In this document: positions 1 through 64,000 of the stretch, in pieces | Layout: each line of letters begins with the position of its first letter | How positions within the stretch are numbered: the stretch's first letter is position 1 | The notes under the pieces: model-generated | Database searches by the model: none | The model's input: the letters and a program-made list of their open reading frames with translations, nothing else | Told to the model about the DNA's origin: nothing | Assembly (NCBI RefSeq): GCF_003334815.1 | Contig: NZ_QOWO01000013.1 | Strand: one strand, 5' to 3' | From: Escherichia coli | GTDB taxonomy: Bacteria > Pseudomonadota > Gammaproteobacteria > Enterobacterales > Enterobacteriaceae | Length of the DNA: 64,000 nucleotides | Position numbers and translations under genes: made by a program

Positions 1-1326
1 GCCGGACTATTTACCGGTATCTACGCTAACCAGTCCGGCCCGTGGACCAACAACGTCGCGCCAGGCAAAAACATCTCCACTATGGGGCGCTACTTTAAGG
101 ATGCCGGCTATCACACCTGTTACATCGGCAAATGGCATCTCGACGGTCATGACTATTTCGGCACTGGCGAGTGTCCGCCGGAGTGGGACGCTGATTACTG
201 GTTCGATGGGGCGAACTATCTTAGCGAACTGACGGAAAAAGAGATTAGCCTGTGGCGCAATGGCCTAAACAGCGTCGAAGATTTACAGGCGAACCATATC
301 GACGAAACCTTCACCTGGGCGCATCGTATCAGCAATCGGGCGGTGGATTTTCTGCAACAGCCTGCGCGCGCAGACGAGCCTTTCCTGATGGTGGTTTCGT
401 ATGATGAGCCGCATCACCCGTTCACCTGTCCGGTGGAGTATTTAGAGAAATACGCTGATTTTTACTACGAGCTGGGCGAGAAAGCACAGGATGACCTGGC
501 TAACAAACCGGAACATCACCGCTTATGGGCGCAGGCGATGCCATCGCCAGTCGGTGATGACGGGCTTTATCACCATCCGCTCTATTTTGCCTGTAATGAC
601 TTTGTTGATGACCAAATCGGACGGGTCATCAATGCCTTAACGCCAGAGCAACGTGAAAATACGTGGGTTATTTATACCTCCGATCACGGCGAAATGATGG
701 GCGCACATAAGCTGATCAGTAAAGGGGCGGCGATGTATGACGACATCACCCGCATTCCGCTGATCATCCGTTCGCCGCAAGGGGAGCGGCGACAGGTCGA
801 TACGCCAGTCAGTCATATCGATTTACTGCCGACAATGATGGCGCTGGCAGATATTGAAAAACCAGAGATTCTGCCGGGGGAAAATATCCTTGCCGTGAAA
901 GAGCCACGCGGCGTGATGGTGGAATTTAACCGCTACGAGATTGAGCATGACAGCTTTGGCGGTTTTATTCCGGTGCGTTGCTGGGTGACGGATGACTTTA
1001 AACTGGTACTCAACCTCTTCACCAGTGATGAACTTTACGATCGCCGTAATGACCCAAATGAAATGCATAACCTGATCGATGATATCCGTTTTGCAGACGT
1101 TCGCAGCAAAATGCATGACGCCTTATTGGATTACATGGACAAAATTCGCGATCCGTTCCGCAGTTACCAATGGAGTCTGCGTCCGTGGCGTAAAGATGCA
1201 CGGCCGCGCTGGATGGGGGCGTTTCGTCCACGTCCACAAGATGGCTATTCGCCAGTTGTACGCGACTATGACACCGGCCTACCGACACAAGGGGTGAAGG
1301 TGGAGGAGAAAAAACAGAAGTTCTGA
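1..1326 (+). CDS. yidJ: Sulfatase-family protein, 5' end truncated by window start
   Basis: Frame 1 is open from position 1 through the listed ORF (82..1326); translation matches sulfatase family; gene neighbourhood yidI-yidH-yidG-yidF-emrD. Confidence 0.85.
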   Translation, partial: AGLFTGIYANQSGPWTNNVAPGKNISTMGRYFKDAGYHTCYIGKWHLDGHDYFGTGECPPEWDADYWFDGANYLSELTEKEISLWRNGLNSVEDLQANHIDETFTWAHRISNRAVDFLQQPARADEPFLMVVSYDEPHHPFTCPVEYLEKYADFYYELGEKAQDDLANKPEHHRLWAQAMPSPVGDDGLYHHPLYFACNDFVDDQIGRVINALTPEQRENTWVIYTSDHGEMMGAHKLISKGAAMYDDITRIPLIIRSPQGERRQVDTPVSHIDLLPTMMALADIEKPEILPGENILAVKEPRGVMVEFNRYEIEHDSFGGFIPVRCWVTDDFKLVLNLFTSDELYDRRNDPNEMHNLIDDIRFADVRSKMHDALLDYMDKIRDPFRSYQWSLRPWRKDARPRWMGAFRPRPQDGYSPVVRDYDTGLPTQGVKVEEKKQKF

Positions 1327-1330
1327 CGAT

Positions 1331-1361
1331 AATGCCCGCTGATGATCACCCGGCGGGCATT
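1331..1361. terminator. Inverted repeat (aatgcccgc...gcgggcatt) between convergent yidJ and yidI
   Basis: 9-bp perfect stems read directly from sequence; lies in the 46-nt gap between the two stop codons. Confidence 0.45.
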
Positions 1362-1372
1362 ATTCAGGCTGC

Positions 1373-1822
1373 TTAAACCAGTGAACCGCCGGTCAGGAAG
1401 GAAAAGATAAGGAATATCAGCAAAATGCTGCACACGATGCCGATACCAAAAAGCAAGGTATGGAAAGCCAGCGTCCCGCCGCCAAAAACCAGCGCGCCGC
1501 GAATGCCCCAGCGATTTTCCTTACGCATACCGCCAATAAATGCGCAAAGTAGCGCAGCAATGGCCAGTGCGATACCGCTTTGATTGAGGATTTTATCGAC
1601 ATCTACGTCCTCTTTTTTCTCCACGGTGGTAATTTTTTCGCCTTTTATTCCGGCGAGAAGACCTCTTTTAATTTCAGCCGTTTTGTCCGCCACGATGCTT
1701 TCAAACGTTGGCGGTGGTGCGGAGAAAGGGCCGAATGAAAAGTGGATAATCCCCATCATTAAAGCGATGGCACCGAACAGCATGCCCAATGAACTGATTT
1801 TATTTTGAGCTATGATACCCAT
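1373..1822 (-). CDS. yidI: Small inner-membrane protein, 149 aa
   Basis: Internal Met of the 185-aa ORF gives 149 aa (recalled K-12 length); GGAGG Shine-Dalgarno immediately upstream on minus strand; hydrophobic segments. Confidence 0.75.
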   Translation of the reverse strand: MGIIAQNKISSLGMLFGAIALMMGIIHFSFGPFSAPPPTFESIVADKTAEIKRGLLAGIKGEKITTVEKKEDVDVDKILNQSGIALAIAALLCAFIGGMRKENRWGIRGALVFGGGTLAFHTLLFGIGIVCSILLIFLIFSFLTGGSLV

Positions 1823-1929
1823 CTGACCTCCTTGTAGCGGATGGCAAAAGCATATCAGGAAACGGGCGGACGAAATTCTTAAAAAAACCGCTAAAGGTAG
1901 AGCGTTAGTGAAATTGCAAAGGAGCAACA

Positions 1930-2277
1930 ATGAAAATTTCCCGCCTCGGAGAAGCGCCTGATTACCGCTTCTCGCTGGCTAATGAGCGTACTTTTCTGGC
2001 GTGGATCCGTACTGCACTAGGATTTCTGGCGGCGGGGGTTGGGCTTGATCAACTTGCGCCAGATTTCGCCACGCCCGTCATTCGCGAACTGCTGGCGTTG
2101 TTGTTGTGTCTGTTTTCCGGCGGGTTAGCGATGTATGGCTACTTGCGCTGGTTACGCAATGAAAAAGCGATGCGTCTGAAAGAGGACCTGCCCTACACCA
2201 ACAGCTTATTAATCATTAGCTTAATATTGATGGTCGTGGCGGTGATCGTTATGGGACTGGTGTTGTATGCCGGATAG
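1930..2277 (+). CDS. yidH: DUF202-type small membrane protein, 115 aa
   Basis: ORF track; length and sequence match recalled YidH. Confidence 0.8.
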   Translation: MKISRLGEAPDYRFSLANERTFLAWIRTALGFLAAGVGLDQLAPDFATPVIRELLALLLCLFSGGLAMYGYLRWLRNEKAMRLKEDLPYTNSLLIISLILMVVAVIVMGLVLYAG

Positions 2278-2629
2278 CCGCAAAGCCAGACGCATTGCCG
2301 ACCCAGGACTGCAGCCGGAGCGCACATCACTGGCGTGGTTTCGTACCATGCTGGGCTACGGCGCGTTGATGGCGTTGGCTATCAAACACAACTGGCACCA
2401 GGCGGGCATGTTATTCTGGATTTCGATTGGCATTCTCGCCATCGTGGCGCTGATCCTCTGGCACTACACCCGTAATCGCAATTTAATGGATGTCACGAAT
2501 AGCGATTTTTCCCAATTTCACGTAGTCCGTGACAAATTTTTGATCTCCCTCGCGGTGTTATCTCTCGCAATACTGTTTGCTGTAACGCATATACATCAAC
2601 TTATCGTATTTATTGAGAGAGTCGCATGA
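2267..2629 (+). CDS. yidG: Small membrane protein, 120 aa, overlaps yidH by 11 nt
   Basis: ORF track; overlapping start suggests translational coupling. Confidence 0.8.
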   Translation: MPDSRKARRIADPGLQPERTSLAWFRTMLGYGALMALAIKHNWHQAGMLFWISIGILAIVALILWHYTRNRNLMDVTNSDFSQFHVVRDKFLISLAVLSLAILFAVTHIHQLIVFIERVA

Positions 2630-3123
2630 CAGGAAGTCAGGTCATTGATGCTGAAGAGGACAGGCATAAACTGGTTGTAGAGTACAAGGATGCTCTGCAA
2701 CCTGCCGATTTTTATCACAATTTCAAACAGCGGGGCATCCGCTCCGTACAGCTCATTCCCTATCTTGAATTTGATGACCGGGGCGATCTGACGGCCGCTT
2801 CGGTGACAGCAGAGCTGTGGGGGAAATTTTTAATTGCCCTGTTCGAGTGTTGGGTGCGGGCAGATATCAGTCGTATCTCGATTGAGCTTTTTGACGCCAC
2901 CTTACAAAAATGGTGTGGCAGCGAAAACCCGCAACCGCGCTGTGACTGCCAGGCGTGCGACTGGCATCGCCTGTGCCCGCACGCTCGGCAGGAGACGCCA
3001 GACAGCGTGCTTTGTGCGGGCTATCAGGCGTTTTATTCTTACTCCGCACCGCATATGCGGGTGATGCGTGATCTGATAAAGCAGCATCGTTCTCCCATGG
3101 AGCTGATGACGATGCTGCGGTGA
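2626..3123 (+). CDS. yidF: Cys-rich protein resembling the C-terminal half of an AslB-like anaerobic sulfatase-maturating enzyme
   Basis: 165 aa; CDCQACDWHRLCP...CAGYQAFYSYSAPHMRVM motif; ATGA overlap with yidG stop. Confidence 0.8.
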   Translation: MTGSQVIDAEEDRHKLVVEYKDALQPADFYHNFKQRGIRSVQLIPYLEFDDRGDLTAASVTAELWGKFLIALFECWVRADISRISIELFDATLQKWCGSENPQPRCDCQACDWHRLCPHARQETPDSVLCAGYQAFYSYSAPHMRVMRDLIKQHRSPMELMTMLR

Positions 3124-3130
3124 CGTGCGC

Positions 3131-4315
3131 TTAAACGGGCTGCCCCTGATGCGACATCCGCGTCGCCAGCGGCAGCCAGCACAGCACGATCAACAATCCC
3201 ATTAAGGTCATCAACAACCCCAGGCTGCCCTGACCGGTTTGCGGCAACATCGCAGAGAGCGACGCCAGCACGCCGGAACCAATGTTTTGCAGACCGCCGA
3301 CCAGCGCGCCAGCCGTGCCCGCCAGGAAGGGGAACGGCTCCATCGCGCCGCTGGTCGCCAGCGGAAACAGCATCCCGGCACCGAAAAAGAACAGCGCGGC
3401 GGGAACGAGCAGCGTCCAGACATTCATCACGCCAAACCAGTCGGGGATCCACATCAGCAAGCCAGCCAGCAGGCAGCAGATAACCGACTGCCACATTAAC
3501 GTGGAGAAGCGTTTATTGGGACGTCCGGCAAACCATGCGCCAAAAAACGCTGCCGGAATCGGCAGAATAAACAAAATACTGACCGTCATACTGCTCAGCC
3601 CTAACACCGCGCCCATCAGCACGCCGGAGCAGGCTTCAAAGGCGGCAATCCCGGCCAGACCGCCAATCAGCATCAGCAAATAACAGTTAAAACCGCTGTT
3701 ACCGAAAAGCGTTTTATAACTGGTAAGCAGGCGCGTGCGCGGTGCATCGACCGGACGCGTTTCCGGCATCCAGCGGGCCATACTGAAGGTCACACCAGCA
3801 CAAAGAACCAACAAAAAGAGATAACAGGCGCGCCAGTTCCACATCGTATCCAGCAGACCGCCGATTAGCGGTGCGAGCAACGGACTGACGAGAATCCCCA
3901 TGTTTAACAGGCTGTTAGCATGGCGCAACTGTGTCCGTTCATATAAATCTCGCGGTAAAGTACGCGCCATTACGCCGCCAACGCCGGTGCCCATCCCCTG
4001 CATCGCGCTGGCGGCAATCAACACCGTCAAACTGGAGGTCGTGACCGCGACCAGCGTTGCCAGCATAAAAATGGACATTCCGACGAGGATCACCGGTCGG
4101 CGGCCCACGCGGTCGGAAATCGGGCCATAAAACAGCTGTGAGACACCGTAAGTCAGCAGATAAGCGCCCATTACGCTCTGCACCGCCCCTTCACGGACGT
4201 TGAGATCGCGCGCCATATCGGCAATAGCTGGAATATAAATGGCTTGCGCCATCTGACCGACGGCCACGAGTAATACCAACATCAATAACAAATTGACGTT
4301 TCTTTGCCTTTTCAT
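3131..4315 (-). CDS. emrD: MFS multidrug efflux transporter EmrD
   Basis: 394 aa from MKRQRNVNLL...; the ORF track's MIMKRQ start is 2 codons longer. Confidence 0.9.
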   Translation of the reverse strand: MKRQRNVNLLLMLVLLVAVGQMAQAIYIPAIADMARDLNVREGAVQSVMGAYLLTYGVSQLFYGPISDRVGRRPVILVGMSIFMLATLVAVTTSSLTVLIAASAMQGMGTGVGGVMARTLPRDLYERTQLRHANSLLNMGILVSPLLAPLIGGLLDTMWNWRACYLFLLVLCAGVTFSMARWMPETRPVDAPRTRLLTSYKTLFGNSGFNCYLLMLIGGLAGIAAFEACSGVLMGAVLGLSSMTVSILFILPIPAAFFGAWFAGRPNKRFSTLMWQSVICCLLAGLLMWIPDWFGVMNVWTLLVPAALFFFGAGMLFPLATSGAMEPFPFLAGTAGALVGGLQNIGSGVLASLSAMLPQTGQGSLGLLMTLMGLLIVLCWLPLATRMSHQGQPV

Positions 4316-4488
4316 TATCACGGATGCTTTTATAAAAATAATTAGAATAAGTCACTACGCATTCCCATAAATGCGGGAGAGGAATCTATCACATTGATGA
4401 ATGTTAGCCAGATATACGCCAGGAATGGGGAATTGTTTAGCGGCAGAATATGTAAACAAAAGCGGCAATAAATGTTGCCGGGAGAGAT

Positions 4489-4528
4489 GGTAGGGCGGAT
4501 AAGATGCGTCAGCATCGCATCCGACACC
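4489..4528. repeat. REP-like palindromic unit
   Basis: ggtagggcggataagatgcgtcagcatcgcatccgacacc resembles the E. coli REP consensus. Confidence 0.4.
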
Positions 4529-4540
4529 AACCCGCACGCT

Positions 4541-4572
4541 AAATATAAAAGGGGAGCGGTTTCCCGCTCCCC
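4541..4572 (-). terminator. Rho-independent terminator of tisAB
   Basis: ggggagcgg/ccgctcccc stem followed on the minus strand by a U-run, just 3' of the tisB stop. Confidence 0.6.
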
Positions 4573-4594
4573 TTTGGTGCGACTTGAATCTGAA

Positions 4595-4684
4595 TTACTT
4601 CAGGTATTTCAGAACAGCATCAAGCAGTTGCAGTGCTGCAACAATGAGTTTGAGGATAAGAATGGCGATATCCACCAGGTTCAT
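4595..4684 (-). CDS. tisB: Type I toxin TisB, 29 aa
   Basis: Hand translation of the minus strand gives MNLVDIAILILKLIVAALQLLDAVLKYLK followed by TAA; too short for the ORF track. Confidence 0.9.
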   Translation of the reverse strand: MNLVDIAILILKLIVAALQLLDAVLKYLK

Positions 4685-4785
4685 ACGCGTCTCCTGTGGT
4701 TCAGGAGCACTGCCAGCTGACGTACCTTTCCGCTGCCTGTTGCCAGCTGTTGTGCACGCGGTATCTCAAGGAGAAACGTTGTGCT

Positions 4786-4807
4786 TGTTGACATAACACA
4801 GTGTGCT
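4786..4807. promoter_or_regulatory. Probable IstR-1 pairing site in the tisAB 5' leader
   Basis: tgttgacataaCacagtgtgct is a 21/22 direct repeat of 5044..5065; about 100 nt upstream of the tisB start. Confidence 0.55.
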
Positions 4808-4918
4808 CACGCGGGGTTAAGGCGCTGACGGCACCACCCGTTTCAGCCAGGACTTAGTGCGCCGGGTAACGATGCGGCCCCCGCATAACACATTGCGTAC
4901 AGTGATATTATAGAAGTT

Positions 4919-4938
4919 TACTGTATAAATAAACAGTA
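4919..4938. promoter_or_regulatory. LexA box between divergent tisAB and istR
   Basis: taCTGTataaataaACAGta fits the CTGT-N8-ACAG SOS-box consensus. Confidence 0.8.
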
Positions 4939-4984
4939 ATATTTGGACAAAACGCAAACTGTGATCGATACTCAACTATGCACT

Positions 4985-5128
4985 AAATACGTCAAAATTC
5001 GTGCCGAAATTGCGCGTTCTGCGCGGAACACGTATACTTTCAGTGTTGACATAATACAGTGTGCTTTGCGGTTACCAGCCGCAGGCGACTGACGAAACCT
5101 CGCTCCGGCGGGGTTTTTTGTTATCTGC
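4985..5128 (+). ncRNA. istR: Antisense sRNA IstR (IstR-2 / IstR-1); 5' end approximate
   Basis: Plus-strand terminator at about 5098..5122; contains the 22-nt repeat complementary to the tisAB leader; position divergent from tisB. Confidence 0.55.
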
Positions 5129-5248
5129 AATTCAGTACAAAACGTGATCAACCCCTCAATTTTCCCTTGCTGAAAAATTTTCCATTGTCTCCCCTGTAAA
5201 GCTGTGCTTGTATAAATATTGTTAAACACAAAACCAACAAGGTCCCCA

Positions 5249-5347
5249 ATGACTACTTCCATGCTCAACGCAAAACTACTACCAACTGCGCCATCCGCCG
5301 CAGTGGTCGTCGTGCGTGTGGTGGTGGTCGTCGGCAATGCGCCGTAG
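5249..5347 (+). CDS. ivbL: ilvB operon leader peptide, 32 aa
   Basis: Hand translation gives MTTSMLNAKLLPTAPSAAVVVVRVVVVVGNAP followed by a stop; Val/Leu-rich control codons. Confidence 0.9.
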   Translation: MTTSMLNAKLLPTAPSAAVVVVRVVVVVGNAP

Positions 5348-5370
5348 GGACTGGAACAACACACGATTCC

Positions 5371-5406
5371 AAAACCCCGCCGGCGCAAACCGGGCGGGGT
5401 TTTTCG
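5371..5406 (+). terminator. ilvB attenuator (rho-independent terminator)
   Basis: ccccgccgg...ccgggcgggg stem followed by tttttcgttt, between ivbL and ilvB. Confidence 0.8.
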
Positions 5407-5452
5407 TTTAAGCACCTCCCGGAAAGTCGGCCCAGAAGAAAAGGACTGGAGC

Positions 5453-7141
5453 ATGGCAAGTTCGGGCACAACATCGACGCGTAAGCGCTTTACCGGCGCA
5501 GAATTTATCGTTCATTTCCTGGAACAGCAGGGCATTAAGATTGTGACAGGCATTCCGGGCGGTTCTATCCTGCCTGTTTACGATGCCTTAAGCCAAAGCA
5601 CGCAAATCCGCCATATTCTGGCCCGTCATGAACAGGGCGCGGGCTTTATCGCTCAGGGAATGGCGCGCACCGACGGTAAACCGGCGGTCTGTATGGCCTG
5701 TAGCGGACCGGGTGCGACTAACCTGGTGACCGCCATTGCCGATGCGCGGCTGGACTCCATCCCGCTGATTTGCATCACTGGTCAGGTTCCCGCCTCGATG
5801 ATCGGCACCGACGCCTTCCAGGAAGTGGACACCTACGGCATCTCTATCCCCATCACCAAACACAACTATCTGGTCAGACATATCGAAGAACTCCCGCAGG
5901 TCATGAGCGATGCCTTCCGCATTGCGCAATCAGGCCGCCCAGGCCCGGTGTGGATAGACATTCCTAAGGATGTGCAAACGGCAGTTTTTGAGATTGAAAC
6001 ACAGCCCGCTATGGCAGAAAAAGCCGCCGCCCCCGCCTTTAGCGAAGAAAGCATTCGTGACGCAGCGGCGATGATTAACGCTGCCAAACGCCCGGTGCTT
6101 TATCTGGGCGGCGGTGTGATCAATGCGCCCGCACGGGTGCGTGAACTGGCGGAGAAAGCGCAACTGCCTACCACCATGACTTTAATGGCGCTGGGCATGT
6201 TGCCAAAAGCGCATCCGTTGTCGCTGGGTATGCTGGGGATGCACGGCGTGCGCAGCACCAACTATATTTTGCAGGAGGCGGATTTGTTGATAGTGCTCGG
6301 TGCGCGTTTTGATGACCGGGCGATTGGCAAAACCGAGCAGTTCTGTCCGAATGCCAAAATCATTCATGTCGATATCGACCGTGCAGAGCTGGGTAAAATC
6401 AAGCAGCCGCACGTGGCGATTCAGGCGGATGTTGATGACGTGCTGGCGCAGTTGATCCCGCTGGTGGAAGCGCAACCGCGTGCAGAGTGGCACCAGTTGG
6501 TAGCGGATTTGCAGCGTGAGTTTCCGTGTCCAATCCCGAAAGCGTGCGATCCGTTAAGCCATTACGGCCTGATCAACGCCGTTGCCGCCTGTGTCGATGA
6601 CAATGCAATTATCACCACCGACGTTGGTCAGCATCAGATGTGGACCGCGCAAGCTTATCCGCTCAATCGCCCACGCCAGTGGCTGACCTCCGGTGGGCTG
6701 GGCACGATGGGTTTTGGCCTGCCTGCGGCGATTGGCGCTGCGCTGGCGAACCCGGATCGCAAAGTGTTGTGTTTCTCCGGCGACGGCAGCCTGATGATGA
6801 ATATTCAGGAGATGGCGACCGCCAGTGAAAATCAGCTGGATGTCAAAATCATTCTGATGAACAACGAAGCGCTGGGGCTGGTGCATCAGCAACAGAGTCT
6901 GTTCTACGAGCAAGGCGTTTTTGCCGCCACCTATCCGGGCAAAATCAACTTTATGCAGATTGCCGCCGGATTCGGCCTCGAAACCTGTGATTTGAATAAC
7001 GAAGCCGATCCGCAGGCTTCATTGCAGGAAATCATCAATCGCCCTGGCCCGGCGCTGATCCATGTGCGCATTGATGCCGAAGAAAAAGTTTACCCGATGG
7101 TGCCGCCAGGTGCGGCGAATACTGAAATGGTGGGGGAATAA
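5453..7141 (+). CDS. ilvB: Acetolactate synthase I large subunit
   Basis: 562 aa; TPP-enzyme motifs; Shine-Dalgarno upstream. Confidence 0.95.
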   Translation: MASSGTTSTRKRFTGAEFIVHFLEQQGIKIVTGIPGGSILPVYDALSQSTQIRHILARHEQGAGFIAQGMARTDGKPAVCMACSGPGATNLVTAIADARLDSIPLICITGQVPASMIGTDAFQEVDTYGISIPITKHNYLVRHIEELPQVMSDAFRIAQSGRPGPVWIDIPKDVQTAVFEIETQPAMAEKAAAPAFSEESIRDAAAMINAAKRPVLYLGGGVINAPARVRELAEKAQLPTTMTLMALGMLPKAHPLSLGMLGMHGVRSTNYILQEADLLIVLGARFDDRAIGKTEQFCPNAKIIHVDIDRAELGKIKQPHVAIQADVDDVLAQLIPLVEAQPRAEWHQLVADLQREFPCPIPKACDPLSHYGLINAVAACVDDNAIITTDVGQHQMWTAQAYPLNRPRQWLTSGGLGTMGFGLPAAIGAALANPDRKVLCFSGDGSLMMNIQEMATASENQLDVKIILMNNEALGLVHQQQSLFYEQGVFAATYPGKINFMQIAAGFGLETCDLNNEADPQASLQEIINRPGPALIHVRIDAEEKVYPMVPPGAANTEMVGE

Positions 7142-7144
7142 GCC

Positions 7145-7435
7145 ATGCAAAACACAACTCATGACAACGTAATTCTGGAGCTCACCGTTCGCAACCATCC
7201 GGGCGTAATGACCCACGTTTGTGGCCTTTTTGCCCGCCGCGCTTTTAACGTTGAAGGCATTCTTTGTCTGCCGATTCAGGACAGCGACAAAAGCCATATC
7301 TGGCTACTGGTCAATGACGACCAGCGTCTGGAGCAGATGATAAGCCAAATCGATAAGCTGGAAGATGTCGTGAAAGTGCAGCGTAATCAGTCCGATCCGA
7401 CGATGTTTAACAAGATCGCGGTGTTTTTTCAGTAA
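7145..7435 (+). CDS. ilvN: Acetolactate synthase I small (regulatory) subunit
   Basis: 96 aa; begins 4 nt after the ilvB stop. Confidence 0.95.
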
Positions 7436-7455
7436 CCGCTCAAGGCTTGAACAAC

Positions 7456-7492
7456 ATCGCGCTTATCGTTAAGGTAAGCGCGTATTTTTTTT
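7456..7492 (+). terminator. ilvBN terminator
   Basis: cgcgcttatcgttaaggtaagcgcg hairpin followed by a run of about 9 T. Confidence 0.7.
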
Positions 7493-7510
7493 ACCCGCCA
7501 GGACAAGACC

Positions 7511-8101
7511 ATGATCACCGTTGCCCTTATAGACGATCACCTCATCGTCCGCTCCGGCTTTGCGCAGCTGCTGGGGCTGGAACCTGATTTGCAGGTAGTT
7601 GCCGAGTTTGGTTCGGGGCGCGAGGCGCTGGCGGGGCTGCCGGGGCGCGGTGTGCAGGTGTGTATTTGCGATATCTCCATGCCCGATATCTCCGGTCTGG
7701 AGCTGCTAAGCCAGCTGCCGAAAGGTATGGCGACGATTATGCTCTCCGTTCACGACAGTCCTGCGCTGGTTGAGCAGGCGCTTAACGCGGGGGCACGCGG
7801 CTTTCTTTCCAAACGCTGTAGCCCGGATGAACTCATTGCTGCGGTGCATACGGTTGCCACGGGCGGCTGTTATCTGACGCCGGATATTGCCATTAAACTG
7901 GCATCCGGTCGTCAGGACCCGCTAACCAAACGTGAACGCCAGGTGGCGGAAAAACTGGCGCAAGGAATGGCGGTGAAAGAGATTGCCGCCGAACTGGGCT
8001 TGTCACCGAAAACGGTACACGTCCATCGCGCCAATCTGATGGAAAAACTGGGCGTCAGTAACGACGTAGAGCTGGCGCGCCGCATGTTTGATGGCTGGTG
8101 A
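7511..8101 (+). CDS. uhpA: Response regulator UhpA (NarL/FixJ family)
   Basis: 196 aa; receiver domain plus LuxR-type HTH. Confidence 0.95.
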
Positions 8102-9603
8102 TGAAGACGTTGTTCTCCCGCTTAATTACCGTTATTGCCTGCTTTTTTATCTTCTCTGCCGCATGGTTTTGCCTGTGGAGTATCAGCCTGCATCTGGTTG
8201 AGCGCCCTGATATGGCGGTGCTGTTATTTCCGTTTGGTCTGCGTCTGGGGCTAATGCTGCAATGCCCGCGCGGATACTGGCCCGTATTGCTGGGCGCGGA
8301 GTGGCTGCTGATTTACTGGCTAACGCAGGCGGTCGGTTTAACCCATTTTCCGTTATTGATGATCGGTAGTTTACTGACGTTACTGCCCGTAGCGCTGATC
8401 TCGCGCTATCGCCATCAGCGTGACTGGCGCACCTTGCTGTTACAGGGGGCGGCGTTAACGGCGGCGGCGTTGTTGCAGTCGCTGCCCTGGCTTTGGCACG
8501 GCAAAGAGTCGTGGAATGCGCTGTTGCTGACTTTAACTGGCGGCCTGACGCTGGCCCCGATATGTCTGGTGTTCTGGCACTATCTCGCCAATAACACCTG
8601 GCTGCCGCTCGGTCCGTCACTGGTTTCTCAGCCAATCAACTGGCGCGGGCGACATCTGGTCTGGTACTTGCTGCTGTTTGTTATCAGTCTCTGGCTCCAG
8701 TTGGGATTGCCGGACGAACTGTCGCGCTTTACGCCATTCTGTCTGGCGCTGCCGATTATCGCGCTGGCCTGGCACTATGGTTGGCAAGGGGCGCTGATTG
8801 CGACGTTGATGAACGCCATCGCGCTGATCGCCAGTCAAACCTGGCGCGATCATCCGGTGGATTTATTGCTCTCGCTGCTGGTGCAAAGTCTGACAGGGTT
8901 GTTGCTTGGCGCTGGCATCCAGCGGTTGCGTGAACTTAACCAGTCGCTGCAAAAGGAACTGGCGCGCAATCAGCATCTGGCTGAACGGTTGCTGGAAACC
9001 GAAGAGAGCGTGCGCCGTGATGTGGCGCGTGAGCTGCATGATGATATCGGTCAGACCATCACTGCTATTCGTACTCAGGCGGGCATTGTTCAGCGGCTGG
9101 CGGCAGATAACGCCAGCGTGAAGCAGAGCGGGCAGCTCATCGAACAACTATCGCTGGGCGTTTACGACGCGGTGCGCCGTTTGTTGGGTCGGTTACGTCC
9201 GCGCCAGTTGGATGATCTCACCCTGGAGCAGGCCATCCGCTCACTGATGCGGGAAATGGAGCTGGAAGGGCGCGGTATTGTCAGCCATCTCGAATGGCGA
9301 ATCGATGAATCAGCGTTAAGCGAAAACCAGCGCGTGACGCTGTTTCGTGTCTGCCAGGAAGGGCTGAACAACATTGTGAAACATGCTGATGCCAGCGCGG
9401 TCACCCTGCAAGGCTGGCAGCAGGATGAACGGTTGATGCTGGTTATTGAAGACGATGGCAGCGGTTTGCCGCCGGGTTCCGGGCAACAAGGTTTTGGCCT
9501 CACCGGAATGCGCGAGCGCGTAACGGCGCTGGGTGGCACATTACACATTTCCTGTCTGCACGGCACGCGTGTCAGCGTTTCTCTACCTCAACGCTATGTC
9601 TAA
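8101..9603 (+). CDS. uhpB: Sensor histidine kinase UhpB
   Basis: 500 aa from the ATG that overlaps the uhpA TGA by 1 nt (TGATG); N-terminal membrane domain plus HisKA_3/HATPase. Confidence 0.9.
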
Positions 9604-9612
9604 GGTTTGATG

Positions 9613-10932
9613 ATGTTGCCGTTTCTGAAAGCGCCTGCCGATGCGCCATTAATGACTGATAAATATGAAATTGATGCCCGCTATCGCTACTGGCGTCGGC
9701 ATATTCTGCTGACCATCTGGCTGGGTTACGCGCTGTTTTACTTCACGCGGAAAAGTTTTAACGCCGCCGTACCAGAAATCCTTGCTAACGGCGTGCTCAG
9801 CCGTAGCGATATCGGCCTGTTAGCGACCCTGTTTTACATTACCTATGGCGTGTCGAAGTTTGTCTCCGGCATTGTCAGCGATCGCTCAAATGCCCGTTAT
9901 TTTATGGGGATAGGGCTTATCGCCACGGGCATTATCAACATTCTGTTTGGCTTCTCGACGTCGCTATGGGCGTTTGCCGTGCTCTGGGTGCTGAACGCCT
10001 TTTTCCAGGGCTGGGGTTCACCGGTGTGTGCGCGTCTGTTAACGGCCTGGTATTCACGTACCGAGCGCGGCGGTTGGTGGGCATTATGGAACACGGCGCA
10101 TAACGTCGGCGGCGCACTCATTCCCATTGTGATGGCAGCGGCTGCGCTGCATTACGGCTGGCGTGCCGGGATGATGATTGCTGGTTGTATGGCGATAGTC
10201 GTGGGGATTTTTCTCTGCTGGCGGCTACGCGATCGCCCGCAGGCGTTAGGTTTACCGGCGGTCGGTGAATGGCGACACGACGCGCTGGAAATTGCTCAAC
10301 AACAAGAAGGGGCAGGGTTGACGCGTAAAGAGATCCTCACCAAATATGTGTTGCTGAATCCGTATATCTGGCTGCTTTCGTTTTGCTATGTGCTGGTCTA
10401 TGTGGTCCGGGCGGCGATCAACGACTGGGGCAATTTGTATATGTCCGAGACACTGGGCGTCGATCTGGTCACGGCGAATACGGCAGTGACGATGTTTGAA
10501 CTGGGCGGATTTATCGGTGCGCTGGTAGCCGGTTGGGGCTCGGACAAATTGTTTAACGGCAACCGAGGGCCGATGAATTTGATTTTCGCCGCCGGAATTT
10601 TGCTTTCAGTCGGCTCCCTGTGGCTGATGCCATTTGCCAGCTACGTGATGCAGGCAACCTGCTTCTTCACCATTGGTTTTTTTGTCTTTGGCCCACAGAT
10701 GTTAATCGGTATGGCGGCGGCAGAGTGTTCCCACAAAGAGGCGGCAGGGGCGGCGACGGGGTTTGTCGGCTTGTTTGCTTATCTGGGGGCGTCGCTTGCT
10801 GGTTGGCCGCTGGCGAAAGTACTCGATACCTGGCACTGGAGCGGATTTTTTGTGGTTATCTCTATCGCCGCCGGGATTTCCGCACTGCTGTTACTGCCCT
10901 TTTTGAACGCCCAGACACCGCGCGAAGCGTGA
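9613..10932 (+). CDS. uhpC: Glucose-6-phosphate sensor / MFS protein UhpC
   Basis: 439 aa from the ATG at 9613; the ORF track's 9607 start is a TTG two codons upstream. Confidence 0.9.
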   Translation: MLPFLKAPADAPLMTDKYEIDARYRYWRRHILLTIWLGYALFYFTRKSFNAAVPEILANGVLSRSDIGLLATLFYITYGVSKFVSGIVSDRSNARYFMGIGLIATGIINILFGFSTSLWAFAVLWVLNAFFQGWGSPVCARLLTAWYSRTERGGWWALWNTAHNVGGALIPIVMAAAALHYGWRAGMMIAGCMAIVVGIFLCWRLRDRPQALGLPAVGEWRHDALEIAQQQEGAGLTRKEILTKYVLLNPYIWLLSFCYVLVYVVRAAINDWGNLYMSETLGVDLVTANTAVTMFELGGFIGALVAGWGSDKLFNGNRGPMNLIFAAGILLSVGSLWLMPFASYVMQATCFFTIGFFVFGPQMLIGMAAAECSHKEAAGAATGFVGLFAYLGASLAGWPLAKVLDTWHWSGFFVVISIAAGISALLLLPFLNAQTPREA

Positions 10933-10987
10933 TGCATCTCACCTTTTCACTTCATATCCGGCAAAACTAAGAAATTTTCCAGGTTTT

Positions 10988-11008
10988 GCCTGGACGCTAT
11001 CTCAGGCC
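10988..11008. promoter_or_regulatory. Candidate UhpA-binding inverted repeat in the uhpT promoter
   Basis: gcctgg-N9-caggc dyad about 60 nt upstream of the uhpT start; a tacaat -10-like hexamer lies downstream. Confidence 0.4.
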
Positions 11009-11069
11009 TGATTTGCTGCTGATTTTTACAATGCATGCCTCACGCAGGTATTCATTTCAGGAGTAACCC

Positions 11070-12461
11070 ATGCTGGCTTTCTTAAACCAGGTTCGCAAGC
11101 CGACCCTGGACCTTCCGCTCGAAGTGCGGCGCAAAATGTGGTTCAAACCGTTCATGCAATCCTACCTGGTGGTCTTTATCGGCTACCTGACGATGTACCT
11201 GATTCGCAAGAACTTTAACATCGCGCAGAACGATATGATTTCGACCTACGGGTTGAGCATGACGCAGCTGGGGATGATCGGCCTGGGTTTCTCCATCACT
11301 TATGGCGTGGGTAAAACGCTGGTTTCCTACTACGCCGACGGCAAAAACACCAAACAATTCCTGCCGTTCATGCTGATCCTCTCTGCTATTTGTATGCTGG
11401 GCTTCAGTGCCAGTATGGGCAGCGGCTCGGTTAGCCTGTTCCTGATGATTGCCTTCTACGCCTTAAGCGGCTTTTTCCAGAGTACCGGCGGTTCGTGCAG
11501 TTACTCCACCATCACCAAATGGACGCCGCGTCGTAAACGCGGGACATTCCTCGGTTTCTGGAATATTTCTCACAACCTTGGCGGTGCAGGCGCAGCAGGT
11601 GTGGCGCTGTTCGGGGCAAATTACCTGTTCGATGGCCATGTCATCGGCATGTTTATCTTCCCGTCGATTATCGCGCTGATTGTCGGTTTTATCGGCCTGC
11701 GTTACGGCAGCGACTCCCCGGAATCTTATGGCCTCGGCAAAGCTGAAGAACTGTTCGGCGAGGAGATCAGCGAAGAGGACAAAGAGACAGAATCTACCGA
11801 TATGACCAAGTGGCAGATCTTTGTTGAGTATGTGCTGAAAAACAAAGTGATCTGGCTGCTGTGCTTCGCCAACATTTTCCTCTATGTGGTACGTATTGGT
11901 ATCGACCAGTGGTCAACCGTATACGCGTTCCAGGAACTGAAACTCTCTAAAGCGGTGGCGATTCAGGGCTTTACGCTGTTTGAAGCTGGTGCGCTGGTCG
12001 GTACGCTGCTGTGGGGCTGGCTCTCTGACCTGGCGAACGGTCGCCGTGGCCTGGTGGCCTGCATCGCGCTGGCGCTGATTATCGCCACGCTCGGTGTGTA
12101 TCAACATGCCAGTAACGAATATATCTATCTGGCTTCTCTCTTTGCGTTGGGTTTCCTGGTCTTTGGCCCGCAATTGTTGATTGGTGTGGCTGCTGTTGGC
12201 TTTGTACCTAAAAAAGCGATTGGCGCTGCCGATGGTATTAAAGGCACCTTTGCTTACCTGATTGGTGACAGCTTTGCCAAGTTAGGTCTGGGAATGATTG
12301 CCGATGGGACGCCGGTATTCGGCCTTACCGGCTGGGCAGGCACCTTCGCCGCGCTGGATATCGCCGCGATTGGTTGTATCTGCCTGATGGCGATAGTGGC
12401 GGTAATGGAAGAACGCAAAATCCGCCGCGAGAAAAAAATTCAGCAGTTGACAGTGGCATAA
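11070..12461 (+). CDS. uhpT: Hexose-phosphate:phosphate antiporter UhpT
   Basis: 463 aa MFS organophosphate antiporter. Confidence 0.95.
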
Positions 12462-12479
12462 ACGTAACTGGTGACTTTT

Positions 12480-12505
12480 GCCCGGCATGACGCCGGGCTT
12501 TTTTT
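12480..12505 (+). terminator. uhpT rho-independent terminator
   Basis: gcccggc-atgac-gccgggc followed by 7 T. Confidence 0.7.
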
Positions 12506-12506
12506 A

Positions 12507-14273
12507 TTATTCCGTGACTTCCAGCGTAGTGAAGGCAAACTTCTCGCCATCAAATAGCCCCTGACTGGTTAGTTTTAGCGCGGGGATCACTGGCAGAGAA
12601 AGAAACGCCATCTGAATAAACGGCTCATCGGGTAACGGACCGCATTCACGGGCGGCGGCTTTCAAGGCGTCAATTTGTTCCGCCAGCGACTGCGCCGTGT
12701 CGGTGCTCATCAGCCCGGCAATGGGTAACGGCAGATGACTTTGTACCTGGCCGTTACGTACCACGCACAGCCCGCCGCCATCCTGAATCACCTGATTGAC
12801 CGCCAGCGCCATCTCTTCGGCACTGCGACCGATCACCACAATATTATGGCTGTCATGGCTGACCGTCGCAGCCAGCGCACCTTCATTCAGTCCAAAGCCG
12901 CCAAGCAAACCACAAGCCGGAGCCAGCCGTTGCCCGTAACGCTCAAGTACGGCAATAAAGCTCACATCATCGCGATCAAAACCATTTTCGCTGTAGACGC
13001 TGGAGTGGGAGTGCGTAATCAATTCGTTATGGATGACGTCAATGACCCGATAGCGTTTTCCGGGCGTAAATTGCAGGGCAAAGTCGCTGGCGGAAACTGG
13101 CTGGCGGGCAATGGTGTTGCCATATGGCGGAGCGGATTGTGCCAGTCTCGCCGACTCTTCCGCCTGTAAGGTTTGCGCATCAATCGGCTCGCCTTTCACC
13201 AGTACCTGCTGCACCGTGACCTTACGCGCATCGCTCAACAGGACGATATCGGCCTGCTTGCCGGGTGCCAGTAAGCCGAGGTGATTCAGACCAAAGTGGC
13301 GCGCCGTCGACCAGCTGGCGACGCGATATGCCACATGCAGCGGCACATTGTGTTGTTCGATCAGGCGGCGAATTAAGGCATCGATGTGTCCTTCATGGGC
13401 GATCTCCCACGGGTTACGGTCATCGGTACAGAGCATGCATTGCGGGCTGTTAAATTCGTTGATCAACGGTGCCAGCGCGTTGAGATTGCGGGCAGCGGAC
13501 CCTTCGCGGATCATCAACGACATGCCGAGTTGTAATTTCCGGCGTCCTTCTTCCAGCTGATAACTTTCGTGGCAGTTTTCAATACCCGCAGTAATATAGG
13601 CGTTAAGTTCTTTACCACCCAAACCCGGGCAGTGACCGTCCAGCGTCAGGTGGCGAAATGCATCCAGTTTATCGAGCAGCGCATTCTGCCCGCTAATTAC
13701 GCCAGGGTAGTCCATCATTTCTGCAAGGCCGGTAACCTGCGGATGGTCCCGCCAGGCGAGCATCTGTTCAAGGGTAAAACTGGCACCGTTAACATCGCAG
13801 CCTTCCAGGGCGGGTACGCAAGAGCTGACCTGTAAGTACTGGTTTTGCCTTGCCTGTTCGGCACAGCGGGCAAACCAGGCGAATCCGGCTTCGCCCATCA
13901 CGTTGACGATTTCATGAGGGTCGCAAATAACGGTCGTCAGGCCGCGCGGCAGGGTAGCGGTTTCAAAAGTGACCGGCGTCATCATGCTGGATTCAATATG
14001 CAGGTGAGCATCAATAAACCCTGGCACCGCCGTTGCGCCGCGAGCATCAATCCGCTGCAAAGCCGGAGCATCAGTGTATTCTGCGCCAACACCGGCAATG
14101 TAACGTCCTTTAATCACAATTGGGCCGGAAATTTCTCCGCCATTGATCAGGTCGAGAATAGAGACATTATCAATAATATAATCGGCAACAGCGTCGCCAC
14201 GGGAAACGGCTAACAATTCCTGGTATTCAGCCCGGCTAATGTGATGAAATTTATGGTTAATAGAATTATTCAT
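12507..14273 (-). CDS. ade: Adenine deaminase
   Basis: 588 aa; amidohydrolase-fold metal-binding His motifs. Confidence 0.95.
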
Positions 14274-14447
14274 ATTTTTCTCATTTTGATTTTATCAATT
14301 TGATTATTATTTATCATAAAGAAACGTCGCGAGATTATTAAAGAATATCCATTAATGTGCAATTGAAATGTGATAATTATCACTGAACCGTTGTTGTCAT
14401 TTGTTTTACAAAAGCAAGGGATTAAATCTCCTCCAATGGACAAAAAA

Positions 14448-15782
14448 ATGAATAATGACAATACCGATTACGTGAGTAATGAATCAGGGACGCTTTCGCG
14501 ATTATTTAAACTACCTCAGCATGGGACCACCGTCCGCACAGAATTGATTGCGGGGATGACCACTTTTTTAACCATGGTGTACATCGTTTTTGTGAACCCG
14601 CAAATCCTCGGCGCGGCACAAATGGACCCGAAAGTGGTGTTTGTTACCACCTGTTTGATTGCCGGTATCGGCAGTATTGCGATGGGGATATTTGCTAACT
14701 TACCCGTGGCGCTGGCTCCGGCAATGGGGCTGAACGCCTTCTTTGCCTTCGTGGTCGTGGGGGCGATGGGCATCTCCTGGCAGACCGGGATGGGCGCAAT
14801 ATTCTGGGGCGCAGTTGGACTATTTTTGCTCACGCTGTTTCGTATCCGGTACTGGATGATCTCCAACATTCCCTTAAGTTTACGTATTGGTATCACCAGC
14901 GGAATTGGATTATTTATCGCCTTAATGGGATTAAAAAATACTGGCGTTATTGTCGCCAATAAAGACACGCTGGTGATGATTGGCGATTTAAGTTCTCACG
15001 GCGTGTTGTTAGGTATTTTAGGGTTTTTTATTATAACCGTGTTGTCATCACGTCATTTTCATGCCGCGGTGCTGGTTTCTATTGTGGTGACGTCTTGCTG
15101 TGGATTATTTTTCGGTGATGTTCATTTTAGCGGCGTCTATTCCATTCCGCCTGATATTAGCGGCGTCATTGGTGAAGTAGATTTGAGCGGCGCGTTAACA
15201 CTTGAACTCGCCGGTATCATTTTCTCCTTTATGCTGATCAACCTATTTGATTCATCAGGAACATTAATTGGTGTAACTGATAAAGCGGGCTTAATAGATG
15301 GTAACGGTAAATTCCCCAATATGAATAAGGCGCTGTATGTTGATAGCGTCAGTTCGGTGGCGGGTGCGTTTATCGGCACCTCGTCTGTTACTGCCTATAT
15401 TGAAAGTACTTCTGGTGTGGCAGTCGGTGGCCGCACGGGGCTGACTGCGGTTGTGGTTGGCGTTATGTTCCTGTTGGTTATGTTCTTCTCACCGCTGGTG
15501 GCGATAGTTCCTCCTTACGCAACCGCCGGAGCGTTAATCTTTGTTGGCGTGCTGATGACTTCGAGCCTGGCGCGCGTTAACTGGGATGATTTTACCGAAT
15601 CGGTGCCTGCGTTTATTACCACGGTGATGATGCCCTTTACTTTCTCGATCACCGAAGGGATTGCACTCGGCTTTATGTCGTACTGCATCATGAAAGTATG
15701 CACCGGGCGCTGGCGCGATCTGAACCTGTGTGTGGTGGTGGTCGCAGCTCTGTTTGCACTGAAGATTATTCTGGTGGATTAG
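14448..15782 (+). CDS. adeQ: Adenine permease (NCS2/AzgA family)
   Basis: 444 aa from MNNDNTDY...; alternative in-frame starts at 14436 and 14370. Confidence 0.85.
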   Translation: MNNDNTDYVSNESGTLSRLFKLPQHGTTVRTELIAGMTTFLTMVYIVFVNPQILGAAQMDPKVVFVTTCLIAGIGSIAMGIFANLPVALAPAMGLNAFFAFVVVGAMGISWQTGMGAIFWGAVGLFLLTLFRIRYWMISNIPLSLRIGITSGIGLFIALMGLKNTGVIVANKDTLVMIGDLSSHGVLLGILGFFIITVLSSRHFHAAVLVSIVVTSCCGLFFGDVHFSGVYSIPPDISGVIGEVDLSGALTLELAGIIFSFMLINLFDSSGTLIGVTDKAGLIDGNGKFPNMNKALYVDSVSSVAGAFIGTSSVTAYIESTSGVAVGGRTGLTAVVVGVMFLLVMFFSPLVAIVPPYATAGALIFVGVLMTSSLARVNWDDFTESVPAFITTVMMPFTFSITEGIALGFMSYCIMKVCTGRWRDLNLCVVVVAALFALKIILVD

Positions 15783-15834
15783 TAACTGGCGAGGGTTTCC
15801 AGATATCATGAGTTCTGATTACGCAGGAGAACTC

Positions 15835-16287
15835 ATGATCTGGATAATGCTCGCCACGCTGGCGGTAGTGTTTGTGGTTGGTTTTCGGGTGCTGACATCC
15901 GGGGCCAGAAAAGCGATTCGCCGTCTCAGCGATCGGCTGAACATCGATGTCGTACCCGTGGAGTCGATGGTCGATCAAATGGGAAAGTCAGCTGGTGACG
16001 AATTTTTACGTTATTTGCATCGTCCGGATGAGTCGCACCTGCAAAACGCCGCGCAGGTGTTGCTCATCTGGCAAATTGTCATTGTCGATGGTAGCGAACA
16101 GAACCTGCTGCAATGGCATCGGATTTTACAAAAAGCTCGCCTCGCCGCGCCGATTACCGACGCTCAGGTCAGGCTGGCGCTAGGTTTTCTGCGCGAAACC
16201 GAACCTGAAATGCAGGATATTAATGCTTTTCAGATGCGCTATAACGCGTTCTTTCAGCCTGCCGAGGGCGTTCACTGGTTGCATTGA
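15835..16287 (+). CDS. yicN: DUF1198 small membrane protein, 150 aa
   Basis: AGGAGA Shine-Dalgarno 5 nt upstream of the ATG at 15835. Confidence 0.8.
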   Translation: MIWIMLATLAVVFVVGFRVLTSGARKAIRRLSDRLNIDVVPVESMVDQMGKSAGDEFLRYLHRPDESHLQNAAQVLLIWQIVIVDGSEQNLLQWHRILQKARLAAPITDAQVRLALGFLRETEPEMQDINAFQMRYNAFFQPAEGVHWLH

Positions 16288-16294
16288 AACCGTT

Positions 16295-16365
16295 TCGTCT
16301 TATCAGCCTACAGACCGCGCCTGACCTGTCGGGTGGATAAGACGTTCACGCCGCATCCGGTAATC
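16295..16365. repeat. REP/BIME element
   Basis: Paired palindromic units (tcttatcagcctac ... ggataagacgttcacgccgcatccgg). Confidence 0.5.
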
Positions 16366-16497
16366 TTTGCCCTGTTCCGTTTCGATCTTAACTCCAGCTC
16401 AAGCAACACCGTAAAAGTTGCAAAAACGTTAAATGCGTCACACATTTCAATGTTAAAGTGGTCGGCTTTTCCCCTGAAACATGCCACGGGTAACACC

Positions 16498-17688
16498 ATG
16501 AGTGAATTTATTGCCGAAAACCGCGGCGCGGATGCCATCACCCGACCGAACTGGTCAGCCGTTTTCTCGGTGGCGTTTTGTGTCGCCTGTCTGATTATCG
16601 TTGAGTTTTTGCCCGTCAGTTTGTTGACGCCAATGGCCCAGGATTTAGGCATTTCGGAAGGGGTTGCCGGGCAATCGGTGACCGTGACCGCCTTTGTGGC
16701 AATGTTTGCCAGTTTGTTTATTACCCAGACAATTCAGGCTACTGACCGCCGCTACGTTGTTATTTTGTTTGCCGTTTTGCTGACGCTCTCCTGCTTGCTG
16801 GTTTCCTTTGCTAACTCATTCAGTTTGCTTTTAATCGGTCGTGCCTGTCTGGGGCTGGCGCTGGGCGGGTTCTGGGCGATGTCGGCGTCGCTGACCATGC
16901 GTCTGGTGCCGCCGCGTACGGTGCCGAAGGCGCTGTCGGTGATCTTCGGCGCGGTTTCTATTGCGCTGGTGATTGCCGCGCCGTTGGGCAGTTTTTTAGG
17001 CGAGCTTATCGGTTGGCGCAATGTCTTTAATGCGGCGGCGGTGATGGGCGTGCTGTGTATTTTCTGGATTATCAAATCATTGCCTTCACTGCCAGGCGAA
17101 CCCTCGCATCAGAAACAAAATACTTTCCGCTTATTACAACGTCCGGGTGTGATGGCAGGGATGATCGCCATCTTCATGTCTTTCGCCGGGCAGTTTGCTT
17201 TCTTCACGTATATTCGCCCGGTGTATATGAACCTGGCGGGATTCGGCGTGGATGGCTTAACGCTGGTGCTGTTGAGTTTTGGTATCGCCAGCTTTATTGG
17301 TACGTCGCTTTCGTCGTTCATTCTTAAACGTTCGGTAAAACTGGCCTTAGCAGGCGCGCCGTTAATACTGGCTGTGAGTGCGTTGGTACTGACGTTGTGG
17401 GGAAGCGATAAAATCGTTGCTACCGGCGTGGCGATTATCTGGGGGCTAACTTTTGCATTGGTTCCCGTCGGCTGGTCAACGTGGATCACCCGCTCGCTGG
17501 CCGATCAGGCAGAAAAAGCCGGGTCTATTCAGGTGGCGGTTATTCAGCTTGCTAATACCTGTGGCGCGGCAATCGGCGGTTATGCGCTGGATAATATTGG
17601 TCTGACTTCGCCGTTGATGTTGTCCGGCACATTGATGTTGCTGACTGCATTGTTGGTTACTGCAAAGGTGAAAATGAAGAAATCCTGA
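16498..17688 (+). CDS. nepI: Purine ribonucleoside efflux pump NepI (MFS)
   Basis: 396 aa from [10 protein letters not shown]... Confidence 0.85.
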
Positions 17689-17728
17689 TATCAGGTAAAG
17701 AAGCGTTGGTCAGTAGTTGTTGCTGTTC

Positions 17729-18022
17729 TTACATATCCGGGCATTCTACCTTACCCAACGCTTCCCAATAATTGCTCTGATTATTACGTTCCATCGCCAC
17801 GATGGCCTCGCGTATATGTTGTTTATTGTTTTCATCTGACAACATTAACTTTTCCCACGCTTCATCTGATAATGACGCCTGTGGCGTGCAAATTTTACGT
17901 AAATCTTGTAATACCGTGGTTTTCTCTTTTGCGGACTGCAGTGAGCTAAAAGGCGACTCGGCGTATACGATGCCTGGCATAGCGAAAAAAGTGAAAATAA
18001 GCAGTAGTGTCGTTGGTTTCAT
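17729..18022 (-). CDS. yicS: Secreted protein of unknown function, 97 aa
   Basis: N-terminal signal peptide MKPTTLLLIFTFFAMPGIVYA. Confidence 0.75.
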   Translation of the reverse strand: MKPTTLLLIFTFFAMPGIVYAESPFSSLQSAKEKTTVLQDLRKICTPQASLSDEAWEKLMLSDENNKQHIREAIVAMERNNQSNYWEALGKVECPDM

Positions 18023-18243
18023 GGATTCAACCTTTTACAAATGTGTATCGAATGAAGCATAAGTGTAGTTTGCTTTCATCGCTCTCATCATGCTGTACGA
18101 AACGCGCTTGCGTGGTCAGTAAGAAGTGCCAGACTTTATATTCCACTTTTATTCCTTTTTATTCTTATCGATAGCGTTTCGTTTTTTAAACCGCAGCGAC
18201 CTTACCGCTATAGTCAGGTAATCATTAATAAAAGGATAAAAAA

Positions 18244-19062
18244 ATGAAACTGACAACACATCATCTACGGACAGGGGCCGCATTATTGCTGGCCGGAATT
18301 CTGCTGGCAGGTTGCGACCAGAGTAGCAGCGATGCAAAACACATTAAAGTTGGCGTTATAAATGGCGCAGAACAAGATGTCGCGGAAGTCGCTAAAAAGG
18401 TGGCAAAAGAGAAATATGGCCTCGATGTTGAACTGGTAGGATTTAGCGGTTCGTTGCTACCGAACGATGCGACAAATCATGGCGAACTTGATGCGAATGT
18501 CTTCCAGCATCGACCCTTTCTTGAACAAGATAATCAGGCGCATGGTTATAAACTGGTAGCGGTGGGAAATACGTTTGTCTTCCCTATGGCGGGTTATTCC
18601 AAAAAAATCAAAACCGTGGCGCAAATAAAAGAAGGCGCGACAGTGGCGATCCCCAACGACCCGACCAACCTTGGTCGCGCACTTTTACTGTTGCAAAAAG
18701 AGAAGCTAATTACTCTGAAAGAGGGAAAAGGGTTATTACCTACCGCGCTGGATATAACCGATAATCCTCGTCATTTGCAGATTATGGAACTCGAGGGGGC
18801 GCAGCTCCCGCGCGTACTGGATGATCCCAAAGTTGATGTAGCGATTATCAGCACCACTTACATTCAGCAGACCGGGCTTTCTCCGGTGCACGACAGCGTA
18901 TTTATTGAAGATAAGAATTCGCCGTATGTGAATATTTTGGTGGCACGGGAAGATAATAAGAATGCAGAAAACGTGAAGGAATTTCTGCAATCTTATCAAT
19001 CACCCGAAGTCGCTAAAGCGGCAGAAACCATTTTTAACGGTGGCGCGGTGCCTGGCTGGTAA
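18244..19062 (+). CDS. nlpA: Lipoprotein 28 (MetQ/NlpA family)
   Basis: 272 aa; lipobox LLAGC. Confidence 0.9.
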   Translation: MKLTTHHLRTGAALLLAGILLAGCDQSSSDAKHIKVGVINGAEQDVAEVAKKVAKEKYGLDVELVGFSGSLLPNDATNHGELDANVFQHRPFLEQDNQAHGYKLVAVGNTFVFPMAGYSKKIKTVAQIKEGATVAIPNDPTNLGRALLLLQKEKLITLKEGKGLLPTALDITDNPRHLQIMELEGAQLPRVLDDPKVDVAIISTTYIQQTGLSPVHDSVFIEDKNSPYVNILVAREDNKNAENVKEFLQSYQSPEVAKAAETIFNGGAVPGW

Positions 19063-19065
19063 TTC

Positions 19066-19989
19066 TCACTTATGCCGCGCCGGACGATTTATTTTTCTGG
19101 CGCGGCGACGGGAATCCATTGAAATCAAAATCACCGATGACAGAATCAGCAGCGTTCCCAGCCAGTCCGGTAATGTGAACGTGATCCCCAGCAACAGCAA
19201 AGAGAGTAGCGCGCTACTTAATGGTTCTGCACAGCTCAAAATGCTGGCTTTTGGACCGCCAATTAATTGTGCTCCTTTCAGGTACAGACTAAATGTCAGG
19301 GACGTACCAATGACCACCAAATAAAAAAACGCCAGAATCAAACTGCCGTTAACGACAAAGTTTGTTCCTTGTCTGGCATAAAAAGGCAACAGAATCAGAC
19401 CGCCAATCAGCATACTCCAGCCGACGACTGGTAACGTGCCATAGCGGGCAATTAGCGTTGAGGGATAGGTGGTATAGAATGCAGCAGCAAATGCCGAGGC
19501 AATGCCCCAGAACAACGCGGCAGGAGAGATCGATAATGACGTCGGATTACCGTGTGTCACCAATAAAAAAGTCCCGACCAGCGATGTCAAAATAGCGCAG
19601 AAAACCAGAATGCCCGGGCGCGATTTACGCACCAGTGAGAACCAGGCGACGATAATCGTCGGTGAGAGGAATTGCAGCACCGTTGCCGTGGCTGCGTTCG
19701 ATTTTTCGATGGTTAGCAAAAAAGTGAGCTGTACAGTTAGCGCGCCAACCACGGAAAAAATCAGCAGGCTAATGGCATCTTTATGATTGTTAATAATAGA
19801 AAAGATTTTATCGCCATGAACAAATGACAGCGTCAGTAGAATCAAACCGGCGAATATCAAACGCGTCATAGTCAAAAACTGCGACGACATCTGGCTTTGC
19901 TCCATGATGTATTGCGCGCAGACCCCTGAACTTCCCCACAACACGGCGGCAATCAGAACGTTCAGCATCCCCTTTCTGGTGGAACCCAT
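19066..19989 (-). CDS. yicL: EamA/DMT-family transporter
   Basis: 307 aa, about 10 TM segments; its stop lies 3 nt from the nlpA stop. Confidence 0.85.
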
Positions 19990-20099
19990 TTTTCCCTCTG
20001 CATACTGTTTTGTCGTTTATGTATGCAGGCATGATAGCAAAAATGGCGAGGATGGCTCTGTTTGCGCCACGCCGATTTTTCTTAGCCCAGACTGGTGAG

Positions 20100-21284
20100 C
20101 TAAATATCTTTAATAAACAGCAGGCAAATCATCGCAATACCCAACATCCCTATCGCCAGCCAGAACAACGCATGGTAGCTCCAGATTTCAACCATAATTC
20201 CGTCAACAGAGCCGGCGATAATCCAGCCGACGCGTGAAGTATTTGCATATAACGTTGTCGCAGAGCCTATTTTTTCAGGCATCAAGTCCTGAAAATAAAG
20301 CATGCCGATACCACAGAGAATACCAAGGAAGATGGCATTAAGAATTTGCAATTCCAGCTCAACCGCCGGAGTCGTCGCCATGAGTACGCTGGCGTAAAAA
20401 CACATTCCACTCACGATAGCAATGAGCATTAATAGTCGCTTGCCAATACGTTTCATGTAATAGCCTGCGATTAACATCATCGGAATTTCCAGACCGGCAG
20501 CGATACCAATCATTTCTCCAGCCAGTTTATCGGTTAGATGCAGTTCATCAATAATAAATAGCGGCATATTTATCATGTAGAGATTATTCGCCGCCCACAT
20601 CATTGAACAGACCACAAAAAGTAGCCGCGTATCCCGCTTCCTGTGGGTGGAGGGTAAAATTTCTACGGGTTGGGTAACGACAGGAATATTTCTTTGTATT
20701 GATGGCAAAAACAACCAGACTATCAGTCCGCAAACAACAAATGCGATGGCAGCGGTGAGATACATCACTTTAAAACTAAATCCCATTGCCAGTTCATAAG
20801 CGAGCGGTGGCCCGATAACCCAGGCAAGCGAGATCTGAGCACGTAAAAATGTACTGAACATGACCGTCTCACGGCCTGTTCTGTCGGCGTGTTCACGGGC
20901 GAGGGCGAACATTTGCGGGTTTGCGGTGGAAGCAAAACTACTCAGAAGTACGCCCGTTGAGAGGAGAATGAAGTAGTTGCGATTCCACGCAAAAAGCGTG
21001 CAGGCCAGCACTCCAAATAAGCAACATAGCAGAATCAGTAATTTACGGTCGCCTTGTTTATCGGAGTGCCTTGCCAGAAATTGACTGACCAGAATTCCCA
21101 TAATAGCGCTACCGGTGAAGAAAAAACCTACCATTATAGGACGGGCTTTCAGTTCATCTGCGAGGAATATACTTAGGGTAGGAGTCTGAAGAGCGCCCGC
21201 AATACCCGTCAGAAAGGCGACAAGTAAAAATGCCGCGGCAGTGAGATCAAGTATTTTTGATGGAGTGGTAGCCGTTTTTTGCAT
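20100..21284 (-). CDS. setC: Sugar efflux transporter C (MFS, SET family)
   Basis: 394 aa. Confidence 0.85.
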   Translation of the reverse strand: MQKTATTPSKILDLTAAAFLLVAFLTGIAGALQTPTLSIFLADELKARPIMVGFFFTGSAIMGILVSQFLARHSDKQGDRKLLILLCCLFGVLACTLFAWNRNYFILLSTGVLLSSFASTANPQMFALAREHADRTGRETVMFSTFLRAQISLAWVIGPPLAYELAMGFSFKVMYLTAAIAFVVCGLIVWLFLPSIQRNIPVVTQPVEILPSTHRKRDTRLLFVVCSMMWAANNLYMINMPLFIIDELHLTDKLAGEMIGIAAGLEIPMMLIAGYYMKRIGKRLLMLIAIVSGMCFYASVLMATTPAVELELQILNAIFLGILCGIGMLYFQDLMPEKIGSATTLYANTSRVGWIIAGSVDGIMVEIWSYHALFWLAIGMLGIAMICLLFIKDI

Positions 21285-21920
21285 TCTTCTGAATCACCGG
21301 GCGAAAAAATATAACTGAGTTACAAATAAGTACCAGTCGAATGAGTATTGTATTAAGAATTTTTGAGTATCGCTGATACAACCAGAAAGCAATGCTAGCG
21401 CAATATTATAGGGCCAGCAATTGAGATTATTAGTAAAAGCATGTTAAGAATTAATTACCGAATTTATATATTAATTATAGTAAGGCAATGAGCTATTTTT
21501 GATAGTAAAAATAAAACAAGTTGATTTGATATATTAAATGAACAAATTAATCTTGATGGCAGTCTGATTATTGGTGAAGTTTATAGTCAGTTTTTTTCGC
21601 CAGCGGTTAAAGAAATAGAATAGTCGTATAAAAAAGGGTGTTCTGGGGCGAGTAAAACAACATCTTCACCTTAATGGCGATACAGTTGGCTGAGAGTCAG
21701 CAGGGGGGCAAATCACCTGCAAATAAACACGGCGCATACTGGCGTGAATATCGCGGATGCGTTCGAGGACAGAAGAACCGACAGGCGGATTCTTCAGCCG
21801 CTCATCGTCCATCACAAAACCTTAGACCAGGTATTCCTGAAGCCGATTGAATATTGAGCAGTAGAAAATATCTGGATTGACAGTATTACAAGGGGTTGGA
21901 GAACGTCAGGAGAGGCATTT

Positions 21921-22015
21921 TGGCGGAAGATCACAGGAGTCGAACCTGCCCGGGACCGCTGGCGGCCCCAACTGGATTTGAAGTCCAGCCGCCTCACCGG
22001 AGACGACGATCTTCC
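21921..22015 (-). tRNA. selC: tRNA-Sec (selenocysteine, anticodon UCA)
   Basis: Reverse complement reads GGAAGATCGTCGTCTCCGGTGAGGCGGCTGGACTTCAAATCCAGTTGGGGCCGCCAGCGGTCCCGGGCAGGTTCGACTCCTGTGATCTTCCGCCA. Confidence 0.95.
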
Positions 22016-22307
22016 GCGCCTCGATTGCTACATGGAGGCGGGGCGCATTATAGCTACTTCCTTGAGTTTCTACATCCCCCAGATCAGTTTTTTCCGCCTA
22101 ATACACGCAGCGTATTATCACGAAAGCATTATAGTTCATATAAAACCCATATTTTACAATGATATATGAGCGGAATTAACGCTACCACGATCACATAAAA
22201 CAAGAATCATAAATTAATAACCAGATATCGGAATATTCGCTCTCACAGGGATGGTTTACAAAATGCGTTATCGGTCTCAGCACCCCTATAGCATCAAGGA
22301 AAAGCAG

Positions 22308-23695
22308 ATGAAGAGTGAAGTGTTGTCCGTTAAAGAGAAAATTGGTTATGGCATGGGAGACGCCGCCAGCCACATTATTTTCGATAACGTAATGTTATAT
22401 ATGATGTTCTTTTATACCGATATTTTTGGCATTCCTGCCGGTTTTGTCGGAACCATGTTTTTGGTCGCTCGTGCACTGGATGCGATTTCCGATCCTTGCA
22501 TGGGGTTGTTGGCCGATCGAACGCGCTCTCGCTGGGGTAAATTTCGTCCGTGGGTACTGTTTGGCGCACTGCCATTCGGGATCGTCTGTGTACTGGCCTA
22601 TAGCACGCCAGATCTCAGTATGAACGGCAAAATGATCTATGCAGCAATTACTTACACCCTACTTACCTTACCTTACTTTATACCGTCGTCAATATCCCTT
22701 ACTGCGCATTGGGTGGTGTAATCACCAATGACCCGACTCAGCGTATCTCGCTGCAATCCTGGCGTTTTGTGCTGGCGACCGCGGGAGGCATGCTTTCTAC
22801 TGTTCTGATGATGCCACTGGTTAATTTAATTGGCGGTGATAATAAACCACTCGGTTTCCAGGGCGGTATCGCGGTCCTTTCCGTGGTGGCATTCATGATG
22901 CTGGCATTTTGTTTCTTCACCACTAAAGAACGCGTTGAAGCACCACCTACAACAACGTCTATGCGGGAAGATTTACGTGATATCTGGCAAAACGACCAGT
23001 GGCGGATTGTCGGTTTACTAACCATTTTCAATATCCTGGCGGTGTGCGTACGCGGTGGGGCGATGATGTATTACGTCACATGGATTTTGGGCACGCCGGA
23101 AGTGTTTGTCGCTTTTCTCACCACTTATTGCGTGGGTAACCTGATTGGTTCCGCACTGGCAAAACCTCTGACCGACTGGAAATGTAAAGTCACTATCTTC
23201 TGGTGGACGAACGCCCTGCTGGCAGTGATTAGCCTCGCGATGTTCTTTGTTCCCATGCAGGCCAGCATCACTATGTTTGTCTTCATCTTCGTGATTGGTG
23301 TGTTGCATCAACTGGTGACACCTATCCAGTGGGTAATGATGTCCGATACCGTCGACTACGGCGAGTGGTGCAATGGTAAACGCCTGACCGGGATCAGTTT
23401 TGCTGGCACGCTGTTTGTGCTCAAACTGGGGTTGGCCTTCGGCGGCGCTCTTATCGGCTGGATGCTGGCTTATGGCGGATATGATGCGGCAGAAAAAGCG
23501 CAGAACAGCGCCACGATTAGCATCATTATTGCGCTATTCACGATTGTTCCGGCGATCTGTTATTTGCTGAGCGCGATTATCGCTAAACGCTACTACTCAC
23601 TCACGACGCACAATCTGAAAACCGTTATGGAACAGCTGGCTCAGGGTAAACGCCGTTGCCAGCAACAATTCACCTCTCAAGAAGTGCAGAACTAA
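22308..23695 (+). pseudogene. yicJ: GPH-family sugar:cation symporter YicJ, disrupted by a +5 frameshift
   Basis: Reading frame switches at 22671..22675 within cttac-cttac-cttac (22662..22676); ORFs 22251..22721 and 22709..23695 together span 1388 nt, i.e. 460 codons + stop + 5. Confidence 0.8.
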
Positions 23696-23704
23696 GGAAC
23701 GGCA

Positions 23705-26023
23705 ATGAAAATTAGCGATGGAAACTGGTTGATTCAACCTGGCCTCAATTTGATTCACCCGCTTCAGGTGTTCGAGGTTGAACAGCAGGATAATGAAATG
23801 GTGGTCTATGCTGCCCCCCGTGATGTGCGTGAACGTACCTGGCAGCTTGATACGCCTTTATTTACGTTGCGCTTTTTCTCCCCACAGGAAGGTATTGTCG
23901 GTGTGCGGATTGAGCATTTTCAGGGGGCGCTGAATAACGGTCCTCATTATCCGCTCAATATTTTGCAGGACGTGAAGGTCACAATCGAAAACACAGAACG
24001 TTATGCTGAGTTTAAAAGTGGCAACTTAAGCGCGCGTGTCAGCAAAGGTGAGTTCTGGTCACTGGATTTTCTGCGCAACGGCGAACGTATTACCGGTAGT
24101 CAGGTGAAAAATAATGGCTACGTGCAGGACACGAATAATCAACGCAATTATATGTTTGAGCGGCTTGATCTTGGCGTTGGCGAAACAGTTTACGGTCTGG
24201 GAGAGCGCTTTACTGCCCTGGTGCGCAATGGCCAGACGGTAGAGACCTGGAACCGGGACGGCGGCACAAGTACTGAACAGGCGTATAAAAATATCCCGTT
24301 CTACATGACTAACCGTGGTTATGGGGTACTGGTCAATCATCCCCAGTGTGTCTCTTTTGAAGTGGGATCGGAGAAAGTCTCCAAAGTGCAGTTCAGCGTT
24401 GAGAGTGAATATCTCGAATACTTTGTTATCGACGGCCCGACGCCGAAAGCGGTACTTGATCGTTATACCCGCTTTACTGGTCGTCCGGCGCTGCCGCCCG
24501 CGTGGTCCTTCGGCCTGTGGCTAACCACTTCATTTACCACCAACTACGACGAAGCGACGGTAAACAGCTTTATCGATGGTATGGCGGAACGCAATCTGCC
24601 GCTGCATGTTTTCCACTTTGACTGTTTCTGGATGAAAGCCTTCCAGTGGTGCGATTTTGAGTGGGACCCGCTGACTTTCCCTGACCCGGAAGGGATGATC
24701 CGCCGCCTGAAAGCGAAAGGACTGAAAATCTGCGTCTGGATTAACCCCTATATCGGTCAAAAATCCCCCGTCTTTAAAGAGTTACAAGAGAAAGGCTATT
24801 TACTCAAACGCCCGGACGGTTCGCTATGGCAGTGGGATAAATGGCAGCCAGGTCTGGCGATTTATGACTTTACCAATCCGGATGCCTGCAAATGGTACGC
24901 CGACAAACTGAAAGGTCTGGTCGCGATGGGCGTTGATTGCTTTAAGACCGACTTTGGCGAACGTATCCCAACTGATGTTCAGTGGTTTGACGGTTCCGAT
25001 CCGCAGAAAATGCATAACCATTATGCGTACATCTACAACGAACTGGTGTGGAACGTGCTCAAGGACACCGTTGGTGAGGAAGAAGCTGTCTTGTTTGCCC
25101 GCTCGGCCTCCGTCGGTGCGCAGAAATTCCCGGTACACTGGGGTGGCGATTGTTACGCTAACTACGAATCAATGGCGGAAAGCCTGCGCGGTGGTTTGTC
25201 TATTGGCCTTTCAGGTTTTGGCTTCTGGAGCCACGATATCGGCGGCTTTGAAAATACCGCTCCGGCGCACGTTTACAAACGCTGGTGCGCGTTTGGTTTG
25301 CTCTCCAGCCATAGCCGTTTACACGGTAGCAAATCTTATCGTGTGCCGTGGGCCTACGATGATGAGTCCTGTGATGTGGTGCGCTTCTTCACGCAACTGA
25401 AATGCCGCATGATGCCGTATCTGTATCGTGAAGCTGCGCGTGCGAACGCGCGGGGTACGCCGATGATGCGGGCCATGATGATGGAGTTCCCGGACGATCC
25501 GGCTTGTGATTACCTTGACCGTCAATACATGTTAGGCGACAACGTGATGGTTGCGCCGGTGTTCACTGAAGCGGGCGATGTGCAGTTCTACCTGCCGGAA
25601 GGTCGCTGGACACACCTGTGGCACAACGATGAACTCGACGGTAGTCGCTGGCATAAACAGCAGCACGGCTTCCTGAGTCTGCCCGTTTATGTGCGTGATA
25701 ACACTCTACTGGCGCTGGGCAACAACGATCAACGTCCCGATTACGTGTGGCACGAAGGCACGGCATTCCACCTCTTTAATCTGCAAGACGGGCATGAAGC
25801 CGTCTGTGAAGTGCCCGCTGCTGACGGATCGGTGATCTTTACTTTAAAAGCAGCACGTACTGGCAACACGATTACTGTGACTGGTGCGGGCGAGGCGAAG
25901 AACTGGACACTGTGCCTGCGCAATGTTGTGAAAGTAAATGGTCTGCAAGACGGTTCGCAGGCTGAAAGTGAGCAGGGGCTGGTGGTGAAGCCTCAAGGGA
26001 ATGCGCTGACAATTACGTTGTAA
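23705..26023 (+). CDS. yicI: Alpha-xylosidase (GH31)
   Basis: 772 aa. Confidence 0.95.
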
Positions 26024-26038
26024 TCTATTGATGGAATG

Positions 26039-26063
26039 CCGGGTACGTCTGAGTCGTACCCGG
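26039..26063. terminator. Stem-loop between convergent yicI and yicH
   Basis: ccgggtacg / cgtacccgg 9-bp stems; no clear U-run. Confidence 0.4.
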
Positions 26064-26075
26064 CGAGATTGATGT

Positions 26076-27785
26076 TTACCGCACCGGCTCCGTCGATGTA
26101 ACTTCACCGCTGGAAACGATGCCAGCATTCATGGTTTGAGTCACTTGCTGCTTTGCGGCGTTCACGGCATGCAATTGCCCGCTAACCGTAGGTTTCAACG
26201 GGACATTGGCCTGAATATCGCCACTGGCGGTAAGCTGAATATTGCCGTCGCCAGTCAACGGTAATTCAGGCCATCCCCACTGTTGCAAAATATTCACCGG
26301 CACACCGCGTCCATTCAGGCTGATATGTGTCTGACGTTGTGGCGTTTGTGAAACACTGGCGGTGGCTTCCAGAATGCCTTTTTCAGTAAATGCACTCAGT
26401 TCGCTGATATTCACCGTGCTGCTGTTGGCGGTCAGCGCCAGCGACGGGCGACGAACATCAACACGATTGAATGTCGCGGCGGCGGCATTCAGATTCGCCG
26501 AGCCACTCCAGACGCCCCATTTATGATCGGTAACCAGCGTCAGGTTGGCACCGTAACCATCGAGCGCGGTGAGCTGCCACGGGAAGTCAGGGTCGATATC
26601 AATGATCAGATTGCGGCTGGCGCTAAATCTCTTCAGTTGCAGGCTGTTTAACCAACCGGGTGTCGTTTCCATCCACAACTGTTGCCAGTTTTTCGGCAAG
26701 GTATATTCCAGCCCGGCAATTGCCGCATCATCAAGGATCAACGTTTTCCCGTCACGCAGCCAGTTCCCTGACGTTCTGACCATACCCCCTTCCCAGCGGC
26801 TGGTGAACTGGCGCAGCGCTACGCCCTGCGGGGAAAATTCCGTGTTTATAATCGGGTCAAATAAATGCAGCGAACCATAAATGAACTCGCTAGCGTTCAT
26901 CGACAGTTTGCCTTCCTGTGTCTGCCAGTCATCTTTACTGAAGGTCATGTTGCGCAAGCTGAGATCGAGGTCGGTCACCGCCCAGTCCGGACCTTGCAAA
27001 CGAGCATCGATCACTTCCAGGCGACCAATCTGCAACGACGGGACAGAGCGTAATGGCGCAAAGAAGTCGGTTAGCGATTTTTCGCTTTGTAGACGTATAT
27101 CCGCCATGCGCAGGTTTTCCACTTGCCAGCTGCCGTCGGCGTTACGCTGCGCGTTTCCGGTTAATGTCCCGCGGGCGATGTCGGCACCCAGGTTAGTCAG
27201 CGTAACGCGATCGTTATCAATACTGCCTTCAATCAGTACATTGGTGGCAGGAACATCATTGAGCGAAAGCGATCCGGCACTAAACTGAATCTGCGCCTTC
27301 GTACCCAGCACTTTACCGGCTTTTGGTGACCACGGAACTACGCCGCCATTTACCCGCTGCGCGCTCAGTTTCCATTCGCTATTCGGGCTATTAAACGCCA
27401 TATCACGCAGTTGCAGACGATCGGCTTTGAACGGTAGCGGCGCGGTCTGGTCGGTGAGATTCAGCGTCCCGTTTTCCAGCAGGATGGTATCGACATGGCG
27501 TGGTTCGGTCAGTTGCCGACTGCTTAGCGCAATGTCGACACTTTTGGCCACCAGGGTCGCGGGCTGGCCATCACGACCAAACGTGACGTTCTCCAGCACG
27601 ATATGAGATGGCGCGGAAAAACGGTGATCCATCGCCCCGAAGGCCAGATGATAGTCGCTATTCTCGGAAACCCATGCGCTGATATGTTCTGCTCCCCAGC
27701 GGGTTTGCAGAAGAAAATAGAGGCCAGCGATCGCCACTAACAGAGCGATGAGAATGTAGAGAAGCAGCTTCCCAATAAATTTCAT
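26076..27785 (-). CDS. yicH: AsmA-family protein
   Basis: 569 aa from MKFIGKLLLY... with an N-terminal TM anchor. Confidence 0.85.
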   Translation of the reverse strand: MKFIGKLLLYILIALLVAIAGLYFLLQTRWGAEHISAWVSENSDYHLAFGAMDHRFSAPSHIVLENVTFGRDGQPATLVAKSVDIALSSRQLTEPRHVDTILLENGTLNLTDQTAPLPFKADRLQLRDMAFNSPNSEWKLSAQRVNGGVVPWSPKAGKVLGTKAQIQFSAGSLSLNDVPATNVLIEGSIDNDRVTLTNLGADIARGTLTGNAQRNADGSWQVENLRMADIRLQSEKSLTDFFAPLRSVPSLQIGRLEVIDARLQGPDWAVTDLDLSLRNMTFSKDDWQTQEGKLSMNASEFIYGSLHLFDPIINTEFSPQGVALRQFTSRWEGGMVRTSGNWLRDGKTLILDDAAIAGLEYTLPKNWQQLWMETTPGWLNSLQLKRFSASRNLIIDIDPDFPWQLTALDGYGANLTLVTDHKWGVWSGSANLNAAAATFNRVDVRRPSLALTANSSTVNISELSAFTEKGILEATASVSQTPQRQTHISLNGRGVPVNILQQWGWPELPLTGDGNIQLTASGDIQANVPLKPTVSGQLHAVNAAKQQVTQTMNAGIVSSGEVTSTEPVR

Positions 27786-27905
27786 GGTCTTCCATCCCGT
27801 GAAATGCACATAAGGGAGTTATGCACGATTTACGCGCAATCCTCAAGGCGGGAATGGTTAAAGAGGTGAGACTGCGGCGGTAATTATCTTACCGCCGCCA
27901 GTGAA

Positions 27906-29297
27906 TTACTGTTTTTCTGGTGGGAAAATCAGATTCAGCACGATGGCAGTAATACCGCCCGCGGCGATCCCGGAGGAGAGCAGGTTTTTCAGCCATTCAG
28001 GGGCAAACTGCAAAATCAGCGGCTGCTGAGACACGCCCAGACCAACCGCCAGCGACAGCGCGATAATCAGAATCGCCCGACGGTTCAGCGGCTCACGAGA
28101 AACGATACGCACACCGGAGGCGGCGATGGTGCCAAACATTACAAGCGTTGCGCCGCCCAGAACCGGTTCTGGAATGTGTTGTACAAAACCGCTCACTGCC
28201 GGGAACAGACCCAGCACGATCAACATCAGCGCGACGACAAAACCGACATAGCGGCTGGCAACACCAGTCAACTGGATCACTCCGTTGTTTTGCCCGAAGC
28301 AGGAGTTCGGGAAGGTGTTAAACACCGCCGAAACAAACGAGTTCAGGCCGTTTGCCAGCACGCCGCCTTTCAGGCGTTTCATGTACAGCGGACCGGACAC
28401 TGGCTGTTCGGAAACGTCAGAGGTCGCCGTGATATCGCCAATGGTTTCCAGCGAAGTGATCATAAAGACCAGCATCAGCGGCAGCAGCAGACTCCATTCA
28501 ATGCCAAGACCGTAATAGAGCGGCGTTGGCACCATAATCAGTTCTTGCGTCATAGGTTCGTTGCTTTCTGGCAACATGCCCATAAACCACGCCAGCGCAT
28601 ATCCGGCCGCCATCGCAATTACCAGTGAGGCCACGCGTAAGTAAGGGTTACGTTGACGGTTAAGCAGGATAATTAAGGCTAAGACCACGCCTGCCAGCAG
28701 CAGATTTTTCGGTGCGCCGAAGGTGTTATCGCTCATGGCTGCGTAACCGCCGCCAATGGACGTTAACCCAACCTGAATTAGCGACAGGCCGATAATCATC
28801 ACCACAACGCCAGAAACCAGCGGCGTAATAATGCGGCGCGCCAGATGCAGAACGCGGGAGATCACCATCTCGGTGCAACTTGCCAGCATCAACGTGCCGA
28901 ACAAAGCCGCCATCATGGTAGGAACATCAGCACCACCGGTTTTCAGCGCGGTACCGCCCATAATCAGCGGGGCAACAAAGTTGAAGCTGGTGCCCTGAAT
29001 AGACAACAGCCCGGAGCCAACCGGACCCCAGGCCTTAATTTGAATAATCGATGCCACACCGGAGGCAAACAGCGACATACTAATAATGTGTTGCGTGTCT
29101 TGTGCCGGTAAACCCAGCGCCTGGCAGATTAATAGCGCTGGCGTGATCACCGCAACGAACATCGCCAGCAGATGCTGACAGGCGGCAAACAGGGTTTGAG
29201 GAAGCGGCGGACGATCTTCAAGACGGTAAATCAGTTCGCTGTTTTGAGTCTGCGCAACCGGTTGCGCATTTTCTGACTCGAGGGTGGAAACAGACAT
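27906..29297 (-). CDS. xanP: Xanthine permease (NCS2)
   Basis: 463 aa from [10 protein letters not shown]... Confidence 0.9.
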
Positions 29298-29576
29298 CGA
29301 AAACAATCCCGTGGTAGCAAAGCGGGCATTTTAGCTGACCGAAAGAGAAAAGCAAACGTTTGCCACATCCTCATCTAAATATTTAAATGAGATAAATGCA
29401 CTTTTTTATATAACTTTTGGTATTTTTCTGCTTAAAATCCATGCCATTTGTTCATTAACAGCTGAGAATTTGACCCAGGAAAGCATAACTCGATACCCGT
29501 CATAGTTCATGAAGTTGCCACTGCGCGATGAAGTATGACGAGTATGAAAGAGTGATGCGGATACAAAGGAGTAACT

Positions 29577-30782
29577 ATGTTTCATCTCGATACTTTAGCA
29601 ACGCTTGTTGCCGCAACGCTGACGTTGCTGCTCGGGCGTAAGTTGGTCCATTCCGTCTCCTTTTTGAAGAAATACACCATACCGGAACCTGTTGCGGGTG
29701 GTTTGTTGGTGGCGCTGGCGCTACTAGTACTGAAAAAAAGCATGGGCTGGGAAGTCAACTTTGATATGTCCCTGCGCGATCCGTTAATGCTGGCTTTCTT
29801 CGCCACCATTGGCCTGAACGCCAACATTGCCAGTTTGCGTGCCGGTGGGCGTGTGGTTGGCATCTTCTTGATTGTGGTTGTTGGTCTGTTGGTGATGCAA
29901 AATGCCATTGGCATTGGTATGGCTAGCTTGTTAGGGCTTGATCCGCTGATGGGGCTGTTGGCCGGTTCTATTACGCTTTCCGGCGGTCACGGTACGGGCG
30001 CTGCGTGGAGTAAATTGTTCATTGAACGTTATGGCTTCACCAATGCGACGGAAGTGGCGATGGCCTGTGCAACGTTCGGTCTGGTGCTGGGCGGCTTGAT
30101 TGGCGGTCCGGTGGCGCGCTATCTGGTGAAACACTCCACCACGCCGAACGGTATTCCGGATGACCAGGAAGTCCCGACGGCGTTTGAAAAGCCGGATGTG
30201 GGACGCATGATCACCTCGTTGGTGCTGATTGAAACTATCGCGCTGATTGCTATCTGCCTGACGGTGGGGAAAATTGTTGCGCAACTTTTGGCTGGCACTG
30301 CTTTTGAACTGCCGACCTTCGTCTGTGTACTGTTTGTTGGCGTGATTCTGAGCAACGGTCTGTCAATAATGGGCTTTTACCGCGTCTTTGAGCGTGCGGT
30401 ATCCGTGCTGGGTAACGTAAGCTTGTCGTTGTTCCTGGCGATGGCGTTGATGGGGCTGAAACTGTGGGAGCTGGCTTCGCTGGCGCTGCCGATGCTGGCG
30501 ATTCTGGTGGTACAGACCATCTTCATGGCGTTGTATGCCATCTTCGTTACCTGGCGCATGATGGGCAAAAACTACGATGCGGCAGTGCTGGCTGCGGGTC
30601 ACTGTGGTTTTGGCCTCGGTGCAACGCCAACGGCAATCGCCAACATGCAGGCGATCACTGAACGCTTTGGCCCGTCGCACATGGCGTTTTTGGTGGTGCC
30701 GATGGTCGGTGCGTTCTTTATCGATATCGTCAATGCGCTGGTAATTAAGTTGTATTTGATGTTGCCGATTTTTGCCGGTTAA
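29577..30782 (+). CDS. gltS: Sodium/glutamate symporter
   Basis: 401 aa. Confidence 0.95.
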   Translation: MFHLDTLATLVAATLTLLLGRKLVHSVSFLKKYTIPEPVAGGLLVALALLVLKKSMGWEVNFDMSLRDPLMLAFFATIGLNANIASLRAGGRVVGIFLIVVVGLLVMQNAIGIGMASLLGLDPLMGLLAGSITLSGGHGTGAAWSKLFIERYGFTNATEVAMACATFGLVLGGLIGGPVARYLVKHSTTPNGIPDDQEVPTAFEKPDVGRMITSLVLIETIALIAICLTVGKIVAQLLAGTAFELPTFVCVLFVGVILSNGLSIMGFYRVFERAVSVLGNVSLSLFLAMALMGLKLWELASLALPMLAILVVQTIFMALYAIFVTWRMMGKNYDAAVLAAGHCGFGLGATPTAIANMQAITERFGPSHMAFLVVPMVGAFFIDIVNALVIKLYLMLPIFAG

Positions 30783-30822
30783 CCGATGAAGCGGCGGTAG
30801 AAGTGCCGCCGCAACAAAGACA

Positions 30823-30855
30823 AATGCCTGATACGCTTCGCTTATCAAGCCTGCG
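30823..30855. repeat. REP-like sequence between gltS and recG
   Basis: gcctgatacgcttcgcttatcaagcctgcg resembles the REP consensus. Confidence 0.3.
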
Positions 30856-30950
30856 TATTGATTCATAATTTATTGAATTTGTAGGGTGATGAATCGCATC
30901 CGGCAGGAAGGTAGGGTAACCTGAAATGGCGGTCTTCTCACTGCCGCCTT

Positions 30951-33032
30951 TTACGCATTCGAGTAACGTTCCGTCTCCGGCATCCAGCGTTCTATCAGGG
31001 CTTTTGCCTGTTGTGGGTAACGTTCGTGAATATGGCGTGCCAGGCGCTGAACTTCCGGGATCATCGCCTGATCGCGCAGTAAATCCGCCACTTTAAATTC
31101 AGCATTACCCGTCTGACGCGTGCCTAACAATTCGCCAGGGCCGCGAATCTCCAGATCTTTTTGCGCAATCACAAAACCGTCGTTACTGTCGCGCAGCACT
31201 TGCAGGCGAATTTGCGCCGTTTTAGAAAGCGGCGTTTTGTAGAGCAGCACGCAGTGAGAAGCCACCGCGCCACGACCTACGCGCCCGCGCAGCTGGTGTA
31301 ACTGCGCCAGACCCAGACGCTCCGGGTTTTCGATAATCATCAGACTGGCGTTAGGCACATCAACGCCGACTTCAATAACGGTTGTGGCAACCAGCAGGTG
31401 TAGCTCACCTTGTTTAAACGACGCCATCACCGCCTGTTTCTCGGCAGGTTTCATCCGCCCGTGTACCAGGCCAACGTTCAACTCTGGTAGCGCCAGTTTC
31501 AACTCTTCCCAGGTAGCTTCCGCCGCCTGCGCTTCCAGCAATTCCGACTCTTCAATCAACGTACAAACCCAGTATGCCTGACGACCTTCAGTTATGCAGG
31601 CGTGGTGCACGCGGTCAATGATGTCGGTACGGCGGGTATCAGGAATAGCGACCGTAGTCACTGGCGTGCGGCCTGGCGGCAGCTCATCTATCACCGAGGT
31701 ATCGAGATCGGCATACGCAGTCATTGCCAGCGTGCGGGGGATCGGCGTGGCGGTCATGATCAACTGATGCGGATGGAAGCCCTGCTGCTGGCCTTTCTCC
31801 CACAATGCCAGACGCTGATGCACGCCAAAACGATGCTGTTCGTCGATAATCACCAGCGCCAGGCCGTTAAACTGCACCTGTTCCTGGAAGATGGCGTGTG
31901 TACCGACAATCATCTGCACCTGACCGCTGGCGATGGCTTCCTGCTGTGCCAGCCGTGCTTTACCTTTCTGCTTACCGGCGAGCCAGCCCACTTCGATACC
32001 GAGCGGTGCAAACCAGTTGCGGAAGTTATTGGCGTGCTGCTCGGCGAGTAATTCGGTTGGTGCCATCAATGCTACCTGTTTGCCGTGGGCAATCGCACGC
32101 AACGCGGCGAGGGCGGCGACCAGCGTTTTACCGGAACCTACATCGCCCTGCACCAGACGCATCATCGGCACATCCAGCGCCATATCGCGCTCGATCTCCG
32201 CCACTACGCGTGCCTGTGCGCCCGTTGGCTTGAACGGTAAGGCGGCGAGGAGTTTATTTTTCAGCGTGTCATTGGCGCTCAGCGGCTGGGCATGAAAACG
32301 CTGTGCTCCGGCACGTAAGGCTAACATGCTGAGGTTGTGCGCCAGCAGTTCTTCCAGAATCAGACGACGTTGCGCCGGATGCTGCCCGGTTTCCAGATCG
32401 CTAAGCTGTAGCGTCGGTGGCGGGCGGTGCAAAGTGCGCAACGCTTCCGGTAGCGTCATCATTCCTTGTGACAGTTCCGGCGGCAGGAGTTCTTCAATGG
32501 CGCAGGTGTCGAGCAGATCCAGCGCCTGGTCGGTTAATTTACGCAGCGTGGCCTGCTTTACGCCTTCCGTTGTTGGATAAACCGGCGTGAGCGTTTCCTG
32601 TAATTCTGGCGTGCTGAGATCGCCCTGCACGCGGTATTCCGGGTGGATCATCTCCGCACCATATTTACCGCGCTTTGCTTCGCCATAAGCCAGTACACGG
32701 CGGCCCGCCGCCAGGCTATTTTTCATTGCCGCGCTGAAATTGAAAAAGCGCATGGTGAGGATGCCGGAACCGTCGCTGATCTGGCAGGTCATCATCCGCC
32801 GACCGCCGAAGGAGATATTGCAGTTCAGCACTTCGCCTTCCACCGTGGCATAAACGCCCGGCAGTAGTTCTCCGATGGGGTAGAGATGGGTGCGATCTTC
32901 GTAGCGCAGGGGAAGGTGTAAGAGTAGATCCTGCACGGTATGCAGGTTGATTTTCGCCAGTTTGTTACTAAGTGCTGCGCCAACGCCCGTTAGGGAACTG
33001 AGTGGGACAGCATCTAACAGGCGACCTTTCAT
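30951..33032 (-). CDS. recG: ATP-dependent DNA helicase RecG
   Basis: 693 aa from MKGRLLDAVPL...; DEQH helicase motifs. Confidence 0.95.
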   Translation of the reverse strand: MKGRLLDAVPLSSLTGVGAALSNKLAKINLHTVQDLLLHLPLRYEDRTHLYPIGELLPGVYATVEGEVLNCNISFGGRRMMTCQISDGSGILTMRFFNFSAAMKNSLAAGRRVLAYGEAKRGKYGAEMIHPEYRVQGDLSTPELQETLTPVYPTTEGVKQATLRKLTDQALDLLDTCAIEELLPPELSQGMMTLPEALRTLHRPPPTLQLSDLETGQHPAQRRLILEELLAHNLSMLALRAGAQRFHAQPLSANDTLKNKLLAALPFKPTGAQARVVAEIERDMALDVPMMRLVQGDVGSGKTLVAALAALRAIAHGKQVALMAPTELLAEQHANNFRNWFAPLGIEVGWLAGKQKGKARLAQQEAIASGQVQMIVGTHAIFQEQVQFNGLALVIIDEQHRFGVHQRLALWEKGQQQGFHPHQLIMTATPIPRTLAMTAYADLDTSVIDELPPGRTPVTTVAIPDTRRTDIIDRVHHACITEGRQAYWVCTLIEESELLEAQAAEATWEELKLALPELNVGLVHGRMKPAEKQAVMASFKQGELHLLVATTVIEVGVDVPNASLMIIENPERLGLAQLHQLRGRVGRGAVASHCVLLYKTPLSKTAQIRLQVLRDSNDGFVIAQKDLEIRGPGELLGTRQTGNAEFKVADLLRDQAMIPEVQRLARHIHERYPQQAKALIERWMPETERYSNA

Positions 33033-33037
33033 GGCAC

Positions 33038-33727
33038 TTACCCTGCAGCCTGCATAGTAGCCCACCAGTCGGCATCAGCTTCGATCTCGCCTTGCTGATT
33101 GACGTGGGGATAAGGCAGGCCTTTGCGTTTTGCGACTTTCGCCAGCACCGGATAGCCGCCTTCAAACAACAGGCGTTGTTGCTCTGCTTCCGGCAACATG
33201 CTGTTTTCACGCAGGTACATGCCTGCATTTTGCCGCTGACGCTGGGCTTCGTAAAGAATGAGGGCTGAGGCAACGGAAACATTCAGCGACTGCACCATGC
33301 CGATCATCGGAATGATGATGTCCTGATCCGCCAGGGCCAATGCTTCCTGCGTGATGCCCGTTTTCTCCTGTCCCATCAAAATGCAGGTCGGGCGAGTGTA
33401 ATCAATTTCGCGGAAATCGACAGCGTTATCAGAAAGATGGGTTGCCAGAATCTGCATGCCCTGGCCTTTGAGATGAGCGACGGCATCGCCAATGGTGCGG
33501 TGTGTTTTCACCTGTACCCAGCTGTTACTACCCGCCGCTGCCGAAGCCATGGTGCGCATGCGGCTACCAGGCCAGACGGCGTGAACTTCATGTACGCCAA
33601 CGGCATCTGCGGTACGAATAATCGCAGAAACGTTATGAGGTTTGTGGACCTGCTCCATGCAGACGGTCAGATCAGGCTGCCGCCTGGCGAGCATTTCGCA
33701 GATGCGTGCATAACGTGTTGGGTTCAT
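33038..33727 (-). CDS. trmH: tRNA (Gm18) 2'-O-methyltransferase
   Basis: 229 aa. Confidence 0.9.
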   Translation of the reverse strand: MNPTRYARICEMLARRQPDLTVCMEQVHKPHNVSAIIRTADAVGVHEVHAVWPGSRMRTMASAAAGSNSWVQVKTHRTIGDAVAHLKGQGMQILATHLSDNAVDFREIDYTRPTCILMGQEKTGITQEALALADQDIIIPMIGMVQSLNVSVASALILYEAQRQRQNAGMYLRENSMLPEAEQQRLLFEGGYPVLAKVAKRKGLPYPHVNQQGEIEADADWWATMQAAG

Positions 33728-33733
33728 AAAACA

Positions 33734-35842
33734 TTAATTTCGGTTTCGGGTGACTTTAATCACGTCTGGCATCACGCGGATTTTGCGCATGATATTCGCC
33801 AGATGCACACGGTCACGAGCGGTCAGACGAATAAAGGCGCTGTAGACGCGACCATCTTTCTCTTCCGTATTCAAACTTTGAATATTCGAAGTCGTGGTGT
33901 TAATTGCCGCCGTCAGGTTTGCCAGCGCACCCTGATGATTGAACATCTCCACCTTGATTTCGGTGATGAACTCCTGCGCCGTCTCTTTATCCCATTCCAC
34001 AGCCATAAACTTCTCTGGCTCTTTCTGGTAGCCACGGATATTACGGCAGGATTCATGGTGGATCACCAGACCTTTACCGGGGCTGACGTGGGCGATAATC
34101 GGGTCGCCAGGAATAGGGCGGCAGCATTTCGCAAAGGTGATCAGCACGCCATCGGCACCTTTAATGGGCAGATGTCCGTGGCTTTGGGTTGCCGGTGGAA
34201 TGGAGGCGTCCCCATGTTGCAGATTTTTCGCGACCACCACGCTCATTGCGTTACCAAGTCCGATTTCTGCCAGCAGATCGTCAAGCGTTGCCAGCTTCAT
34301 GCGATCCAGCTCGCGCTGAATATTTTCCTGCGGGATTTCATTCAGCTTACGGCTACCACCCAAAGCATGGTTGAGCAGACGACGGCCCAGGCTTACAGAA
34401 TCATCACGCTTGAGGTTTTTCAGCAACTGACGAATTTTGGCGCGCGCTTTCGAGCTAACGACAAAGTTCAGCCAAGCGGCATTCGGGCGAGCGCCCGGAG
34501 CGGTAATGATTTCAACGGTTTGACCGCTGGTAAGCGGCTGCGACAGCGGGTAAGGCTGGCGGTCAACGCGTGCGCCCACGCAGGCATGACCGATATCGGT
34601 ATGCACTGCATAAGCGAAGTCGACGGGCGTTGCACCGGCAGGCAGCTCGACAATGCGCCCTTCCGGTGTGAAAACGTAAATCTCATCCGGGAAGAGATCG
34701 GATTTAACGCTCTCGATAAATTCAAACGAACTACCGGCGCTCTGTTGCAGCTCCAGCAGGCTTTGCATCCAGCGCTGGGCGCGGATTTGTGCGGTAGTAC
34801 TGGTTTCGCCGTGCTCTTTATAAGCCCAGTGCGCGGCAACACCCATCTCCGCCATCTGGTCCATATCTTCGGTACGGATCTGGACCTCAACCGGCACACC
34901 GTGCGGGCCGATCATCGAGGTGTGCAAAGACTGATAGCCGTTCGCTTTTGGAATGGCGATATAGTCTTTCACGCGGCCCGGACGCGGCTTGTACAGGCTG
35001 TGCATCTGGCCCAGCACGCGATAACAGGTGTCAGAATCATTGACGATCACGCGGAAAGCGTAGATGTCCATGATCGAGTGAAAACGCTGCTCTTTGAGCA
35101 CCATTTTGCAGTAAATCGAATAAAGATGCTTCTCGCGACCACTGACGCGGCACGGTATTCCCGCTTCCTGCAAACGCCCTTCGATTTCAGAAAGAATCTT
35201 CTGGATCATCTCTTTACGGTTGCCGCGCGCGGCTTTCACCACTTCTTTGATTACGCGATAACGGTTGGGATACAGCGCCTCAAAACCCAGCTCTTCGAGT
35301 TCGGTTTTAATGTGGTGGATACCTAAACGGTGCGCCAGCGGGCTATAAATTTCGAGAGTTTCACGGGCGATGCGGCGACGTTTGTCCGGGCGAAGTGAGC
35401 CCAGCGTGCGCATGTTGTGGGTACGGTCGGCAAGTTTGATGAGGATGACGCGGATATCCTGCACCATCGCCATAATCATCTTGCGAAAGTTTTCGGCCTG
35501 CGCCTCTTTCTTATCGCGGAACTTGAGTTTATCAAGTTTCGACACCCCCTCTACCAGCTCGGCGACGCTTTTACCAAAAAGCTGTTCCATATCCTGGTAG
35601 GTGGCGGGAGTATCTTCAATCACGTCATGCAGCAGCGCCGCCATCAGCGTTTCATAGTCGAGTTTCATCTCGGCCAGAATGCAGGCAACCGCTACCGGGT
35701 GCGTGATATAGGGTTCACCGCTTGAACGTGTTTGCCCCTCGTGAGCATCACGTGCAACGAGATACGCCTGCCGCAGACGCTTGATTTGGTCTTCCGGCAG
35801 GTAGGTTTGAATCAGTTGATTCAGGCTTTCAAACAGATACAA
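33734..35842 (-). CDS. spoT: Bifunctional (p)ppGpp synthetase/hydrolase SpoT
   Basis: 702 aa; start codon is TTG (reverse complement of caa at 35840..35842). Confidence 0.95.
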   Translation of the reverse strand: MYLFESLNQLIQTYLPEDQIKRLRQAYLVARDAHEGQTRSSGEPYITHPVAVACILAEMKLDYETLMAALLHDVIEDTPATYQDMEQLFGKSVAELVEGVSKLDKLKFRDKKEAQAENFRKMIMAMVQDIRVILIKLADRTHNMRTLGSLRPDKRRRIARETLEIYSPLAHRLGIHHIKTELEELGFEALYPNRYRVIKEVVKAARGNRKEMIQKILSEIEGRLQEAGIPCRVSGREKHLYSIYCKMVLKEQRFHSIMDIYAFRVIVNDSDTCYRVLGQMHSLYKPRPGRVKDYIAIPKANGYQSLHTSMIGPHGVPVEVQIRTEDMDQMAEMGVAAHWAYKEHGETSTTAQIRAQRWMQSLLELQQSAGSSFEFIESVKSDLFPDEIYVFTPEGRIVELPAGATPVDFAYAVHTDIGHACVGARVDRQPYPLSQPLTSGQTVEIITAPGARPNAAWLNFVVSSKARAKIRQLLKNLKRDDSVSLGRRLLNHALGGSRKLNEIPQENIQRELDRMKLATLDDLLAEIGLGNAMSVVVAKNLQHGDASIPPATQSHGHLPIKGADGVLITFAKCCRPIPGDPIIAHVSPGKGLVIHHESCRNIRGYQKEPEKFMAVEWDKETAQEFITEIKVEMFNHQGALANLTAAINTTTSNIQSLNTEEKDGRVYSAFIRLTARDRVHLANIMRKIRVMPDVIKVTRNRN

Positions 35843-35860
35843 GGGCGACCCGCTTTGTGA

Positions 35861-36136
35861 TTAACGACGACCTTCAGCAATAGCGGTAACGGCTTGTAAT
35901 TCAGCGGCTTCCTGCTCTTGCTGTTCCTGGCGTTCGCGAACGTCGAGGATCTGGTTGTTGATCAGACCTTCTTCGATTTCGCGCAGCGCGATTACAGTGG
36001 TTTTATCGTTTTCTTCCGGTACCAGCGGATCCTTTCCGCCTACCTGCATCTGACGAGCGCGACGCGCGGCGACCAGTACCAGGTCAAAACGGTTACCAAT
36101 TTTCTCTACAGCGTCCTGAACAGTTACGCGTGCCAT
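35861..36136 (-). CDS. rpoZ: RNA polymerase omega subunit
   Basis: 91 aa [21 protein letters not shown]... Confidence 0.95.
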
Positions 36137-36190
36137 ACTTAAAAAGCTCCACAGGTGAAGAAATGACTGGGCATGATACTGAAATCAGGT

Positions 36191-39368
<3,178 letters not shown>

Positions 39369-39658
39369 GGTTCTCTCCCTAAAAATCTGTCTGGCAGGGT
39401 AGCGATTTGTGCGCATTGTCACGATTGAGATTTTTTAAGGGGAGGGGAAATTGATAACTTGTAGTTATGTGAAATCGCTATTTTCTGTAGCAGAGATGCA
39501 TTCTTCTGACTTCTTGTCTGAGAAAATGCATAAGAAAAAATAGGTTAAAACTGAGGGGGGAAAAGAAAGGTGCAATATTTAGCCATTGTGTTCACTGCAC
39601 CTGGACCTTGGCTTACGCATCGGGTGTCTCAATCAACAAAAAGAGTTTTTAGTTTCTG

Positions 39659-40483
39659 CTATTTCTTCTCTGTAATTTTTACACTGTTTTCCAACTGCTT
39701 GATGCTGACCTGCGGGGTCGGCAACTCCTCAGGCATGGTTCCGCCAAGTTCCTGAATGGTTTGCCTCACCTTGCGACCCACGTCAAAGTGTGTGGTGTTT
39801 GCTTGCTGTTTTGAATTCACGCCATCCCGCTTGAGTTTTTCTTCTGTTTGGGTAGCTCGAAAGAGATTAGCCGCCAGTTCTGTTGAACCCATATGATCCA
39901 GGATCTTCTGATTCTTTTTCAGCCCCTTCCGCTGATGAATAGCTTTCTGATCTAATCCACCATACAGCCCCTGGTAACCATGATTCTGAAATATGGCGAA
40001 ATCAGTAGCTGTCGCTACCCCAGCTTGCTGTGCTGCCTCAACCAATTGTTTGTTATGTTCTTTCAACTCATTTCTCAGAAACAGACGCTTTTCGTCTTCA
40101 CGAAGTTGCTTAAATGCTTCATCGTCAGCAAGCTCCTGCCGTCGGGTCTGGATAGCAAAATAAGTCTGCCCTGCCGCAATGACCGGTTTCGCAGGGTCGC
40201 CGTTTTGTACTACCAGGTAACAGGCATAGCGGGAGAGTACGATGTCTTTTAATGCTCTTTTGGCATTTGAGCCAATTTTGACCATATCGAGGATCTCCTC
40301 GAAATGGTCATCAATTGTGTGACCACTGTTCTCACAGGCTTCTTTGGCGCGCGTTAATACAGGTATAAAGTGACGATACTCTGAATAACCCAGTAGTTTC
40401 CCAAGTTGTCTTGCTGACCATTGTTCTGCTCCGTTTGCATTAATCAGTTTTATCTCTTCAAAAGGTTGATGATGTTCGTTCAT
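39659..40483 (-). CDS. dinD: DNA-damage-inducible protein D
   Basis: 274 aa from MNEHHQPF...; LexA box in its promoter. Confidence 0.85.
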   Translation of the reverse strand: MNEHHQPFEEIKLINANGAEQWSARQLGKLLGYSEYRHFIPVLTRAKEACENSGHTIDDHFEEILDMVKIGSNAKRALKDIVLSRYACYLVVQNGDPAKPVIAAGQTYFAIQTRRQELADDEAFKQLREDEKRLFLRNELKEHNKQLVEAAQQAGVATATDFAIFQNHGYQGLYGGLDQKAIHQRKGLKKNQKILDHMGSTELAANLFRATQTEEKLKRDGVNSKQQANTTHFDVGRKVRQTIQELGGTMPEELPTPQVSIKQLENSVKITEKK

Positions 40484-40526
40484 TGCCCACTCCATGTGAT
40501 ATCAATTGCAAAGAAAGTAAATCTGT

Positions 40527-40546
40527 AACTGTATTTATATACAGTT
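40527..40546. promoter_or_regulatory. LexA box upstream of dinD
   Basis: aaCTGTatttatatACAGtt fits CTGT-N8-ACAG; about 45 nt upstream of the dinD start. Confidence 0.75.
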
Positions 40547-40703
40547 GTGAGTATCTCACGTTCTCAGTGTGCTGGGCAAAAAAACATCGCAAAATCTGGA
40601 GCAGGCACGCAAAACAGAATTGAATGTTGCGGGGAAGAAAAATGCCGCTCTGTTTGAGTGGCGGCATTTGTGAAGGCGGAAAAGTAAGAATTGGCGTTAC
40701 GAG

Positions 40704-41567
40704 TTATTCGATGTTCTGAATCTGCTCGCGCATCTGCTCAATCAACACTTTCAGCTCGATGGCGGAGTTTGTCACTTCGGCATTGATAGACTTCGACGCA
40801 AGAGTGTTCGACTCGCGGTTGAACTCCTGCATCATAAAATCCAGACGACGACCAACCGCTTCTTTTTTCTTCAGAATGTTGTAGGTCTCTTTGACATGCG
40901 CTTCGAGGCGATCCAGTTCTTCGGCAACGTCAATTCGTTGTGCCAGCAGAACCAGTTCCTGCTCCAGACGGTTGTTTTCCAGTTGCACCTGAGCATCTTC
41001 CAGCTTCGCGACCAGACGCTCACGCTGCCATTGCAGGATTTCCGGCATATGGGAGCGGACTTTGACCACTTCGGCGGTGACGCCTTCCAGACGCTGCTCG
41101 ATCAATGCTTTCAGTGCCTGACCTTCGGTTTCGCGCGCGACAATAAAGTCGTCCAGCGTACCATCCAGCGCCGCGAGAATTTCAGCGGCAATGGCGTCAA
41201 GATCCTGCTCCTGGGCTGCCATCACGCCCGGCCAGCGTAGAATATCAACCGGGTTGATTTCCCCTTCGTCACTCTGCATTTTTACCCAGTTCGCGGCAGT
41301 TACCAGCTGTTTAGCCAGTTTTTCGTTGAGGATCAGCTCACCTTGCGCGCTAACATCTGGCTCATAGCGCAGGGTACATTCCACTTTACCGCGCGTCAGG
41401 CGAGAACGAATACGCTCGCGAACGACAGGTTCAAGGCTACGGAACTGCTCCGGCAGACGAAAGTAAGTTTCCAGATAACGCTGGTTTACCGAGCGCATTT
41501 CCCAGGTTGCGCTCCCCCATTCACCCTTGATTTCACGCCGGGCGTAGGCGGTCATACTGCGGATCAT
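40704..41567 (-). CDS. yicC: YicC-family stress-induced protein
   Basis: 287 aa. Confidence 0.9.
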   Translation of the reverse strand: MIRSMTAYARREIKGEWGSATWEMRSVNQRYLETYFRLPEQFRSLEPVVRERIRSRLTRGKVECTLRYEPDVSAQGELILNEKLAKQLVTAANWVKMQSDEGEINPVDILRWPGVMAAQEQDLDAIAAEILAALDGTLDDFIVARETEGQALKALIEQRLEGVTAEVVKVRSHMPEILQWQRERLVAKLEDAQVQLENNRLEQELVLLAQRIDVAEELDRLEAHVKETYNILKKKEAVGRRLDFMMQEFNRESNTLASKSINAEVTNSAIELKVLIEQMREQIQNIE

Positions 41568-41693
41568 AGACGTTCCTGTTTATAAAAGGAGAGGTGGAAG
41601 GATTATAGCCATCGATGCCTTGTCAGGATAGGAATAACCGCCGGAAGTCCGTATAATGCGCAGCCACATTTGTTTCAAGCCGGAGATTTCAAT

Positions 41694-42410
41694 ATGCGTC
41701 CAGCAGGCCGTAGCAATAATCAGGTGCGTCCCGTTACCCTGACTCGTAACTATACAAAACATGCAGAAGGCTCGGTGCTGGTCGAATTTGGCGATACCAA
41801 AGTGTTGTGTACCGCCTCTATTGAAGAAGGCGTGCCGCGCTTCCTGAAAGGTCAGGGCCAGGGCTGGATCACCGCAGAGTACGGCATGCTGCCACGTTCT
41901 ACCCACACCCGTAACGCTCGTGAAGCGGCGAAAGGTAAGCAGGGTGGACGCACAATGGAAATCCAGCGTCTGATCGCCCGTGCTCTTCGCGCGGCAGTAG
42001 ATTTGAAAGCGCTGGGTGAGTTCACCATTACGCTGGACTGCGACGTGCTTCAGGCTGATGGTGGCACGCGTACCGCGTCGATTACGGGTGCCTGCGTGGC
42101 GCTGGTAGATGCGCTACAGAAGCTGGTGGAAAACGGCAAGCTGAAAACCAATCCGATGAAAGGGATGGTAGCCGCAGTTTCTGTCGGAATTGTGAACGGC
42201 GAAGCGGTTTGCGATCTGGAATACGTTGAAGACTCTGCCGCAGAGACCGACATGAACGTAGTGATGACCGAAGACGGGCGCATCATTGAAGTGCAGGGGA
42301 CGGCAGAAGGCGAGCCGTTCACCCATGAAGAGCTACTCACCTTGTTGGCTCTGGCCCGAGGGGGAATCGAATCCATTGTAGCGACGCAGAAGGCGGCGCT
42401 GGCAAACTGA
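41694..42410 (+). CDS. rph: Ribonuclease PH, apparently full length
   Basis: 238 aa from [10 protein letters not shown]... to ...[18 protein letters not shown]; 5-G run at 42360..42364 keeps the frame open. Confidence 0.9.
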
Positions 42411-42415
42411 TTTTT

Positions 42416-42443
42416 AAGGCGACTGATGAGTCGCCTTTTTTTT
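42416..42443 (+). terminator. pyrE attenuator (rho-independent terminator)
   Basis: ggcgact-gatg-agtcgcc followed by 8 T, starting about 8 nt after the rph stop. Confidence 0.8.
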
Positions 42444-42475
42444 GTCTGTAGAAAAGTAAGATGAGGAGCGAAGGC

Positions 42476-43117
42476 ATGAAACCATATCAGCGCCAGTTTA
42501 TTGAATTTGCGCTTAGCAAGCAGGTGTTAAAGTTTGGCGAGTTTACGCTGAAATCCGGGCGCAAAAGCCCCTATTTCTTCAACGCCGGGCTGTTTAATAC
42601 CGGGCGCGATCTGGCACTGTTAGGCCGTTTTTACGCTGAAGCGTTGGTGGATTCCGGCATTGAGTTCGATCTGCTGTTTGGCCCTGCTTACAAAGGGATC
42701 CCGATTGCCACCACAACCGCTGTGGCACTGGCGGAGCATCACGACCTGGACCTGCCGTACTGCTTTAACCGCAAAGAAGCAAAAGACCACGGTGAAGGCG
42801 GCAATCTGGTTGGTAGCGCGTTACAAGGACGCGTAATGCTGGTAGATGATGTGATCACCGCCGGAACGGCGATTCGCGAGTCGATGGAGATTATTCAGGC
42901 CAATGGCGCGACGCTTGCTGGCGTGTTGATTTCGCTCGATCGTCAGGAACGCGGGCGCGGCGAGATTTCGGCGATTCAGGAAGTTGAGCGTGATTACAAC
43001 TGCAAAGTGATCTCTATCATCACCCTGAAAGACCTGATTGCTTACCTGGAAGAGAAGCCGGAAATGGCGGAACATCTGGCGGCGGTTAAGGCCTATCGCG
43101 AAGAGTTTGGCGTTTAA
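42476..43117 (+). CDS. pyrE: Orotate phosphoribosyltransferase
   Basis: 213 aa from [11 protein letters not shown]... Confidence 0.95.
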
Positions 43118-43124
43118 AGAAACT

Positions 43125-43148
43125 CGCCGGATGAAAAGTCATCCGGCG
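43125..43148. terminator. Hairpin between convergent pyrE and slmA
   Basis: cgccggatga-aaag-tcatccggcg perfect 10-bp stems. Confidence 0.5.
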
Positions 43149-43153
43149 TCATA

Positions 43154-43750
43154 TTACTGCAACTGTGCCGCAATTAGCGGCCAGCGGGCGTCAAAATCAT
43201 CCGTCGGGCGGTATTTAAATTCGCTGCGGACAAAACGTGACAGCATACCTTCACAGAAGGCCAGGATCTGGCTTGCCAGCAGGGTTTCATCGGTGGTGTA
43301 ACCTTCACCCTCACGCATTCTCTTTTCACGCAATACCTGGCGCAGCTGCGCTTCAATACGCTCGAACAGCTGGTTGATGCGCCCTTGCAGGCGATCCTGT
43401 TCAAACATTAGCGCATGACCAGTGAGGATGCGGGTCAGGCCAGGATTACGCTCACCAAAACCGAGAAGCAGCAACACAATCAGACGCAGGCGCGCTGTGG
43501 TGTCTTTCTCATCTTTCAGAATCAGGTTGATGCGAGTAATCAGGCTATCTTCGATAAACTCAATCAGGCTATCGAACATGCGGGTCTTACTGGGGAAGTG
43601 GCGATACAGTGCCGCTTCGGAAACGCCGACAGAGGCGGCCAGTTTTGCCGTCGTGATACGTTGGCTTCCATCGCTGGATTCCAGCATCAGCGCCAGAGAC
43701 TGAAGTATTTCCTCGCGACGGTTCCTTTTCGCAGTTTGTTTTTCTGCCAT
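43154..43750 (-). CDS. slmA: Nucleoid occlusion factor SlmA (TetR family)
   Basis: 198 aa from [16 protein letters not shown]... Confidence 0.9.
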
Positions 43751-43856
43751 GTTACAAAATACCCCTGAAAATAAGCACTTGCCAGGCGGCACCCACGCTA
43801 TGACCGCAAACGAAATGTTTGCGGCTATGTTATGACGTTATTCGGATGCGTATGTG

Positions 43857-44315
43857 CTACTGACGACCAGAGTGACCAAAGCCGCCTTCACCGCGGTCGG
43901 TGGCGTCGAAATCTTCCACCAGATTAAATTCAGCCTGTACTACCGGAACAAAAATCATCTGGGCGATGCGTTCGCCAGGTTGAATGGTGAAGCTGTCCTG
44001 ACCACGGTTCCACACGGAAATCATCAACTGGCCCTGATAGTCAGAATCGATCAATCCTACCAGGTTACCAAGCACGATACCGTGCTTATGTCCCAATCCG
44101 GAGCGCGGCAGCATCATTGCCGCCAGTGAAGGATCGGCAATATGAATCGCCAGCCCGGTCGGAACCAGCGTAGTGTCACCCGGAGCCAGTTCTACGGCGT
44201 CGTTGAGACAGGCACGCAGGTCAAGTCCGGCAGAGCCAGAGGTGGCATAAGTCGGGAGCGGAAATTCCTTCCCAACGCGCGGGTCCAGAATCTTAACGTC
44301 GATTTTTTTCATCAT
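43857..44315 (-). CDS. dut: dUTP diphosphatase
   Basis: 152 aa (MMKKIDVK...); a second Met gives 151 aa. Confidence 0.95.
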
Positions 44316-45513
44316 AACGGGTCACGATCTCGTCGAGTAATAATTGGCCAAGGAGCTCTTTGCGCTCAAGCGGTAAGACTTTATCTCCGTCCTGCCAGAA
44401 AAGGTGTAATGCGTTGTTGTCGCTGTTAAATCCTTGAGTTGGCTGGGAAACATCGTTCGCGCAGATCAGATCAAGGTTTTTACGGATACGTTTTTGCCGG
44501 GCGTATTCTTCCACATTATTTGTTTCGGCGGCAAATCCAACGACGTAGGGTCGATGGTCTTTTAGTGCGGCAACGCCTGCGACGATATCGGGGTTTTTAA
44601 CCATTTTTATTGTTAATTCATCACCCTGCGTGGCCTGCTTTTTGATTTTCTCTGGGGCCACGGTAGCTGCGCGATAATCCGCCACGGCGGCGCAGCCGAT
44701 AAAAATATTTTGCTGCTGTACAGAAGCATTCACGGCGGCTTCCATTTCCAGCGCGGTCATCACATCAACACGTTTAACAAACGGTGGCGTCGGTAGTGAA
44801 ACCGGACCTGATACCAGCGTGACGTTCGCGCCACGACGGGCAGCGGCGGCGGCGATAGCAAAACCCATCTTGCCGGAGCTGTGATTAGAGATATAACGCA
44901 CCGGATCGAGCGGTTCACGCGTCGGGCCGGCGGTAATCATAATGTTCAGATGTTTCAGGTCGTTGACGGGCGAAAAATGCGCTACCGCCATATCCACAAT
45001 GGTTAACGGATCGAGCATTCGCCCAGGACCGATATCACCACAAGCCTGACTGCCACTGTCTGGCCCCCAGATGAGCAAACCACGGGAAGCAAGCACCTCT
45101 AAATTATGCTGCGTGGCAGCGGCACGGTACATCTGCTGGTTCATGGCGGGGAGCACGGCTACAGGCGCAGGTGTAGCCAGACAAATCGTCGATACCAGGT
45201 CATTCGCCATTCCGGCAGCAACACGGGCAATCAAATCTGCCGTGGCAGGGGCGAGAATCACTAAATCAGCCCATTTACCCAGCTCAATATGGCCCATAGC
45301 GGCTTCGGCTGCCGGGTCCAGCAGACTGTCGGAAACGGGATAACCAGAAACCGCCTGCAAGCTAAGTGGGGTGATAAAGGCTTTTGCCGCTTCGGTCATG
45401 GCTACGCGGACGTCGGCCCCGCGATCGCGCAAACGACGCACCAGTTCAGGGGTTTTATAGGCAGCAATACCGCCGCTAACGCCGAGAACGATTTTTTTAC
45501 CGGCCAGGCTCAT
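44293..45513 (-). CDS. coaBC: Bifunctional phosphopantothenoylcysteine decarboxylase / synthetase
   Basis: 406 aa from [20 protein letters not shown]...; 3' end overlaps the dut start. Confidence 0.95.
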
Positions 45514-45684
45514 GATGATTTTTCCTGTAGGGTGACACCAGAAGTTGGCGATTTTATCACAATACTTTTGTTGTCGTGCCTTCACCTGAGATTCACTTTG
45601 CGAGGCGCTTTCCAGGATTGAAAACTGGCCGTCGATTTAACGAAACGGCTATGACAGGATGCGAGCACCACAAAGGAGGTGAAG

Positions 45685-46353
45685 GTGAAAAACAATTCAC
45701 AGCTGTTGATGTCGCGCGAAAAAATGCTGAAGTTTGGTATTAGCGCCTTAACGGATGTCGAGCTGCTGGCGCTATTTCTGCGTACCGGAACGCGCGGTAA
45801 AGATGTATTAACCCTGGCAAAAGAGATGCTGGAGAATTTCGGCTCTCTTTATGGCTTGTTAACCTCTGAATATGAACAATTTAGTGGCGTTCATGGAATT
45901 GGCGTGGCGAAATTTGCCCAGTTAAAGGGGATTGCTGAACTGGCGCGGCGTTACTACAACGTGCGGATGCGTGAAGAAAGCCCTTTACTCAGCCCGGAGA
46001 TGACGAGGGAATTTTTACAAAGCCAGCTCACGGGTGAGGAGCGGGAGATCTTTATGGTGATCTTTCTCGACTCCCAACACCGGGTTATAACGCATAGGCG
46101 TCTTTTTTCCGGCACGCTAAACCATGTTGAAGTCCATCCTCGGGAAATTATCCGCGAAGCGATAAAAATAAACGCCTCGGCGCTGATCCTTGCACATAAT
46201 CACCCTTCGGGTTGTGCTGAACCCAGTAAAGCGGATAAACTCATTACTGAACGGATAATAAAGAGTTGTCAGTTCATGGATTTACGCGTGCTCGACCATA
46301 TCGTGATTGGGCGTGGAGAGTATGTTTCTTTTGCCGAACGCGGCTGGATTTAA
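45685..46353 (+). CDS. yicR: RadC-like JAB-domain protein (UPF0758)
   Basis: AAGGAGG Shine-Dalgarno then GTG at 45685; in-frame GTG also at 45679; HNHPSG JAMM-like motif. Confidence 0.85.
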
Positions 46354-46548
46354 CCCGCTATGCGCGATCCTTCGGGATCTTTGTCTGTTCGGGACTTGAG
46401 CACATCGCTGAGTCAGCGTATACTACGCCACCTTTGAGAATCTCGGGTTTGGCATTTGGGCCTGGCAATCGAGAGTTCACATAGAACTGCGATGACCGGG
46501 CTGTAAAGCCTGACGAGGCGCCAATACCCCATACGAAGCTCGAGCTAA

Positions 46549-46806
<258 letters not shown>

Positions 46807-46823
46807 GTACTTAGAGGAAATAA

Positions 46824-46994
<171 letters not shown>

Positions 46995-47015
46995 TTCTCG
47001 CTTTGATGTAACAAA

Positions 47016-47049
47016 AAACCTCGCTCCGGCGGGGTTTTTTGTTATCTGC
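47016..47049 (+). terminator. rpmBG terminator
   Basis: ccucgc-uccg-gcgggg stem with one G-U pair, followed by a 6-U run; 34-nt identical to 5095..5128. Confidence 0.7.
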
Positions 47050-47091
47050 TTGCCCCCATATTGACTGCATCTGTTCATTCCTGGAGATGCT

Positions 47092-47901
47092 ATGCCTGAA
47101 TTACCCGAAGTTGAAACCAGCCGCCGCGGCATAGAACCGCATCTCGTTGGTGCAACCATTCTTCATGCAGTGGTGCGCAACGGACGCTTGCGCTGGCCGG
47201 TTTCAGAAGAGATCTACCGTTTAAGCGACCAACCAGTGCTTAGCGTGCAGCGGCGGGCTAAATATCTGCTGCTGGAGCTGCCTGAGGGCTGGATTATCAT
47301 TCATTTAGGGATGTCTGGCAGCCTGCGCATCCTTCCAGAAGAACTTCCCCCTGAAAAGCATGACCATGTGGATTTGGTGATGAGCAACGGCAAAGTGCTG
47401 CGCTACACCGATCCGCGCCGCTTTGGTGCCTGGCTGTGGACCAAAGAGCTGGAAGGGCATAATGTGCTGACCCATCTTGGACCGGAGCCGCTTAGCGACG
47501 ATTTCAATGGTGAGTATCTGCATCAGAAGTGCGCGAAGAAAAAAACGGCGATTAAACCGTGGCTGATGGATAACAAGCTGGTGGTAGGGGTAGGGAATAT
47601 CTATGCCAGCGAATCACTGTTTGCGGCGGGGATCCATCCGGATCGGCTGGCGTCATCACTGTCGCTGGCAGAGTGTGAATTGTTAGCTCGGGTGATTAAA
47701 GCGGTGTTGCTGCGTTCGATTGAGCAGGGTGGTACAACGCTGAAAGATTTTCTGCAAAGTGATGGTAAACCGGGCTATTTCGCTCAGGAATTGCAGGTTT
47801 ACGGGCGAAAAGGTGAGCCGTGTCGGGTGTGCGGTACGCCGATTGTGGCGACTAAACATGCGCAGCGGGCAACGTTTTATTGTCGGCAGTGCCAGAAGTA
47901 A
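47092..47901 (+). CDS. mutM: Formamidopyrimidine-DNA glycosylase
   Basis: 269 aa; N-terminal PELPEVE; C-terminal zinc finger CxxC...CxxC. Confidence 0.95.
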
Positions 47902-47910
47902 TTCATGCGC

Positions 47911-47932
47911 GCCGGATGGCATACCATCCGGC
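47911..47932. terminator. Hairpin between convergent mutM and coaD
   Basis: gccggatgg-cata-ccatccggc perfect 9-bp stems. Confidence 0.4.
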
Positions 47933-47939
47933 ATAAACG

Positions 47940-49704
<1,765 letters not shown>

Positions 49705-50022
49705 AGTAAATAGCTGACTTATGGATGTGCTGGGGATTCTATGTATTTAGCTGTGGCTTTACCATTACTTTTCCCGTTTTTGACTTAAATAGCTTCAGTT
49801 TGGTCTGATCTGCCGCTACATCTTCTTTTTTTTGTATTTTTATGCGATTCATTGAAACTCGGCCCCATTTTCAAATCTACATAGGCCGTACTGACATTAT
49901 CGAAATGCTATTTTTTATCTATTTGATTTTTATGATTAAAGTATATTTTGTGTATAAAAATCATTCGGGTCGGATTGCTGCGAAAGAAATGATACACTAG
50001 CACGTCAAAGTAAGTGCGTTAT

Positions 50023-50061
50023 CAGTATTCAGGTAGCTGTTGAGCCTGGGGCGGTAGCGTG
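50023..50061 (+). promoter_or_regulatory. JUMPStart element containing the ops site (RfaH loading)
   Basis: Exact GGCGGTAGCGTG at 50050..50061 in the waaQ leader. Confidence 0.8.
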
Positions 50062-50144
50062 CTTTATTCTGCTTAACTTAACCAGACAATCACACAAAAG
50101 AGTCGCTAGTGGAAAAGCCATTTCGAAAAATCCTGGTCATAAAG

Positions 50145-51179
50145 ATGCGATATCATGGGGATATGTTATTAACTACTCCTGTCATCAGTACGCTCAAGCA
50201 GAATTATCCTGATGCAAAAATCGATATGCTGCTTTATCAGGACACCATCCCTATTTTGTCTGAAAACCCGGAAATTAATGCGCTCTATGGGATAAGCAAT
50301 AAAGGTGCGGGAACTTTCGATAAAATTAAAAATGTGCTTTCGTTGATAAAAACTCTGCGTGCGAATAATTATGACCTGGTCATTAATCTTACGGATCAGT
50401 GGATGGTGGCGCTGCTGGTACGTTGTTTACCTGCACGGATGAAAATATCGCAACTTTATGGTCATCGGCAGCATGGTATTTGGAAAAAAAGCTTCACACA
50501 CTTAGCGCCAATACACGGTACACATATTGTTGAGCGTAATTTATCGGTCCTTGAGCCATTAGGTATTACCGATTTCTACACCGACACAACAATGAGTTAC
50601 GCCGAAGATTGCTGGAAGAAGATGCGCCGGGAATTAGATGCCCTGGGCGTAAAAGATCATTATGTTGTCATCCAACCGACAGCGCGTCAGATATTTAAGT
50701 GTTGGGATAACGATAAATTTTCTAAGGTTATCGATGCGCTGCAACAGCGAGGCTATCAGGTTGTGCTAACCTGTGGGCCCTCGGCAGATGATCTCGCTTG
50801 TGTAGATGAGATTGCACGAGGTTGCGAAACAAAACCCATTACTGGCCTTGCAGGTAAAACACGTTTTCCTGAACTGGGTGCATTAATTGATCATGCAGTG
50901 CTTTTTATTGGTGTGGATTCTGCGCCGGGACATATTGCAGCGGCAGTGAAAACGCCAGTCATTAGTCTATTTGGTGCAACGGATCACGTATTCTGGCGTC
51001 CCTGGACCGAGAATATTATTCAATTCTGGGCGGGGAATTATCAGAAAATGCCGACCCGGCATGAACTTGACCGCAACAAAAAATATCTTTCTGTTATCCC
51101 AGCGGAGGATGTGATCGCCGCTACGGAAAAGCTGTTGCCAGAAGATGCCCCTTCAGCTGACAGGAATGCACAATTATGA
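50145..51179 (+). CDS. waaQ: LPS heptosyltransferase III
   Basis: 344 aa from MRYHGDMLL...; the ORF track's GTG at 50109 would add 12 codons. Confidence 0.85.
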   Translation: MRYHGDMLLTTPVISTLKQNYPDAKIDMLLYQDTIPILSENPEINALYGISNKGAGTFDKIKNVLSLIKTLRANNYDLVINLTDQWMVALLVRCLPARMKISQLYGHRQHGIWKKSFTHLAPIHGTHIVERNLSVLEPLGITDFYTDTTMSYAEDCWKKMRRELDALGVKDHYVVIQPTARQIFKCWDNDKFSKVIDALQQRGYQVVLTCGPSADDLACVDEIARGCETKPITGLAGKTRFPELGALIDHAVLFIGVDSAPGHIAAAVKTPVISLFGATDHVFWRPWTENIIQFWAGNYQKMPTRHELDRNKKYLSVIPAEDVIAATEKLLPEDAPSADRNAQL

Positions 51180-52300
51180 TCGTGGCGTTTTGTTTATATA
51201 AATATTTTCCATTTGGTGGGCTTCAACGTGACTTTATGCGCATTGCATCAACAGTTGCCGCACGGGGCCACCATGTTCGGGTATATACACAGTCGTGGGA
51301 AGGCGATTGCCCGAAAGCATTTGAGCTTATTCAGGTGCCAGTTAAGTCCCATACCAACCATGGACGCAATGCAGAATATTATGCCTGGGTACAAAATCAT
51401 CTCAAAGAGCATCCCGCAGATCGCGTTGTTGGGTTTAATAAGATGCCTGGCCTGGATGTTTATTTTGCCGCTGATGTTTGTTACGCCGAGAAAGTTGCGC
51501 AAGAAAAAGGTTTTTTATATCGTTTAACATCACGATATCGCCATTATGCCGCATTTGAGCGAGCGACTTTCGAGCAGGGTAAATCGACGAAACTTATGAT
51601 GCTGACCGATAAGCAAATCGCCGATTTCCAGAAGCATTATCAAACTGAACCTGAACGTTTTCAAATTCTTCCTCCCGGTATTTATCCGGACAGAAAATAC
51701 AGTGAGCAAATCCCAAACAGCCGTGAAATTTATCGCCAGAAAAATGGCATAAAAGAGCAACAAAACTTATTACTGCAGGTTGGATCAGATTTTGGCCGTA
51801 AAGGTGTAGATCGCTCAATTGAAGCTTTGGCATCGTTACCGGAATCATTACGTCACAATACGCTTTTATTTGTTGTTGGTCAGGATAAGCCGCGAAAATT
51901 TGAAGCGCTGGCAGAAAAACTCGGCGTGCGGAGCAATGTGCATTTCTTCTCCGGTCGCAATGATGTGTCAGAATTAATGGCAGCCGCTGATTTATTACTG
52001 CATCCCGCTTATCAGGAAGCCGCGGGTATCGTTCTTCTAGAAGCGATCACTGCTGGGTTACCTGTTTTAACAACAGCGGTATGTGGGTACGCGCATTATA
52101 TTGCGGATGCCAATTGTGGAACGGTCATCGCTGAACCTTTCTCTCAGGAACAATTAAATGAAGTTTTACGTAAAGCGTTAACTCAGTCGCCATTGCGAAT
52201 GGCCTGGGCGGAGAATGCTCGCCATTATGCCGATACTCAGGATTTGTATAGCTTGCCAGAAAAAGCCGCGGATATCATTACAGGTGGTTTAGATGGTTGA
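51176..52300 (+). CDS. waaG: LPS core glucosyltransferase I
   Basis: 374 aa; ATGA overlap with waaQ. Confidence 0.95.
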
Positions 52301-53090
52301 ATTAAAAGAGCCGCTTGCCACACTTTGGCGTGGTAAAGATGCTTTTGCAGAGGTCAAAAAACTGAACGGCGAGGTCTTTCGTGAACTGGAGACTCGTCGT
52401 ACATTACGCTTTGAACTGTCCGGGAAAAGCTATTTTCTTAAATGGCACAAGGGGACGACATTAAAAGAGATTATAAAAAATCTACTCTCATTGCGGATGC
52501 CCGTTTTGGGCGCAGACAGAGAGTGGCACGCTATTCATCGCCTGAGTGATGTTGGCGTTGATACAATGAAGGGCATTGGGTTTGGCGAAAAAGGGTTAAA
52601 TCCATTAACTCGCGCATCATTTATTATTACCGAAGATCTCACTCCCACAATTAGCCTTGAAGATTATTGTGCCGATTGGGCAGTCAACCCGCCTGATATA
52701 CGTGTTAAGCGTATGCTGATCGCACGTGTAGCAACTATGGTGCGTAAAATGCATACTGCAGGGATAAATCACCGCGACTGTTACATTTGCCACTTTTTGC
52801 TTCATTTGCCATTTACTGGCCGGGAAGATGAATTAAAAATTTCAGTTATCGATCTGCATCGGGCACAGATACGTGCAAAAGTACCGCGCCGCTGGCGCGA
52901 TAAAGACCTGATTGGTTTATATTTCTCATCAATGAATATTGGCCTGACGCAAAGAGATATCTGGCGATTTATGAAGGTTTATTTTGGGATGCCTTTACGC
53001 AAAATATTGTCTCTTGAACAGAATTTATTGAACATGGCAAGCGTTAAGGCCGAGCGTATTAAAGAGCGAACACAACGCAAAGGATTATAA
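52293..53090 (+). CDS. waaP: LPS core heptose(I) kinase
   Basis: 265 aa; 8-nt overlap with waaG. Confidence 0.95.
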
Positions 53091-53126
53091 AAATATTTAT
53101 TAGTATGTACTGGAACTAACTTTATT

Positions 53127-54062
53127 ATGACTATTTATTTTATAAATTGGGTTGCAGATTATGAATTAAAAATGATTCAGTACCTGAAAAAAAAGTACAA
53201 GATAAAAAATATAACAACACCAAAAAAATATAACTGGATTAATAAAAAAATATCAAAAATAGGGATGGATAATGCATGGCTGGGGCGATTATTCATCAAG
53301 CATTACCTCAATGATATTAAAAAAGATGACATAATTATCATTAATGACAGTGTTGTTAATAAAGGTATCAATAAACAAATATTAAAAAATATTAACTGTC
53401 ATAAAGTTTTGCTTCTAAGAAATACTGTTGGCGAAGATTTTATTCTTGATAACGCGAATTATTTCGATATTATATATGATTTTGAGCATAGATTTATAGG
53501 GAATGAAAAGATCAAGGCAATAGAACAATTTTTTCCTATAGGAATGGATGAAATTAGAAATTATAGTTTATCTGACAAAAATAACAGCCAGCCAATATGT
53601 TTTTTCCTTGGTCGTGATAAAGGGCGTCTTCAAATAATTAATGAGTTAGCCGAGAGATTAACAACACTAGGATGTAAGCTAGATTTTAATGTTGTCAAAG
53701 ATAAGACATCATCTACGACTTCAAAGTATTTGATTGAAAAACAAATATCTTATGAAGAGAATATTAGAAGAACATTAAATGCTAATATAATTGTTGATAT
53801 AACCAAAGAAAACCAATCTGGCTGGACTCTTCGTATACTTGAGGCACTATTTTTCAATAAAAAATTAATTACTAATAATATAAATGTATTTGGTTCAGAA
53901 ATCTATAGTGAATCTCGCTTTTTTATAATAGGTCATGATGATTGGGATAAGTTAGAGTATTTTATTAACTCATCTGTTAAACCAATGGATTATGATAGTT
54001 TATATAAATTCAGTCCAGATAAAATGATGTCAACGATTGTTTCTGATTTTATAGACAAATAA
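53127..54062 (+). CDS. waaS: LPS core biosynthesis protein WaaS (K-12 core type)
   Basis: 311 aa; very AT-rich. Confidence 0.8.
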
Positions 54063-54105
54063 AACCGTTAAAACAGTGAGTTTTACTCAATTAATGAGAG
54101 TTTCT

Positions 54106-55185
54106 ATGAAAATAGCGTTTATCGGCGAAGCTGTTTCTGGATTTGGCGGCATGGAAACTGTCATCCGTGATGTTATTACTACCTTCAGGCAACAACATAT
54201 CCAAAGTGAAATGTTTTTCTTTTGTCGTAATGACAAAATGGATAAGGGATGGCTGGAAGGTATTAAATACTCATGTTCATTTTCCAATATTCGTTTAGGT
54301 TTTTTGCGTCGGGCGAAACATATTCATGCTCTAAGTAAATGGCTTCAGGAGTACCAACCAGATATCGTTATTTGTATTGATGTGATCTCCTGCCTGTTTG
54401 CCGCAAAAGCACGTAAAAAATCAGGAATTGATATGCCAGTATTTTCATGGCCACATTTTTCTTTAGATCACAAAAAACATGCTGAATATATCACCTGTGC
54501 CGACTATCATTTAGCAATCAGCTCTGGCATTAAACAGCAAATGATTAATCGAGGTGTAGCAGAATCGACGATAAATGTTATTTTTAATCCCGTCGAAACT
54601 AAAGACTCAGTCATTCCCGCGCCCGAGGAAGGTGAAACGGCAACGTTTATTTATGTTGGGCGTATGAAATTTGAAGGCCAGAAAAGAGTTAAAGACCTGC
54701 TTGATGGCTTATCACAAGCGAAAGGTAACTGGAAACTCCATGTATTGGGTGATGGCTCCGATTTCGAAAAATGCCAGGCTTATGGTAGAGAATTAAATAT
54801 TGATGATCGAATTGTCTGGTATGGTTGGCAACAATATCCCTGGGAATTGGTCCAGCAAGATATTGAAAAAGTGAGTGCGTTATTGCTCACGTCATCTTTT
54901 GAAGGTTTCCCAATGACCCTACTTGAAGCCTTGTCGTGGGGGATTCCTTGTATCAGTGCCGATTGTGTCTCCGGGCCTGCTGACATTATTCAACCTGATG
55001 TCAATGGCCATCTGTATCAACCGGGAGATATTGCTGGTTTTGTAACTCTTCTAAATAAATATATAGCAGGTGAAATTCATATCGAACATGAAAAAATTCC
55101 TGCGTCGATCGATGAATTTTACCAATCGAAGTATTACGATAGATTACATAAGGTAATTATTTCTGCTATTTCCCGGAGGAAATAA
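54106..55185 (+). CDS. waaB: LPS alpha-1,6-galactosyltransferase
   Basis: 359 aa from MKIAFIGEAV... Confidence 0.85.
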   Translation: MKIAFIGEAVSGFGGMETVIRDVITTFRQQHIQSEMFFFCRNDKMDKGWLEGIKYSCSFSNIRLGFLRRAKHIHALSKWLQEYQPDIVICIDVISCLFAAKARKKSGIDMPVFSWPHFSLDHKKHAEYITCADYHLAISSGIKQQMINRGVAESTINVIFNPVETKDSVIPAPEEGETATFIYVGRMKFEGQKRVKDLLDGLSQAKGNWKLHVLGDGSDFEKCQAYGRELNIDDRIVWYGWQQYPWELVQQDIEKVSALLLTSSFEGFPMTLLEALSWGIPCISADCVSGPADIIQPDVNGHLYQPGDIAGFVTLLNKYIAGEIHIEHEKIPASIDEFYQSKYYDRLHKVIISAISRRK

Positions 55186-56204
55186 TGCAGCAGGTGTTTT
55201 TCCAGGAAACTGAGTTTCTTAATTCAGTTATTGATTATGATCATAAAGTAGAAACAGAAAATCTTTGTCTGGACATCGCTTATGGAACTGACAAAAACTT
55301 TCTATTTGGTTGCGGAATTTCGATTGCTTCAATATTAAAATATAATGAAGGAAGTCGATTGTGTTTCCATATTTTTACTGATTATTTTGGTGATGATGAT
55401 CGTAAGTATTTTGATGCCCTGGCGTTGCAGTATAAAACCAGAATTAAAATATATCTGATTAATGGTGATCGACTGCGCTCATTGCCTAGCACTAAGAATT
55501 GGACTCATGCAATATATTTTCGTTTTGTTATTGCAGATTACTTTATTAATAAGGCGCCTAAAGTCCTTTATCTGGATGCAGATATCATTTGTCAGGGGAC
55601 TATTGAGCCACTAATTAATTTCTCATTTCCTGACGATAAAGTCGCAATGGTTGTTACAGAAGGGCAAGCTGACTGGTGGGAAAAACGCGCCCATTCGTTA
55701 GGTGTTGCGGGAATTGCTAAAGGTTACTTTAACTCCGGTTTTTTATTGATTAATACTGCCCAATGGGCGGCTCAGCAGGTTTCTGCACGAGCTATTGCAA
55801 TGCTAAATGAGCCAGAAATAATCAAAAAAATAACACATCCTGATCAGGATGTGTTAAATATGTTGCTGGCGGATAAACTTATTTTCGCTGATATTAAATA
55901 TAACACCCAGTTCAGCTTAAATTATCAACTCAAAGAAAGCTTTATAAACCCAGTAACCAACGATACTATTTTTATCCATTATATCGGGCCAACCAAGCCC
56001 TGGCATGATTGGGCCTGGGATTATCCTGTATCACAAGCCTTTATGGAGGCAAAAAATGCTTCGCCATGGAAGAATACGGCGTTGCTGAAACCGAACAATA
56101 GCAATCAATTAAGATATAGCGCAAAACATATGCTTAAAAAGCATAGATATCTAAAAGGATTTAGCAACTATCTTTTTTATTTTATTGAAAAGATAAAGCA
56201 TTAA
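55185..56204 (+). CDS. waaO: LPS alpha-1,3-glucosyltransferase (GT8)
   Basis: 339 aa; TAATG overlap with waaB. Confidence 0.85.
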   Translation: MQQVFFQETEFLNSVIDYDHKVETENLCLDIAYGTDKNFLFGCGISIASILKYNEGSRLCFHIFTDYFGDDDRKYFDALALQYKTRIKIYLINGDRLRSLPSTKNWTHAIYFRFVIADYFINKAPKVLYLDADIICQGTIEPLINFSFPDDKVAMVVTEGQADWWEKRAHSLGVAGIAKGYFNSGFLLINTAQWAAQQVSARAIAMLNEPEIIKKITHPDQDVLNMLLADKLIFADIKYNTQFSLNYQLKESFINPVTNDTIFIHYIGPTKPWHDWAWDYPVSQAFMEAKNASPWKNTALLKPNNSNQLRYSAKHMLKKHRYLKGFSNYLFYFIEKIKH

Positions 56205-56243
56205 AACTGGGAAACTATAAAGTAATGATATAAGGGTAGCATT

Positions 56244-57260
56244 GTGGACTCATTTCCTGCCATAGAGATAGATAAAGTTAAAGCCTGGGATTTTCGGCTA
56301 GCTAATATAAATACTTCTGAATGTTTAAATGTTGCCTATGGTGTCGATGCTAATTATCTTGATGGTGTAGGTGTTTCCATCACATCAATTGTCCTAAATA
56401 ATCGATATATTAATCTTGATTTTTATATTATTGCTGATGTTTATAATGATGGTTTTTTTCAAAAAATTGCAAAGCTTGCAGAGCAAAACCAATTAAGAAT
56501 CACGTTATATAGAATTAACACTGATAAGCTCCAGTGCTTGCCTTGTACACAGGTCTGGTCAAGAGCAATGTACTTCCGTTTATTTGCATTTCAATTATTG
56601 GGTTTAACGCTTGATCGTTTGCTTTATCTTGATGCAGATGTTGTTTGTAAAGGCGATATTAGCCAACTATTACATCTGGGTTTAAATGGAGCGGTTGCTG
56701 CTGTTGTTAAAGATGTTGAGCCAATGCAAGAAAAGGCGGTATCCAGGTTGTCTGATCCTGAATTACTTGGGCAGTACTTTAATTCCGGTGTCGTTTATTT
56801 AGACTTAAAAAAATGGGCTGACGCAAAACTAACAGAAAAAGCGTTGTCTATTCTTATGAGTAAAGATAATGTTTATAAATACCCTGATCAGGATGTTATG
56901 AATGTCTTACTGAAAGGGATGACATTATTTTTGCCTCGTGAGTACAATACAATTTATACAATTAAAAGTGAATTAAAAGACAAAACACATCAAAACTATA
57001 AAAAGCTGATTACAGAAAGTACTCTTCTTATTCATTATACAGGTGCAACTAAACCGTGGCACAAATGGGCAATTTATCCATCGGTAAAATACTATAAAAT
57101 AGCTTTAGAAAATTCCCCCTGGAAAGATGACTCTCCACGAGATGCGAAATCAATTATTGAATTTAAAAAAAGATATAAACATCTTTTAGTGCAACATCAT
57201 TATATCTCAGGAATTATAGCAGGAGTCTGTTATCTTTGCCGAAAATATTACCGTAAATAA
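56244..57260 (+). CDS. waaJ: LPS alpha-1,2-glucosyltransferase (GT8)
   Basis: 338 aa; GTG start; paralogous to waaO. Confidence 0.85.
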   Translation: MDSFPAIEIDKVKAWDFRLANINTSECLNVAYGVDANYLDGVGVSITSIVLNNRYINLDFYIIADVYNDGFFQKIAKLAEQNQLRITLYRINTDKLQCLPCTQVWSRAMYFRLFAFQLLGLTLDRLLYLDADVVCKGDISQLLHLGLNGAVAAVVKDVEPMQEKAVSRLSDPELLGQYFNSGVVYLDLKKWADAKLTEKALSILMSKDNVYKYPDQDVMNVLLKGMTLFLPREYNTIYTIKSELKDKTHQNYKKLITESTLLIHYTGATKPWHKWAIYPSVKYYKIALENSPWKDDSPRDAKSIIEFKKRYKHLLVQHHYISGIIAGVCYLCRKYYRK

Positions 57261-57277
57261 CATTTAACTGGTTTATT

Positions 57278-57976
57278 ATGATTCAGAAGAGCAAGATCAA
57301 AGACTTGGTTGTTTTTACCGATGAAAACAATTCAAAGTACCTCAATGTATTAAATGACTTCTTGTCTTATAATATAAATATCATCAAGGTTTTTCGTTCT
57401 ATTGATGATACAAAAGTTATGCTTATTGATACCGATTACGGTAAATTGATTCTTAAGGTTTTTTCTCCGAAAGTTAAGCGTAACGAACGTTTCTTTAAGT
57501 CTCTGTTAAAAGGTGATTATTACGAACGCCTTTTTGAGCAAACCCAAAAAGTACGAAATGAAGGGTTAAATACACTCAATGACTTTTATTTATTGGCTGA
57601 ACGGAAAACCTTACGTTTTGTCCATACTTATATCATGATCATCGAGTATATTGATGGCATAGAGTTGTGTGATATGCCCGATATTGATGATGCGCTAAAA
57701 AATAAAATTCAGCAATCAATTAATGCCTTACATCAACATGGCATGGTTTCTGGCGACCCCCATCGTGGTAACTTCATTATAAAAAATGGTGAGGTTCGAA
57801 TTATCGATCTCTCCGGAAAGCGTGCTTCAGCGCAGCGTAAAGCGAAAGATCGTATTGACTTAGAGCGTCATTACGGTATTAAAAATGAGATTAGAGATCT
57901 AGGCTATTATCTTTTAGTATATCGTAAAAAAATGCGCAATTTTATTCGGCGTTTGAAAGGGAAACCAGCGCGCTAA
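57278..57976 (+). CDS. waaY: LPS core heptose(II) kinase
   Basis: 232 aa. Confidence 0.85.
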   Translation: MIQKSKIKDLVVFTDENNSKYLNVLNDFLSYNINIIKVFRSIDDTKVMLIDTDYGKLILKVFSPKVKRNERFFKSLLKGDYYERLFEQTQKVRNEGLNTLNDFYLLAERKTLRFVHTYIMIIEYIDGIELCDMPDIDDALKNKIQQSINALHQHGMVSGDPHRGNFIIKNGEVRIIDLSGKRASAQRKAKDRIDLERHYGIKNEIRDLGYYLLVYRKKMRNFIRRLKGKPAR

Positions 57977-58046
57977 AAAAAATCCCACAATTACATGTCT
58001 TCACCAGGACAGTTTTAAGCGGAGTTATTTATTTCACAGGTTTATC

Positions 58047-58898
58047 ATGAAGAATATTAGATACATTGACAAAAAAGATGTTGAAAACCTGATTGAAAAT
58101 AAAACATCTGATGATGTTATTATTTTTCTTTCGGGCCCTACATCGCAAAAAACACCTTTGTCAGTATTACGAACAAAGGATATTATTGCTGTCAATGGTT
58201 CTGCGCAATATCTGTTAAGTAATAATATCGTTCCTTTTATATATGTACTTACAGATGTCCGATTTTTACATCAGCGTCGTGATGATTTTTATAAATTTAG
58301 CCAGAGAAGTCGTTATACCATAGTAAACGTTGACGTTTATGAACACGCTTCCAAAGAAGATAAACTTTATATCCTCCAGAACTGCCTCGTATTACGGTCC
58401 TTTTACCGTCGGGAAAAAGGTGGTTTTATAAAGAAGATTAAATTTAATATTTTGAGACAGATTCACAAAGAACTGCTGATCTCTGTACCGTTGTCTAAAA
58501 AAGGTCGTCTGGTTGGATTTTGCAAGGACATTAGTCTTGGTTATTGCTCATGCCATACTATTGCCTTTGCTGCAATTCAAATCGCATATTCACTTAAGTA
58601 TGCGCGGATTATTTGTTCTGGTCTTGATTTAACGGGTAGCTGTTCTCGTTTCTATGATGAGAATAAAAATCCCATGCCCTCGGAATTAAGTAGGGATTTA
58701 TTCAAAATATTGCCATTTTTTCGTTTTATGCATGATAATGTAAAAGATATTAATATTTATAATTTATCAGATGATACAGCTATTTCTTACGATGTAATTC
58801 CATTTATTAAACTTCAAGACATCAGTGCAGAAGAATCAAAAGATATGACAAGAAAAAAAATGCAATATAGAACTTCAACCGATTCTTATGCTAATTAA
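58047..58898 (+). CDS. waaZ: LPS core biosynthesis protein WaaZ
   Basis: 283 aa. Confidence 0.8.
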   Translation: MKNIRYIDKKDVENLIENKTSDDVIIFLSGPTSQKTPLSVLRTKDIIAVNGSAQYLLSNNIVPFIYVLTDVRFLHQRRDDFYKFSQRSRYTIVNVDVYEHASKEDKLYILQNCLVLRSFYRREKGGFIKKIKFNILRQIHKELLISVPLSKKGRLVGFCKDISLGYCSCHTIAFAAIQIAYSLKYARIICSGLDLTGSCSRFYDENKNPMPSELSRDLFKILPFFRFMHDNVKDINIYNLSDDTAISYDVIPFIKLQDISAEESKDMTRKKMQYRTSTDSYAN

Positions 58899-58930
58899 TC
58901 ATCCTGAAACTAAAATAATATGGTATAAAA

Positions 58931-60004
58931 ATGCGCTTAGGAACTTTTCACAAAAAGAAAAGATTTTATATAAACAAAATCAAGATTAATTTCCTTTCTT
59001 TTTTATTTCGTAATAAAATAAATAATCAAATTACAGATCCAGCACAAGTTAAATCATGCCTTATTATTCATGATAATAATAAACTTGGTGATCTAATTGT
59101 ATTAAGTTCGATTTATCGTGAACTTTATAGTAAAGGGGTTAAAATAACTCTTCTCACAAATAGAAAGGGTGGGGAATTTCTCTCTAATAATAAAAATATA
59201 TTTGAGTTCTGTATTAAAGAATCAACCGGTTTTCTTGAAATGCTTACTCTATGTAAGCATCTGCGGGATTTACAGTTCGATATTGTATTAGACCCCTTTG
59301 AAACTATGCCCTCATTTAAGCATAGCTTAATATTATCAAGTTTAAAAGATTCTTACATTCTGGGTTTTGATCATTGGTATAAGCGTTACTATTCATTTTA
59401 CCATCCCCACGATGAATGTTTAAAAGAACATATGAGTACACGAGCAATAGAAATACTGAAGCATATTTATGGTGAGGGTAAATTTTCCACCAACTACGAC
59501 TTGCATTTACCAGTAGATGTTGAAGATAAAATAAAAGAATTTATTGGAGATACAAGAATAGTCATTATTAATCCATTAGGTGCAAAAAAAATATGCCGTC
59601 TTACGTTTGAGCAAATAAAAGTTATATATCAAGAAGTGAAAACACACTTTGAAAATTATCGGATTATATTTACCGGGTTACCGCAAGATTTATTGACAAT
59701 ACCAATACTTGAAATCGAAACACTACCATTTGATGAGTTTATTTATACCGTTGCGTTGACCAAGTATAGTGATTTTGTCATTTCTGTTGATACAGCTCTT
59801 GTTCATATCGCTGCGGCTTATCATAAACCAACGCTTGCATTTTACCCTAATTCACGTACTCCGGAATATCCCTCGCATTTAATTTGGTCCCCGAATCATC
59901 ATAAATCTATACAAATAGTATCCCCAACATATACGGTAAAAGATATCGATACTGAAACTTTAACTAATTCAGTAAAGAGATTAAGTTGTATAGATAAGAA
60001 GTGA
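58931..60004 (+). CDS. waaU: LPS heptosyltransferase IV
   Basis: 357 aa. Confidence 0.8.
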   Translation: MRLGTFHKKKRFYINKIKINFLSFLFRNKINNQITDPAQVKSCLIIHDNNKLGDLIVLSSIYRELYSKGVKITLLTNRKGGEFLSNNKNIFEFCIKESTGFLEMLTLCKHLRDLQFDIVLDPFETMPSFKHSLILSSLKDSYILGFDHWYKRYYSFYHPHDECLKEHMSTRAIEILKHIYGEGKFSTNYDLHLPVDVEDKIKEFIGDTRIVIINPLGAKKICRLTFEQIKVIYQEVKTHFENYRIIFTGLPQDLLTIPILEIETLPFDEFIYTVALTKYSDFVISVDTALVHIAAAYHKPTLAFYPNSRTPEYPSHLIWSPNHHKSIQIVSPTYTVKDIDTETLTNSVKRLSCIDKK

Positions 60005-60022
60005 GTTTTAACTCACTTCTTA
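59997..60022. terminator. Palindrome between convergent waaU and waaL
   Basis: aagaagtgagtt-tt-aactcacttctt perfect 12-bp stems, overlapping the waaU stop codon. Confidence 0.5.
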
Positions 60023-60035
60023 AACTTGTTTATTC

Positions 60036-61295
60036 TTAATTAATTGTATTGTTACGATTATTAATGACGAGTAAGAGGACTATAGCGGATATAATGATAA
60101 TTGGAATGCTGCGTGCCCATATGATCACATCACTGAGTCCAATCCCCACAATGCCAAGCGTTAATATCAACAAACCCAAAGCTCGTTTTTTATATGCTAT
60201 ATAAAATAGTGAAAAATAGAGGAAAAGTGTGGAAAAAATTCCCATCAGACCTTTCAGTGACCCTGCTTCAATTATCTCATTATGTAGATGTACGTTAGAA
60301 AACTCCAATGCCCCTCTTAGCCTATTGTGTTCTGCAACTAACAAATTCATACTTTCAGCGCGTGACTCTGCTGATCTAAATGAAAAAGGTGACTTTATGA
60401 ATATATTTAAACCAATTTCGTACATTGCCAGTCTTGCACCTAGGGAAGTAACACTATTAGCATTGGTATAACTGTTTAAGTCATTTAATGCTTCATTATA
60501 GCGATTCTGTATTGGTTTATTAAATATAATAACAATGCTAGCTAATATAGCAATTAGTAGAACAATAGAGGAAGTGAATTTCTTGGGTGATTTATTATAA
60601 TAAGCTATTAATGCAGCAACACAAATTATAGGGAACAGGAGTAGGGTTGCTCTGGTTTGTGTTAGCGCCAGAACATAAAGTACCGCGCAACTATTTAATA
60701 AAAATAAAAAAGGATGATTTTTCTTAGTATAAAGAATCGCAACGCCACTAACTATCCCTATTAGCATTGTTGAATATGCTGCTCCTGTTGCCGTTCCTAC
60801 ACCAAAAGAAATGCGGTCATTTTCATGAATGCTATTAATATACATTGCATATCCAGCAATTAGAAATGACAGAGAATACAAAGTGTATAATACACTCTCT
60901 TTTTTTGATTTTAGCTGGCTAGTTAGTGTCAAGAAAACAATAAAAGAACCAAATATAAATATTTTGGCAGTATTTAAATAACTATGGTAAGTAGCACGAA
61001 ATGGCGAATTATCTACTTTAAACGCAGAATACCAAATTAAATCAAGCAAGCCTATTAAAAATATAGAAAGGGGAAGAATAAGGTTTTTTATATTATAATT
61101 TTCTTGTCTGCCACGTAAAATTAGTGACAATAAGCAAACTATAGCAGTGATATTATATATTTTTATGCTGAAAGTATTATCGACGAATGCAATTATCATT
61201 GAAAAAAAACATAATATATAAGTTATTATCTCTAAAATCATTGATGATTTCAGAGTGTAAGGTTTCAATGAATGAAGTTTAAAGGATGTTAGCAT
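60036..61295 (-). CDS. waaL: O-antigen ligase
   Basis: 419 aa polytopic membrane protein. Confidence 0.9.
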   Translation of the reverse strand: MLTSFKLHSLKPYTLKSSMILEIITYILCFFSMIIAFVDNTFSIKIYNITAIVCLLSLILRGRQENYNIKNLILPLSIFLIGLLDLIWYSAFKVDNSPFRATYHSYLNTAKIFIFGSFIVFLTLTSQLKSKKESVLYTLYSLSFLIAGYAMYINSIHENDRISFGVGTATGAAYSTMLIGIVSGVAILYTKKNHPFLFLLNSCAVLYVLALTQTRATLLLFPIICVAALIAYYNKSPKKFTSSIVLLIAILASIVIIFNKPIQNRYNEALNDLNSYTNANSVTSLGARLAMYEIGLNIFIKSPFSFRSAESRAESMNLLVAEHNRLRGALEFSNVHLHNEIIEAGSLKGLMGIFSTLFLYFSLFYIAYKKRALGLLILTLGIVGIGLSDVIIWARSIPIIIISAIVLLLVINNRNNTIN

Positions 61296-61304
61296 GTTTT
61301 ACCT

Positions 61305-62264
61305 TTATAATGATGATAACTTTTCCAAAACTGCTTGACTGTTGAGGTTAATTAAATTTTCTCTTGGAGCCCTACATACCATCTGATTCTTCCCATACCC
61401 ACCAATTAATCCCGGATCGGTTGGTCCATAAACCGTGATATTGGGTCTATCCAGTGCCGCCGTTAAATGGCTTAACCCCGTATCCACCGACACTACAAAT
61501 TTAGCCCCGGCCAGCACGCGGGCAACGCCTTCCAGACTCATCTTCGGCAATACTTCAACATAAGCAAATCCTTCCGCCAGTCGTTTCGCCCGTTCTTCCT
61601 CATGCGGCGCGCCCCACGGAAGTTTAATCCGTATTCCTGAATCAGCCAGTAAACCAATCAATTCTCGCCAGTGTTCTTCCGGCCAGTGTTTATCATCACG
61701 GGTCGTCGCATGAAGAAATACGGCATATTCGCCAGCATCTGTAGGCAGGTTCGTCAGAAAATGCTGTGCGATAGCATAATCGCCCTGGGTTTGCGGTTTG
61801 CTATAGCCCAAACTTTTGGCAAACAGTTCGCGGGTGCGTTCTACGGCGTGCTGCTGTTTTGCAATATGATGCTTACGATTGTAAAACAGGCTGGCTAAAG
61901 GTTCGCGAGCGGTTTGCCAGTCCATGCCATGCTTTACGCCATGCGCCAGACGCGTCACCAGCGCCGCGCTTTTTACCAGCCCCTGAGCGTCGATAACTGC
62001 GTCATAGTTCTCTGCTTGTAGCGCTTCACGAAACGCTTTGCGTTCCGCTTTTATGGGGGCCGAGAACCAGGCTTTACGCCAGCGACGTATTGCCACAGGA
62101 ATAACTCGCTCAACGGCAGCGTGCCAGGAAGGAATCTGTGCGAACCCTTCTTCCACCACCCAGTCAAACTTAATCCCTGGGATTGCCTGCTGGGCATCAG
62201 TGAGTGCGGGCAACGTATGGAGAACATCGCCCATCGACGATGTTTTAACGATCAAAACCCGCAT
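61305..62264 (-). CDS. waaC: LPS heptosyltransferase I
   Basis: 319 aa MRVLIVKTSSMGDVLH... Confidence 0.95.
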   Translation of the reverse strand: MRVLIVKTSSMGDVLHTLPALTDAQQAIPGIKFDWVVEEGFAQIPSWHAAVERVIPVAIRRWRKAWFSAPIKAERKAFREALQAENYDAVIDAQGLVKSAALVTRLAHGVKHGMDWQTAREPLASLFYNRKHHIAKQQHAVERTRELFAKSLGYSKPQTQGDYAIAQHFLTNLPTDAGEYAVFLHATTRDDKHWPEEHWRELIGLLADSGIRIKLPWGAPHEEERAKRLAEGFAYVEVLPKMSLEGVARVLAGAKFVVSVDTGLSHLTAALDRPNITVYGPTDPGLIGGYGKNQMVCRAPRENLINLNSQAVLEKLSSL

Positions 62265-62267
62265 CCG

Positions 62268-63314
62268 TCAGGCTTCCTCTTGTAACAATAGCGCGTTGAG
62301 TTCTTCCAGTACGCGCTGGGGAGTAATGTCGATTAAGCTCTGGTGATAACCCTCCGCAGCGTCACCTTTACGCACTTTGTGATAGCCGGTAATCAAACGG
62401 ATCACGCGCGCTTTATGGGATAGCGGCGGTGTGAAGTCCGGGCTACTCGGACCATACAGGGCAACCAGCGGACGATTGAGCGCCGCCGCAACATGCATCA
62501 GGCCAGAATCGTTAGTGACAATGGCTTTACAGGCTGCAATCAGGATAACCGCTTGATCAAGCTGTGTTTCCCCCGCCAGGTTCCGACACCATGCCTGCTG
62601 CTCGGTATTCAAAGCGGCAAGAATCTCATTGCCCGCTTCATGATCTTTCGCCGAGCCAAACAGAACCACCTGATAACCTTCATCAATCAGCTGCTTTGCC
62701 AGCTCCGCATAGTGGTAGTGTGGCCAGCGTTTTGCCGGACCAAACTCCGCACCCGGGCAAAAACCAATCATCGGACGTTCTGATGAAAGCGAAAATTGAT
62801 TACAGGTATATGATTTTTCACCTTCGCTCACCTGCAACTGCGGCCATAACAATGGCTGCGGCAGATCTTGTGCTGTGCGCATAATGCCTTTGTCATAGGC
62901 CAGCGCTATATAGCGTTCCACCATTAGCGGCCAGGCTTCTTTATCGAGCACGCGTACATCGTTGAGTAAACCGTAGCGCATCTCGCCGCGCCAGCCGGTG
63001 CGATGAGGAATACCCGCGAAGAAAGGCACTAATGCAGATTTGAAGGAGTTGGGTAAGACGTAGGCGCGGTCGTAGCGCTTTTCACGCAGGCTATGACCCA
63101 GTTTGCGGCGTTCGCCGATTTCCAGCGCTCCGTGACCGAGAGGCATAGGAATAGCTTCGTTAACTTCCGGCATCCGCGATAATAATGGACGGCACCATGC
63201 CGGTGCCATCACATCGATTATCGCCTGGGGATAGCGCGCCTGGAGCGTGCGATAGAGACTTTGCGACATCATCATGTCGCCAACCCAAGACGGGCCGATC
63301 ACCAGTATTTTCAT
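62268..63314 (-). CDS. waaF: LPS heptosyltransferase II
   Basis: 348 aa. Confidence 0.95.
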   Translation of the reverse strand: MKILVIGPSWVGDMMMSQSLYRTLQARYPQAIIDVMAPAWCRPLLSRMPEVNEAIPMPLGHGALEIGERRKLGHSLREKRYDRAYVLPNSFKSALVPFFAGIPHRTGWRGEMRYGLLNDVRVLDKEAWPLMVERYIALAYDKGIMRTAQDLPQPLLWPQLQVSEGEKSYTCNQFSLSSERPMIGFCPGAEFGPAKRWPHYHYAELAKQLIDEGYQVVLFGSAKDHEAGNEILAALNTEQQAWCRNLAGETQLDQAVILIAACKAIVTNDSGLMHVAAALNRPLVALYGPSSPDFTPPLSHKARVIRLITGYHKVRKGDAAEGYHQSLIDITPQRVLEELNALLLQEEA

Positions 63315-63323
63315 GCAGAGCTC

Positions 63324-64000
63324 TTATGCGTCGCGATTCAGCCAGGCCATGTATTCCGTTACACCTTCAGCAACGGTTTTGAACGGTTTGTCGTAACCCG
63401 CCGCGCGCAGATTTGTCAGATCTGCCTGAGTGAACGCCTGATAGCGGCCTTTCAGTTTATCCGGGAACGGAATGTATTCGATCTGGCCTTTCTTGTGATA
63501 AGCCAGCGTAGCATCAGCTACCGCCTGGAAGGATTCCGCACGACCAGTACCGAGATTGAAGATGCCGGAAACGCCATTTTCCAGGAACCACAGATTCACA
63601 TCAGCCACGTCGCCCACATAGACGAAGTCGCGTTTGAAGTTCTCGCTACCTTCAAACAGCTTCGGTGATTCACCGTTGTTAAGCTGGGTGTTGAGATGGA
63701 AAGCGACGCTCGCCATGCTGCCTTTATGGCCTTCACGCGGTCCATAAACGTTGAAATAACGGAAGCCAACAATCTGCGAGTTCGCTTCAGGCAGGATTTG
63801 ACGAACATATTCATCAAACAGGAATTTTGAGTAACCGTAGACGTTCAACGGTTTTTCGTACTCGCGGGATTCAATAAAGTCGGAGGTGCGTCCGCCGTAG
63901 GTGGCTGCGGAAGAAGCGTACAGGAACGGGATTTCACGCTCCAGGCAGTAGTGCAGCAGCTCCTTGGAGTATTGATAGTTGTTATCCATCATATACTTGC
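63324..64000 (-). CDS. hldD: ADP-L-glycero-D-manno-heptose 6-epimerase, C-terminal part only
   Basis: Stop at 63324; reading frame is open to the window end, so the start lies beyond position 64000. Confidence 0.9.

Follow-up and report, generated by a model that had tools for sequence, protein, structure and literature searches.

Repeat-based contingency loci comprise many units, exhibit wide copy-number polymorphism and fast switching, and mostly affect surface or restriction-modification genes. Known phase variation in E. coli relies on inversion of DNA and on Dam methylation, not on long repeat tracts, and the species is not known for repeat-tract switching. The array analyzed here, a pentanucleotide CTTAC present three times in tandem (x3) within the E. 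coli transporter gene yicJ, resembles the tetra- and pentanucleotide tracts of Haemophilus and Neisseria in that a frame-shifting 5-nt unit is located near the 5' third of the coding region and that the change is reversible in principle. It differs from them in that the contingency loci of these genera are many-unit and polymorphic, whereas the yicJ array comprises 2-3 units, is nearly monomorphic and resides in the gene of a metabolic transporter. With bacterial pseudogenes generated by slipped-strand mispairing it shares the gain of a whole unit, the premature stop, the otherwise undecayed gene, and recurrence at one site in unrelated lineages. Nothing essential distinguishes it from these pseudogenes; the array has here just two units, yet gain, loss and a +5 insertion in a shifted register are all known from it. 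We conclude that yicJ in the stretch of 64,000 nucleotides under analysis (hereafter "the window") has very probably become a pseudogene by a genuine, recent +5 frameshift of the slipped-strand type, i.e. by an ordinary mutation at a low-rate hotspot. It is an undescribed instance of a well-known mutation type, and a literature search on yicJ returned no published mention of the CTTAC x3 allele.

According to papers cited in PMC11157272, yicJ and yicI form an operon, the alpha-xylosidase YicI acts on xyloglucan oligosaccharides, and deletion of yicJI lowers culture fitness (Reperant et al. 2011, as cited in PMC11157272). In the RefSeq annotation of the orthologous stretch, yicJ appears as a "glycoside-pentoside-hexuronide family transporter" between tRNA-Sec (selC) and yicI, and both neighbours are common to the window and K-12. 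The window represents a phylogroup-A, K-12-like chromosome. Its repaired yicJ sequence is identical to that of the K-12 YicJ (WP_000834439.1), a GPH-family symporter encoded in the yicJI operon, but unlike the K-12 gene, it is frameshifted after codon 121. The coordinates of the relevant features are collected in Table 1.

Table 1. Features of the yicJ region, in window coordinates, with the basis of each assignment
Feature	Position	Strand	Description and basis
tRNA-Sec (selC)	21921..22015	-	Upstream neighbour, context only; ARAGORN
yicJ pseudogene (GPH-family, MelB-like sugar:cation symporter)	22308..23695	+	1388 nt versus 1383; RefSeq annotation of the orthologous stretch, identity to K-12 after repair
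Truncated ORF	22308..22721	+	121 native residues and 16 out-of-frame residues (PYFIPSSISLTAHWVV), then TAA at 22719-22721; translation
CTTAC x3 tandem repeat	22662..22676	+	Two copies in the wild type; one 5-nt unit attributed to slipped-strand duplication
Remnant downstream ORF	22709..23695	+	328 codons from TTG; native YicJ residues 134-460; called as a separate gene by gene callers (gene 10402-11388 of locus L007)
yicI, alpha-xylosidase, intact, 772 aa	23705..26023	+	3' gene of the yicJI operon; ORF list, orthologue annotation

Tandem Repeats Finder describes the array as having a period of 5 and 3.8 copies (22662-22680), the perfect CTTAC units being followed directly by an imperfect fourth unit, TTTA. 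It is the sole threefold pentanucleotide tandem of the 64 kb window, for which we calculate a chance expectation of about 0.06 such sites (64,000 x 4^-10). Frame 0 of yicJ runs from the ATG through 137 codons to the premature TAA, while the second frame opens at 22604, has the TTG at 22709 as its earliest start codon and stops at 23693-23695, so that the two ORFs share 13 nt (22709-22721). Deletion of 22671-22675 from the sequence yields an ORF of 1383 nt, with 460 codons and a stop, in which every base agrees with the K-12 yicJ (100% identity). Removal of five nucleotides in any register within the array restores the frame equally, hence it cannot be told which unit is the "extra" one. These analyses agree with what the initial annotation observed in the sequence, as translation and the repeat scan confirmed all its coordinates for the frames and the repeat, the single 460-codon frame it expected after removal of 22671..22675 turned out to be that of K-12, the gene is indeed yicJ by both the RefSeq annotation of the orthologues and the alignment to MelB (i.e. 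a GPH-family, MelB-like transporter), and the truncated product of 137 aa that it predicted is both obtained by translation and present in public records.

The state of the array before the insertion was assessed by comparison with complete genomes. A 101-nt query spanning the array found matches in 5,421 of 5,426 complete E. coli genomes; a single genome matched with at least 99% identity, and the next best matches all showed 95.0% identity over a span of 96 nt, which corresponds to two copies. Three copies of CTTAC occur in none of the 5,421 genomes with the locus, and all except one of them (5,420) lack any +5 allele at the array. In the alignment with K-12 (CTTACCTTAC versus CTTACCTTACCTTAC), whose array has two units, the insert repeats the neighbouring unit base for base. 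From these comparisons, the ancestral array is one of two CTTAC copies. The closest complete genomes align with the window with a bit score of 22129 over 12 kb, which fits zero mismatches and one 5-nt gap. Because the nearest relatives are identical over this length except for the 5 nt, and the rest of the gene is undamaged, the insertion must be very recent, and within the lineage of the window it is private to one clone. Thus, the locus exhibits an exact copy of a unit beside its source, a relative whose array is a unit shorter and whose frame is unbroken, a premature stop, and (see below) recurrence of the same change. The initial annotation had regarded the +5 frameshift as consistent with slipped-strand duplication, and the two-copy ancestor and the identity of the insert to its neighbouring unit, which are typical of such a duplication, support this. 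The alignment to other E. coli yicJ genes that it recommended identifies two copies as the norm and three as present in 0 of 5,421 complete genomes; since no complete genome carries three copies, the intact orthologues with three copies that would have spoken against a frameshift do not occur among them.

We considered whether the third copy could be an artefact of sequencing or assembly, with two copies in the true genome. The copy number of this isolate is known from assemblies, and three copies are absent from all complete RefSeq genomes. On the other hand, the same allele recurs in different strains, namely in one assembly from NCBI and several Logan assemblies that derive from separate runs, and duplication of a 5-nt unit is untypical as a platform error. 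Comparison with a K-12 record (NZ_CP010440.1) reveals 13 SNPs and three indels in 64 kb, so that we rejected the idea that the window is K-12 itself, and no complete RefSeq genome matches the window exactly; besides the one in the array, the indels are of 1 nt each, at positions 39555 (dinD-yicG) and 49825 (rfaQ-waaA) of the window, and both are intergenic. The only ORF in the window with a length changed relative to K-12 is yicJ, and no further frame-breaking indel is present in the 64 kb, which argues against general indel noise in the assembly. We regard an artefact as extremely unlikely and rejected it, given the recurrence of the allele in independent assemblies and runs and the lack of a second broken ORF in the window. 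An assembly error hiding two real copies had been named in the initial annotation as an outcome against its own reading; the presence of the allele on no fewer than 10 contigs, which stem from separate runs and different assemblers, speaks against it.

The recurrence of the allele was revealed by a search for the exact 137-aa product in a collection of about 15 billion proteins, which identified CAM9259390.1, GDS71144.1 and products from Logan assemblies; at least 10 contigs, assembled from different sequencing runs, encode this product. We fetched five loci coding for this product (L007-L011), and all five contain CTTAC x3. One of them (L007, contig CBDBYT010000018.1 of GCA_965212685.1) agrees with the window without a single difference over 20.4 kb; this contig is common to two samples, and three further similar places were found. 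With the four remaining loci, which differ from the window, the contigs make up four backgrounds; the other three are those of L008 from SRR18481740 (27 mismatches per 8.5 kb, with an integrase adjoining selC and two further similar places), L009 from ERR9716617 and L011 from SRR12495246 (37-38 mismatches per 8.5 kb, near EHEC-type strains), and L010 from DRR223649 (202 mismatches per 8.5 kb, i.e. 2.4% divergent). Judging from bit scores, the complete genomes nearest to L008 (with approximately no mismatches) and to L009 (with approximately one) have two copies. L010 shows SNPs of its own background at distances of 25 nt (left) and 9 nt (right) from the array, and since they flank it so closely, the third copy has not been imported, which makes at least two origins certain. 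L008 and L009/L011 have their closest background-specific SNPs further out (220-490 nt on the left side, 230-1180 nt on the right), and at such distances the x3 allele could have been imported on a short recombination tract, so that only two origins are beyond doubt. Four origins are nevertheless the simplest reading of these sequences and a likely one.

Public data contain other alleles at the same array. A CTTAC x1 (-5) allele is present on two metagenome contigs (L012 and L013), whereas the products expected from zero, four, five or six copies are absent from the collection of about 15 billion proteins. Comparison of copy number, which the initial annotation had suggested across isolates, yields one, two and three copies in public sequences. 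In addition, the O111:H8 strain 7-58 72A (L001), whose yicJ is marked in RefSeq as "frameshifted", has, a few bases along, a +5 insertion in a shifted register, a perfect duplication of ACTTT of the wild type, and the Logan assembly SRR14865951 (L014) carries the same ACTTT allele and is identical to 7-58 72A over 3.4 kb. We examined whether this insertion could be the same event as x3, and rejected this possibility: the two alleles differ by one base, and L009 is, by bit scores, approximately one mismatch from the nearest two-copy strains and approximately four from 7-58 72A. From these differences, the insertion in O111:H8 is probably a separate event, and common descent of the two alleles followed by a substitution is not favoured.

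As a control, we searched for the products of a one-unit gain or loss at three other twofold repeats in yicJ (TTAC at nt 341, TTAAT at nt 509 and ACTC at nt 1283). Five of the six control products are absent from the protein collection, and the sixth, of 173 aa, matched a partial protein that breaks off where its contig ends, agrees with the wild-type prefix and is uninformative. As these control alleles were not found, the CTTAC array slips more often than comparable sites in yicJ, which may be owed to its true length of about 2.8 units and to the extra CTTAC located 7 nt upstream. Other forms in which yicJ is broken are also found in public data, e.g. one of 171 aa with PLVN at its end (66 contigs) and one of 199 aa (49 contigs), as well as a 139-aa frameshift form of Salmonella Choleraesuis yicJ on 97 contigs. 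The abundance of such broken forms is consistent with loss of yicJ being frequently tolerated.

The most probable mechanism behind these data begins with misalignment of the nascent and template strands by one unit in CTTAC-CTTAC during replication; in the wild type, this pair is followed by the imperfect unit TTTAt and preceded by the CTTAC 7 nt upstream. Such a slip would yield the third CTTAC, and the additional 5 nt shift the frame of yicJ past codon 121, with 16 wrong residues read before the stop at 22719-22721. Loss of one unit would be expected to restore yicJ exactly. Independent slips of the same array have also occurred in other E. coli backgrounds, so that it represents a modest hotspot, in a gene that can tolerably be lost. 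The structure of the repeat, its two-copy ancestor, the truncation and the recent and recurrent nature of the change follow directly from the sequences, whereas slippage as the mechanism, the loss of transport and lowered yicI expression by polarity, both considered below, are deductions.

To predict the effect on the protein, we compared the repaired YicJ with the melibiose permease MelB of Salmonella (PDB 4M64), to which it aligns over residues 6-446 with E=1.2e-55. The homology thus extends over the full length once the frame is repaired, while in the window the frame does not remain intact for all helices. It is lost from residue 122, which by the MelB alignment is located in helix IV, and the 137-aa product retains approximately three and a half transmembrane helices, counted from its N-terminus. 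Residues Y123-T124 and N127-I-P-Y of YicJ align to Y120-T121 and D124-I-P-F of MelB; in MelB, Y120, T121 and D124 belong to helix IV and take part in the sugar and cation site. Since this motif is lost together with the later helices, the transporter would be non-functional, and the 137-aa product of the window should be inactive.

Function could in theory be retained by programmed frameshifting, or by assembly of the 137-aa and 328-aa fragments into a split transporter. The 13-nt overlap of the ORFs could permit re-initiation, and the split halves of LacY can complement one another. Nonetheless, native residues 122-133, which form the core of helix IV and contain the counterpart of the MelB Y120/T121/D124 motif, are missing from both fragments, which renders a split functional transporter implausible. 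We also found no in-frame slippery heptamer of the X XXY YYZ type between 22604 and 22721, i.e. in the frame overlap, and the orthologues examined all have a single 460-codon frame, with the frameshift conserved in none. As there is neither a slippery heptamer nor an orthologue that keeps the shift, we rejected a programmed ribosomal frameshift, and we regard the probability that yicJ still works in either of these ways as close to negligible.

The consequences mainly concern annotation. In the window, yicJ should be annotated as a pseudogene, and its 137-aa and 328-aa ORFs, which some public records list as two genes, do not deserve separate entries. The strain represented by the window probably cannot import the substrate of YicI, i.e. 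xyloglucan-derived alpha-xylosides. The frameshift leaves about 980 nt of untranslated mRNA ahead of yicI (start at 23705), and it is a reasonable inference that Rho-dependent polarity possibly lowers yicI expression. A scan for promoters and terminators returned only weak consensus matches, e.g. a 5-pair stem at 22749-22764, just past the premature stop, and we did not count it as evidence.

The remaining question is whether the array acts as a switch. The initial annotation had offered phase-variable expression of the transporter as a possible outcome, and in its strong form this would make the array a contingency locus, selected as a fast reversible switch for yicJ and, via polarity, for yicI. 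In agreement with such a role, the change involves a whole unit and is exactly reversible, alleles with one, two and three copies all occur naturally, three copies arose more than once, and other twofold repeats in yicJ show no such alleles. These features have to be weighed against a tract of only 2-3 units, the lack of any +5 allele in 5,420 of 5,421 complete genomes, the products of x0, x4, x5 and x6 that are missing among about 15 billion proteins, and a target that is a sugar transporter of the cytoplasmic membrane rather than a surface or restriction-modification protein. Moreover, several samples with the contig or the gene neighbourhood of the window all have three copies, and this stability counts against rapid switching. 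The array has neither the long tract nor the broad spread of copy numbers typical of contingency loci, and our findings therefore do not support the proposal of phase variation, which we consider very unlikely. To a weaker variant, in which the array would serve as a recurring, reversible, low-rate toggle (x1/x2/x3) that switches yicJI-dependent alpha-xyloside uptake off and on under niche selection, we assign just a small chance; if it were true, yicJ would represent a primitive metabolic contingency locus. With yicJ understood instead as a pseudogene formed by an ordinary mutation, recurrence of the 5-bp slip in unrelated backgrounds provides a clean case of a two-unit repeat as a mutational hotspot, and hotspots of this kind bear on the interpretation of homoplasy in phylogenies and in genome-wide association studies.

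Comparison of the loci also revealed several differences in the surroundings of yicJ. A phage-type integrase, indicative of an island, adjoins selC just upstream of yicJ in several strains with an altered copy number (L008, 8137-9318; L010, 409-1593; L012, 118-1302), while K-12 and strain NT1F10 have at this position a rhuM remnant alone. In the contig from ERR9716617 (L009, 5938-6756), nlpA is split into ORFs of 160 aa and 92 aa, which makes a second pseudogene in this x3 strain probable. MG1655 classically carries the rph-1 frameshift; rph is intact both in the window (41586-42410) and in NZ_CP010440.1 (L005, 22269-22985), a record labelled K-12 MG1655. Strain NT1F10 possesses, between dinD and yicC, an island of about 10.8 kb (L004, 6207-17048) with a tyrosine integrase and a P4-family primase, which is missing from the window (junction near 40704-40724) and from K-12. 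Finally, in non-K-12 backgrounds a 288-aa ORF with no Pfam match is located between gltS and recG (L008 and L009, 18478-19344; L010, 10756-11622; L011, 9180-10046); it is not present in the window or in K-12, and the alignment of the window breaks there at 30782/30955.

Follow-up and report, generated by a model that had tools for sequence, protein, structure and literature searches.

A 629-codon open reading frame antisense to spoT and trmH in Escherichia coli, very probably a by-product of spoT codon use

Does a long open reading frame (ORF) lying opposite a key gene of the stringent response encode a product, or does it merely mirror the codons chosen on the other strand? The question is raised by a 64,000-nucleotide stretch of E. 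coli DNA (the window, throughout), in which a plus-strand frame at 33437..35326 opens with ATG, continues for 629 codons and closes with TAA, for a total length of 1,890 nt. An earlier note had drawn attention to this frame, and both the ORF listing and the translation confirmed its position and extent. No other unannotated antisense ORF in the 64 kb reaches 200 amino acids. Our analysis indicates that it is very probably a non-functional "shadow" frame that results from the codon use of spoT and is not a gene, and the sequence features described below suggest that no product is made from it. Were the ORF functional, the stringent-response locus would have a second product; nothing that we found supports this.

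Geometry of the antisense frame

The genuine gene at the locus is spoT (33734..35842, minus strand), which starts with TTG and encodes the 702-residue bifunctional (p)ppGpp synthetase/hydrolase. It is followed on the same strand by trmH (33038..33727), encoding the 229-residue tRNA Gm18 2'-O-methyltransferase. Because the window differs by small indels from the MG1655 record, genes were mapped onto it by sequence anchors. The sense side opposite the ORF consists of spoT codons 173–702 and trmH codons 1–97. The plus-strand frame has register 0 relative to both genes, which bears out the original description of the ORF as codon-aligned with the two of them; they share this register because the spacer between them is 6 nt. 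Codon alignment has the consequence that stop codons are possible in the antisense frame only opposite sense TTA, CTA and TCA codons, and since trmH follows spoT after 6 nt without a change of register, the frame extends into that second gene as well.

The stop-free stretch exceeds the ORF itself, comprising 685 codons (33269..35323, plus strand), and in this frame neither ATG, GTG nor TTG occurs ahead of 33437. It is bounded on one side by a TGA at 33266..33268, opposite Ser154 of trmH (TCA, the one such codon in that gene), and on the other by the terminating TAA at 35324..35326, opposite Leu173 of spoT (TTA). TTA, CTA and TCA had been said to be missing from about 530 spoT codons, and codons 174–702, 529 in number, indeed contain none. 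Within the frame, the CGA at 35075..35077 (plus strand), opposite spoT Ser256 (TCG), is a site that is open in a lineage-specific manner, and its variation is described below.

TTA, CTA and TCA codons in spoT

Only three TTA, CTA or TCA codons (positions 40, 149 and 173) are found among the 101 leucine and serine codons of spoT. The codon usage of the window predicts about 15 (Poisson P=1.8e-4), and when leucine and serine codons were resampled from window, GC3-matched or genome-average usage, the probability of a run of at least 685 codons was between <1e-5 and 8.5e-5 under a null that treats every gene as sharing one codon usage, which is not true of real genes. A beta-binomial model that includes gene-to-gene scatter gave a probability of 0.012 for three or fewer such codons among 101 and of about 0.0006–0.001 for the run of at least 685. 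The depletion is thus real, but it is not exceptional genome-wide. Among 78 long genes in a 364-kb sample, spoT was the third lowest in its use of the three codons, inside the normal scatter, with pflB and rpsA more depleted. The earlier characterization of the depletion as unusually strong stands with respect to the observed count, which compares with roughly 12–15 expected, and is qualified by the rank of spoT among other genes.

Overall codon bias had been suggested as the explanation for the depletion, and this proved partly correct. Across the genes of the window, use of TTA, CTA and TCA declines with rising codon bias (Spearman rho=-0.79), and over 81 species the use of these codons in spoT follows the background of each genome (r=0.77). 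However, the codon bias and GC3 of spoT itself still predict about 12 of these codons where 3 are observed (P about 0.01–0.05), a discrepancy that counts against the by-product reading. High expression of spoT was rejected as the cause, since its Fop of 0.557 is only the 10th of 53 genes and recG, with a similar Fop, uses the three codons at 16% of its leucine and serine positions. To our knowledge, spoT is not known as a highly expressed gene, unlike pflB, rpsA and pykF, a point that also tells against the by-product reading. A general avoidance of rare or A-ending codons was likewise rejected as the whole cause because other A-ending or minor codons in spoT are present at observed/expected ratios of 0.71–0.87, as compared to 0.20 for TTA/CTA/TCA, a contrast that likewise counts against the by-product reading.

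That ratio, together with a depletion stronger than codon bias and GC3 predict, is what might be expected if selection acting on the sense strand, and not chance, kept the three codons out of spoT, for example through independence from the minor tRNAs reading UUA, CUA and UCA or through avoidance of AT-rich mRNA triplets. Such selection would be compatible with the by-product reading and would refine it: the ORF would still be a by-product, with the depletion being adaptive for spoT. The comparison between species is also in its favor, as it is in favor of a cause residing in the sense gene more generally. TTA, CTA and TCA make up a fraction of 0.078 in spoT and 0.123 in its operon neighbors gmk, rpoZ, trmH and recG, and spoT is the lower of the two in 76 of 81 species (Wilcoxon P=3e-14). 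On the other hand, most species show no more than a modest effect: the spoT genes of 80 Enterobacterales carry between 1 and 24 of these codons at scattered positions, with a median of about 7 and the highest numbers, up to 24, in Yersinia. Moreover, the non-preferred leucine codons CTT and CTC are enriched in spoT, not depleted, and TCA40, TCA149 and TTA173 have been retained in all 15 of the E. coli sequences compared. On balance, we regard sense-strand selection as an unlikely cause. What codon bias leaves over comes from normal variation between genes, together with a single recent silent change at codon 256.

Breakage and selection within and beyond E. coli

Given this codon usage, the by-product reading predicts how a frame of this length would arise. 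In a codon-aligned frame stops come only from sense TTA, CTA and TCA, and opposite a gene that uses these codons rarely across Enterobacterales, the turnover of silent sites would open and break long stop-free antisense stretches at random. A silent A>G transition at spoT codon 256 (TCA>TCG) in the K-12-like lineage took away the last internal antisense stop and so joined a frame of 546 codons to the 83 codons beyond it, and the frame runs on into trmH in the same register, 6 nt past the end of spoT. The full-length ORF depends on this one silent substitution at Ser256.

The distribution of the codon 256 alleles is in line with this scheme. Of the 14 divergent E. coli lineages sampled, 13, B, O157:H7 and B2 among them, have TCA at codon 256, which places a TGA in the antisense frame. 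Exact 50-nt allele searches over about 5,384 complete E. coli genomes, a proxy for this one site, returned TCG in 938 and TCA in 4,435, so that about 82% of complete genomes have the TGA at 35075..35077 that shortens the ORF to 546 amino acids. The 546-residue version stays open in several lineages, such as B2, which is a point against the by-product reading, and further antisense stops occur in various strains opposite spoT codons 363, 464, 494 and 541. As for the two bounding stops, trmH Ser154 is encoded by TCA in 13 of the 14 E. coli lineages sampled, and TTA at spoT Leu173 is shared by 15 of 15 E. coli sequences, by E. albertii and by 29 of 80 species. The population thus provides a natural experiment: in four of every five E. 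coli genomes a silent spoT variant adds a stop to the frame, with the SpoT protein essentially unchanged.

Outside E. coli, the region is interrupted in 77 of the 80 other Enterobacterales species. The frame of E. albertii meets stops opposite spoT codons 256, 306, 309, 400, 433 and 494. Only two other species among the 80, represented by a Pseudocitrobacter MAG and Edwardsiella ictaluri, are free of stops over codons 174–702, and these are not close relatives. The ORF is therefore not kept intact across strains or taxa, contrary to what is expected of a functional antisense overlapping gene.

This pattern bears directly on the proposal that the frame, in its 629-residue K-12-lineage form or its 546-residue form, is a young antisense overlapping gene or proto-gene with weak expression, like those described in EHEC (pop, asa, ano, laoB). 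Low-level translation of such a very young, lineage-restricted frame, held open by weak selection, strikes us as highly improbable, and breakage at differing positions in most strains and species is among the main reasons. The proposal does draw some support from the length of the ORF, which is unusual for a host gene not known as highly expressed, from the strong rejection of the null with homogeneous codon usage, and from the existence of reports of translated antisense ORFs in E. coli. It also draws on a mild deficit of polymorphism: in E. coli, 3 stop-creating silent variants were seen in spoT codons 174–702 when 9.0 were expected (Poisson P=0.02). The same under-representation is, however, an argument for sense-strand selection, and it does not single out maintenance of the ORF because selection against minor codons gives the same deficit.

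The antisense residues themselves are unconstrained. When E. coli is compared with E. albertii, the antisense translation differs at 154 of its 529 residues and SpoT at 10 of 529, and the antisense translation changes at the full silent-site rate of spoT. Values of dN/dS are 0–0.02 for the sense frame and >1 for the antisense frame. Nor is the part of spoT covered by the ORF poorer in silent-site variation: dS is 0.66 there and 0.33 in the uncovered 5' part of the gene. Similarly, third-base identity at four-fold sites over 80 species is 0.457 in the covered part and 0.513 in the remainder. Neither the dN/dS values nor the four-fold sites of the 80 species gave any sign of purifying selection on the antisense frame, which argues against the proto-gene proposal. 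Silent-site conservation that is not raised under the ORF also speaks against a functional RNA encoded there, an alternative that is considered in the next section.

Gene signals, homologues and known antisense ORFs

Signals of gene expression were sought on the plus strand in and around the ORF. A consensus scan of positions 32600–35900, crude enough to count only as a weak negative, found no promoter-like site, and terminator-like matches in the same interval were at the level of shuffled sequence (5 versus 3.8+/-2.1). The earlier note had seen no Shine-Dalgarno sequence at the start, and our equally crude scan agrees: the 20 nt before 33437 (TCGACAGCGTTATCAGAAAG) contain none of the cores GGAG, GAGG, AGGA and AAGG. 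The translation has an atypical composition, with 6.4% His, 7.2% Phe, 2.1% Glu and 2.2% Lys, and it matches no Pfam-A family even at E<=10, including PF10712. A search of 5.8 billion proteins returned only 6 matches, all to unnamed metagenome clusters without a Pfam domain and none of them full length. On the one metagenome contig inspected, two antisense ORFs had been called where spoT itself was left uncalled. Among the genomes listed, the RefSeq annotation under the ORF consists of spoT and trmH only.

Taken with the breakage and the lack of constraint, the absence of expression signals and of credible homologues supports the codon-usage by-product reading favored by the earlier note. The same findings weigh against a proto-gene, as does the published survey of E. 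coli overlapping genes by Zehentner et al. (MG1655 and BL21), in whose text and 18 supplementary files spoT and trmH are absent. Antisense expression at spoT is also not reported in a review by Ardern, an asRNA preprint, or a paper on a "moonlighting antisense ORF". The supplements of a PIRT-seq study do mention spoT and trmH, in a gene list and through a same-strand, out-of-frame ORF of 14 amino acids in trmH. These mentions were rejected as evidence for the antisense frame because they do not bear on it.

The plus strand could in principle be transcribed into a functional non-coding antisense RNA controlling spoT or trmH, with the open frame being incidental. Support for this idea is of a general kind, consisting of accounts of widespread antisense transcription in E. 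coli. The lack of a promoter-like site, the background level of terminator-like matches, and the lack of any Rfam family match in the region all run counter to it, and it leaves the depletion of stop codons unexplained. We therefore consider a regulatory RNA very improbable.

As a by-product of codon use, the ORF falls into a described class. Long "shadow" ORFs in antiparallel frame -1, associated with stop-codon avoidance, have been treated by Mir et al. 2012 (PMC3454372), where Merino 1994 and Silke 1997 are cited on the subject, and in bioRxiv 10.1101/724807, whose run-length probability formula is the same as the one used here. The class includes the ORFs of >1,800 bp opposite dnaK that were formerly annotated as "NAD-glutamate dehydrogenase" (Pfam PF10712). 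Like these, the spoT ORF is codon-aligned, improbably long under genome-average usage, and located opposite a highly conserved gene, and its translation is free of negative selection, in contrast to the host gene, on which purifying selection is strong. It differs in its distribution: ORFs opposite dnaK are seen again in many taxa, whereas the spoT ORF is fully open in just one minority lineage of E. coli and two scattered species. The expression standing of spoT, which differs from that of pflB, rpsA and pykF, would place it in the subset termed "long frame -1 ORFs in lowly expressed genes" by Mir et al. (PMC3454372).

Antisense overlapping genes with experimental support provide a second comparison. 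They include pop (antisense to ompA), asa, ano, laoB and nog1 of E. coli O157:H7 (PMC7103648, PMC6294744, PMC5960689, PMC5810103) and olg1 and olg2 of Pseudomonas aeruginosa, for which purifying selection has been reported (PMC8850804). These candidates are reported to have phenotypes, signals in RNA-seq and Ribo-seq, and promoters or start sites that have been mapped. The spoT ORF resembles them in being embedded antisense in annotated genes and in its taxonomic restriction, but it lacks their signals and constraint, and most conspecific strains carry stops within it. At 1,890 nt it would also be longer than any of these (pop, 603 nt; olg2, 1,536 nt). If the proto-gene proposal were true, the frame would exceed in length every antisense overlapping gene known in bacteria, and it would lie inside the key stringent-response gene.

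The locus carries a caution, namely that accident can produce even an ORF of about 1.9 kb whose probability under average codon usage is below 1e-5. In screens for overlapping genes, the null should let codon usage vary from gene to gene, and population and sister-species data should be examined before function is invoked. In its register, the low TTA/CTA/TCA use of its host, the absence of antisense selection, and the presence of comparable ORFs in the genome, the spoT frame has each of the features of a shadow ORF. Antisense ORFs of the codon-aligned kind are common: in a 300-kb sample of MG1655, they reach 448 amino acids opposite pykF, 379 opposite rpsA, 370 opposite acnB and 331 opposite hslU, and the one opposite pflB, at 750 amino acids, is longer than that opposite spoT.

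An antisense frame in register with spoT and trmH

Positions 33000-36000 of the window match E. coli K-12 MG1655, as well as several further E. coli genomes, at 100% identity. The locus is single-copy and chromosomal in 5,425 of 5,426 complete E. coli genomes, where it is annotated as recG, trmH, spoT and rpoZ. The RefSeq annotation of the MG1655 record places trmH (33038..33727) and spoT (33734..35842) on the minus strand and holds no plus-strand feature at the locus. ORF listing and translation recovered the 629-codon plus-strand ORF described in the earlier note (33437..35326), which starts with ATG and lacks internal stops. The stop-free frame is longer, at 685 codons: it opens at 33269, upstream of the ATG, and is bounded on the plus strand by a TGA at 33266-33268 (opposite trmH Ser154, TCA) and a TAA at 35324-35326 (opposite spoT Leu173, TTA). 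Because the spacer between spoT and trmH is 6 nt, the two genes share one register, and the antisense frame was found to be codon-aligned with both, as had been claimed. Antisense stops are therefore possible only opposite sense TTA, CTA or TCA. Just three such codons occur in spoT, at positions 40, 149 and 173 (TTA/CTA in 1 of 64 Leu codons, TCA in 2 of 37 Ser codons), in agreement with their reported absence over about 530 spoT codons. In the most divergent strain sampled, E. coli CUPF09 (NZ_CP182142.1; 93.9% identity), the spacer measures 129 nt (1147..1275 of the extracted locus) rather than the usual 6 nt, indicating an insertion of about 120 nt between spoT and trmH.

No gene-like signals were found for the ORF. 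The 20 nt upstream, TCGACAGCGTTATCAGAAAG, contain none of GGAG, GAGG, AGGA or AAGG, bearing out the earlier remark that a Shine-Dalgarno sequence is absent; what else the note described in the sequence holds as well. No promoter-like site turned up in a consensus scan of the plus strand from 32600 to 35900, and terminator-like matches in the region did not exceed the shuffle level. The region has no Rfam match, and the ORF translation has no Pfam match even at E<=10. His (6.4%), Phe (7.2%) and Cys (2.7%) are abundant in the translation and Glu, Lys, Pro and Tyr scarce, a composition that sets it apart from typical E. coli proteins and that reverse-complemented codons produce. Searched against 5.8 billion predicted proteins, the translation matched six clusters, all unnamed, all from metagenome assemblies and none full length. 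On the sole contig inspected (ERZ28635543 scaffold_3855), two plus-strand ORFs of 511 and 131 aa, without Pfam match, were called at 2501..4435 between trmH and rpoZ, and spoT itself was left uncalled. We read this as a gene-caller mis-call; it illustrates a route by which antisense spoT translations enter protein databases. A separate candidate coding sequence listed in a PIRT-seq supplement (PMC12350097), MHASAKCSPGGSLI, encodes 14 aa out of frame inside trmH; it maps to 33667..33711 on the minus strand, which is the trmH strand and not the antisense one.

Conservation and constraint of the antisense frame

Fourteen E. coli lineages, ranging from 99.3% down to 93.9% identity, were compared. 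Thirteen of them carry TCA in place of TCG at spoT codon 256, which places an antisense TGA at window 35075-35077 and shortens the ORF to 546 aa. Further antisense stops occur in other strains, opposite codon 541 in O157:H7 and others, and elsewhere opposite codon 464, 363 or 494. SpoT itself differs by 0-1 residues in 13 of the 14 strains and by 5 in CUPF09. Silent changes in spoT thus freely abolish the antisense frame, and the ORF is not conserved within E. coli. Reciprocal exact 50-nt searches of complete genomes counted 938 with TCG and 4,435 with TCA among about 5,384 with a match. Since E. albertii also carries TCA at codon 256, this codon was most likely ancestral, with TCG arising later in the K-12-like lineage.

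A scan of GTDB species genomes yielded 80 Enterobacterales spoT loci (90-98% protein identity), with 1 to 24 TTA/CTA/TCA codons per gene at scattered positions. In the sister species E. albertii six of them fall within the region (codons 256, 306, 309, 400, 433 and 494), and positions frequently occupied by them include 309 (33 of 80 species), 372, 494, 434, 224, 365 and 464. Only a Pseudocitrobacter MAG and Edwardsiella ictaluri also lack them throughout codons 174-702, the part of spoT under the ORF. Long open stretches occur elsewhere with differing boundaries (796 codons in Enterobacter asburiae, 575 in a Pantoea sp., 541 in Dickeya oryzae), the pattern that independent accidents would be expected to leave.

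Over codons 174-702, sense-frame dN/dS was 0-0.02 in all comparisons. In the antisense frame the ratio lay far above 1, because the third position of each sense codon is the first of an antisense codon. The E. coli and E. albertii translations differ at 154 of 529 residues in the antisense frame, against 10 residues in SpoT. A functional overlapping gene is expected to depress silent-site variation in its host. dS was instead higher under the ORF than in the 5' 173 codons outside it (0.10 vs 0.08 for K-12 against B2; 0.66 vs 0.33 for E. coli against E. albertii), and third-base identity at four-fold sites across the 80 species was 0.457 under the ORF and 0.513 outside (P=0.07). The antisense frame thus evolves without constraint. 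As a separate observation, the 5' quarter of spoT (codons 1-173; 35324..35842, minus strand) shows less silent-site divergence than the remainder of the gene. Its minor codons TCA40, TCA149 and TTA173 are kept in all 15 E. coli sequences compared, and TCA40 in 39 of 80 species; silent-site constraint or a differing recombination history could be responsible.

With the frame broken in most strains and species, and without constraint, signals or usable homologues, the earlier reading of the ORF as a codon-usage by-product is supported. The ORF is very probably an accidental, lineage-specific open frame, caused by the low TTA/CTA/TCA content of spoT together with one recent silent substitution at codon 256. 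That it is a weakly translated proto-gene is highly improbable.

Depletion of TTA, CTA and TCA in spoT

Whether the depletion exceeds chance depends on the null model chosen. Under window codon usage, with the low-GC waa cluster left out, about 15 TTA/CTA/TCA codons are expected in spoT and 3 are observed (Poisson P=1.8e-4). The waa/rfa LPS-core genes (50109..60004) have very low GC3 (0.23-0.41) and use these codons two- to three-fold more than the rest of the window, so that window-wide nulls are inflated unless they are excluded. When Leu and Ser codons were redrawn from window, GC3-matched or genome-average usage, a run of at least 685 had P from <1e-5 to 8.5e-5; like the first null, this presumes one codon usage for all genes, which is untrue. 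A beta-binomial fitted on the window's genes, which allows gene-to-gene scatter, gave P=0.012 for at most 3 of 101 and P=0.0006-0.001 for the run. With the codon bias and GC3 of spoT itself taken as given, both computed without Leu and Ser, about 12 are expected and P was about 0.01-0.05.

Apart from the spoT/trmH ORF, the window holds no unannotated antisense ORF that reaches 200 aa. As an empirical check, a further 300 kb of MG1655 was sampled. Window and sample together (364 kb) hold 78 genes in which Leu and Ser codons number at least 70, and of these spoT ranks third lowest in TTA/CTA/TCA use, after pflB and rpsA. Opposite pflB, where 1 of 98 Leu and Ser codons is of this kind, a codon-aligned minus-strand ORF of 750 aa (28048..30300 of the sampled MG1655 sequence, NZ_CP032667.1) covers nearly the whole gene and exceeds the spoT case in length. 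Others lie opposite pykF (448 aa), rpsA (379 aa), acnB (370 aa) and hslU (331 aa). The depletion, which the earlier note had called unusually strong, is therefore genuine and within the lower few percent of genes, but antisense ORFs of this type and length are nothing exceptional in the genome.

Ordinary codon bias is part of the cause. Within the window, TTA/CTA/TCA use drops with preferred-codon frequency (rho=-0.79), in which spoT ranks 10th of 53 genes. The cross-species statistics suggested in the earlier note showed that in 76 of 81 species these codons are scarcer in spoT than in gmk, rpoZ, trmH and recG (0.078 vs 0.123), and that their use in spoT follows genome background (r=0.77); the sense gene has therefore long made little use of them, and ordinary bias explains only a part of this. 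Depletion is stronger for TTA/CTA/TCA (0.20) than for other minor or A-ending codons (0.71-0.87), and of the silent polymorphisms in E. coli, 3 create antisense stops where 9.0 would be expected (P=0.02). Sense-strand selection specific to these three codons might account for both and would be compatible with a by-product; we give it a minor place and read the extra depletion and the stop-variant deficit as selection against minor codons plus scatter. None of these codon findings needs, or is evidence for, an antisense product.

Known antisense ORFs, and differences from MG1655

Long frame -1 ORFs have been known since the 1990s and were ascribed largely to host-gene codon bias, and Mir et al. 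noted some opposite genes without high expression (PMC3454372). A survey of 929 genomes, based on the Leu/Ser formula that was also applied here, reported 2,898 antiparallel ORFs that significantly avoid stop codons, most of them in frame -1, whose translations are by Ka/Ks generally without negative selection; its showcase is the dnaK antisense 'glutamate dehydrogenase' (PF10712) (bioRxiv 10.1101/724807). The spoT ORF shows every feature of this class that was tested. It lacks the conservation, constraint and signals of its own that characterise the experimentally supported antisense genes pop, asa, ano, laoB and olg1/olg2.

The window is K-12-like yet not MG1655, with 16 differing sites in 64 kb relative to NZ_CP032667.1. 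An extra G in a G-run at 42364 restores the frame of rph (41670..42410, plus strand), which is an intact ORF here and is annotated as frameshifted in the MG1655 record (the rph-1 allele). yicJ (22251..23695, plus strand) is split into ORFs of 156 and 328 aa by an extra CTTAC at 22672, the third copy of a repeat present twice in the MG1655 record, where yicJ is intact at 460 aa; the break appears to be a frameshift from slippage at this short tandem repeat.

Follow-up and report, generated by a model that had tools for sequence, protein, structure and literature searches.

DinD, the product of a textbook SOS gene of Escherichia coli, is predicted from its AlphaFold2 model to have the same two-domain fold as DdrC of Deinococcus, and its gene (dinD, also known as pcsA) is an accessory and dimorphic component of the E. 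coli genome, or a trimorphic one if absence is counted. The gene and its SOS box are already-known features; what we add here is the E. coli trimorphism, the embedding of dinD homologues in restriction-modification (R-M) operons over many phyla, the lineage-specific nature of the SOS control, which was acquired locally, and a reciprocal fold link with DdrC. We propose, with a confidence that falls just short of even, that DinD is a DdrC-like protein binding duplex or broken DNA, which antagonises RecA on duplex DNA, is controlled by LexA in E. coli, and originated as restriction-system cargo.

The dinD gene and its SOS box

In the window (the whole 64-kb stretch of DNA that was analysed) the gene and its operator are found as follows.

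39659..40483, minus strand: dinD (pcsA) coding sequence, 274 aa plus stop (open reading frame; 100% identity to RefSeq dinD; NCBIfam NF008573, 488 bits)
40527..40546, no strand assigned: LexA (SOS) box AACTGTATTTATATACAGTT, 43 nt upstream of the dinD ATG (perfect CTGT-N8-ACAG core; a known SOS box in PMC6590174)

The reading frame runs from the ATG at 40483 to the TAG at 39659, and its product begins MNEHHQ. An alternative in-frame ATG at 40495, 12 nt further upstream, would give a protein of 278 aa (four additional residues); we prefer the start at 40483 because a GGAG motif lies about 8 nt ahead of it, the starts of homologues coincide with it, and the RefSeq annotation is of 274 aa. The match to the NCBIfam equivalog NF008573 (‘DNA damage-inducible protein D’) scores 488.1 bits against a cutoff of 242, and aligns DinD residues 1-274 with profile positions 6-279 of 288. 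Over the 1.3-kb dinD region the DNA matches the annotated dinD of several E. coli chromosomes at 100% identity, and the gene order at the locus is ligB-yicG-dinD-yicC-rph-pyrE. The window copy is, in gene, DNA, protein, locus and LexA box, the same as E. coli DinD/PcsA (NF008573, PRK11525), and carries the K-12-type N-terminal allele. It is an orphan, with yicG and yicC as neighbours and restriction genes absent nearby (hsdM, hsdS and hsdR do not stand alongside it, as they would in a type I R-M operon), and E. coli dinD lies outside any prophage.

A sequence-only reading of this DNA had taken the 274-aa frame for dinD and had placed a LexA box at 40527..40546 just upstream. RefSeq identity and the NF008573 score bear out the first of these; the second is upheld by the position of the box and its perfect core, and by the finding that 100 dinucleotide-preserving shuffles yielded no LexA-box-like sites. 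The box has three mismatches to the LexA 20-mer consensus TACTGTATATATATACAGTA, all outside the core. Only one other such site occurs in the window, at 4919..4938, where it belongs to tisB/istR and lies beside an istR Rfam match at 4990..5119. The same reading had described the window as rich in damage-responsive loci, naming tisB/istR and recG together with dinD; this stands for tisB/istR, and for recG the window shows no LexA box. The SOS response of dinD itself is described in the literature: the gene is among those of E. coli with a known SOS box (PMC6590174), and dinD-lacZ (dinD::lacZ) is a standard, routine SOS reporter. Near dinD, scanning for the sigma-70 consensus yielded no site, and Rfam gave no RNA family in or adjoining the gene.

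We scanned upstream of dinD for LexA and Cheo boxes in 87 homologue loci, these being 80 species loci and seven loci fetched earlier. A LexA box was found only for the two E. coli alleles and at one Paraburkholderia locus, where the match is at about chance level (background 16 per 3671 windows); one Cheo-like site was also found. The LexA core is identical in the two E. coli alleles, at the same distance upstream (62 nt for the second allele). As the LexA box is missing from the other scanned homologues, SOS control is a local acquisition and not a trait of the family, and the scan led us to reject a family-wide SOS regulation.

The window also contains a short identity between dinD and a second SOS locus.

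39692..39707, plus strand: 16 nt shared with the tisAB transcript (repeated exactly at 4615..4630, minus strand; 0 expected by chance)

It follows from this identity that dinD mRNA is complementary to tisAB RNA. The 16-nt dinD/tisAB complementarity has been described previously, in a study that did not detect tisAB-dependent cleavage of dinD mRNA (PMC2577331).

Absence, presence and two alleles of dinD in E. coli

The extent of the dinD-specific DNA, and the part of it that varies among E. coli strains, are given by the following features.

39543..40703, no strand assigned: dinD-specific segment, with the yicC-distal hairpin, the LexA box and promoter, dinD, and a terminator-like hairpin (empty-site alignment; drop in GC)
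39558..39601, minus strand: terminator-like hairpin (GGUGCA...UGCACC) followed by UUUCUUUU, about 60-100 nt past the dinD stop (RNA fold and direct reading)
40223..40463, minus strand: dimorphic patch of about 240 bp, in which the two alleles are 55-63% identical in DNA, against 97-100% in the flanks (allele alignment)

At E. coli sites without dinD an unrelated 77-bp sequence replaces 39543..40703; in two of these empty sites (L015 and L016) the homology with the window stops at 39542, and there yicG and yicC are adjacent, 250-251 bp apart. The segment reaches as far as the yicC stop codon, is bounded by a terminator-like hairpin on each side, and has a GC content of 0.41-0.47 against 0.52-0.57 in its flanks; comparison with the empty sites revealed no evident direct repeats or att sites at its boundaries. 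The hairpin at 39558..39601 was missed by a simple terminator scan, and we only tentatively regard it as a terminator. One terminator-like site reported by scanning inside dinD is on the opposite strand and is uninformative.

A census of 5426 complete E. coli genomes with a 1.3-kb dinD query found most of the query in 4581 of them, and about 700 genomes matched only its first ~140 nt, next to yicG. The genomes divide into three forms.

Window-type N-terminal patch: 1899 genomes, 35% of 5426
Alternative N-terminal patch: 2814 genomes, 52% of 5426
No dinD between yicG and yicC: about 713 genomes, about 13% of 5426, by difference

The two DinD alleles are 84% identical as proteins, and all their differences fall within residues 12-83, in the N-terminal domain. 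Such a divergent patch between near-identical flanks is a signature of recombinational replacement.

The patchy occurrence of dinD raises the question of whether E. coli retains in it a functionless remnant of a mobile island, of which a LexA-repressed promoter has survived. Absence of the gene from about 13% of genomes at no evident cost would be consistent with this, as would the low GC of the segment, the P4-type integrase islands that lie between yicC and dinD in some E. coli and in Pectobacterium, the occasional pseudogene, and the weakness of the null phenotype: E. coli can do without the gene, deleting it has no strong effect, and the one phenotype known for a dinD mutant is that of pcsA68, a cold sensitivity that depends on recA (PMC2577331). 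We nevertheless think a mere remnant quite improbable, as dinD is intact in about 87% of the 5426 genomes, the C-terminal two thirds of DinD are near-invariant between the two alleles, the LexA box is identical in both, and an identity of 74-76% to homologues in other phyla speaks for strong purifying selection.

Domain architecture of DinD and its relation to DdrC

The two domains discussed below are encoded by these stretches of the window.

40199..40456, minus strand: N-terminal Bro-N/winged-helix coding region, aa 10-95 (PF02498, E 4.6e-7; AlphaFold2 model)
39749..40099, minus strand: coding region of the predicted C-terminal DdrC-like helical bundle, aa 129-245

Bro-N (PF02498) is the only Pfam family found in DinD, and covers aa 10-105 (E 4.6e-7; model positions 1-88 of 96). 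The AlphaFold2 model, a monomer prediction from a 44-sequence alignment with a mean pLDDT of 90.9, has a winged-helix domain at aa 1-95 (helices 24-30 and 36-52, a beta hairpin at 61-83 and a helix at 85-93), a long helix at 100-120, a C-terminal bundle (helices 129-153, 159-173, 200-219 and 225-245, interspersed with two short ones), and a final helix at 261-273. The sequence-only reading had seen no obvious catalytic motif in DinD, while allowing that homology searches might yet give it a clear enzymatic annotation. We sought one in Pfam, NCBIfam, PHROGs and the PDB, and obtained only Bro-N, DinD itself and PHROG 8036, a family with no assigned function; these searches found no nuclease, NTPase or toxic domain, and the PDB sequence search no related solved structure, so that the original impression is confirmed. 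A match of aa 50-91 to RNA polymerase subunit N (E 0.006 to 0.7) was treated as chance. The remote-homology searches and structure prediction which that reading had recommended lead to a Bro-N domain plus helical bundle in a DdrC-like fold.

In sequence, the relation to DdrC is faint. An hmmsearch of PDB sequences with the DinD profile gave DdrC as a sub-threshold match (E 0.9, DinD 161-249 with DdrC 142-226). The DdrC family consists of 144 proteins, all from Deinococcota, of which 28 full-length members were aligned, and a search with the DdrC profile returned Deinococcota proteins only. Comparison of DinD 130-245 with DdrC 114-224 by hhalign was marginal, with E 1.6e-3 and a probability of 16%, and was marginal also with a shallower DdrC alignment (E 3e-4, probability 39%), the two comparisons covering 104-111 columns; its register is the same as that of the hmmsearch match. 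The residues invariant in both families are:

DinD R137, equivalent to DdrC R121
DinD D196, equivalent to DdrC D175
DinD E202, equivalent to DdrC E181
DinD L203, equivalent to DdrC L182
DinD H232, equivalent to DdrC H211

In predicted structure the correspondence is closer: the secondary-structure elements of the DinD and DdrC AlphaFold2 models match one-to-one over the whole length, and the DinD model has the architecture of DdrC, with a winged-helix N-terminal domain, a linker helix and a four-helix-bundle C-terminal domain. In the reciprocal direction, the AlphaFold2 model of DdrC (pLDDT 88.7, monomer) was searched against AFDB50. Beyond the DdrC family it matched, over their full length, 240-300-aa prophage antirepressor, KilA-N and Bro-N proteins at E 1e-11 to 1e-7, and a Planktothrix ‘putative DNA-damage-inducible protein D’ was among the matches (E 6.8e-8). 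DdrC is about equally close to many KilA-N/Bro-N proteins, so its link with DinD is one of superfamily level and not a specific pairing; we conclude that a single superfamily, of proteins that combine KilA-N/Bro-N with a helical bundle, takes in both DinD and DdrC, without DdrC being the particular sister family of DinD. The C-terminal helical bundle is a common motif.

DdrC is the sole member of this superfamily with a solved structure (PDB 7QVB, 7UDI and 8U0G). The protein is a homodimer; its C-terminal domain holds the core duplex-binding residues R128, R142, R164 and K170, and to recognise paired nicks or double-strand ends with high affinity, which leads to the compaction and circularisation of damaged DNA, it needs its N-terminal domain; both activities are required for UV resistance (PMC11347143). 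Break sensing and an asymmetric domain-swapped dimer, on which the function of DdrC depends, have been demonstrated for DdrC only (PMC11347143, PMC9303277). The two proteins differ further in that DdrC is regulated by DdrO/IrrE and DinD by LexA, and in that DdrC is confined to Deinococcota, with no link to restriction genes in the material examined, whereas DinD is widespread. Among the C-terminal DNA-contact residues of DdrC, K170 alone aligns with a basic residue that is clearly conserved in DinD (K189), near which K186, R133 and R137 are also conserved. With one of four contacts matched, any transfer of function from DdrC is something we infer, and by analogy DinD may bind DNA or DNA breaks in a DdrC-like manner. 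The two DdrC structure papers report neither identifiable homologues outside Deinococcus nor structural homologues, and do not mention DinD; we found no published link between DinD and DdrC in the literature searched.

Considering these structural neighbours, DinD might itself be a Bro-N/KilA-N transcription factor or antirepressor that binds DNA sites or a repressor and so alters expression after damage. It has the N-terminal Bro-N match in common with the ‘prophage antirepressor’ proteins, and those of 240-300 aa, the AFDB neighbours of DdrC, share the same two-domain architecture; CI/LexA-like and ImmA-like regulators also adjoin dinD in two loci. However, the annotations of these neighbours are names and not tested functions. 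The C-terminal domain of DinD has no Pfam family, the protein is far more conserved, and it is tied to restriction operons rather than to prophage immunity regions; an hsdM-dinD-hsdS arrangement with overlapping stop and start codons is not that of a prophage-switch regulator, and E. coli dinD is in no prophage. The published activity of DinD, as relayed by papers that cite it, is moreover on RecA filaments. We therefore give little credence to a role in gene expression.

Restriction-system contexts and the possible role of DinD

The DinD family comprises 631 clusters at 50% identity (E <= 1e-30), with proteins 74-84% identical to DinD in Pectobacterium, Yersinia, Aeromonas, Pseudomonas, Limnobacter and Chlorobiaceae. 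When one genome was scanned for each species, at least 599 dinD loci were confirmed, and we analysed the genetic context of the best 80, whose products are 56-74% identical to E. coli DinD. These best 80 of at least 599 loci come from Proteobacteria, Bacteroidota, Bacillota, Chlamydiae, Spirochaetes, Planctomycetota, Saccharibacteria and relatives of Cyanobacteria, and include one archaeon (Methanoperedenaceae). High identity over so many phyla points to frequent horizontal transfer under strong purifying selection.

To identify neighbouring genes, the open reading frames called in the 80 loci were searched with profiles for HsdM, HsdS and HsdR that had been built by iteration from two annotated seed loci. 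Of the 80 (again the best of at least 599), 34 have a type I hsd gene no more than 300 bp away from dinD, and in every case the two genes share a strand; 44 loci have flanks of 4 kb or more on either side, and 20 of these carry type I R-M genes, and about 55% of dinD homologues lie outside R-M operons. Typically the order is hsdM-dinD-hsdS-hsdR, and a YgjP-like gene frequently comes next. Limnobacter dinD, 76% identical to that of E. coli, overlaps the hsdM start codon, and in Chlorobiaceae dinD stands between hsdM and hsdS. Similar arrangements are found in the literature: the gonococcal NgoAV type I locus includes a DinD gene (bioRxiv 10.64898/2026.01.10.698759), and a survey of inverting hsdS loci placed a DinD/RhuM gene between the core genes (PMC9881135). 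A relation of DinD to RhuM, which is also frequent in type I loci, was rejected (hhalign E 0.23).

Other contexts are more varied. In a type III-like R-M locus dinD is flanked by genes for an adenine methyltransferase and for a BPTD_3080-type restriction endonuclease, and in a DISARM-like locus by those for the helicase DrmD and a methyltransferase; elsewhere it adjoins AbiE genes, stands beside integrases or follows a CI/LexA-like repressor. In streptococcal satellite phages dinD is directly beside int (cf. PMC4129442). Orphan copies with housekeeping neighbours also occur, such as the one that follows gyrB in Pseudomonas.

Such company suggests that DinD could be a stand-alone or guard-type anti-phage effector, PrrC-like in the manner of EcoprrI, that is checked by or cooperates with the restriction complex and acts upon sensing of phage or anti-restriction, its RecA inhibition then being a side effect of DNA binding. 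DinD aa 2-274 match the PADLOC model PDC-S13 (PDLC04919) over its full length at 402 bits, and DinD also matches positions 6-267 of a 717-position PADLOC model for a ‘type I specificity’ subunit. The length of the latter is consistent with a DinD-HsdS fusion; none of the longer homologues (340-500 aa) matched its HsdS part, so that such a fusion is not borne out by these proteins, and the HsdS nature of the rest of the model was not confirmed by our searches. Extra domains were sought in the same longer homologues and proved to be only DinD or a duplicated N-terminal domain, with no enzyme domain. An effector role would fit the type I, type III-like and DISARM-like loci, the neighbouring AbiE genes and the satellite cargo next to int, and also the N-terminal dimorphism within E. 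coli, which is expected of conflict genes, and the polymorphism for presence and absence.

We nonetheless regard it as unlikely that DinD is such an effector, though more probable than that it is a remnant or an antirepressor. DinD has no toxic or enzymatic domain among those found; PDC-S13 is a candidate system for which the literature searched contained neither a phage-defence experiment nor a mention, and DinD homologues are embedded in R-M and defence loci, whereas the window copy is an SOS-controlled orphan between housekeeping genes. E. coli tolerates the SOS induction of DinD, as the everyday use of its lacZ fusion attests, and identity over phyla, at 56-76%, exceeds what is usual for a defence effector that evolves fast. 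PrrC itself, an anticodon nuclease, has an ATPase domain. PrrC-type accessory genes follow the same logic as the dinD homologues, as non-Hsd genes between hsd genes on the same strand; DinD differs in having neither a nuclease nor an NTPase domain.

The reading we prefer, that of a DdrC-like antagonist of RecA, draws on published biochemistry. According to the passages of later papers that cite it (PMC4129442, PMC10602874, PMC4849656), Uranga et al. 2011 reported that DinD inhibits RecA strand exchange, acting on postsynaptic filaments, and in its passage on DinD PMC4849656 groups the protein with RecX in RecA filament removal. Both the SOS induction and the in vitro inhibition of RecA come from the literature and not from the present analysis. 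The sequence-only reading had called the biochemical role of DinD poorly defined, and this is right as far as the biological role is concerned, and too strong for the biochemistry, where, by those citing papers, an in vitro activity on RecA has been published; the function of DinD is thus poorly defined biologically rather than unknown. Like DinD, RecX, DinI and PsiB are small damage- or transfer-induced modulators of RecA filaments. We saw no sequence or fold relation between DinD and these proteins, from which it differs in its DNA-binding architecture and in reportedly acting on postsynaptic filaments. One dinD homologue lies next to parB on a Thiothrix plasmid, a location that resembles that of psiB.

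[quoted passage not shown] LexA would repress dinD through the site at 40527..40546, and DinD would be made only after DNA damage, upon LexA cleavage. By binding duplex or broken DNA, DinD could remove or block RecA on the postsynaptic duplex, and this clearance may limit recombination once strand exchange is complete. The gene would be a mobile single-gene cassette and not ancestral SOS equipment: its close relatives are accessory genes of R-M operons, mostly of type I and usually next to hsdM, where DinD-like activity would be directed at DNA breaks and recombination intermediates arising from restriction, and E. coli would have gained dinD between yicC and yicG and put it under LexA. A DdrC-like protein fits the reported biochemistry, because a binder of duplex or broken DNA could plausibly be a competitor of RecA on postsynaptic DNA; the R-M company of dinD is in keeping with it too, because restriction makes double-strand breaks that are processed in a RecA-dependent manner. 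We infer from this company a functional link between DinD and restriction, for which candidate roles are restriction alleviation, protection of self-DNA, blocking of the recombinational rescue of cut phage DNA, or strengthening of post-segregational killing.

We can extend this proposal, as a possibility that we hold to be doubtful, by supposing that DinD and DdrC are homologous within one widespread family of KilA-N/Bro-N plus helical-bundle lesion-binding proteins of mobile elements, that DinD is a manager, carried by type I, type III-like and DISARM-like systems, of the breaks and RecA intermediates that these generate, later recruited to the E. coli SOS response, and that its two alleles have different lesion or partner specificities.

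The dinD gene, poorly defined in its biological role, has been in use as a marker of the SOS response for over 40 years. If DinD has a DdrC-like fold, the published DdrC assays with nicked, linear and supercoiled DNA are directly applicable to it, and the natural trimorphism of E. coli (two N-terminal alleles and absence) provides ready comparison strains. DdrC, which has been said to lack homologues outside Deinococcus, has many structural relatives among the Bro-N/KilA-N proteins of mobile elements. The existence of near-identical DinD proteins that are translationally coupled to hsdM points to roles in restriction alleviation and phage defence, besides SOS repair.

dinD and its site between yicC and yicG

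Escherichia coli carries two alleles of the SOS gene dinD, whose sole difference is a patch of approximately 240 bp (window 40223..40463) that codes for residues 12-83, in the N-terminal domain; within this patch the alleles are 55-63% identical in DNA, against 97-100% in its flanks. Among 5426 complete E. coli genomes the patch type of our window was found in 1899 and the other type in 2814, and dinD is absent from about 13% of complete genomes. At dinD-less sites, a 1161-bp segment bearing the gene is swapped for an unrelated 77 bp between yicG and yicC, and no direct repeats flanking the segment were seen when it was compared with these sites. An imperfect 15-bp inverted repeat between dinD and yicG is found in the empty sites too, and thus belongs to the upstream region of yicG and not to the dinD cassette.

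Features at and around the dinD site
Window 39497..39532: inverted repeat, ATGCATTCTTCTGAC...GAGAAAATGCAT
Window 39543..40703: dinD segment replaced in dinD-less sites
L015 8970..9220 and L016 8970..9219: dinD-less E. coli sites
L006 3704..9617 and L009 7703..8962: integrase insertions by yicC in E. coli and Pectobacterium

[quoted passage not shown] An integration hotspot seems to lie on the 3′ side of yicC. Two further Rfam matches in the window, tRNA-Sec (21925..22015, minus strand; islands commonly integrate at its gene, selC) and a JUMPstart element (50023..50061, plus strand), are both unrelated to dinD.

The tisAB/istR locus and its complementarity to dinD

The tisB/istR locus, named in the sequence-only reading, is indeed present, with the second LexA box of the window adjoining an Rfam match to istR. 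An exact 16-nt repeat, with a chance expectation of 0, is shared by this locus and dinD, and through it the tisAB RNA and the 3′ end of the dinD mRNA are complementary to each other. This complementarity was already described in PMC2577331, where tisAB-dependent cleavage of dinD mRNA was looked for and not detected.

Features shared with, or belonging to, the tisAB/istR locus
Window 4615..4630, minus strand, and 39692..39707, plus strand: 16-nt repeat, CAACTGCTTGATGCTG
Window 4919..4938: LexA box, TACTGTATAAATAAACAGTA, 2 mismatches
Window 4990..5119: istR, Rfam match, 150 bits

DinD homologues in restriction, defence and other loci

In one locus (L057 5209..11542) a DinD homologue has an adenine methyltransferase gene on one side and the gene for a BPTD_3080-type restriction endonuclease on the other. 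In another, L053, DinD (7968..8828) is followed by a restriction-like gene (8835..11522), the downstream gene in common with L057; flanking on both sides was seen in L057, and the L053 comparison covers the downstream side. A third homologue (L084 5107..10396) is flanked by the genes for DrmD, the DISARM helicase, and for a methyltransferase.

Several side observations concern the type I restriction-modification loci that bear dinD. Heading their operons is an ORF of roughly 190-197 aa that is conserved (L002 9411..10001; L003 1770..2363; L004 7460..8038) and gives no more than a faint HsdS-like signal; the HsdS profile also matches an ORF that closely precedes hsdM in many further loci. In the Limnobacter operon a CBASS-like pair, a SMODS nucleotidyltransferase and a SLATT protein, lies between hsdS and hsdR (L002 13585..15492). 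A YgjP-like/SprT-like metallopeptidase gene stands 3′ of hsdR in most such loci (L002 18853..19605; a further 16 ORFs come from 14 loci among the 80 species loci, the best 80 of at least 599 confirmed, e.g. L020, L032, L040 and L047).

Elsewhere, a 405-aa DinD variant with a second N-terminal DinD-like stretch (L012 10001..11218; L013 1054..2271) is encoded between the large- and small-subunit genes of ribonucleotide reductase, with spacers of a few bases only. A DinD with 100% identity to the E. coli protein is encoded in two 174-kb records named 'Campylobacter phage' (GenBank MG065686.1 50367..51188; MG065691.1 122935..123756), and may represent E. coli DNA within these assemblies.

DdrC relatives and residues common to DinD and DdrC

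DdrC is, according to the literature, unique to Deinococcus. Our search of AFDB50 with the DdrC model gave 186 matches at E <= 0.001, with a large number of relatives that match in structure over their whole length and bear the labels KilA-N, Bro-N or prophage antirepressor; some occur within Deinococcus itself, at only 18-30% identity to DdrC. Mutagenesis of DdrC described in PMC11347143 was aimed at Arg and Lys residues. D196, E202 and H232 of DinD pair with D175, E181 and H211 of DdrC (alignments A1 and A3), and this Asp, Glu and His are invariant, or nearly so, in the DinD and DdrC families alike.

Follow-up and report, generated by a model that had tools for sequence, protein, structure and literature searches.

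The window, a stretch of 64,000 nucleotides of Escherichia coli DNA, almost certainly carries an ordinary wild-type rph-pyrE junction and comes from a strain that is very close to K-12 and yet is not K-12. Full-length rph is the norm of the species, and the truncated allele rph-1 marks one branch of the K-12 pedigree. The initial annotation, which had singled out the full-length gene as a departure from MG1655 and W3110, overstates its significance, since nearly all E. coli have an intact gene and the exceptional allele is rph-1 of the laboratory strains. How the rph-1 lesion and the pyrE attenuator work was established between 1984 and 1993, and the locus adds nothing to this. Its value is only that of a strain marker, since a run of five Gs in rph together with threonine at codon 216 identifies the window as derived from a K-12-like, non-K-12 E. 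coli.

Anatomy of the rph-pyrE junction

The following features were located at the junction:

41694..42410, + strand: rph coding sequence, 238 aa plus TGA, full-length RNase PH (translation of the open reading frame and NCBIfam TIGR01966)
42339..42341, + strand: codon 216 of rph, ACC (Thr) in the window versus ATC (Ile) in K-12, with the SNP at 42340 (C versus T)
42360..42364, + strand: run of five Gs, codons Gly223-Gly224, site of the 1-bp deletion of rph-1
42379..42381, + strand: TAG, out of frame and silent in the window, premature stop in rph-1, 34 nt before the hairpin
42408..42410, + strand: native rph stop TGA, 5 nt 5' of the base at which the attenuator stem begins
42416..42443, + strand: pyrE attenuator, an intrinsic terminator (terminator scan and RNA fold)
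42464-42469, + strand: pyrE Shine-Dalgarno sequence GAGGAG, upstream of the ATG at 42476
42476..43117, + strand: pyrE coding sequence, orotate phosphoribosyltransferase, 213 aa (NCBIfam TIGR00336)

The rph reading frame spans 717 nt, from the ATG at 41694 to the TGA at 42408-42410. Both the listing of open reading frames and the translation agree with the initial annotation that rph is full-length, with 238 codons and its stop at this position. The product matches the TIGR01966 RNase PH equivalog profile with 380.3 bits (cut-off 141.5), residues 2-236 corresponding to profile positions 1-235 of 236, which is a match over the full length. A scan of 41500-41693 with the sigma-70 consensus found no convincing promoter for rph.

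A G+C-rich hairpin followed by a U-run lies between rph and pyrE, with the rph stop directly upstream, as expected for the pyrE attenuator. The hairpin (42416-42437) has 9 bp and a 4-nt loop: its 5' arm AAGGCGACT occupies 42416-42424, the loop GATG 42425-42428 and the 3' arm AGTCGCCTT 42429-42437, and a run of eight Ts covers 42436-42443. Its predicted minimum free energy is -18.5 kcal/mol, compared with -10.8 ± 2.4 for shuffled sequences (z = -3.2). The initial annotation had placed the rph stop about 8 nt before the hairpin; the hairpin is real, but the spacing is shorter, with a gap of 5 nt from the TGA to the first paired base and 7 nt to the G+C core. When the entire window was scanned with Rfam, no family matched at the attenuator, for which no Rfam family is known to exist.

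The pyrE product scores 240.6 bits against TIGR00336 (cut-off 106.8), and the coordinates of the gene agree with those of the annotated pyrE in MG1655 and C600. From 42361 through the last base of pyrE, the alignment shows no difference between the window and MG1655, the attenuator and the intergenic region included. With the sequence unchanged from the G-run onwards, the attenuator is the one that has been studied in depth. The wild-type rph-pyrE operon of E. coli has the same gene order, the same 238-aa RNase PH and the same spacing between stop and hairpin as the window, and its K-12 version also agrees with the window base for base in the attenuator, the intergenic region and pyrE.

The G-run, codon 216 and the control of pyrE

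Alignment with MG1655 (NC_000913.3, 3814000-3818000 taken as reference for the junction) places a 1-nt gap in the G-run, which is five Gs long in the window (42360-42364) and four in MG1655. As this compares the window directly with a reference sequence, coincidence plays no part. The two sequences are thus not identical across the run, and the rph-1 lesion, which the initial annotation had described as a 1-bp deletion in this very run, is indeed located there. In MG1655 the gene is annotated as "truncated RNase PH" with 687 nt and 228 aa, ending in ...ALARGESNPL*. The end of this coding sequence (3815863), mapped onto window coordinates, falls on the TAG at 42379-42381. The locus and its flanks are the same in the rph-1 strains MG1655, W3110, BW25113 and EMG2 as in the window, and the lesion sits exactly at the G-run. 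With four Gs, rph-1 is frameshifted after Gly223, acquires the tail ESNPL* and gives a product of 228 aa, whereas the five Gs of the window keep the frame intact. The distance from stop to hairpin is accordingly 34 nt in rph-1 and 5 nt in the window. Tests of the window for rph-1 were negative, since the four-G run, the frameshifted RGESNPL* tail of a 228-aa product and an in-frame premature TAG some 30 nt ahead of the native stop are all absent. The rph-1 allele has been reported in MG1655, W3110 and EMG2, while WG1 is without it (PMC9997739).

A second difference within rph, the SNP in codon 216, is non-synonymous and lies 20 nt upstream of the G-run. The frequency of both sites was determined among 5,426 complete E. 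coli genomes by counting exact (≥99%) matches to short probes; a single SNP or gap suffices to move a genome into the 95-99% band, where the rest fall. The counts were as follows:

Four-G 74-mer (rph-1): 167 exact matches of 5,426; all of the 60 matches listed (60/60) are K-12 laboratory derivatives
Five-G 74-mer of the window: 1,474 exact matches of 5,426, O157:H7 included
Ile216 69-mer (K-12): 348 exact matches of 5,426; 6 of 6 entries drawn from different ranks are laboratory strains of K-12 type
Thr216 69-mer: 1,027 exact matches of 5,426, O157:H7 included, across phylogroups

Strains listed with the four-G form comprise MG1655, W3110, BW25113, J53, HMS174, MFDpir and evolved clones. Among K-12-type assemblies, roughly half have the rph+ state. 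Thr216 is a widespread allele of natural isolates, and Ile216 appears, from the sequences sampled, to be confined to the laboratory lineage of K-12. One might suppose that the Ile216 of K-12, not the Thr216 of the window, is the oddity, and that the biochemistry of the K-12 enzyme is not fully representative of the species if Ile216 alters activity or stability of RNase PH; we consider this improbable.

The counts also bear on the quality of the sequence itself. The fifth G might be an error of homopolymer sequencing or assembly, the true run having four Gs. Two more single-base homopolymer differences from MG1655 occur in the window, at 39555 and 49825, and such sites are error-prone. However, five Gs maintain an intact frame and a full-length match to the protein family, the exact five-G 74-mer recurs in 1,474 independent genomes, and the four-G form was seen only in K-12 laboratory strains among the matches listed, whereas the window is not K-12. 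With the frame intact and the 74-mer so recurrent, an error at this site is very unlikely, to the point of being negligible.

A true five-G run is of consequence for pyrE. The model in which the pyrE attenuator is modulated by UTP and coupled to translation reportedly goes back to Bonekamp et al. 1984 and Jensen 1993, and also to Poulsen. A ribosome covers about 12-15 nt downstream of its P/A site. The established model, as summarised in PMC2784333 and PMC5933015, ties attenuation of pyrE to translation of the upstream open reading frame (PMC2784333), and UTP-dependent read-through via coupled translation is known for K-12 (PMC5933015, PMC2784333). In MG1655, W3110 and EMG2, the 1-bp deletion in rph leads to low pyrE expression and to partial pyrimidine starvation or auxotrophy (PMC9997739, PMC5933015). 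Mutations that return the rph stop of MG1655 towards the attenuator loop, for example a recurrent 82-bp deletion, relieve this defect (PMC2784333).

From this literature we infer the coupling mechanism and the resulting phenotype for the window. Ribosomes translating the five-G rph would continue as far as the native TGA (42408-42410), leaving 5 nt to the hairpin, and a ribosome terminating there would, judging by its footprint, reach into the 5' arm at 42416-42424. When UTP is low, polymerase would be slow and coupling tight; the ribosome at the stop would mask the 5' arm, termination would be suppressed and pyrE would be transcribed. When UTP is high, polymerase would outpace the ribosome, allowing the hairpin to form and transcription to stop. 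In rph-1, ribosomes would halt at the equivalent of 42379-42381, 34 nt short, leaving the hairpin unmasked, so that termination would be high whatever the UTP level and pyrE expression low.

Since the window is free of the rph-1 lesion, its rph should encode an active enzyme, and pyrE, judged by the intact configuration of the junction, should be under normal regulation. Likewise, the strain should be spared the partial pyrimidine starvation from which MG1655 and W3110 suffer in minimal medium.

Relationship of the window to K-12 strains and natural isolates

In reverse complement, the window is colinear with positions 3794243-3858236 of MG1655, with 99.969% identity and no large indel. Over these 64 kb, the two sequences are separated by 12 SNPs and 4 indels, the G-run being one of the latter. 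The K-12-type core proposed in the initial annotation is borne out: the waa cluster is colinear with that of MG1655 and nearly identical to it. Content and order (waaQGPSBOJYZU-waaL-waaCF-rfaD) are the same, and only 3 SNPs were found, in waaJ, waaY and waaZ. A 25-kb piece with the waa cluster is matched at ≥99% by 456 of the 5,426 genomes.

Such similarity would suit a derivative of MG1655 or W3110 whose rph-1 lesion had been mended by engineering or had reverted spontaneously. Repaired rph+ strains of MG1655 do exist (PMC5933015), and both the 99.969% identity and the K-12-type waa cluster are in line with this origin. Repair, however, alters the G-run alone, whereas the 64 kb of the window show 12 SNPs and, besides the G-run, 3 indels, among them Thr216 instead of Ile216 within rph itself and a 5-bp duplication in yicJ. 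In addition, eight of the variants are common to 160-11H1, an isolate from chicken meat, and are thus natural polymorphisms, not laboratory mutations. In view of the differences elsewhere, Thr216 included, a repaired MG1655 allele is ruled out, and we assign it an exceedingly small probability.

An rph+ state without any repair is found in K-12 lineages that never gained rph-1, such as C600, MC4100 or those of WG1/NCM3722 type, and the window might belong to one of them. A full-length rph is annotated in C600, WG1 is without rph-1 (PMC9997739), and the Ile216 allele occurs in about 348 genomes, compared with only 167 that have rph-1. C600 provides a direct comparison. Over a comparison of 46 kb, this K-12 strain has five Gs and otherwise the MG1655 state at all variant sites. 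The window departs from either strain, with 11 SNPs and 3 indels separating it from C600 in these 46 kb. Since C600 equals MG1655 at the other variant sites, a repaired MG1655 as well as another K-12 lineage would resemble C600, not the window. The rph+ allele of K-12 (C600, WP_001247096.1) is one codon apart from rph of the window, which has Thr216 (ACC) and not the Ile216 (ATC) of K-12. Moreover, the K-12 strains C600, HST04, RR1 and DTU-1 rank below natural isolates in searches with the window. Descent from such a K-12 lineage is therefore very improbable, and we regard it as ruled out by the agreement of C600 with MG1655 at those sites in 46 kb.

The initial annotation had left two branches, a strain not derived from MG1655 or W3110 or else a repaired allele. 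The first is upheld by the further SNPs and indels and by Thr216; the second falls, as C600 matches MG1655 at these sites over 46 kb.

The reading preferred here, a K-12-like strain outside K-12, is supported by the nearest relatives of the window, and nothing in the sequence speaks against it. When the window serves as query, K-12 strains are out-scored by natural isolates of human, pig, poultry, cattle and water origin, and the 901-bp rph-pyrE segment of the window recurs with 100% identity in many natural isolates, whose sources are humans, pigs, chickens and water. Two natural K-12-like isolates, TB06053 (fresh water, Galapagos) and 160-11H1 (chicken meat, Japan), have the same rph protein allele (WP_001247097.1) and the same waa cluster as the window, from which they are separated by 5 to 7 differences across 36-46 kb. 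TB06053 is the best match, with 5 differences in 36 kb besides its own IS600, which lies in dinD and is absent from the window. Eight differences between the window and K-12 are common to 160-11H1. Three 25-kb megablast queries covering the window found, for any of these pieces, no identical genome among the 5,426 complete E. coli genomes. Judging by these relatives, we infer that the strain of the window is probably of natural origin; it may belong to the ST10 complex of phylogroup A.

Further variants in the window

Some variants were found in the window alone. The most conspicuous is a 5-bp tandem duplication in yicJ (22662-22666), where CTTAC is present three times instead of twice. It splits the gene into two + strand open reading frames, 22251..22721 and 22709..23695. 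In MG1655, C600 and 160-11H1, yicJ is an intact gene for a 460-aa xyloside transporter. None of the best-matching genomes has the duplication, their matched spans being 5 bp shorter, and it looks like a pseudogenisation private to the strain of the window.

Four SNPs, at 43857, 45712, 56406 and 57946, are private to the window when it is compared with K-12, 160-11H1 and TB06053. These correspond to a change of the dut stop from TAA to TAG, P10S in YicR (RadC-like), H55Y in WaaJ and M223I in WaaY, respectively. Another private variant is located at 49825, between waaA and waaQ, where the window has one T fewer than MG1655; this loss may be genuine or may stem from the assembly. The natural K-12-like isolates TB06053 and 160-11H1 have none of the private variants of the window, the missing T at 49825 included.

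Several other differences from K-12 are found in natural isolates as well. One is an additional G relative to MG1655 at 39555, in the stretch from dinD to yicG, common to natural isolates. Non-synonymous SNPs at 4243, 20522 and 58105 correspond (K-12 residue first) to T25A in EmrD, T255A in SetC and I20T in WaaZ. The latter two are common to 160-11H1, and the EmrD site lies outside the loci compared. Upstream of waaQ, Rfam detects a JUMPstart element at 50023-50061, in a region annotated as the sRNA rirA in MG1655. A SNP at 50066 adjoins this element; the window shares its A with natural isolates, and K-12 has T.

Further Rfam matches at gathering level are istR (4990-5119, + strand) and the selenocysteine tRNA gene selC (21925-22015, - strand). 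Around selC the window is colinear with MG1655, so that no genomic island is inserted there.

Follow-up and report, generated by a model that had tools for sequence, protein, structure and literature searches.

The LPS-core locus of Escherichia coli raises the question of how transcription is sustained over a long operon, and whether the ops/JUMPStart element in front of waaQ is the site, and the only one in the region, at which RfaH is loaded onto RNA polymerase. The window, that is the whole 64-kb stretch of DNA that was analysed, is a segment of the E. coli chromosome with a K-12-type waa (LPS core) locus. Ten genes, waaQ-G-P-S-B-O-J-Y-Z-U (50109..60004, plus strand; annotation transferred from K-12), make up an operon of 9.9 kb in which neighbouring genes overlap or are at most 70 nt apart and the sense strand has 17.1% C. 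The operon is flanked by waaA-coaD (waaA 48427..49704, minus strand), divergent from waaQ, and by waaL-waaC-waaF-gmhD (60036 to past the window end, minus strand), convergent with waaU. The GC content is 28-36% over the distal part of the operon and waaL (53000..61000) as against ~52% in the flanks, as is typical of DNA that was acquired horizontally and is bound by H-NS. A 12-bp perfect palindromic hairpin (59995..60022, plus strand) of terminator-like form with a weak T-tract overlaps the waaU stop codon, at the point where waaU and waaL converge. Judged from its sequence, it likely marks the end of the waaQ operon and acts as a bidirectional terminator. Termination at this hairpin is probably leaky, since RfaH-bound polymerase runs antisense into rfaC in CFT073.

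The intact rph gene (41694..42410, 238 codons), unlike the frameshifted rph-1 of MG1655, and the indels relative to K-12 indicate a strain other than MG1655 with a K-12-type core. The waaA-waaQ spacer differs from that of K-12 by one indel and one substitution, and several further indels are found in the window. The rfaH gene is outside the window and its presence in the strain is assumed. Some observations were made at other sites. The K-12 record NZ_CP032667.1 has no waaL CDS at 25037..26296 of its locus (L002; window 60036..61295), where its sequence is identical to the 419-codon ORF of the window; the small proteins YibY and YibX are annotated there on the opposite strand. The other Rfam matches (4990..5119, 21925..22015 and 31958..32212) were istR (150 bits), adjoining tisB, tRNA-Sec, and the Yersinia sRNA Ysr141. 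The last of these is inside recG in antisense orientation and scores 151 bits, below its gathering score of 196.

The interval 50023..50061 (plus strand), which the earlier note had marked as an ops/JUMPStart element, corresponds to JUMPStart in its classical 39-nt form, CAGTATTCAGGTAGCTGTTGAGCCTGGGGCGGTAGCGTG, and is located on the non-template (sense) strand of waaQ, inside the 404-nt divergent waaA-waaQ spacer. The interval matches Rfam family RF01707 over model positions 1-38 of 38 with 55.2 bits (gathering score 35, E=6.4e-10). The JUMPStart sequence reportedly goes back to Hobbs and Reeves in 1994. The ops 12-mer claimed to be exact is indeed so: GGCGGTAGCGTG occupies 50050..50061 (plus strand) with 0 mismatches. 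It agrees with the 12-nt ops consensus GGCGGTAGnnTG, and carries G4, G5, T6, A7 and G8 together with a C3:G8 combination that can pair. Exact-string searches of both strands found GGCGGTAGCGTG once in the 64-kb window, where ~0.007 would be expected for its base composition. The relaxed consensus GGCGGTAGNNTG has its sole perfect match in the window at the same 50050..50061, and no second JUMPstart match was obtained there even when permissive filters were used and matches up to E<=5 admitted. The statement that this is the only copy thus holds within the window for the 12-mer and for JUMPStart. It fails for GGCGGTAG, the 8-nt core to which some reviews apply the name 'the ops' (PMC8745692) and of which five more copies are present.

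The core GGCGGTAG occurs six times in the window compared with 1.4 expected, and 1 of 100 shuffles reaches six. Four of the extra copies are in coding regions, one is intergenic, and none of the five is in an operon leader. On the plus strand, GGCGGTAGTGTT (15861..15872) is within yicN in the sense orientation, GGCGGTAGAAGT (30793..30804) is in a REP-like intergenic tail past the gltS stop codon, and GGCGGTAGCGAC (39156..39167) is antisense to yicG. On the minus strand, GGCGGTAGCGCA (44978..44989, core 44982..44989) and GGCGGTAGCTGA (63514..63525, core 63518..63525) are sense copies within coaBC and gmhD respectively. The three sense-strand copies in yicN, coaBC and gmhD are read in one common frame, nnG-GCG-GTA-Gnn (Ala-Val), and the excess over dinucleotide shuffles is therefore probably due to codon usage. 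T at position 11 is present in 0/5 of the extra copies, TG or TA at positions 11-12 in 0/5, and a JUMPStart in 0/5 (Rfam search of the window, E<=5). Every RfaH-bound ops listed for CFT073 has T at position 11, in the form GGCGGTAGC[G/A]T[G/A] (PMC9765446 Data set S2). Among 42 ops-like sites in CFT073, RfaH was found only at the 8 that are in leaders, and 22 coding sites on the non-template strand were unbound (PMC9765446). The extra cores were considered as a second ops, especially the one in gmhD, and were rejected: they lack T11 and JUMPStart, the three sense-strand ones share a codon frame, and coding sites of CFT073 that come even closer to ops are unbound. Since they are outside leaders as well, all five are unlikely to function as ops.

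The waaL-side operon begins with gmhD, which holds one of these cores. The earlier note had also stated that no ops is found upstream of the waaL-side genes. The start of gmhD is at ~64256, outside the window, and so the leader of gmhD-waaF-waaC-waaL is outside too; as a statement about the window the claim does not stand. It is borne out in the K-12 record, where the gmhD-waaFCL leader has no ops-like sequence within two mismatches and no JUMPstart match at E<=10.

The position of the element within its transcript was then considered. A plain sigma-70 -35/-10 consensus scan of the intergenic region found no promoter. An extended -10, TGaTACACT (49990..49998, plus strand), without a good -35, is located 7 nt upstream of 50005 and is the predicted waaQ promoter. 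All E. coli core types share this extended -10 unchanged, and TGnTACACT or TGGTATAAT is found at the same distance from ops in the waaQ leaders of most genera examined. Position 50005 is the annotated 5' end of RirA and of the waaQ mRNA, which places ops at +46 to +57. A start at 50023, the beginning of the CFT073 RNA-seq unit 27 nt before ops, was rejected since 50005 fits both the RirA 5' end and the spacing from the -10. The sRNA RirA (b4760; 73 nt; 50005..50077, plus strand; NC_000913.3 rirA 3808166..3808238, minus strand) corresponds to the 5' part of the waaQ leader. It holds both ops and JUMPStart and shares the 5' end of the waaQ mRNA. The window is identical to the RirA of E. coli K-12 at 72 of 73 positions, the one difference being U-to-A at RNA position 62 (window 50066). 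This position, 5 nt past ops, is A in the window as against T in MG1655 and the other E. coli core types examined, and G in E. albertii. It falls in a U-rich tract that follows ops (50062..50074, plus strand; CTTTATTCTGCTT in the window, CTTTTTTCTGCTT in K-12), and the A breaks the U6 run of the leader and of RirA. A U-run past ops is present in most waaQ leaders of other genera and is not seen past other JUMPStart elements. Searches of the literature on rirA together with Term-seq returned no paper.

The distance of 84 nt that had been given between ops and the waaQ start is correct as 50145 minus 50061, where 50145 is the ATG of NC_000913.3 (3808098; 344 aa). It is not correct if the upstream GTG is used. 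PGAP annotates waaQ (rfaQ), encoding heptosyltransferase III, at 50109..51179 (plus strand) with a GTG start and 356 aa. The GTG is 36 nt upstream of the ATG, is annotated by PGAP in every core type, and has 47 nt between it and ops, so that the start is 48 nt past the last ops base. The protein that starts at GTG aligns through residues 1-350 with positions 1-350 of the NCBIfam profile NF007742 (RfaQ). The paralogues WaaC and WaaF (GT9) in the window start with a (K/R)(I/V)L(I/V)(I/V) strand, KILVI, which an ATG start would delete from WaaQ. Among 17 loci that encode WaaQ orthologues in other genera (55-98% identity), most have retained the GTG together with an N-terminus of the form V[ED]KPF..ILVIKMR[FY]HGD, and ops is found 35-49 nt before the GTG in waaQ orthologues of many genera. 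These features suggest that the real waaQ start is most likely GTG 50109, which NC_000913.3 does not use. It is preceded at 6 nt by a weak Shine-Dalgarno-like AAGAG (50098..50102, plus strand), and AAAAGAG is kept in all E. coli core types and in most genera. RfaH operons are described as having no canonical ribosome-binding site (PMC6358824).

Comparison of the waaA-waaQ spacer across E. coli genomes revealed a mosaic. The waaA-proximal ~140 nt are identical across core types and the centre (~49794..49950) is strongly diverged between them, overall identity being 79% in ~4,470 genomes. The block from ~49955 to 50067, with the promoter, the 5' end of the leader, JUMPStart and ops, is nearly invariant, and not one position of the 39-nt JUMPStart varies. 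From the alignment, the diverged part (~49794..49950) looks like the edge of an exchangeable core-type cassette. The conserved promoter and leader block has an IS1 at its upstream edge in strain JMF1.

Within JUMPStart a stem-loop can be drawn at 50030..50048 (plus strand), with arms CAGGT (50030..50034) and GCCTG (50044..50048), 5/5 pairs and the 9-nt loop AGCTGTTGA. Elements of the family were collected from one genome per species with the pattern AGCTG-N(8,9)-GGGCGGTAGCGTG, which leaves the stem free, and at least 122 were obtained. Among the matches listed, 111 of these form at least 4/5 pairs of the stem, and all but two of the 111 are from Gammaproteobacteria or unclassified metagenome bins. 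The two, on a 4-kb contig of Arthrobacter sp. GMC3 with coverage 2 and in an Erysipelotrichia MAG, are perfect JUMPStart elements of enterobacterial type on contigs assigned to Gram-positive organisms, and likely reflect contamination or misbinning. Eleven stemless matches, again among those listed, were excluded as JUMPStart: they are nearly all from unrelated GC-rich taxa, and their number equals the chance expectation for an 18-base pattern. In the sample inspected, the genes downstream of other JUMPStart elements encode Wza, WcaJ, GalU/GalF, a MurJ/Wzx-like flippase and a NeuD-type acetyltransferase, in agreement with the name, 'just upstream of many polysaccharide starts'.

Covariation in the stem was analysed on the 70 distinct elements among the matches listed. 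In this set the stem columns, 13-17 with 27-31, were paired in 95.4% of cells, and four of the five pairs showed changes on both sides (C-G/U-A, U-A/A-U/G-C, U-G/A-U/G-C). The covariation score was 0.49 compared with 0.18 for shuffles, of which 0/500 reached the observed value, and controls with slid partners were 16-61% paired. G-U pairs are plentiful in the stem, and the structure therefore belongs specifically to the sense strand. The stem-loop had been noted by Weinberg et al. 2010 (PMC2864571) and is reproduced by covariation here. The window shares with the JUMPStart family the 39-nt length, the 5-bp stem, a loop containing AGCUG, the ops at the 3' end and a site upstream of a polysaccharide or LPS cluster. 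It differs from the commonest form of the element at pair 2, which is A-U (CAGGU/GCCUG) in place of U-A (CUGGU/GCCAG), and from the Rfam consensus in a loop one nucleotide longer; both features are common to the waaQ leaders of Escherichia, Citrobacter and relatives. The 3' end of the stem is 12 nt upstream of U11. A 5-bp stem with an 8-9-nt loop, 12 nt upstream of a paused 3' end, is reminiscent of hairpin-dependent pauses and attenuators such as that of the his leader. Nascent-RNA hairpins act on RNA polymerase at such a geometry, 12 nt behind the 3' end. The ops pause is, however, biochemically distinct from hairpin-stabilised pauses, being pre-translocated or backtracked, and has been studied without the JUMPStart hairpin (PMC11001881).

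At ops, a consensus pause, RNA polymerase halts at U11 and a small hairpin arises in the non-template strand, with C3:G8 paired and T6 flipped out (PMC5995543). RfaH recruitment needs G4, G5, A7 and G8 (PMC5995543). CryoEM has shown that autoinhibited RfaH docks on the ops hairpin, upon which its KOW domain is released and refolds (PMC11001881). The pause of the RfaH-docked complex is hyper-stabilised until anti-backtracking factors aid escape, and ribosome recruitment has been proposed to occur at that stage (PMC11001881). RfaH then excludes NusG, lowers pausing and blocks Rho-dependent polarity (PMC5449661).

Published 3' ends of RNA offer a view of the pause in vivo. In the MG1655 Term-seq data of Adams et al., abundant 3' ends are reported at 3808184 (minus strand; LB, OD 0.4; average read count 62,669) (PMC7815308) and, in another condition, at 3808183 (minus strand) (PMC7815308 supplementary file 3). 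These map to window positions 50059 and 50060, which are G10 and U11 of ops, the pause site. The site at 3808184 was scored there as not Rho-dependent (Rho score 1.04), its score as an intrinsic terminator being 6.28 (PMC7815308 supplementary file 3). The source table lists the G10/U11 3' ends as 'orphan' upstream of waaQ, without a regulatory element (PMC7815308). By transfer from MG1655, these ends give indirect support for a pause of RNA polymerase at U11 (50060) of the ops in the window.

RfaH-dependent operons of E. coli and Salmonella (rfaQ/waaQ, rfb/wzx, kps, hly, tra and wza) have their ops on the non-template strand of the 5' leader, one per transcription unit, as is the case in the window. 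In CFT073 the rfaQ operon has a single leader ops with the identical sequence GGCGGTAGCGTG (PMC9765446 Data set S2). The same 12-mer is found there at the RfaH-bound sites of rfaQ, wzx, wza, tssH and c4518. RfaH ChIP-seq in CFT073 gave a peak of 10 kb that begins at rfaQ, extends through the final gene of the operon and continues antisense into rfaC (PMC9765446). For K-12, reviews and genetics agree on the waaQ operon as an RfaH target (PMC6358824, PMC8745692, PMC5449661), and rfaH mutants phenocopy polar waaQ insertions (PMC5449661). In comparison with the known rfaQ ops no substantive difference was seen in the window, which has the allele of the K-12 core type with A50066 as the change from MG1655. 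The element at 50023..50061 is thus almost certainly the canonical ops/JUMPStart of the E. coli waaQ (rfaQ) LPS-core operon, and by analogy we infer that it behaves in this strain as in K-12 and CFT073. The proposal of the earlier note that the waaQ-to-waaU operon is subject to RfaH-dependent antitermination is supported by the sequence features and the literature, but 'antitermination' needs a narrower meaning. Here it would mainly denote suppression of Rho/NusG polarity, recruitment of ribosomes and counter-silencing of H-NS, and not read-through of one terminator.

Could the match have arisen by chance, without any function? Short 8-nt cores do arise elsewhere in the window by chance or codon usage, as described above, but the expectation of 0.007 for exact copies and the Rfam E value of 6.4e-10 leave such a reading a negligible probability. 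It is already refuted by conservation, since the element stays unchanged among diverged core types and genera and keeps its place ahead of waaQ. A different function, at the level of RNA, is conceivable: RirA, which contains ops and JUMPStart, would bind and titrate RfaH, and the element would be a negative-feedback device and no loading site. The window does encode RirA with one substitution; the titration effect, however, came from overexpression and is compatible with a role of the DNA. At the waaQ operon it is the non-template DNA of ops that recruits RfaH, as structures and ChIP have shown (PMC5995543, PMC9765446, PMC11001881). We consider it very improbable that the element acts by titration in place of loading, and titration is not tenable as the sole function. 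RirA titration and loading of RfaH on the DNA can coexist.

A further alternative would add to loading of RfaH at ops and not replace it. The leader may contain an attenuator at which polymerases without RfaH terminate or stall, giving short RNAs like RirA, while RfaH-modified polymerases read through; on balance this appears unlikely. It is suggested by a predicted outer helix in which 50011..50022 (AAGUGCGUUAUC) pairs with ops positions 4-12, C13 and two U's, enclosing the JUMPStart stem-loop. In this fold ops is the 3' arm, and with the U-rich tract behind it the leader takes on a terminator-like shape. When 17 waaQ leaders of different genera are folded, most of them give this nested hairpin as the predicted structure of minimum energy, and 86.9% of outer-helix cells are paired in these leaders compared with 27-52% with a slid partner. 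Changes on one side of the helix preserve its pairs (U-to-C opposite G12, G-to-A opposite U11 and A-to-G opposite U6) and turn wobble into Watson-Crick pairs opposite the invariant ops. The same invariance of the ops side makes true covariation minimal (covariation term -0.8), and the leaders are orthologous, so that shared descent can explain the pairing. The fold of the leader in the window is no more stable than that of shuffled sequences (z=0.11), and RNA-level claims consequently rest on the comparative data. The simple terminator scan found no terminator in the leader. The U-run past ops in most waaQ leaders, absent past other JUMPStart elements, is in favour of an attenuator, as is the 3' end of RirA (50005..50077) just beyond the U-tract, but the tract is broken in the window (A50066) and in E. 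albertii. RirA itself is said to have been ascribed to processing in the paper that first described it. The MG1655 3' end also appears to favour termination, since it is not Rho-dependent (1.04) and has an intrinsic-terminator score of 6.28 (PMC7815308). These Term-seq 3' ends nevertheless fall at U11, which would be part of the stem and lies outside the U-tract, and a pause or arrest explains them better than termination at a hairpin. A scheme in which unloaded polymerases give rise to RirA-type RNAs, which in turn titrate RfaH, would amount to an RfaH-sensed attenuator with a feedback loop in ~75 nt, and remains doubtful. If it were true, the T-to-A change at 50066 would weaken the attenuator in this strain.

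Loading of RfaH at ops is the preferred reading, and the following course of events can be proposed. Transcription would begin at the extended -10 promoter with a start at ~50005, and on reaching ops RNA polymerase would pause at U11 (50060). On the surface of the paused complex the non-template GGCGGTAG would form a hairpin, with C3:G8 paired and T6 out, that is read by RfaH. The N-terminal domain of RfaH would then lock onto the polymerase, and the C-terminal domain would convert to a beta-barrel and recruit the ribosome to the poorly initiating waaQ message, with its GTG start and weak Shine-Dalgarno. RfaH would ride the polymerase over the 9.9-kb AT-rich operon, excluding NusG, suppressing pausing and Rho polarity and countering H-NS.

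As an RfaH loading site the waaQ ops is textbook knowledge, known since the 1990s and with structures refined up to 2024, and nothing new is added to it here. Small by-products of the analysis are the probable GTG start of waaQ, the Term-seq ends on the ops pause, and the predicted terminator-like outer helix of waaQ leaders. The ops/JUMPStart element explains how a 10-kb, AT-rich and poorly translated LPS-core operon is expressed, and loss of the system leads to truncated LPS, sensitivity to detergents and antibiotics, and avirulence.

Follow-up and report, generated by a model that had tools for sequence, protein, structure and literature searches.

The waa loci of Escherichia coli core type R2 and of Salmonella enterica are among the close described counterparts of the locus studied here; in both, waaQGP, an AT-rich block and a convergent waaL are found with the same G+C tiers. 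The genes waaB, waaO (waaI), waaJ, waaY and waaZ are common to K-12, R2 (88–92% amino acid identity) and Salmonella (54–71%), whereas R2 and Salmonella have a GT8 gene in place of waaS and waaK (GlcNAc transferase) in place of waaU. The R1, R3 and R4 loci share the chromosomal site, the G+C tiers and the ops/JUMPStart element, with waaO, waaY and a GT8 paralogue at 40–58% amino acid identity to K-12. However, their cassettes are shorter (5.2–6.1 kb) and lack waaS, waaB, waaZ and waaU, the R1 and R4 ligase lies on the operon strand, unlike the convergent K-12 waaL, and their waaQGP belongs to another allelic class, with 64–82% DNA identity to K-12. It is well established that, in Enterobacteriaceae, the rfb clusters for O-antigen and the clusters for group 2/3 capsules are likewise low-G+C polymorphic polysaccharide cassettes that lie between conserved flanks and are exchanged by homologous recombination, with JUMPStart/ops leaders and RfaH dependence (PMC6358824/PMC9765446). 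They differ in allele number, with more than 180 O types versus five core types, and the waa cassette, unlike these clusters, holds a ligase that must fit both core and O-unit. The core type sets which O-antigens can be ligated and acts as either a receptor for or a barrier to phages, colicins, antibodies, lectins (such as DC-SIGN) and protist predators; therefore, the cassette and its junctions are relevant to typing, to phage therapy and to the design of vaccines. The G+C tiers, horizontal transfer by homologous recombination and the link between ST131 and the K-12 core were all published in 2021 (PMC8715443). The outer-core cassette, its AT-richness and the five-cassette reading are already known, and no new biology is added here; the value of our analysis is corrective, setting the brackets at waaA and waaC/waaF and the junctions inside waaP and waaC, and taking the proof of exchange from a recombinant haplotype.

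Within the window, the whole stretch of 64,000 nucleotides that was analysed, we identify the region with high confidence as the section of the E. coli K-12 waa (rfa) LPS locus that specifies the outer core, one of five alternative cassettes swapped between lineages. It matched MG1655 at 99.96% DNA identity over 16.5 kb, with the same genes, order and strands throughout, and many K-12 strains at 100.0% (rounded) over 15 kb. The six differences from MG1655 (five substitutions and one 1-nt indel) include waaJ H55Y, waaY M223I, waaZ I20T and, 5 nt past the downstream end of ops, T>A, and none of the six shows signs of altered function. The matching MG1655 DNA carries the RefSeq names rfaS, waaB, waaO, rfaJ, rfaY, waaZ and waaU, waaL is annotated over the identical ORF in other K-12-type records, and the protein families of the block genes were confirmed by NCBIfam and Pfam (Table 1). 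The assignment of waaS, waaB, waaO, waaJ, waaY, waaZ and waaU to the K-12 core type in the initial annotation is thus borne out, and no evidence against the K-12 locus identification was found. The order waaQ-G-P-S-B-O-J(R)-Y-Z-U plus convergent waaL, between waaA and waaC-waaF-hldD, is that of the K-12 core. From this gene content and the literature (PMC13293308) we infer the K-12 core structure, with a Glc-Glc-Glc backbone and Gal and HepIV side branches.

Table 1. Coordinates of the waa locus features and their brackets in the window
Feature	Position	Strand	Basis and remarks
waaA, Kdo transferase	48427..49704	-	ORF, annotation; 53.9% G+C; true conserved left bracket
Start of diverged zone, waaQ promoter/leader region	49794..50108	+	K-12/R2 and R1/R3/R4 sequences part here
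JUMPStart element, waaQ leader	50023..50061	+	Rfam RF01707, 55.2 bits (gathering score 35), E = 1.5e-10
ops site GGCGGTAGCGTG in JUMPStart	50050-50061	+	12 nt, 48 nt upstream of waaQ start
waaQ	50109-51179	+	Intermediate G+C tier
waaG	51176-52300	+	Intermediate G+C tier
waaP	52293-53090	+	Intermediate G+C tier
Left junction of outer-core cassette, 3' quarter of waaP	52865..52986		Chimera switch, BLAST ends, G+C breakpoint 52901
waaS	53127..54062	+	NCBIfam WaaS/CpsH family, 179 bits; K-12-specific
waaB, LPS 1,6-galactosyltransferase	54106..55185	+	NCBIfam equivalog, 611 bits; annotation; RefSeq start used, ORF reaches further, to GTG at 54076
waaO, GT8 outer-core hexosyltransferase	55185..56204	+	NCBIfam NF011718, 582 bits
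waaJ (rfaJ; also named waaR), GT8 paralogue of waaO	56244..57260	+	Annotation
waaY, heptose II kinase	57278..57976	+	NCBIfam equivalog, 400 bits
waaZ, Kdo III transferase	58047..58898	+	NCBIfam equivalogs, 555 and 480 bits
waaU, GT9 heptosyltransferase IV	58931..60004	+	Pfam Glyco_transf_9, 1.7e-6; annotation; K-12-specific
Hairpin between convergent waaU and waaL	59995..60022		Terminator-like scan; perfect 12-bp stem
waaL, O-antigen ligase	60036..61295	-	Pfam Wzy_C, 3.6e-13; K-12-specific allele
yibY, small ORF antisense to waaL	60094-60204	+	Annotated in MG1655
yibX, small ORF antisense to waaL	60229-60471	+	Annotated in MG1655
waaC 3' tail, last ~19 codons	61305..61361	-	AT-rich, type-specific; right cassette junction
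waaC conserved part and waaF	61362..63314	-	True right bracket; 51–54% G+C; 96–100% DNA identity across types

The K-12 block is a mosaic, in which waaB–waaZ also occur in R2 and, as more distant relatives, in Salmonella, and waaS and the stretch from the waaZ 3' end through waaU to waaL are specific to K-12. Amino acid identity of WaaB is 92% to its R2 counterpart and 64% to that of Salmonella; WaaO has 88% to R2 and 51–57% to R1/R3/R4, WaaY 92% to R2 and 53–58% to R1/R3/R4, and WaaJ 90% to R2 and 35% to WaaO, scoring 272 bits against NF011718, under the cut-off. The similarity to R2 stops at 58811, inside waaZ. The ORFs of waaS, waaU and the K-12 allele of waaL are all intact (311, 357 and 419 aa), and their counterparts in the R1–R4 loci are missing or below 35% identity: none was found for waaS in these loci and none of full length for WaaU in the other core types, and WaaL is 30–31% identical to the R1/R4 ligases and has no match to the R2/R3 ligases, those of R2 and Salmonella being unrelated to K-12 WaaL at E < 1e-3. 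According to activities described in the literature, the block products would extend and decorate the LPS core past the first glucose and attach the O-antigen.

The block from waaS to waaL (53127-61295), put by eye in the low 30s in the initial annotation, has a computed G+C content of 33.3%, as against 53.9, 51.0 and 53.7% in waaA, waaC and waaF and 52.0% over positions 1-49704. Its most AT-rich gene is waaS (26.8%), and the others are at 39.4% (waaB), 36.2% (waaO), 33.7% (waaJ), 35.2% (waaY), 32.6% (waaZ), 31.0% (waaU) and 31.9% (waaL). The 8169-nt segment with the least G+C in the whole 64 kb begins at 53100, that is, it is the block itself; mean G+C in 500-nt windows was 0.520 (sd 0.043) for the backbone versus 0.337 for the block, where the maximum was 0.414. 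All eight block genes have a GC3 of 0.23–0.35, every one lower than the minimum (0.455) of the 38 backbone ORFs (mean 0.58, sd 0.057). Two codon adaptation indices were used, one built from these 38 backbone ORFs of the window and the other based on Sharp & Li weights and indicative only; waaL, waaU and waaS scored lowest under both, and the usage of waaL was the most atypical. The block stood apart from the backbone in both of the proposed checks, G+C and codon adaptation. The estimate of about 50% for waaQGP did not hold, since these genes have 44.3% G+C and form an intermediate tier. Maximum-likelihood segmentation of the whole window placed breakpoints at 49701, 52901 and 61376, separating tiers of 52.0/43.9/33.3/52.6% G+C. 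With breakpoints at 52901 and 61376, a profile lacking any G+C step at the block edges can be set aside. The steps anticipated at waaP/waaS and waaL/waaC therefore exist, but at other coordinates: the left one lies about 200 nt before waaS, within waaP, and the right one about 70 nt past waaL, within the 3' end of waaC.

Such composition could mean that the block was imported recently and still has the unameliorated composition of a donor low in G+C; the sharp G+C steps, the strongly atypical codon usage with extremes in the K-12-specific waaS, waaU and waaL, and the patchy distribution in the species are all in keeping with it. We nevertheless consider a recent import improbable, as the three-tier profile recurs in each of the five E. 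coli core types as well as in Salmonella (55/48/37/55–58% G+C), even though the cassettes are unrelated or only 64–71% identical at the protein level. Moreover, the excess of AT>GC changes that a recent import would show is absent. Polarised substitutions in the block are balanced (76 AT>GC and 78 GC>AT), and the equilibrium G+C that they imply is 0.34 versus 0.347 at present, an estimate drawn from 154 polarised changes in 4.7 kb of two haplotypes with a 12%-diverged outgroup, in which mis-polarisation or recombination could introduce bias. In addition, no trace of a mobile element was found, and the central region has no DNA-level homologue outside Escherichia and Shigella (PMC8715443). The AT-richness of the block may thus reflect a composition long at equilibrium, at about 34% G+C, near the mutational equilibrium implied by the neighbouring backbone genes; if so, low G+C can neither date nor indicate an import at the waa locus. 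We read low G+C as an old, stable trait of the waa locus in Enterobacteriaceae rather than the scar of a recent import. Of the idea that AT-richness is a signature of horizontal exchange, the exchange itself stands, but low G+C fails as evidence of recent import, given the similar Salmonella profile and the balanced substitutions.

The composition breakpoints (49701, 52901 and 61376) match the places where homology breaks (49794, 52865-52986 and ~61362), not gene boundaries. On the waaA side, all core types share 96–100% DNA identity as far as position 49793, and the K-12/R2 and R1/R3/R4 sequences, identical up to there, diverge from 49794, the nearest G+C breakpoint being 49701. Similarity of K-12 at the left junction of the outer-core cassette ends at 52986 to R1/R3/R4 and at 53000 to R2. 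On the right side, all core types are alignable only from ~61362 (GGAGCCCTACA), and the BLAST junctions fall at 61348-61384. The C-terminal ~75 residues of WaaP and ~19 residues of WaaC may travel with the outer-core type. The waaQGP genes form two deep allelic classes, K-12 and R1/R3/R4, with between-class DNA identities of 64–72% for waaQ and 74–82% for waaG/waaP and protein identities of 73/90/84% for WaaQ/G/P; K-12 waaQGP is about 90% identical to R2 at the DNA level. WaaQ identity within the species (73% aa) is lower than that between E. coli and Salmonella (79% aa), and the two classes may be at least as old as the split between these lineages. With 44% G+C and two diverged classes, waaQGP cannot serve as the conserved left bracket for which it had been taken, and the true brackets are waaA and waaC/waaF. 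The exchangeable unit may be the entire waaQ operon from 49794, promoter region included.

The view of the block as a horizontally exchanged, type-defining cassette was upheld by its distribution, by the alternative cassettes at one site and by a natural chimera. The full block is present in 1032 of the 5426 complete E. coli genomes, and ~484 further genomes match waaB–waaZ only, at ~87%. Comparison with the R1–R4 core loci, as had been suggested, found that the same chromosomal site holds unrelated or partly related cassettes in R1, R2, R3 and R4. In the ST131-type locus L002, carried by about 566 genomes, waaQGP matches the R1 loci at 98–100% identity and the outer block matches K-12 at 95.8%; at 52865-52869, R1-class alleles give way to K-12-class ones in a clean switch across more than 100 informative sites. 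This natural chimera of R1-class waaQGP and K-12 block is direct proof of cassette exchange, which base composition is not, and pandemic ST131 may thus have a chimeric K-12 core whose junction is inside waaP. That three propositions hold jointly, namely a block equilibrium near 34% G+C, waaQGP classes equal to or older than the Salmonella split and an ST131 chimera junction inside waaP, is a tentative combination that we think rather unlikely.

Were horizontal exchange wholly absent, the core types would be vertically inherited ancient alleles, and low G+C would result from local mutation bias with weak selection on genes of low expression. The block equilibrium of 0.34 is indeed near the mutational equilibrium of 0.38 implied by flank polymorphisms, and the WaaQ divergence inside E. 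coli, exceeding that from Salmonella, also agrees with such an account. However, the clean switch in the L002 chimera refutes the lack of exchange, the K-12 core is found in ST131 of phylogroup B2 as well as in K-12-like strains (see also PMC8715443), and K-12/R2 hybrids have been reported (PMC13293308), making purely vertical inheritance very improbable; a local mutation bias behind the composition may still be real and is compatible with exchange by recombination. Cassette exchange involves five cassettes (K-12, R1, R2, R3 and R4) swapped by homologous recombination in common flanks, with left crossovers possible at any point from waaA to the waaP 3' end and right crossovers in waaC, and selection from phages, immunity or predators probably keeps the alternatives in the species.

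A site-specific genomic island or an integrase- or transposase-driven, phage- or plasmid-borne element, suggested at first sight by 100% matches in two 'Campylobacter phage' and several 'plasmid' records, is extremely unlikely, since both junctions fall within conserved genes, the pattern expected of homologous recombination, and the records proved misleading. Phage carriage was rejected, the matches being E. coli DNA filed as 'Campylobacter phage' (labelled UNVERIFIED and collinear with the E. coli window over 30.9 kb at 99.96%) and Salmonella chromosomal contigs. Plasmid carriage was also rejected, its matches being only mislabelled chromosomes of 4.8–4.9 Mb and small contigs of 1.9–9.8 kb. 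The hallmarks of a genomic island are missing: the annotation contains no integrase, transposase or IS at the locus, no tRNA or RNA family besides JUMPStart was detected by the Rfam scan of 49000-64000 (E <= 0.1), and no flanking repeats occur at the junctions, with only short imperfect AT-rich two-copy repeats elsewhere.

Seven of the block genes, waaS, waaB, waaO, waaJ, waaY, waaZ and waaU, belong to the long waaQ operon, with the ligase gene waaL convergent to them. The ops match in the waaQ leader is the only one in the 64 kb, and JUMPStart/ops is conserved in the alignment of all core types. As in RfaH-dependent operons, the element lies in the leader, on the operon strand and before the first gene, which fits the known anti-termination control: distal expression of the waaQ operon falls upon rfaH deletion, and ops is the recruitment site (PMC6358824). 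Loaded at ops/JUMPStart, RfaH would carry transcription across ~10 kb of AT-rich DNA rich in promoter-like sites and, as described in the literature, could counter Rho termination and H-NS-mediated pausing. H-NS occupies the rfaQ/waaG operon of CFT073, which is an R1-class waaQG allele and not this K-12 block (PMC9765446). The region resembles H-NS-silenced xenogeneic DNA in its AT-richness (33.3% vs 52% G+C) and in its density of promoter-like sites (48 per 11.9 kb, versus 5 in the same amount of backbone). However, composition-matched shuffles gave 48.9 such sites, so the sites provide no evidence beyond AT-richness itself. A terminator-like scan similarly gave no excess over shuffles (10 vs 8.5), and the only structurally notable hit was the hairpin between waaU and waaL, which is likely a bidirectional terminator. 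The two small ORFs antisense to waaL, yibY and yibX, are both intact in the window, and their translation has been demonstrated experimentally (bioRxiv 10.1101/511675).

The outer-core block of the waa locus, from waaS to waaL, has a G+C content of 33.3% by both sliding profile and exact counts, against 52.0% over the window's initial 49.7 kb, and the lowest-G+C 8169-nt stretch anywhere in the 64 kb starts at 53100. The strong AT-richness estimated by eye in the initial annotation is therefore real. Maximum-likelihood segmentation, blind to gene positions, placed breakpoints at 49701, 52901 and 61376 and delimited tiers of 52.0, 43.9, 33.3 and 52.6% G+C, with a step near both the waaP/waaS and the waaL/waaC boundaries. 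By gene, G+C content was 26.8% in waaS, 39.4% in waaB, 36.2% in waaO, 33.7% in waaJ, 35.2% in waaY, 32.6% in waaZ, 31.0% in waaU and 31.9% in waaL. The value of about 50% expected for the flanks holds for waaA (53.9%), waaC (51.0%) and waaF (53.7%), but not for waaQGP, which form an intermediate tier of 44.3%. Codon usage was also calculated as proposed: GC3 is 0.23-0.35 in the eight block genes, whereas 38 backbone ORFs average 0.58 (sd 0.057; minimum 0.455). On a codon index derived from the window's own backbone ORFs, waaL (0.48), waaU (0.54) and waaS (0.54) fall below the backbone minimum of 0.577; waaQGP (0.58-0.63) and the rest of the block (0.57-0.62) sit at the lower end of the backbone values or close to it. 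Sharp & Li weights, indicative only, gave the same ranking. Elsewhere in the window, G+C content drops to 30.8% in a 400-nt patch flanked by setC and a rhuM pseudogene remnant that adjoins tRNA-Sec (selC), a classic site of island integration, and the region from adeQ to setC (~14100-24200) is also slightly low, at ~47%.

The locus is of the E. coli K-12 core type, and the gene set named in the initial annotation proved right. Across 15 kb (window positions 49000-64000), identity to E. coli K-12 strains rounds to 100.0%, and over 16.5 kb the window departs from one MG1655 record by five substitutions and a single 1-nt indel. RefSeq annotates waaA, rfaQ, rfaG, rfaP, rfaS, waaB, waaO, rfaJ, rfaY, waaZ, waaU, rfaC, rfaF and rfaD, and other K-12-type records have an annotated waaL. 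Independently, NCBIfam assigned a WaaS/CpsH family member and equivalogs for WaaB, WaaO, WaaY and WaaZ, and Pfam identified WaaL as Wzy_C (3.6e-13) and WaaU as GT9 (1.7e-6). The NCBIfam name for WaaO, '3-alpha-galactosyltransferase', is presumably taken from the Salmonella enzyme, the K-12 enzyme being described as a glucosyltransferase. Three of the six MG1655 differences are non-synonymous (waaJ H55Y, waaY M223I and waaZ I20T) and a fourth replaces T with A 5 nt 3' of ops; the window alleles at 50066, 56406 and 57946 are also missing from the ST131-type locus. Two environmental or food isolates, TB06053 and 160-11H1, are slightly closer to the window than laboratory K-12 strains. A direct repeat of 30 nt (80% identity, 1044 nt apart) stems from waaO and waaJ being paralogous GT8 neighbours (35% amino acid identity), a relationship suggestive of an old tandem duplication.

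Features of the waa locus and related sites in the window
Feature	Position	Strand	Remarks
Low-G+C patch	21276-21676		
Sites differing from MG1655	48201, 49826, 50066, 56406, 57946, 58105		
JUMPStart	50023-50061		Rfam RF01707, 55.2 bits, E = 1.5e-10; 48 nt upstream of waaQ
ops	50050-50061		
waaQGP	50109-53090	+	
Outer-core block	53127-61295		waaS to waaL
Direct repeat	55839-55868 and 56883-56912		
Hairpin	59995-60022		perfect 12-bp stem
yibY	60094-60204	+	36 aa, antisense to waaL (-); annotated in MG1655, intact in window
yibX	60229-60471	+	80 aa, antisense to waaL (-); annotated in MG1655, intact in window
AT-rich waaC tail	61305-61361	-	~19 last codons

The window was then compared with an ST131-like K-12-type locus (L002) and with loci of types R1 (L004 and L006), R2 (L003), R3 (O157:H7; L007) and R4 (L005). 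The G+C tiers are common to every core type fetched (waaA ~54%, waaQGP 44-47.5%, outer block 33-35% and waaC-F-hldD ~52%). Throughout waaA these loci share 96-100% DNA identity with the window; the similarity collapses precisely at 49794, between waaA and waaQ. Against R1, R3 and R4, DNA identity is 64-72% in waaQ and 74-82% in waaG and waaP, with protein identities of 73% (WaaQ), 90% (WaaG) and 84% (WaaP), whereas R1, R3 and R4 are 98-100% identical to one another across waaQGP. In these alignments, waaQGP fall into a K-12/R2 and an R1/R3/R4 allelic class, deeply diverged from each other. The description of the bracketing inner-core genes as conserved thus holds for the gene content of waaQGP and fails for their sequence. 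Similarity to the other types stops at 52986-53000, within waaP, and restarts at 61348-61384, 57 nt into the waaC reading frame, so the final ~19 codons of waaC are type-specific; both homology junctions agree with the composition breakpoints. The AT-rich waaC tail varies by core type, and WaaC ranges from 318 to 330 aa across the loci examined.

That the cassette moves between lineages is proved by a recombinant haplotype rather than by base composition. In the ST131-like locus (NZ_CP196276.1, 1119-4125), waaQGP are 98-100% identical to the R1 loci and are joined to an outer block 95.8% identical to that of K-12; at class-distinguishing sites, the switch from R1 to K-12 is clean and falls at window 52865-52869, within waaP, although a few sites as far as 52925 are mixed. 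The horizontal exchange of the cassette proposed in the initial annotation is thereby demonstrated. The full block was found in 1032 of 5426 complete genomes (19%), the chimeric ST131-type haplotype in ~566 and the K-12-proper haplotype in ~459; ~484 further genomes matched only waaB-waaZ at ~87%, the R2 pattern, and the remaining ~3900 gave no megablast match to the block. The AT-rich, exchanged outer-core cassette is already known from PMC8715443 (2021), and PMC13293308 (2025) also bears on it. The former places waaDFC and waaA at core-genome G+C, waaQGP slightly lower and the central variable loci markedly lower, and associates STc131 with the K-12 core; the latter describes K-12/R2 hybrids. 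Natural damage or insertions affect several individual loci, among H39 (NZ_CP178240.1), H25 (NZ_CP124424.1) and L004: the K-12-like strain JW-5 has an IS5 inserted in the block, one ST131-type locus carries ~780 nt of additional DNA, and in an R1 ETEC strain the ligase gene (L004, 8998-10250) is frameshifted.

As for the route of exchange, homologous recombination is indicated by junctions that lie within conserved genes, in agreement with the conclusion of PMC8715443, which likewise reports phage, IS and Tn remnants to be absent. Annotation and an RNA-family scan revealed no integrase, IS or tRNA at the locus, and no flanking repeats were found there. Phage carriage was considered on account of 100% matches to 'Campylobacter phage' records and was rejected: these records are UNVERIFIED, and that of A18a is collinear with window 33126-64000 (30.9 kb, 99.96%). 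MG065686.1 (A18a, for which collinearity was examined) and MG065691.1 (A11a) are unannotated, ~174 kb long and contain E. coli K-12 chromosomal DNA, most likely through contamination or mislabelled assembly. Plasmid carriage was likewise dismissed, as the 'plasmid' matches proved to be either tiny contigs or chromosomes of 4.8-4.9 Mb. Five PLSDB records with a chromosomal waa locus (NZ_OL790696.1, NZ_CP134663.1, NZ_CP141089.1, CP061233.1 and NZ_CP051612.1; 4.8-4.9 Mb, one of 1.0 Mb) look like mislabelled chromosomes, and the 1907-bp 'plasmid' recorded for an ST131 strain amounts to a waaU-waaL fragment.

Judged by its alignments, the K-12 block is a mosaic. The segment waaB-waaO-waaJ-waaY-waaZ is common to R2 (86-88% DNA and 88-92% protein identity), the K-12-specific parts are waaS and everything between the 3' end of waaZ and waaL, with waaU and waaL included, and only waaO, waaJ and waaY have distant R1/R3/R4 counterparts (40-58% amino acid identity). 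In R2 (L003, 4126-5106) and in Salmonella Infantis (L009, 5984-6988), a GT8 glycosyltransferase gene without detectable similarity to waaS stands in its place; in Salmonella this gene has the lowest G+C of its locus (29.8%). The Salmonella locus has the same tiers (waaA 54.9, waaQGP 47.8, outer block 36.8 and waaC/F 55-58%), and K-12 WaaQ shares 79% amino acid identity with Salmonella WaaQ, compared with 73% with E. coli R1-class WaaQ. Differences between the two K-12-type haplotypes in waaB-waaZ, polarised with R2 (12% diverged), comprised 76 AT>GC and 78 GC>AT changes. The implied equilibrium G+C is 0.34 (approximate 95% interval 0.27-0.42) against a present 0.347; for the flank, the values are 0.38 and 0.53. 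With a small sample and a 12%-diverged outgroup this is indicative only, but it shows no amelioration of the block and speaks for a low G+C that is old and stable rather than recent. The refinements gained here are small and may or may not have been stated elsewhere: the exact waaP and waaC junctions, the deep split of waaQGP into two classes, the chimeric haplotype of ST131 and the balance of the substitution spectrum. They leave the overall picture unchanged.

The ops sequence (GGCGGTAGCGTG), the sole match in the 64 kb, lies inside the JUMPStart element, and both are kept in all core types despite the diverged surrounding leader. Full expression of the waaQ operon needs RfaH recruited at ops/JUMPStart, and the waaQ leader is also the source of the RirA sRNA (PMC6358824); in CFT073, H-NS is found on the rfaQ/waaG operon and RfaH acts as an elongation counter-silencer (PMC9765446). 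The density of promoter-like sites in the block is ten times that of backbone DNA of the same length (48 vs 5) and equals that of composition-matched shuffles. A hairpin separates waaU from waaL, which are convergent. In the MG1655 record NZ_CP032667.1, yibY and yibX are listed, with no waaL CDS row for that DNA. By ribosome profiling, both YibX and WaaL proteins were detected under the same conditions (bioRxiv 10.1101/511675).
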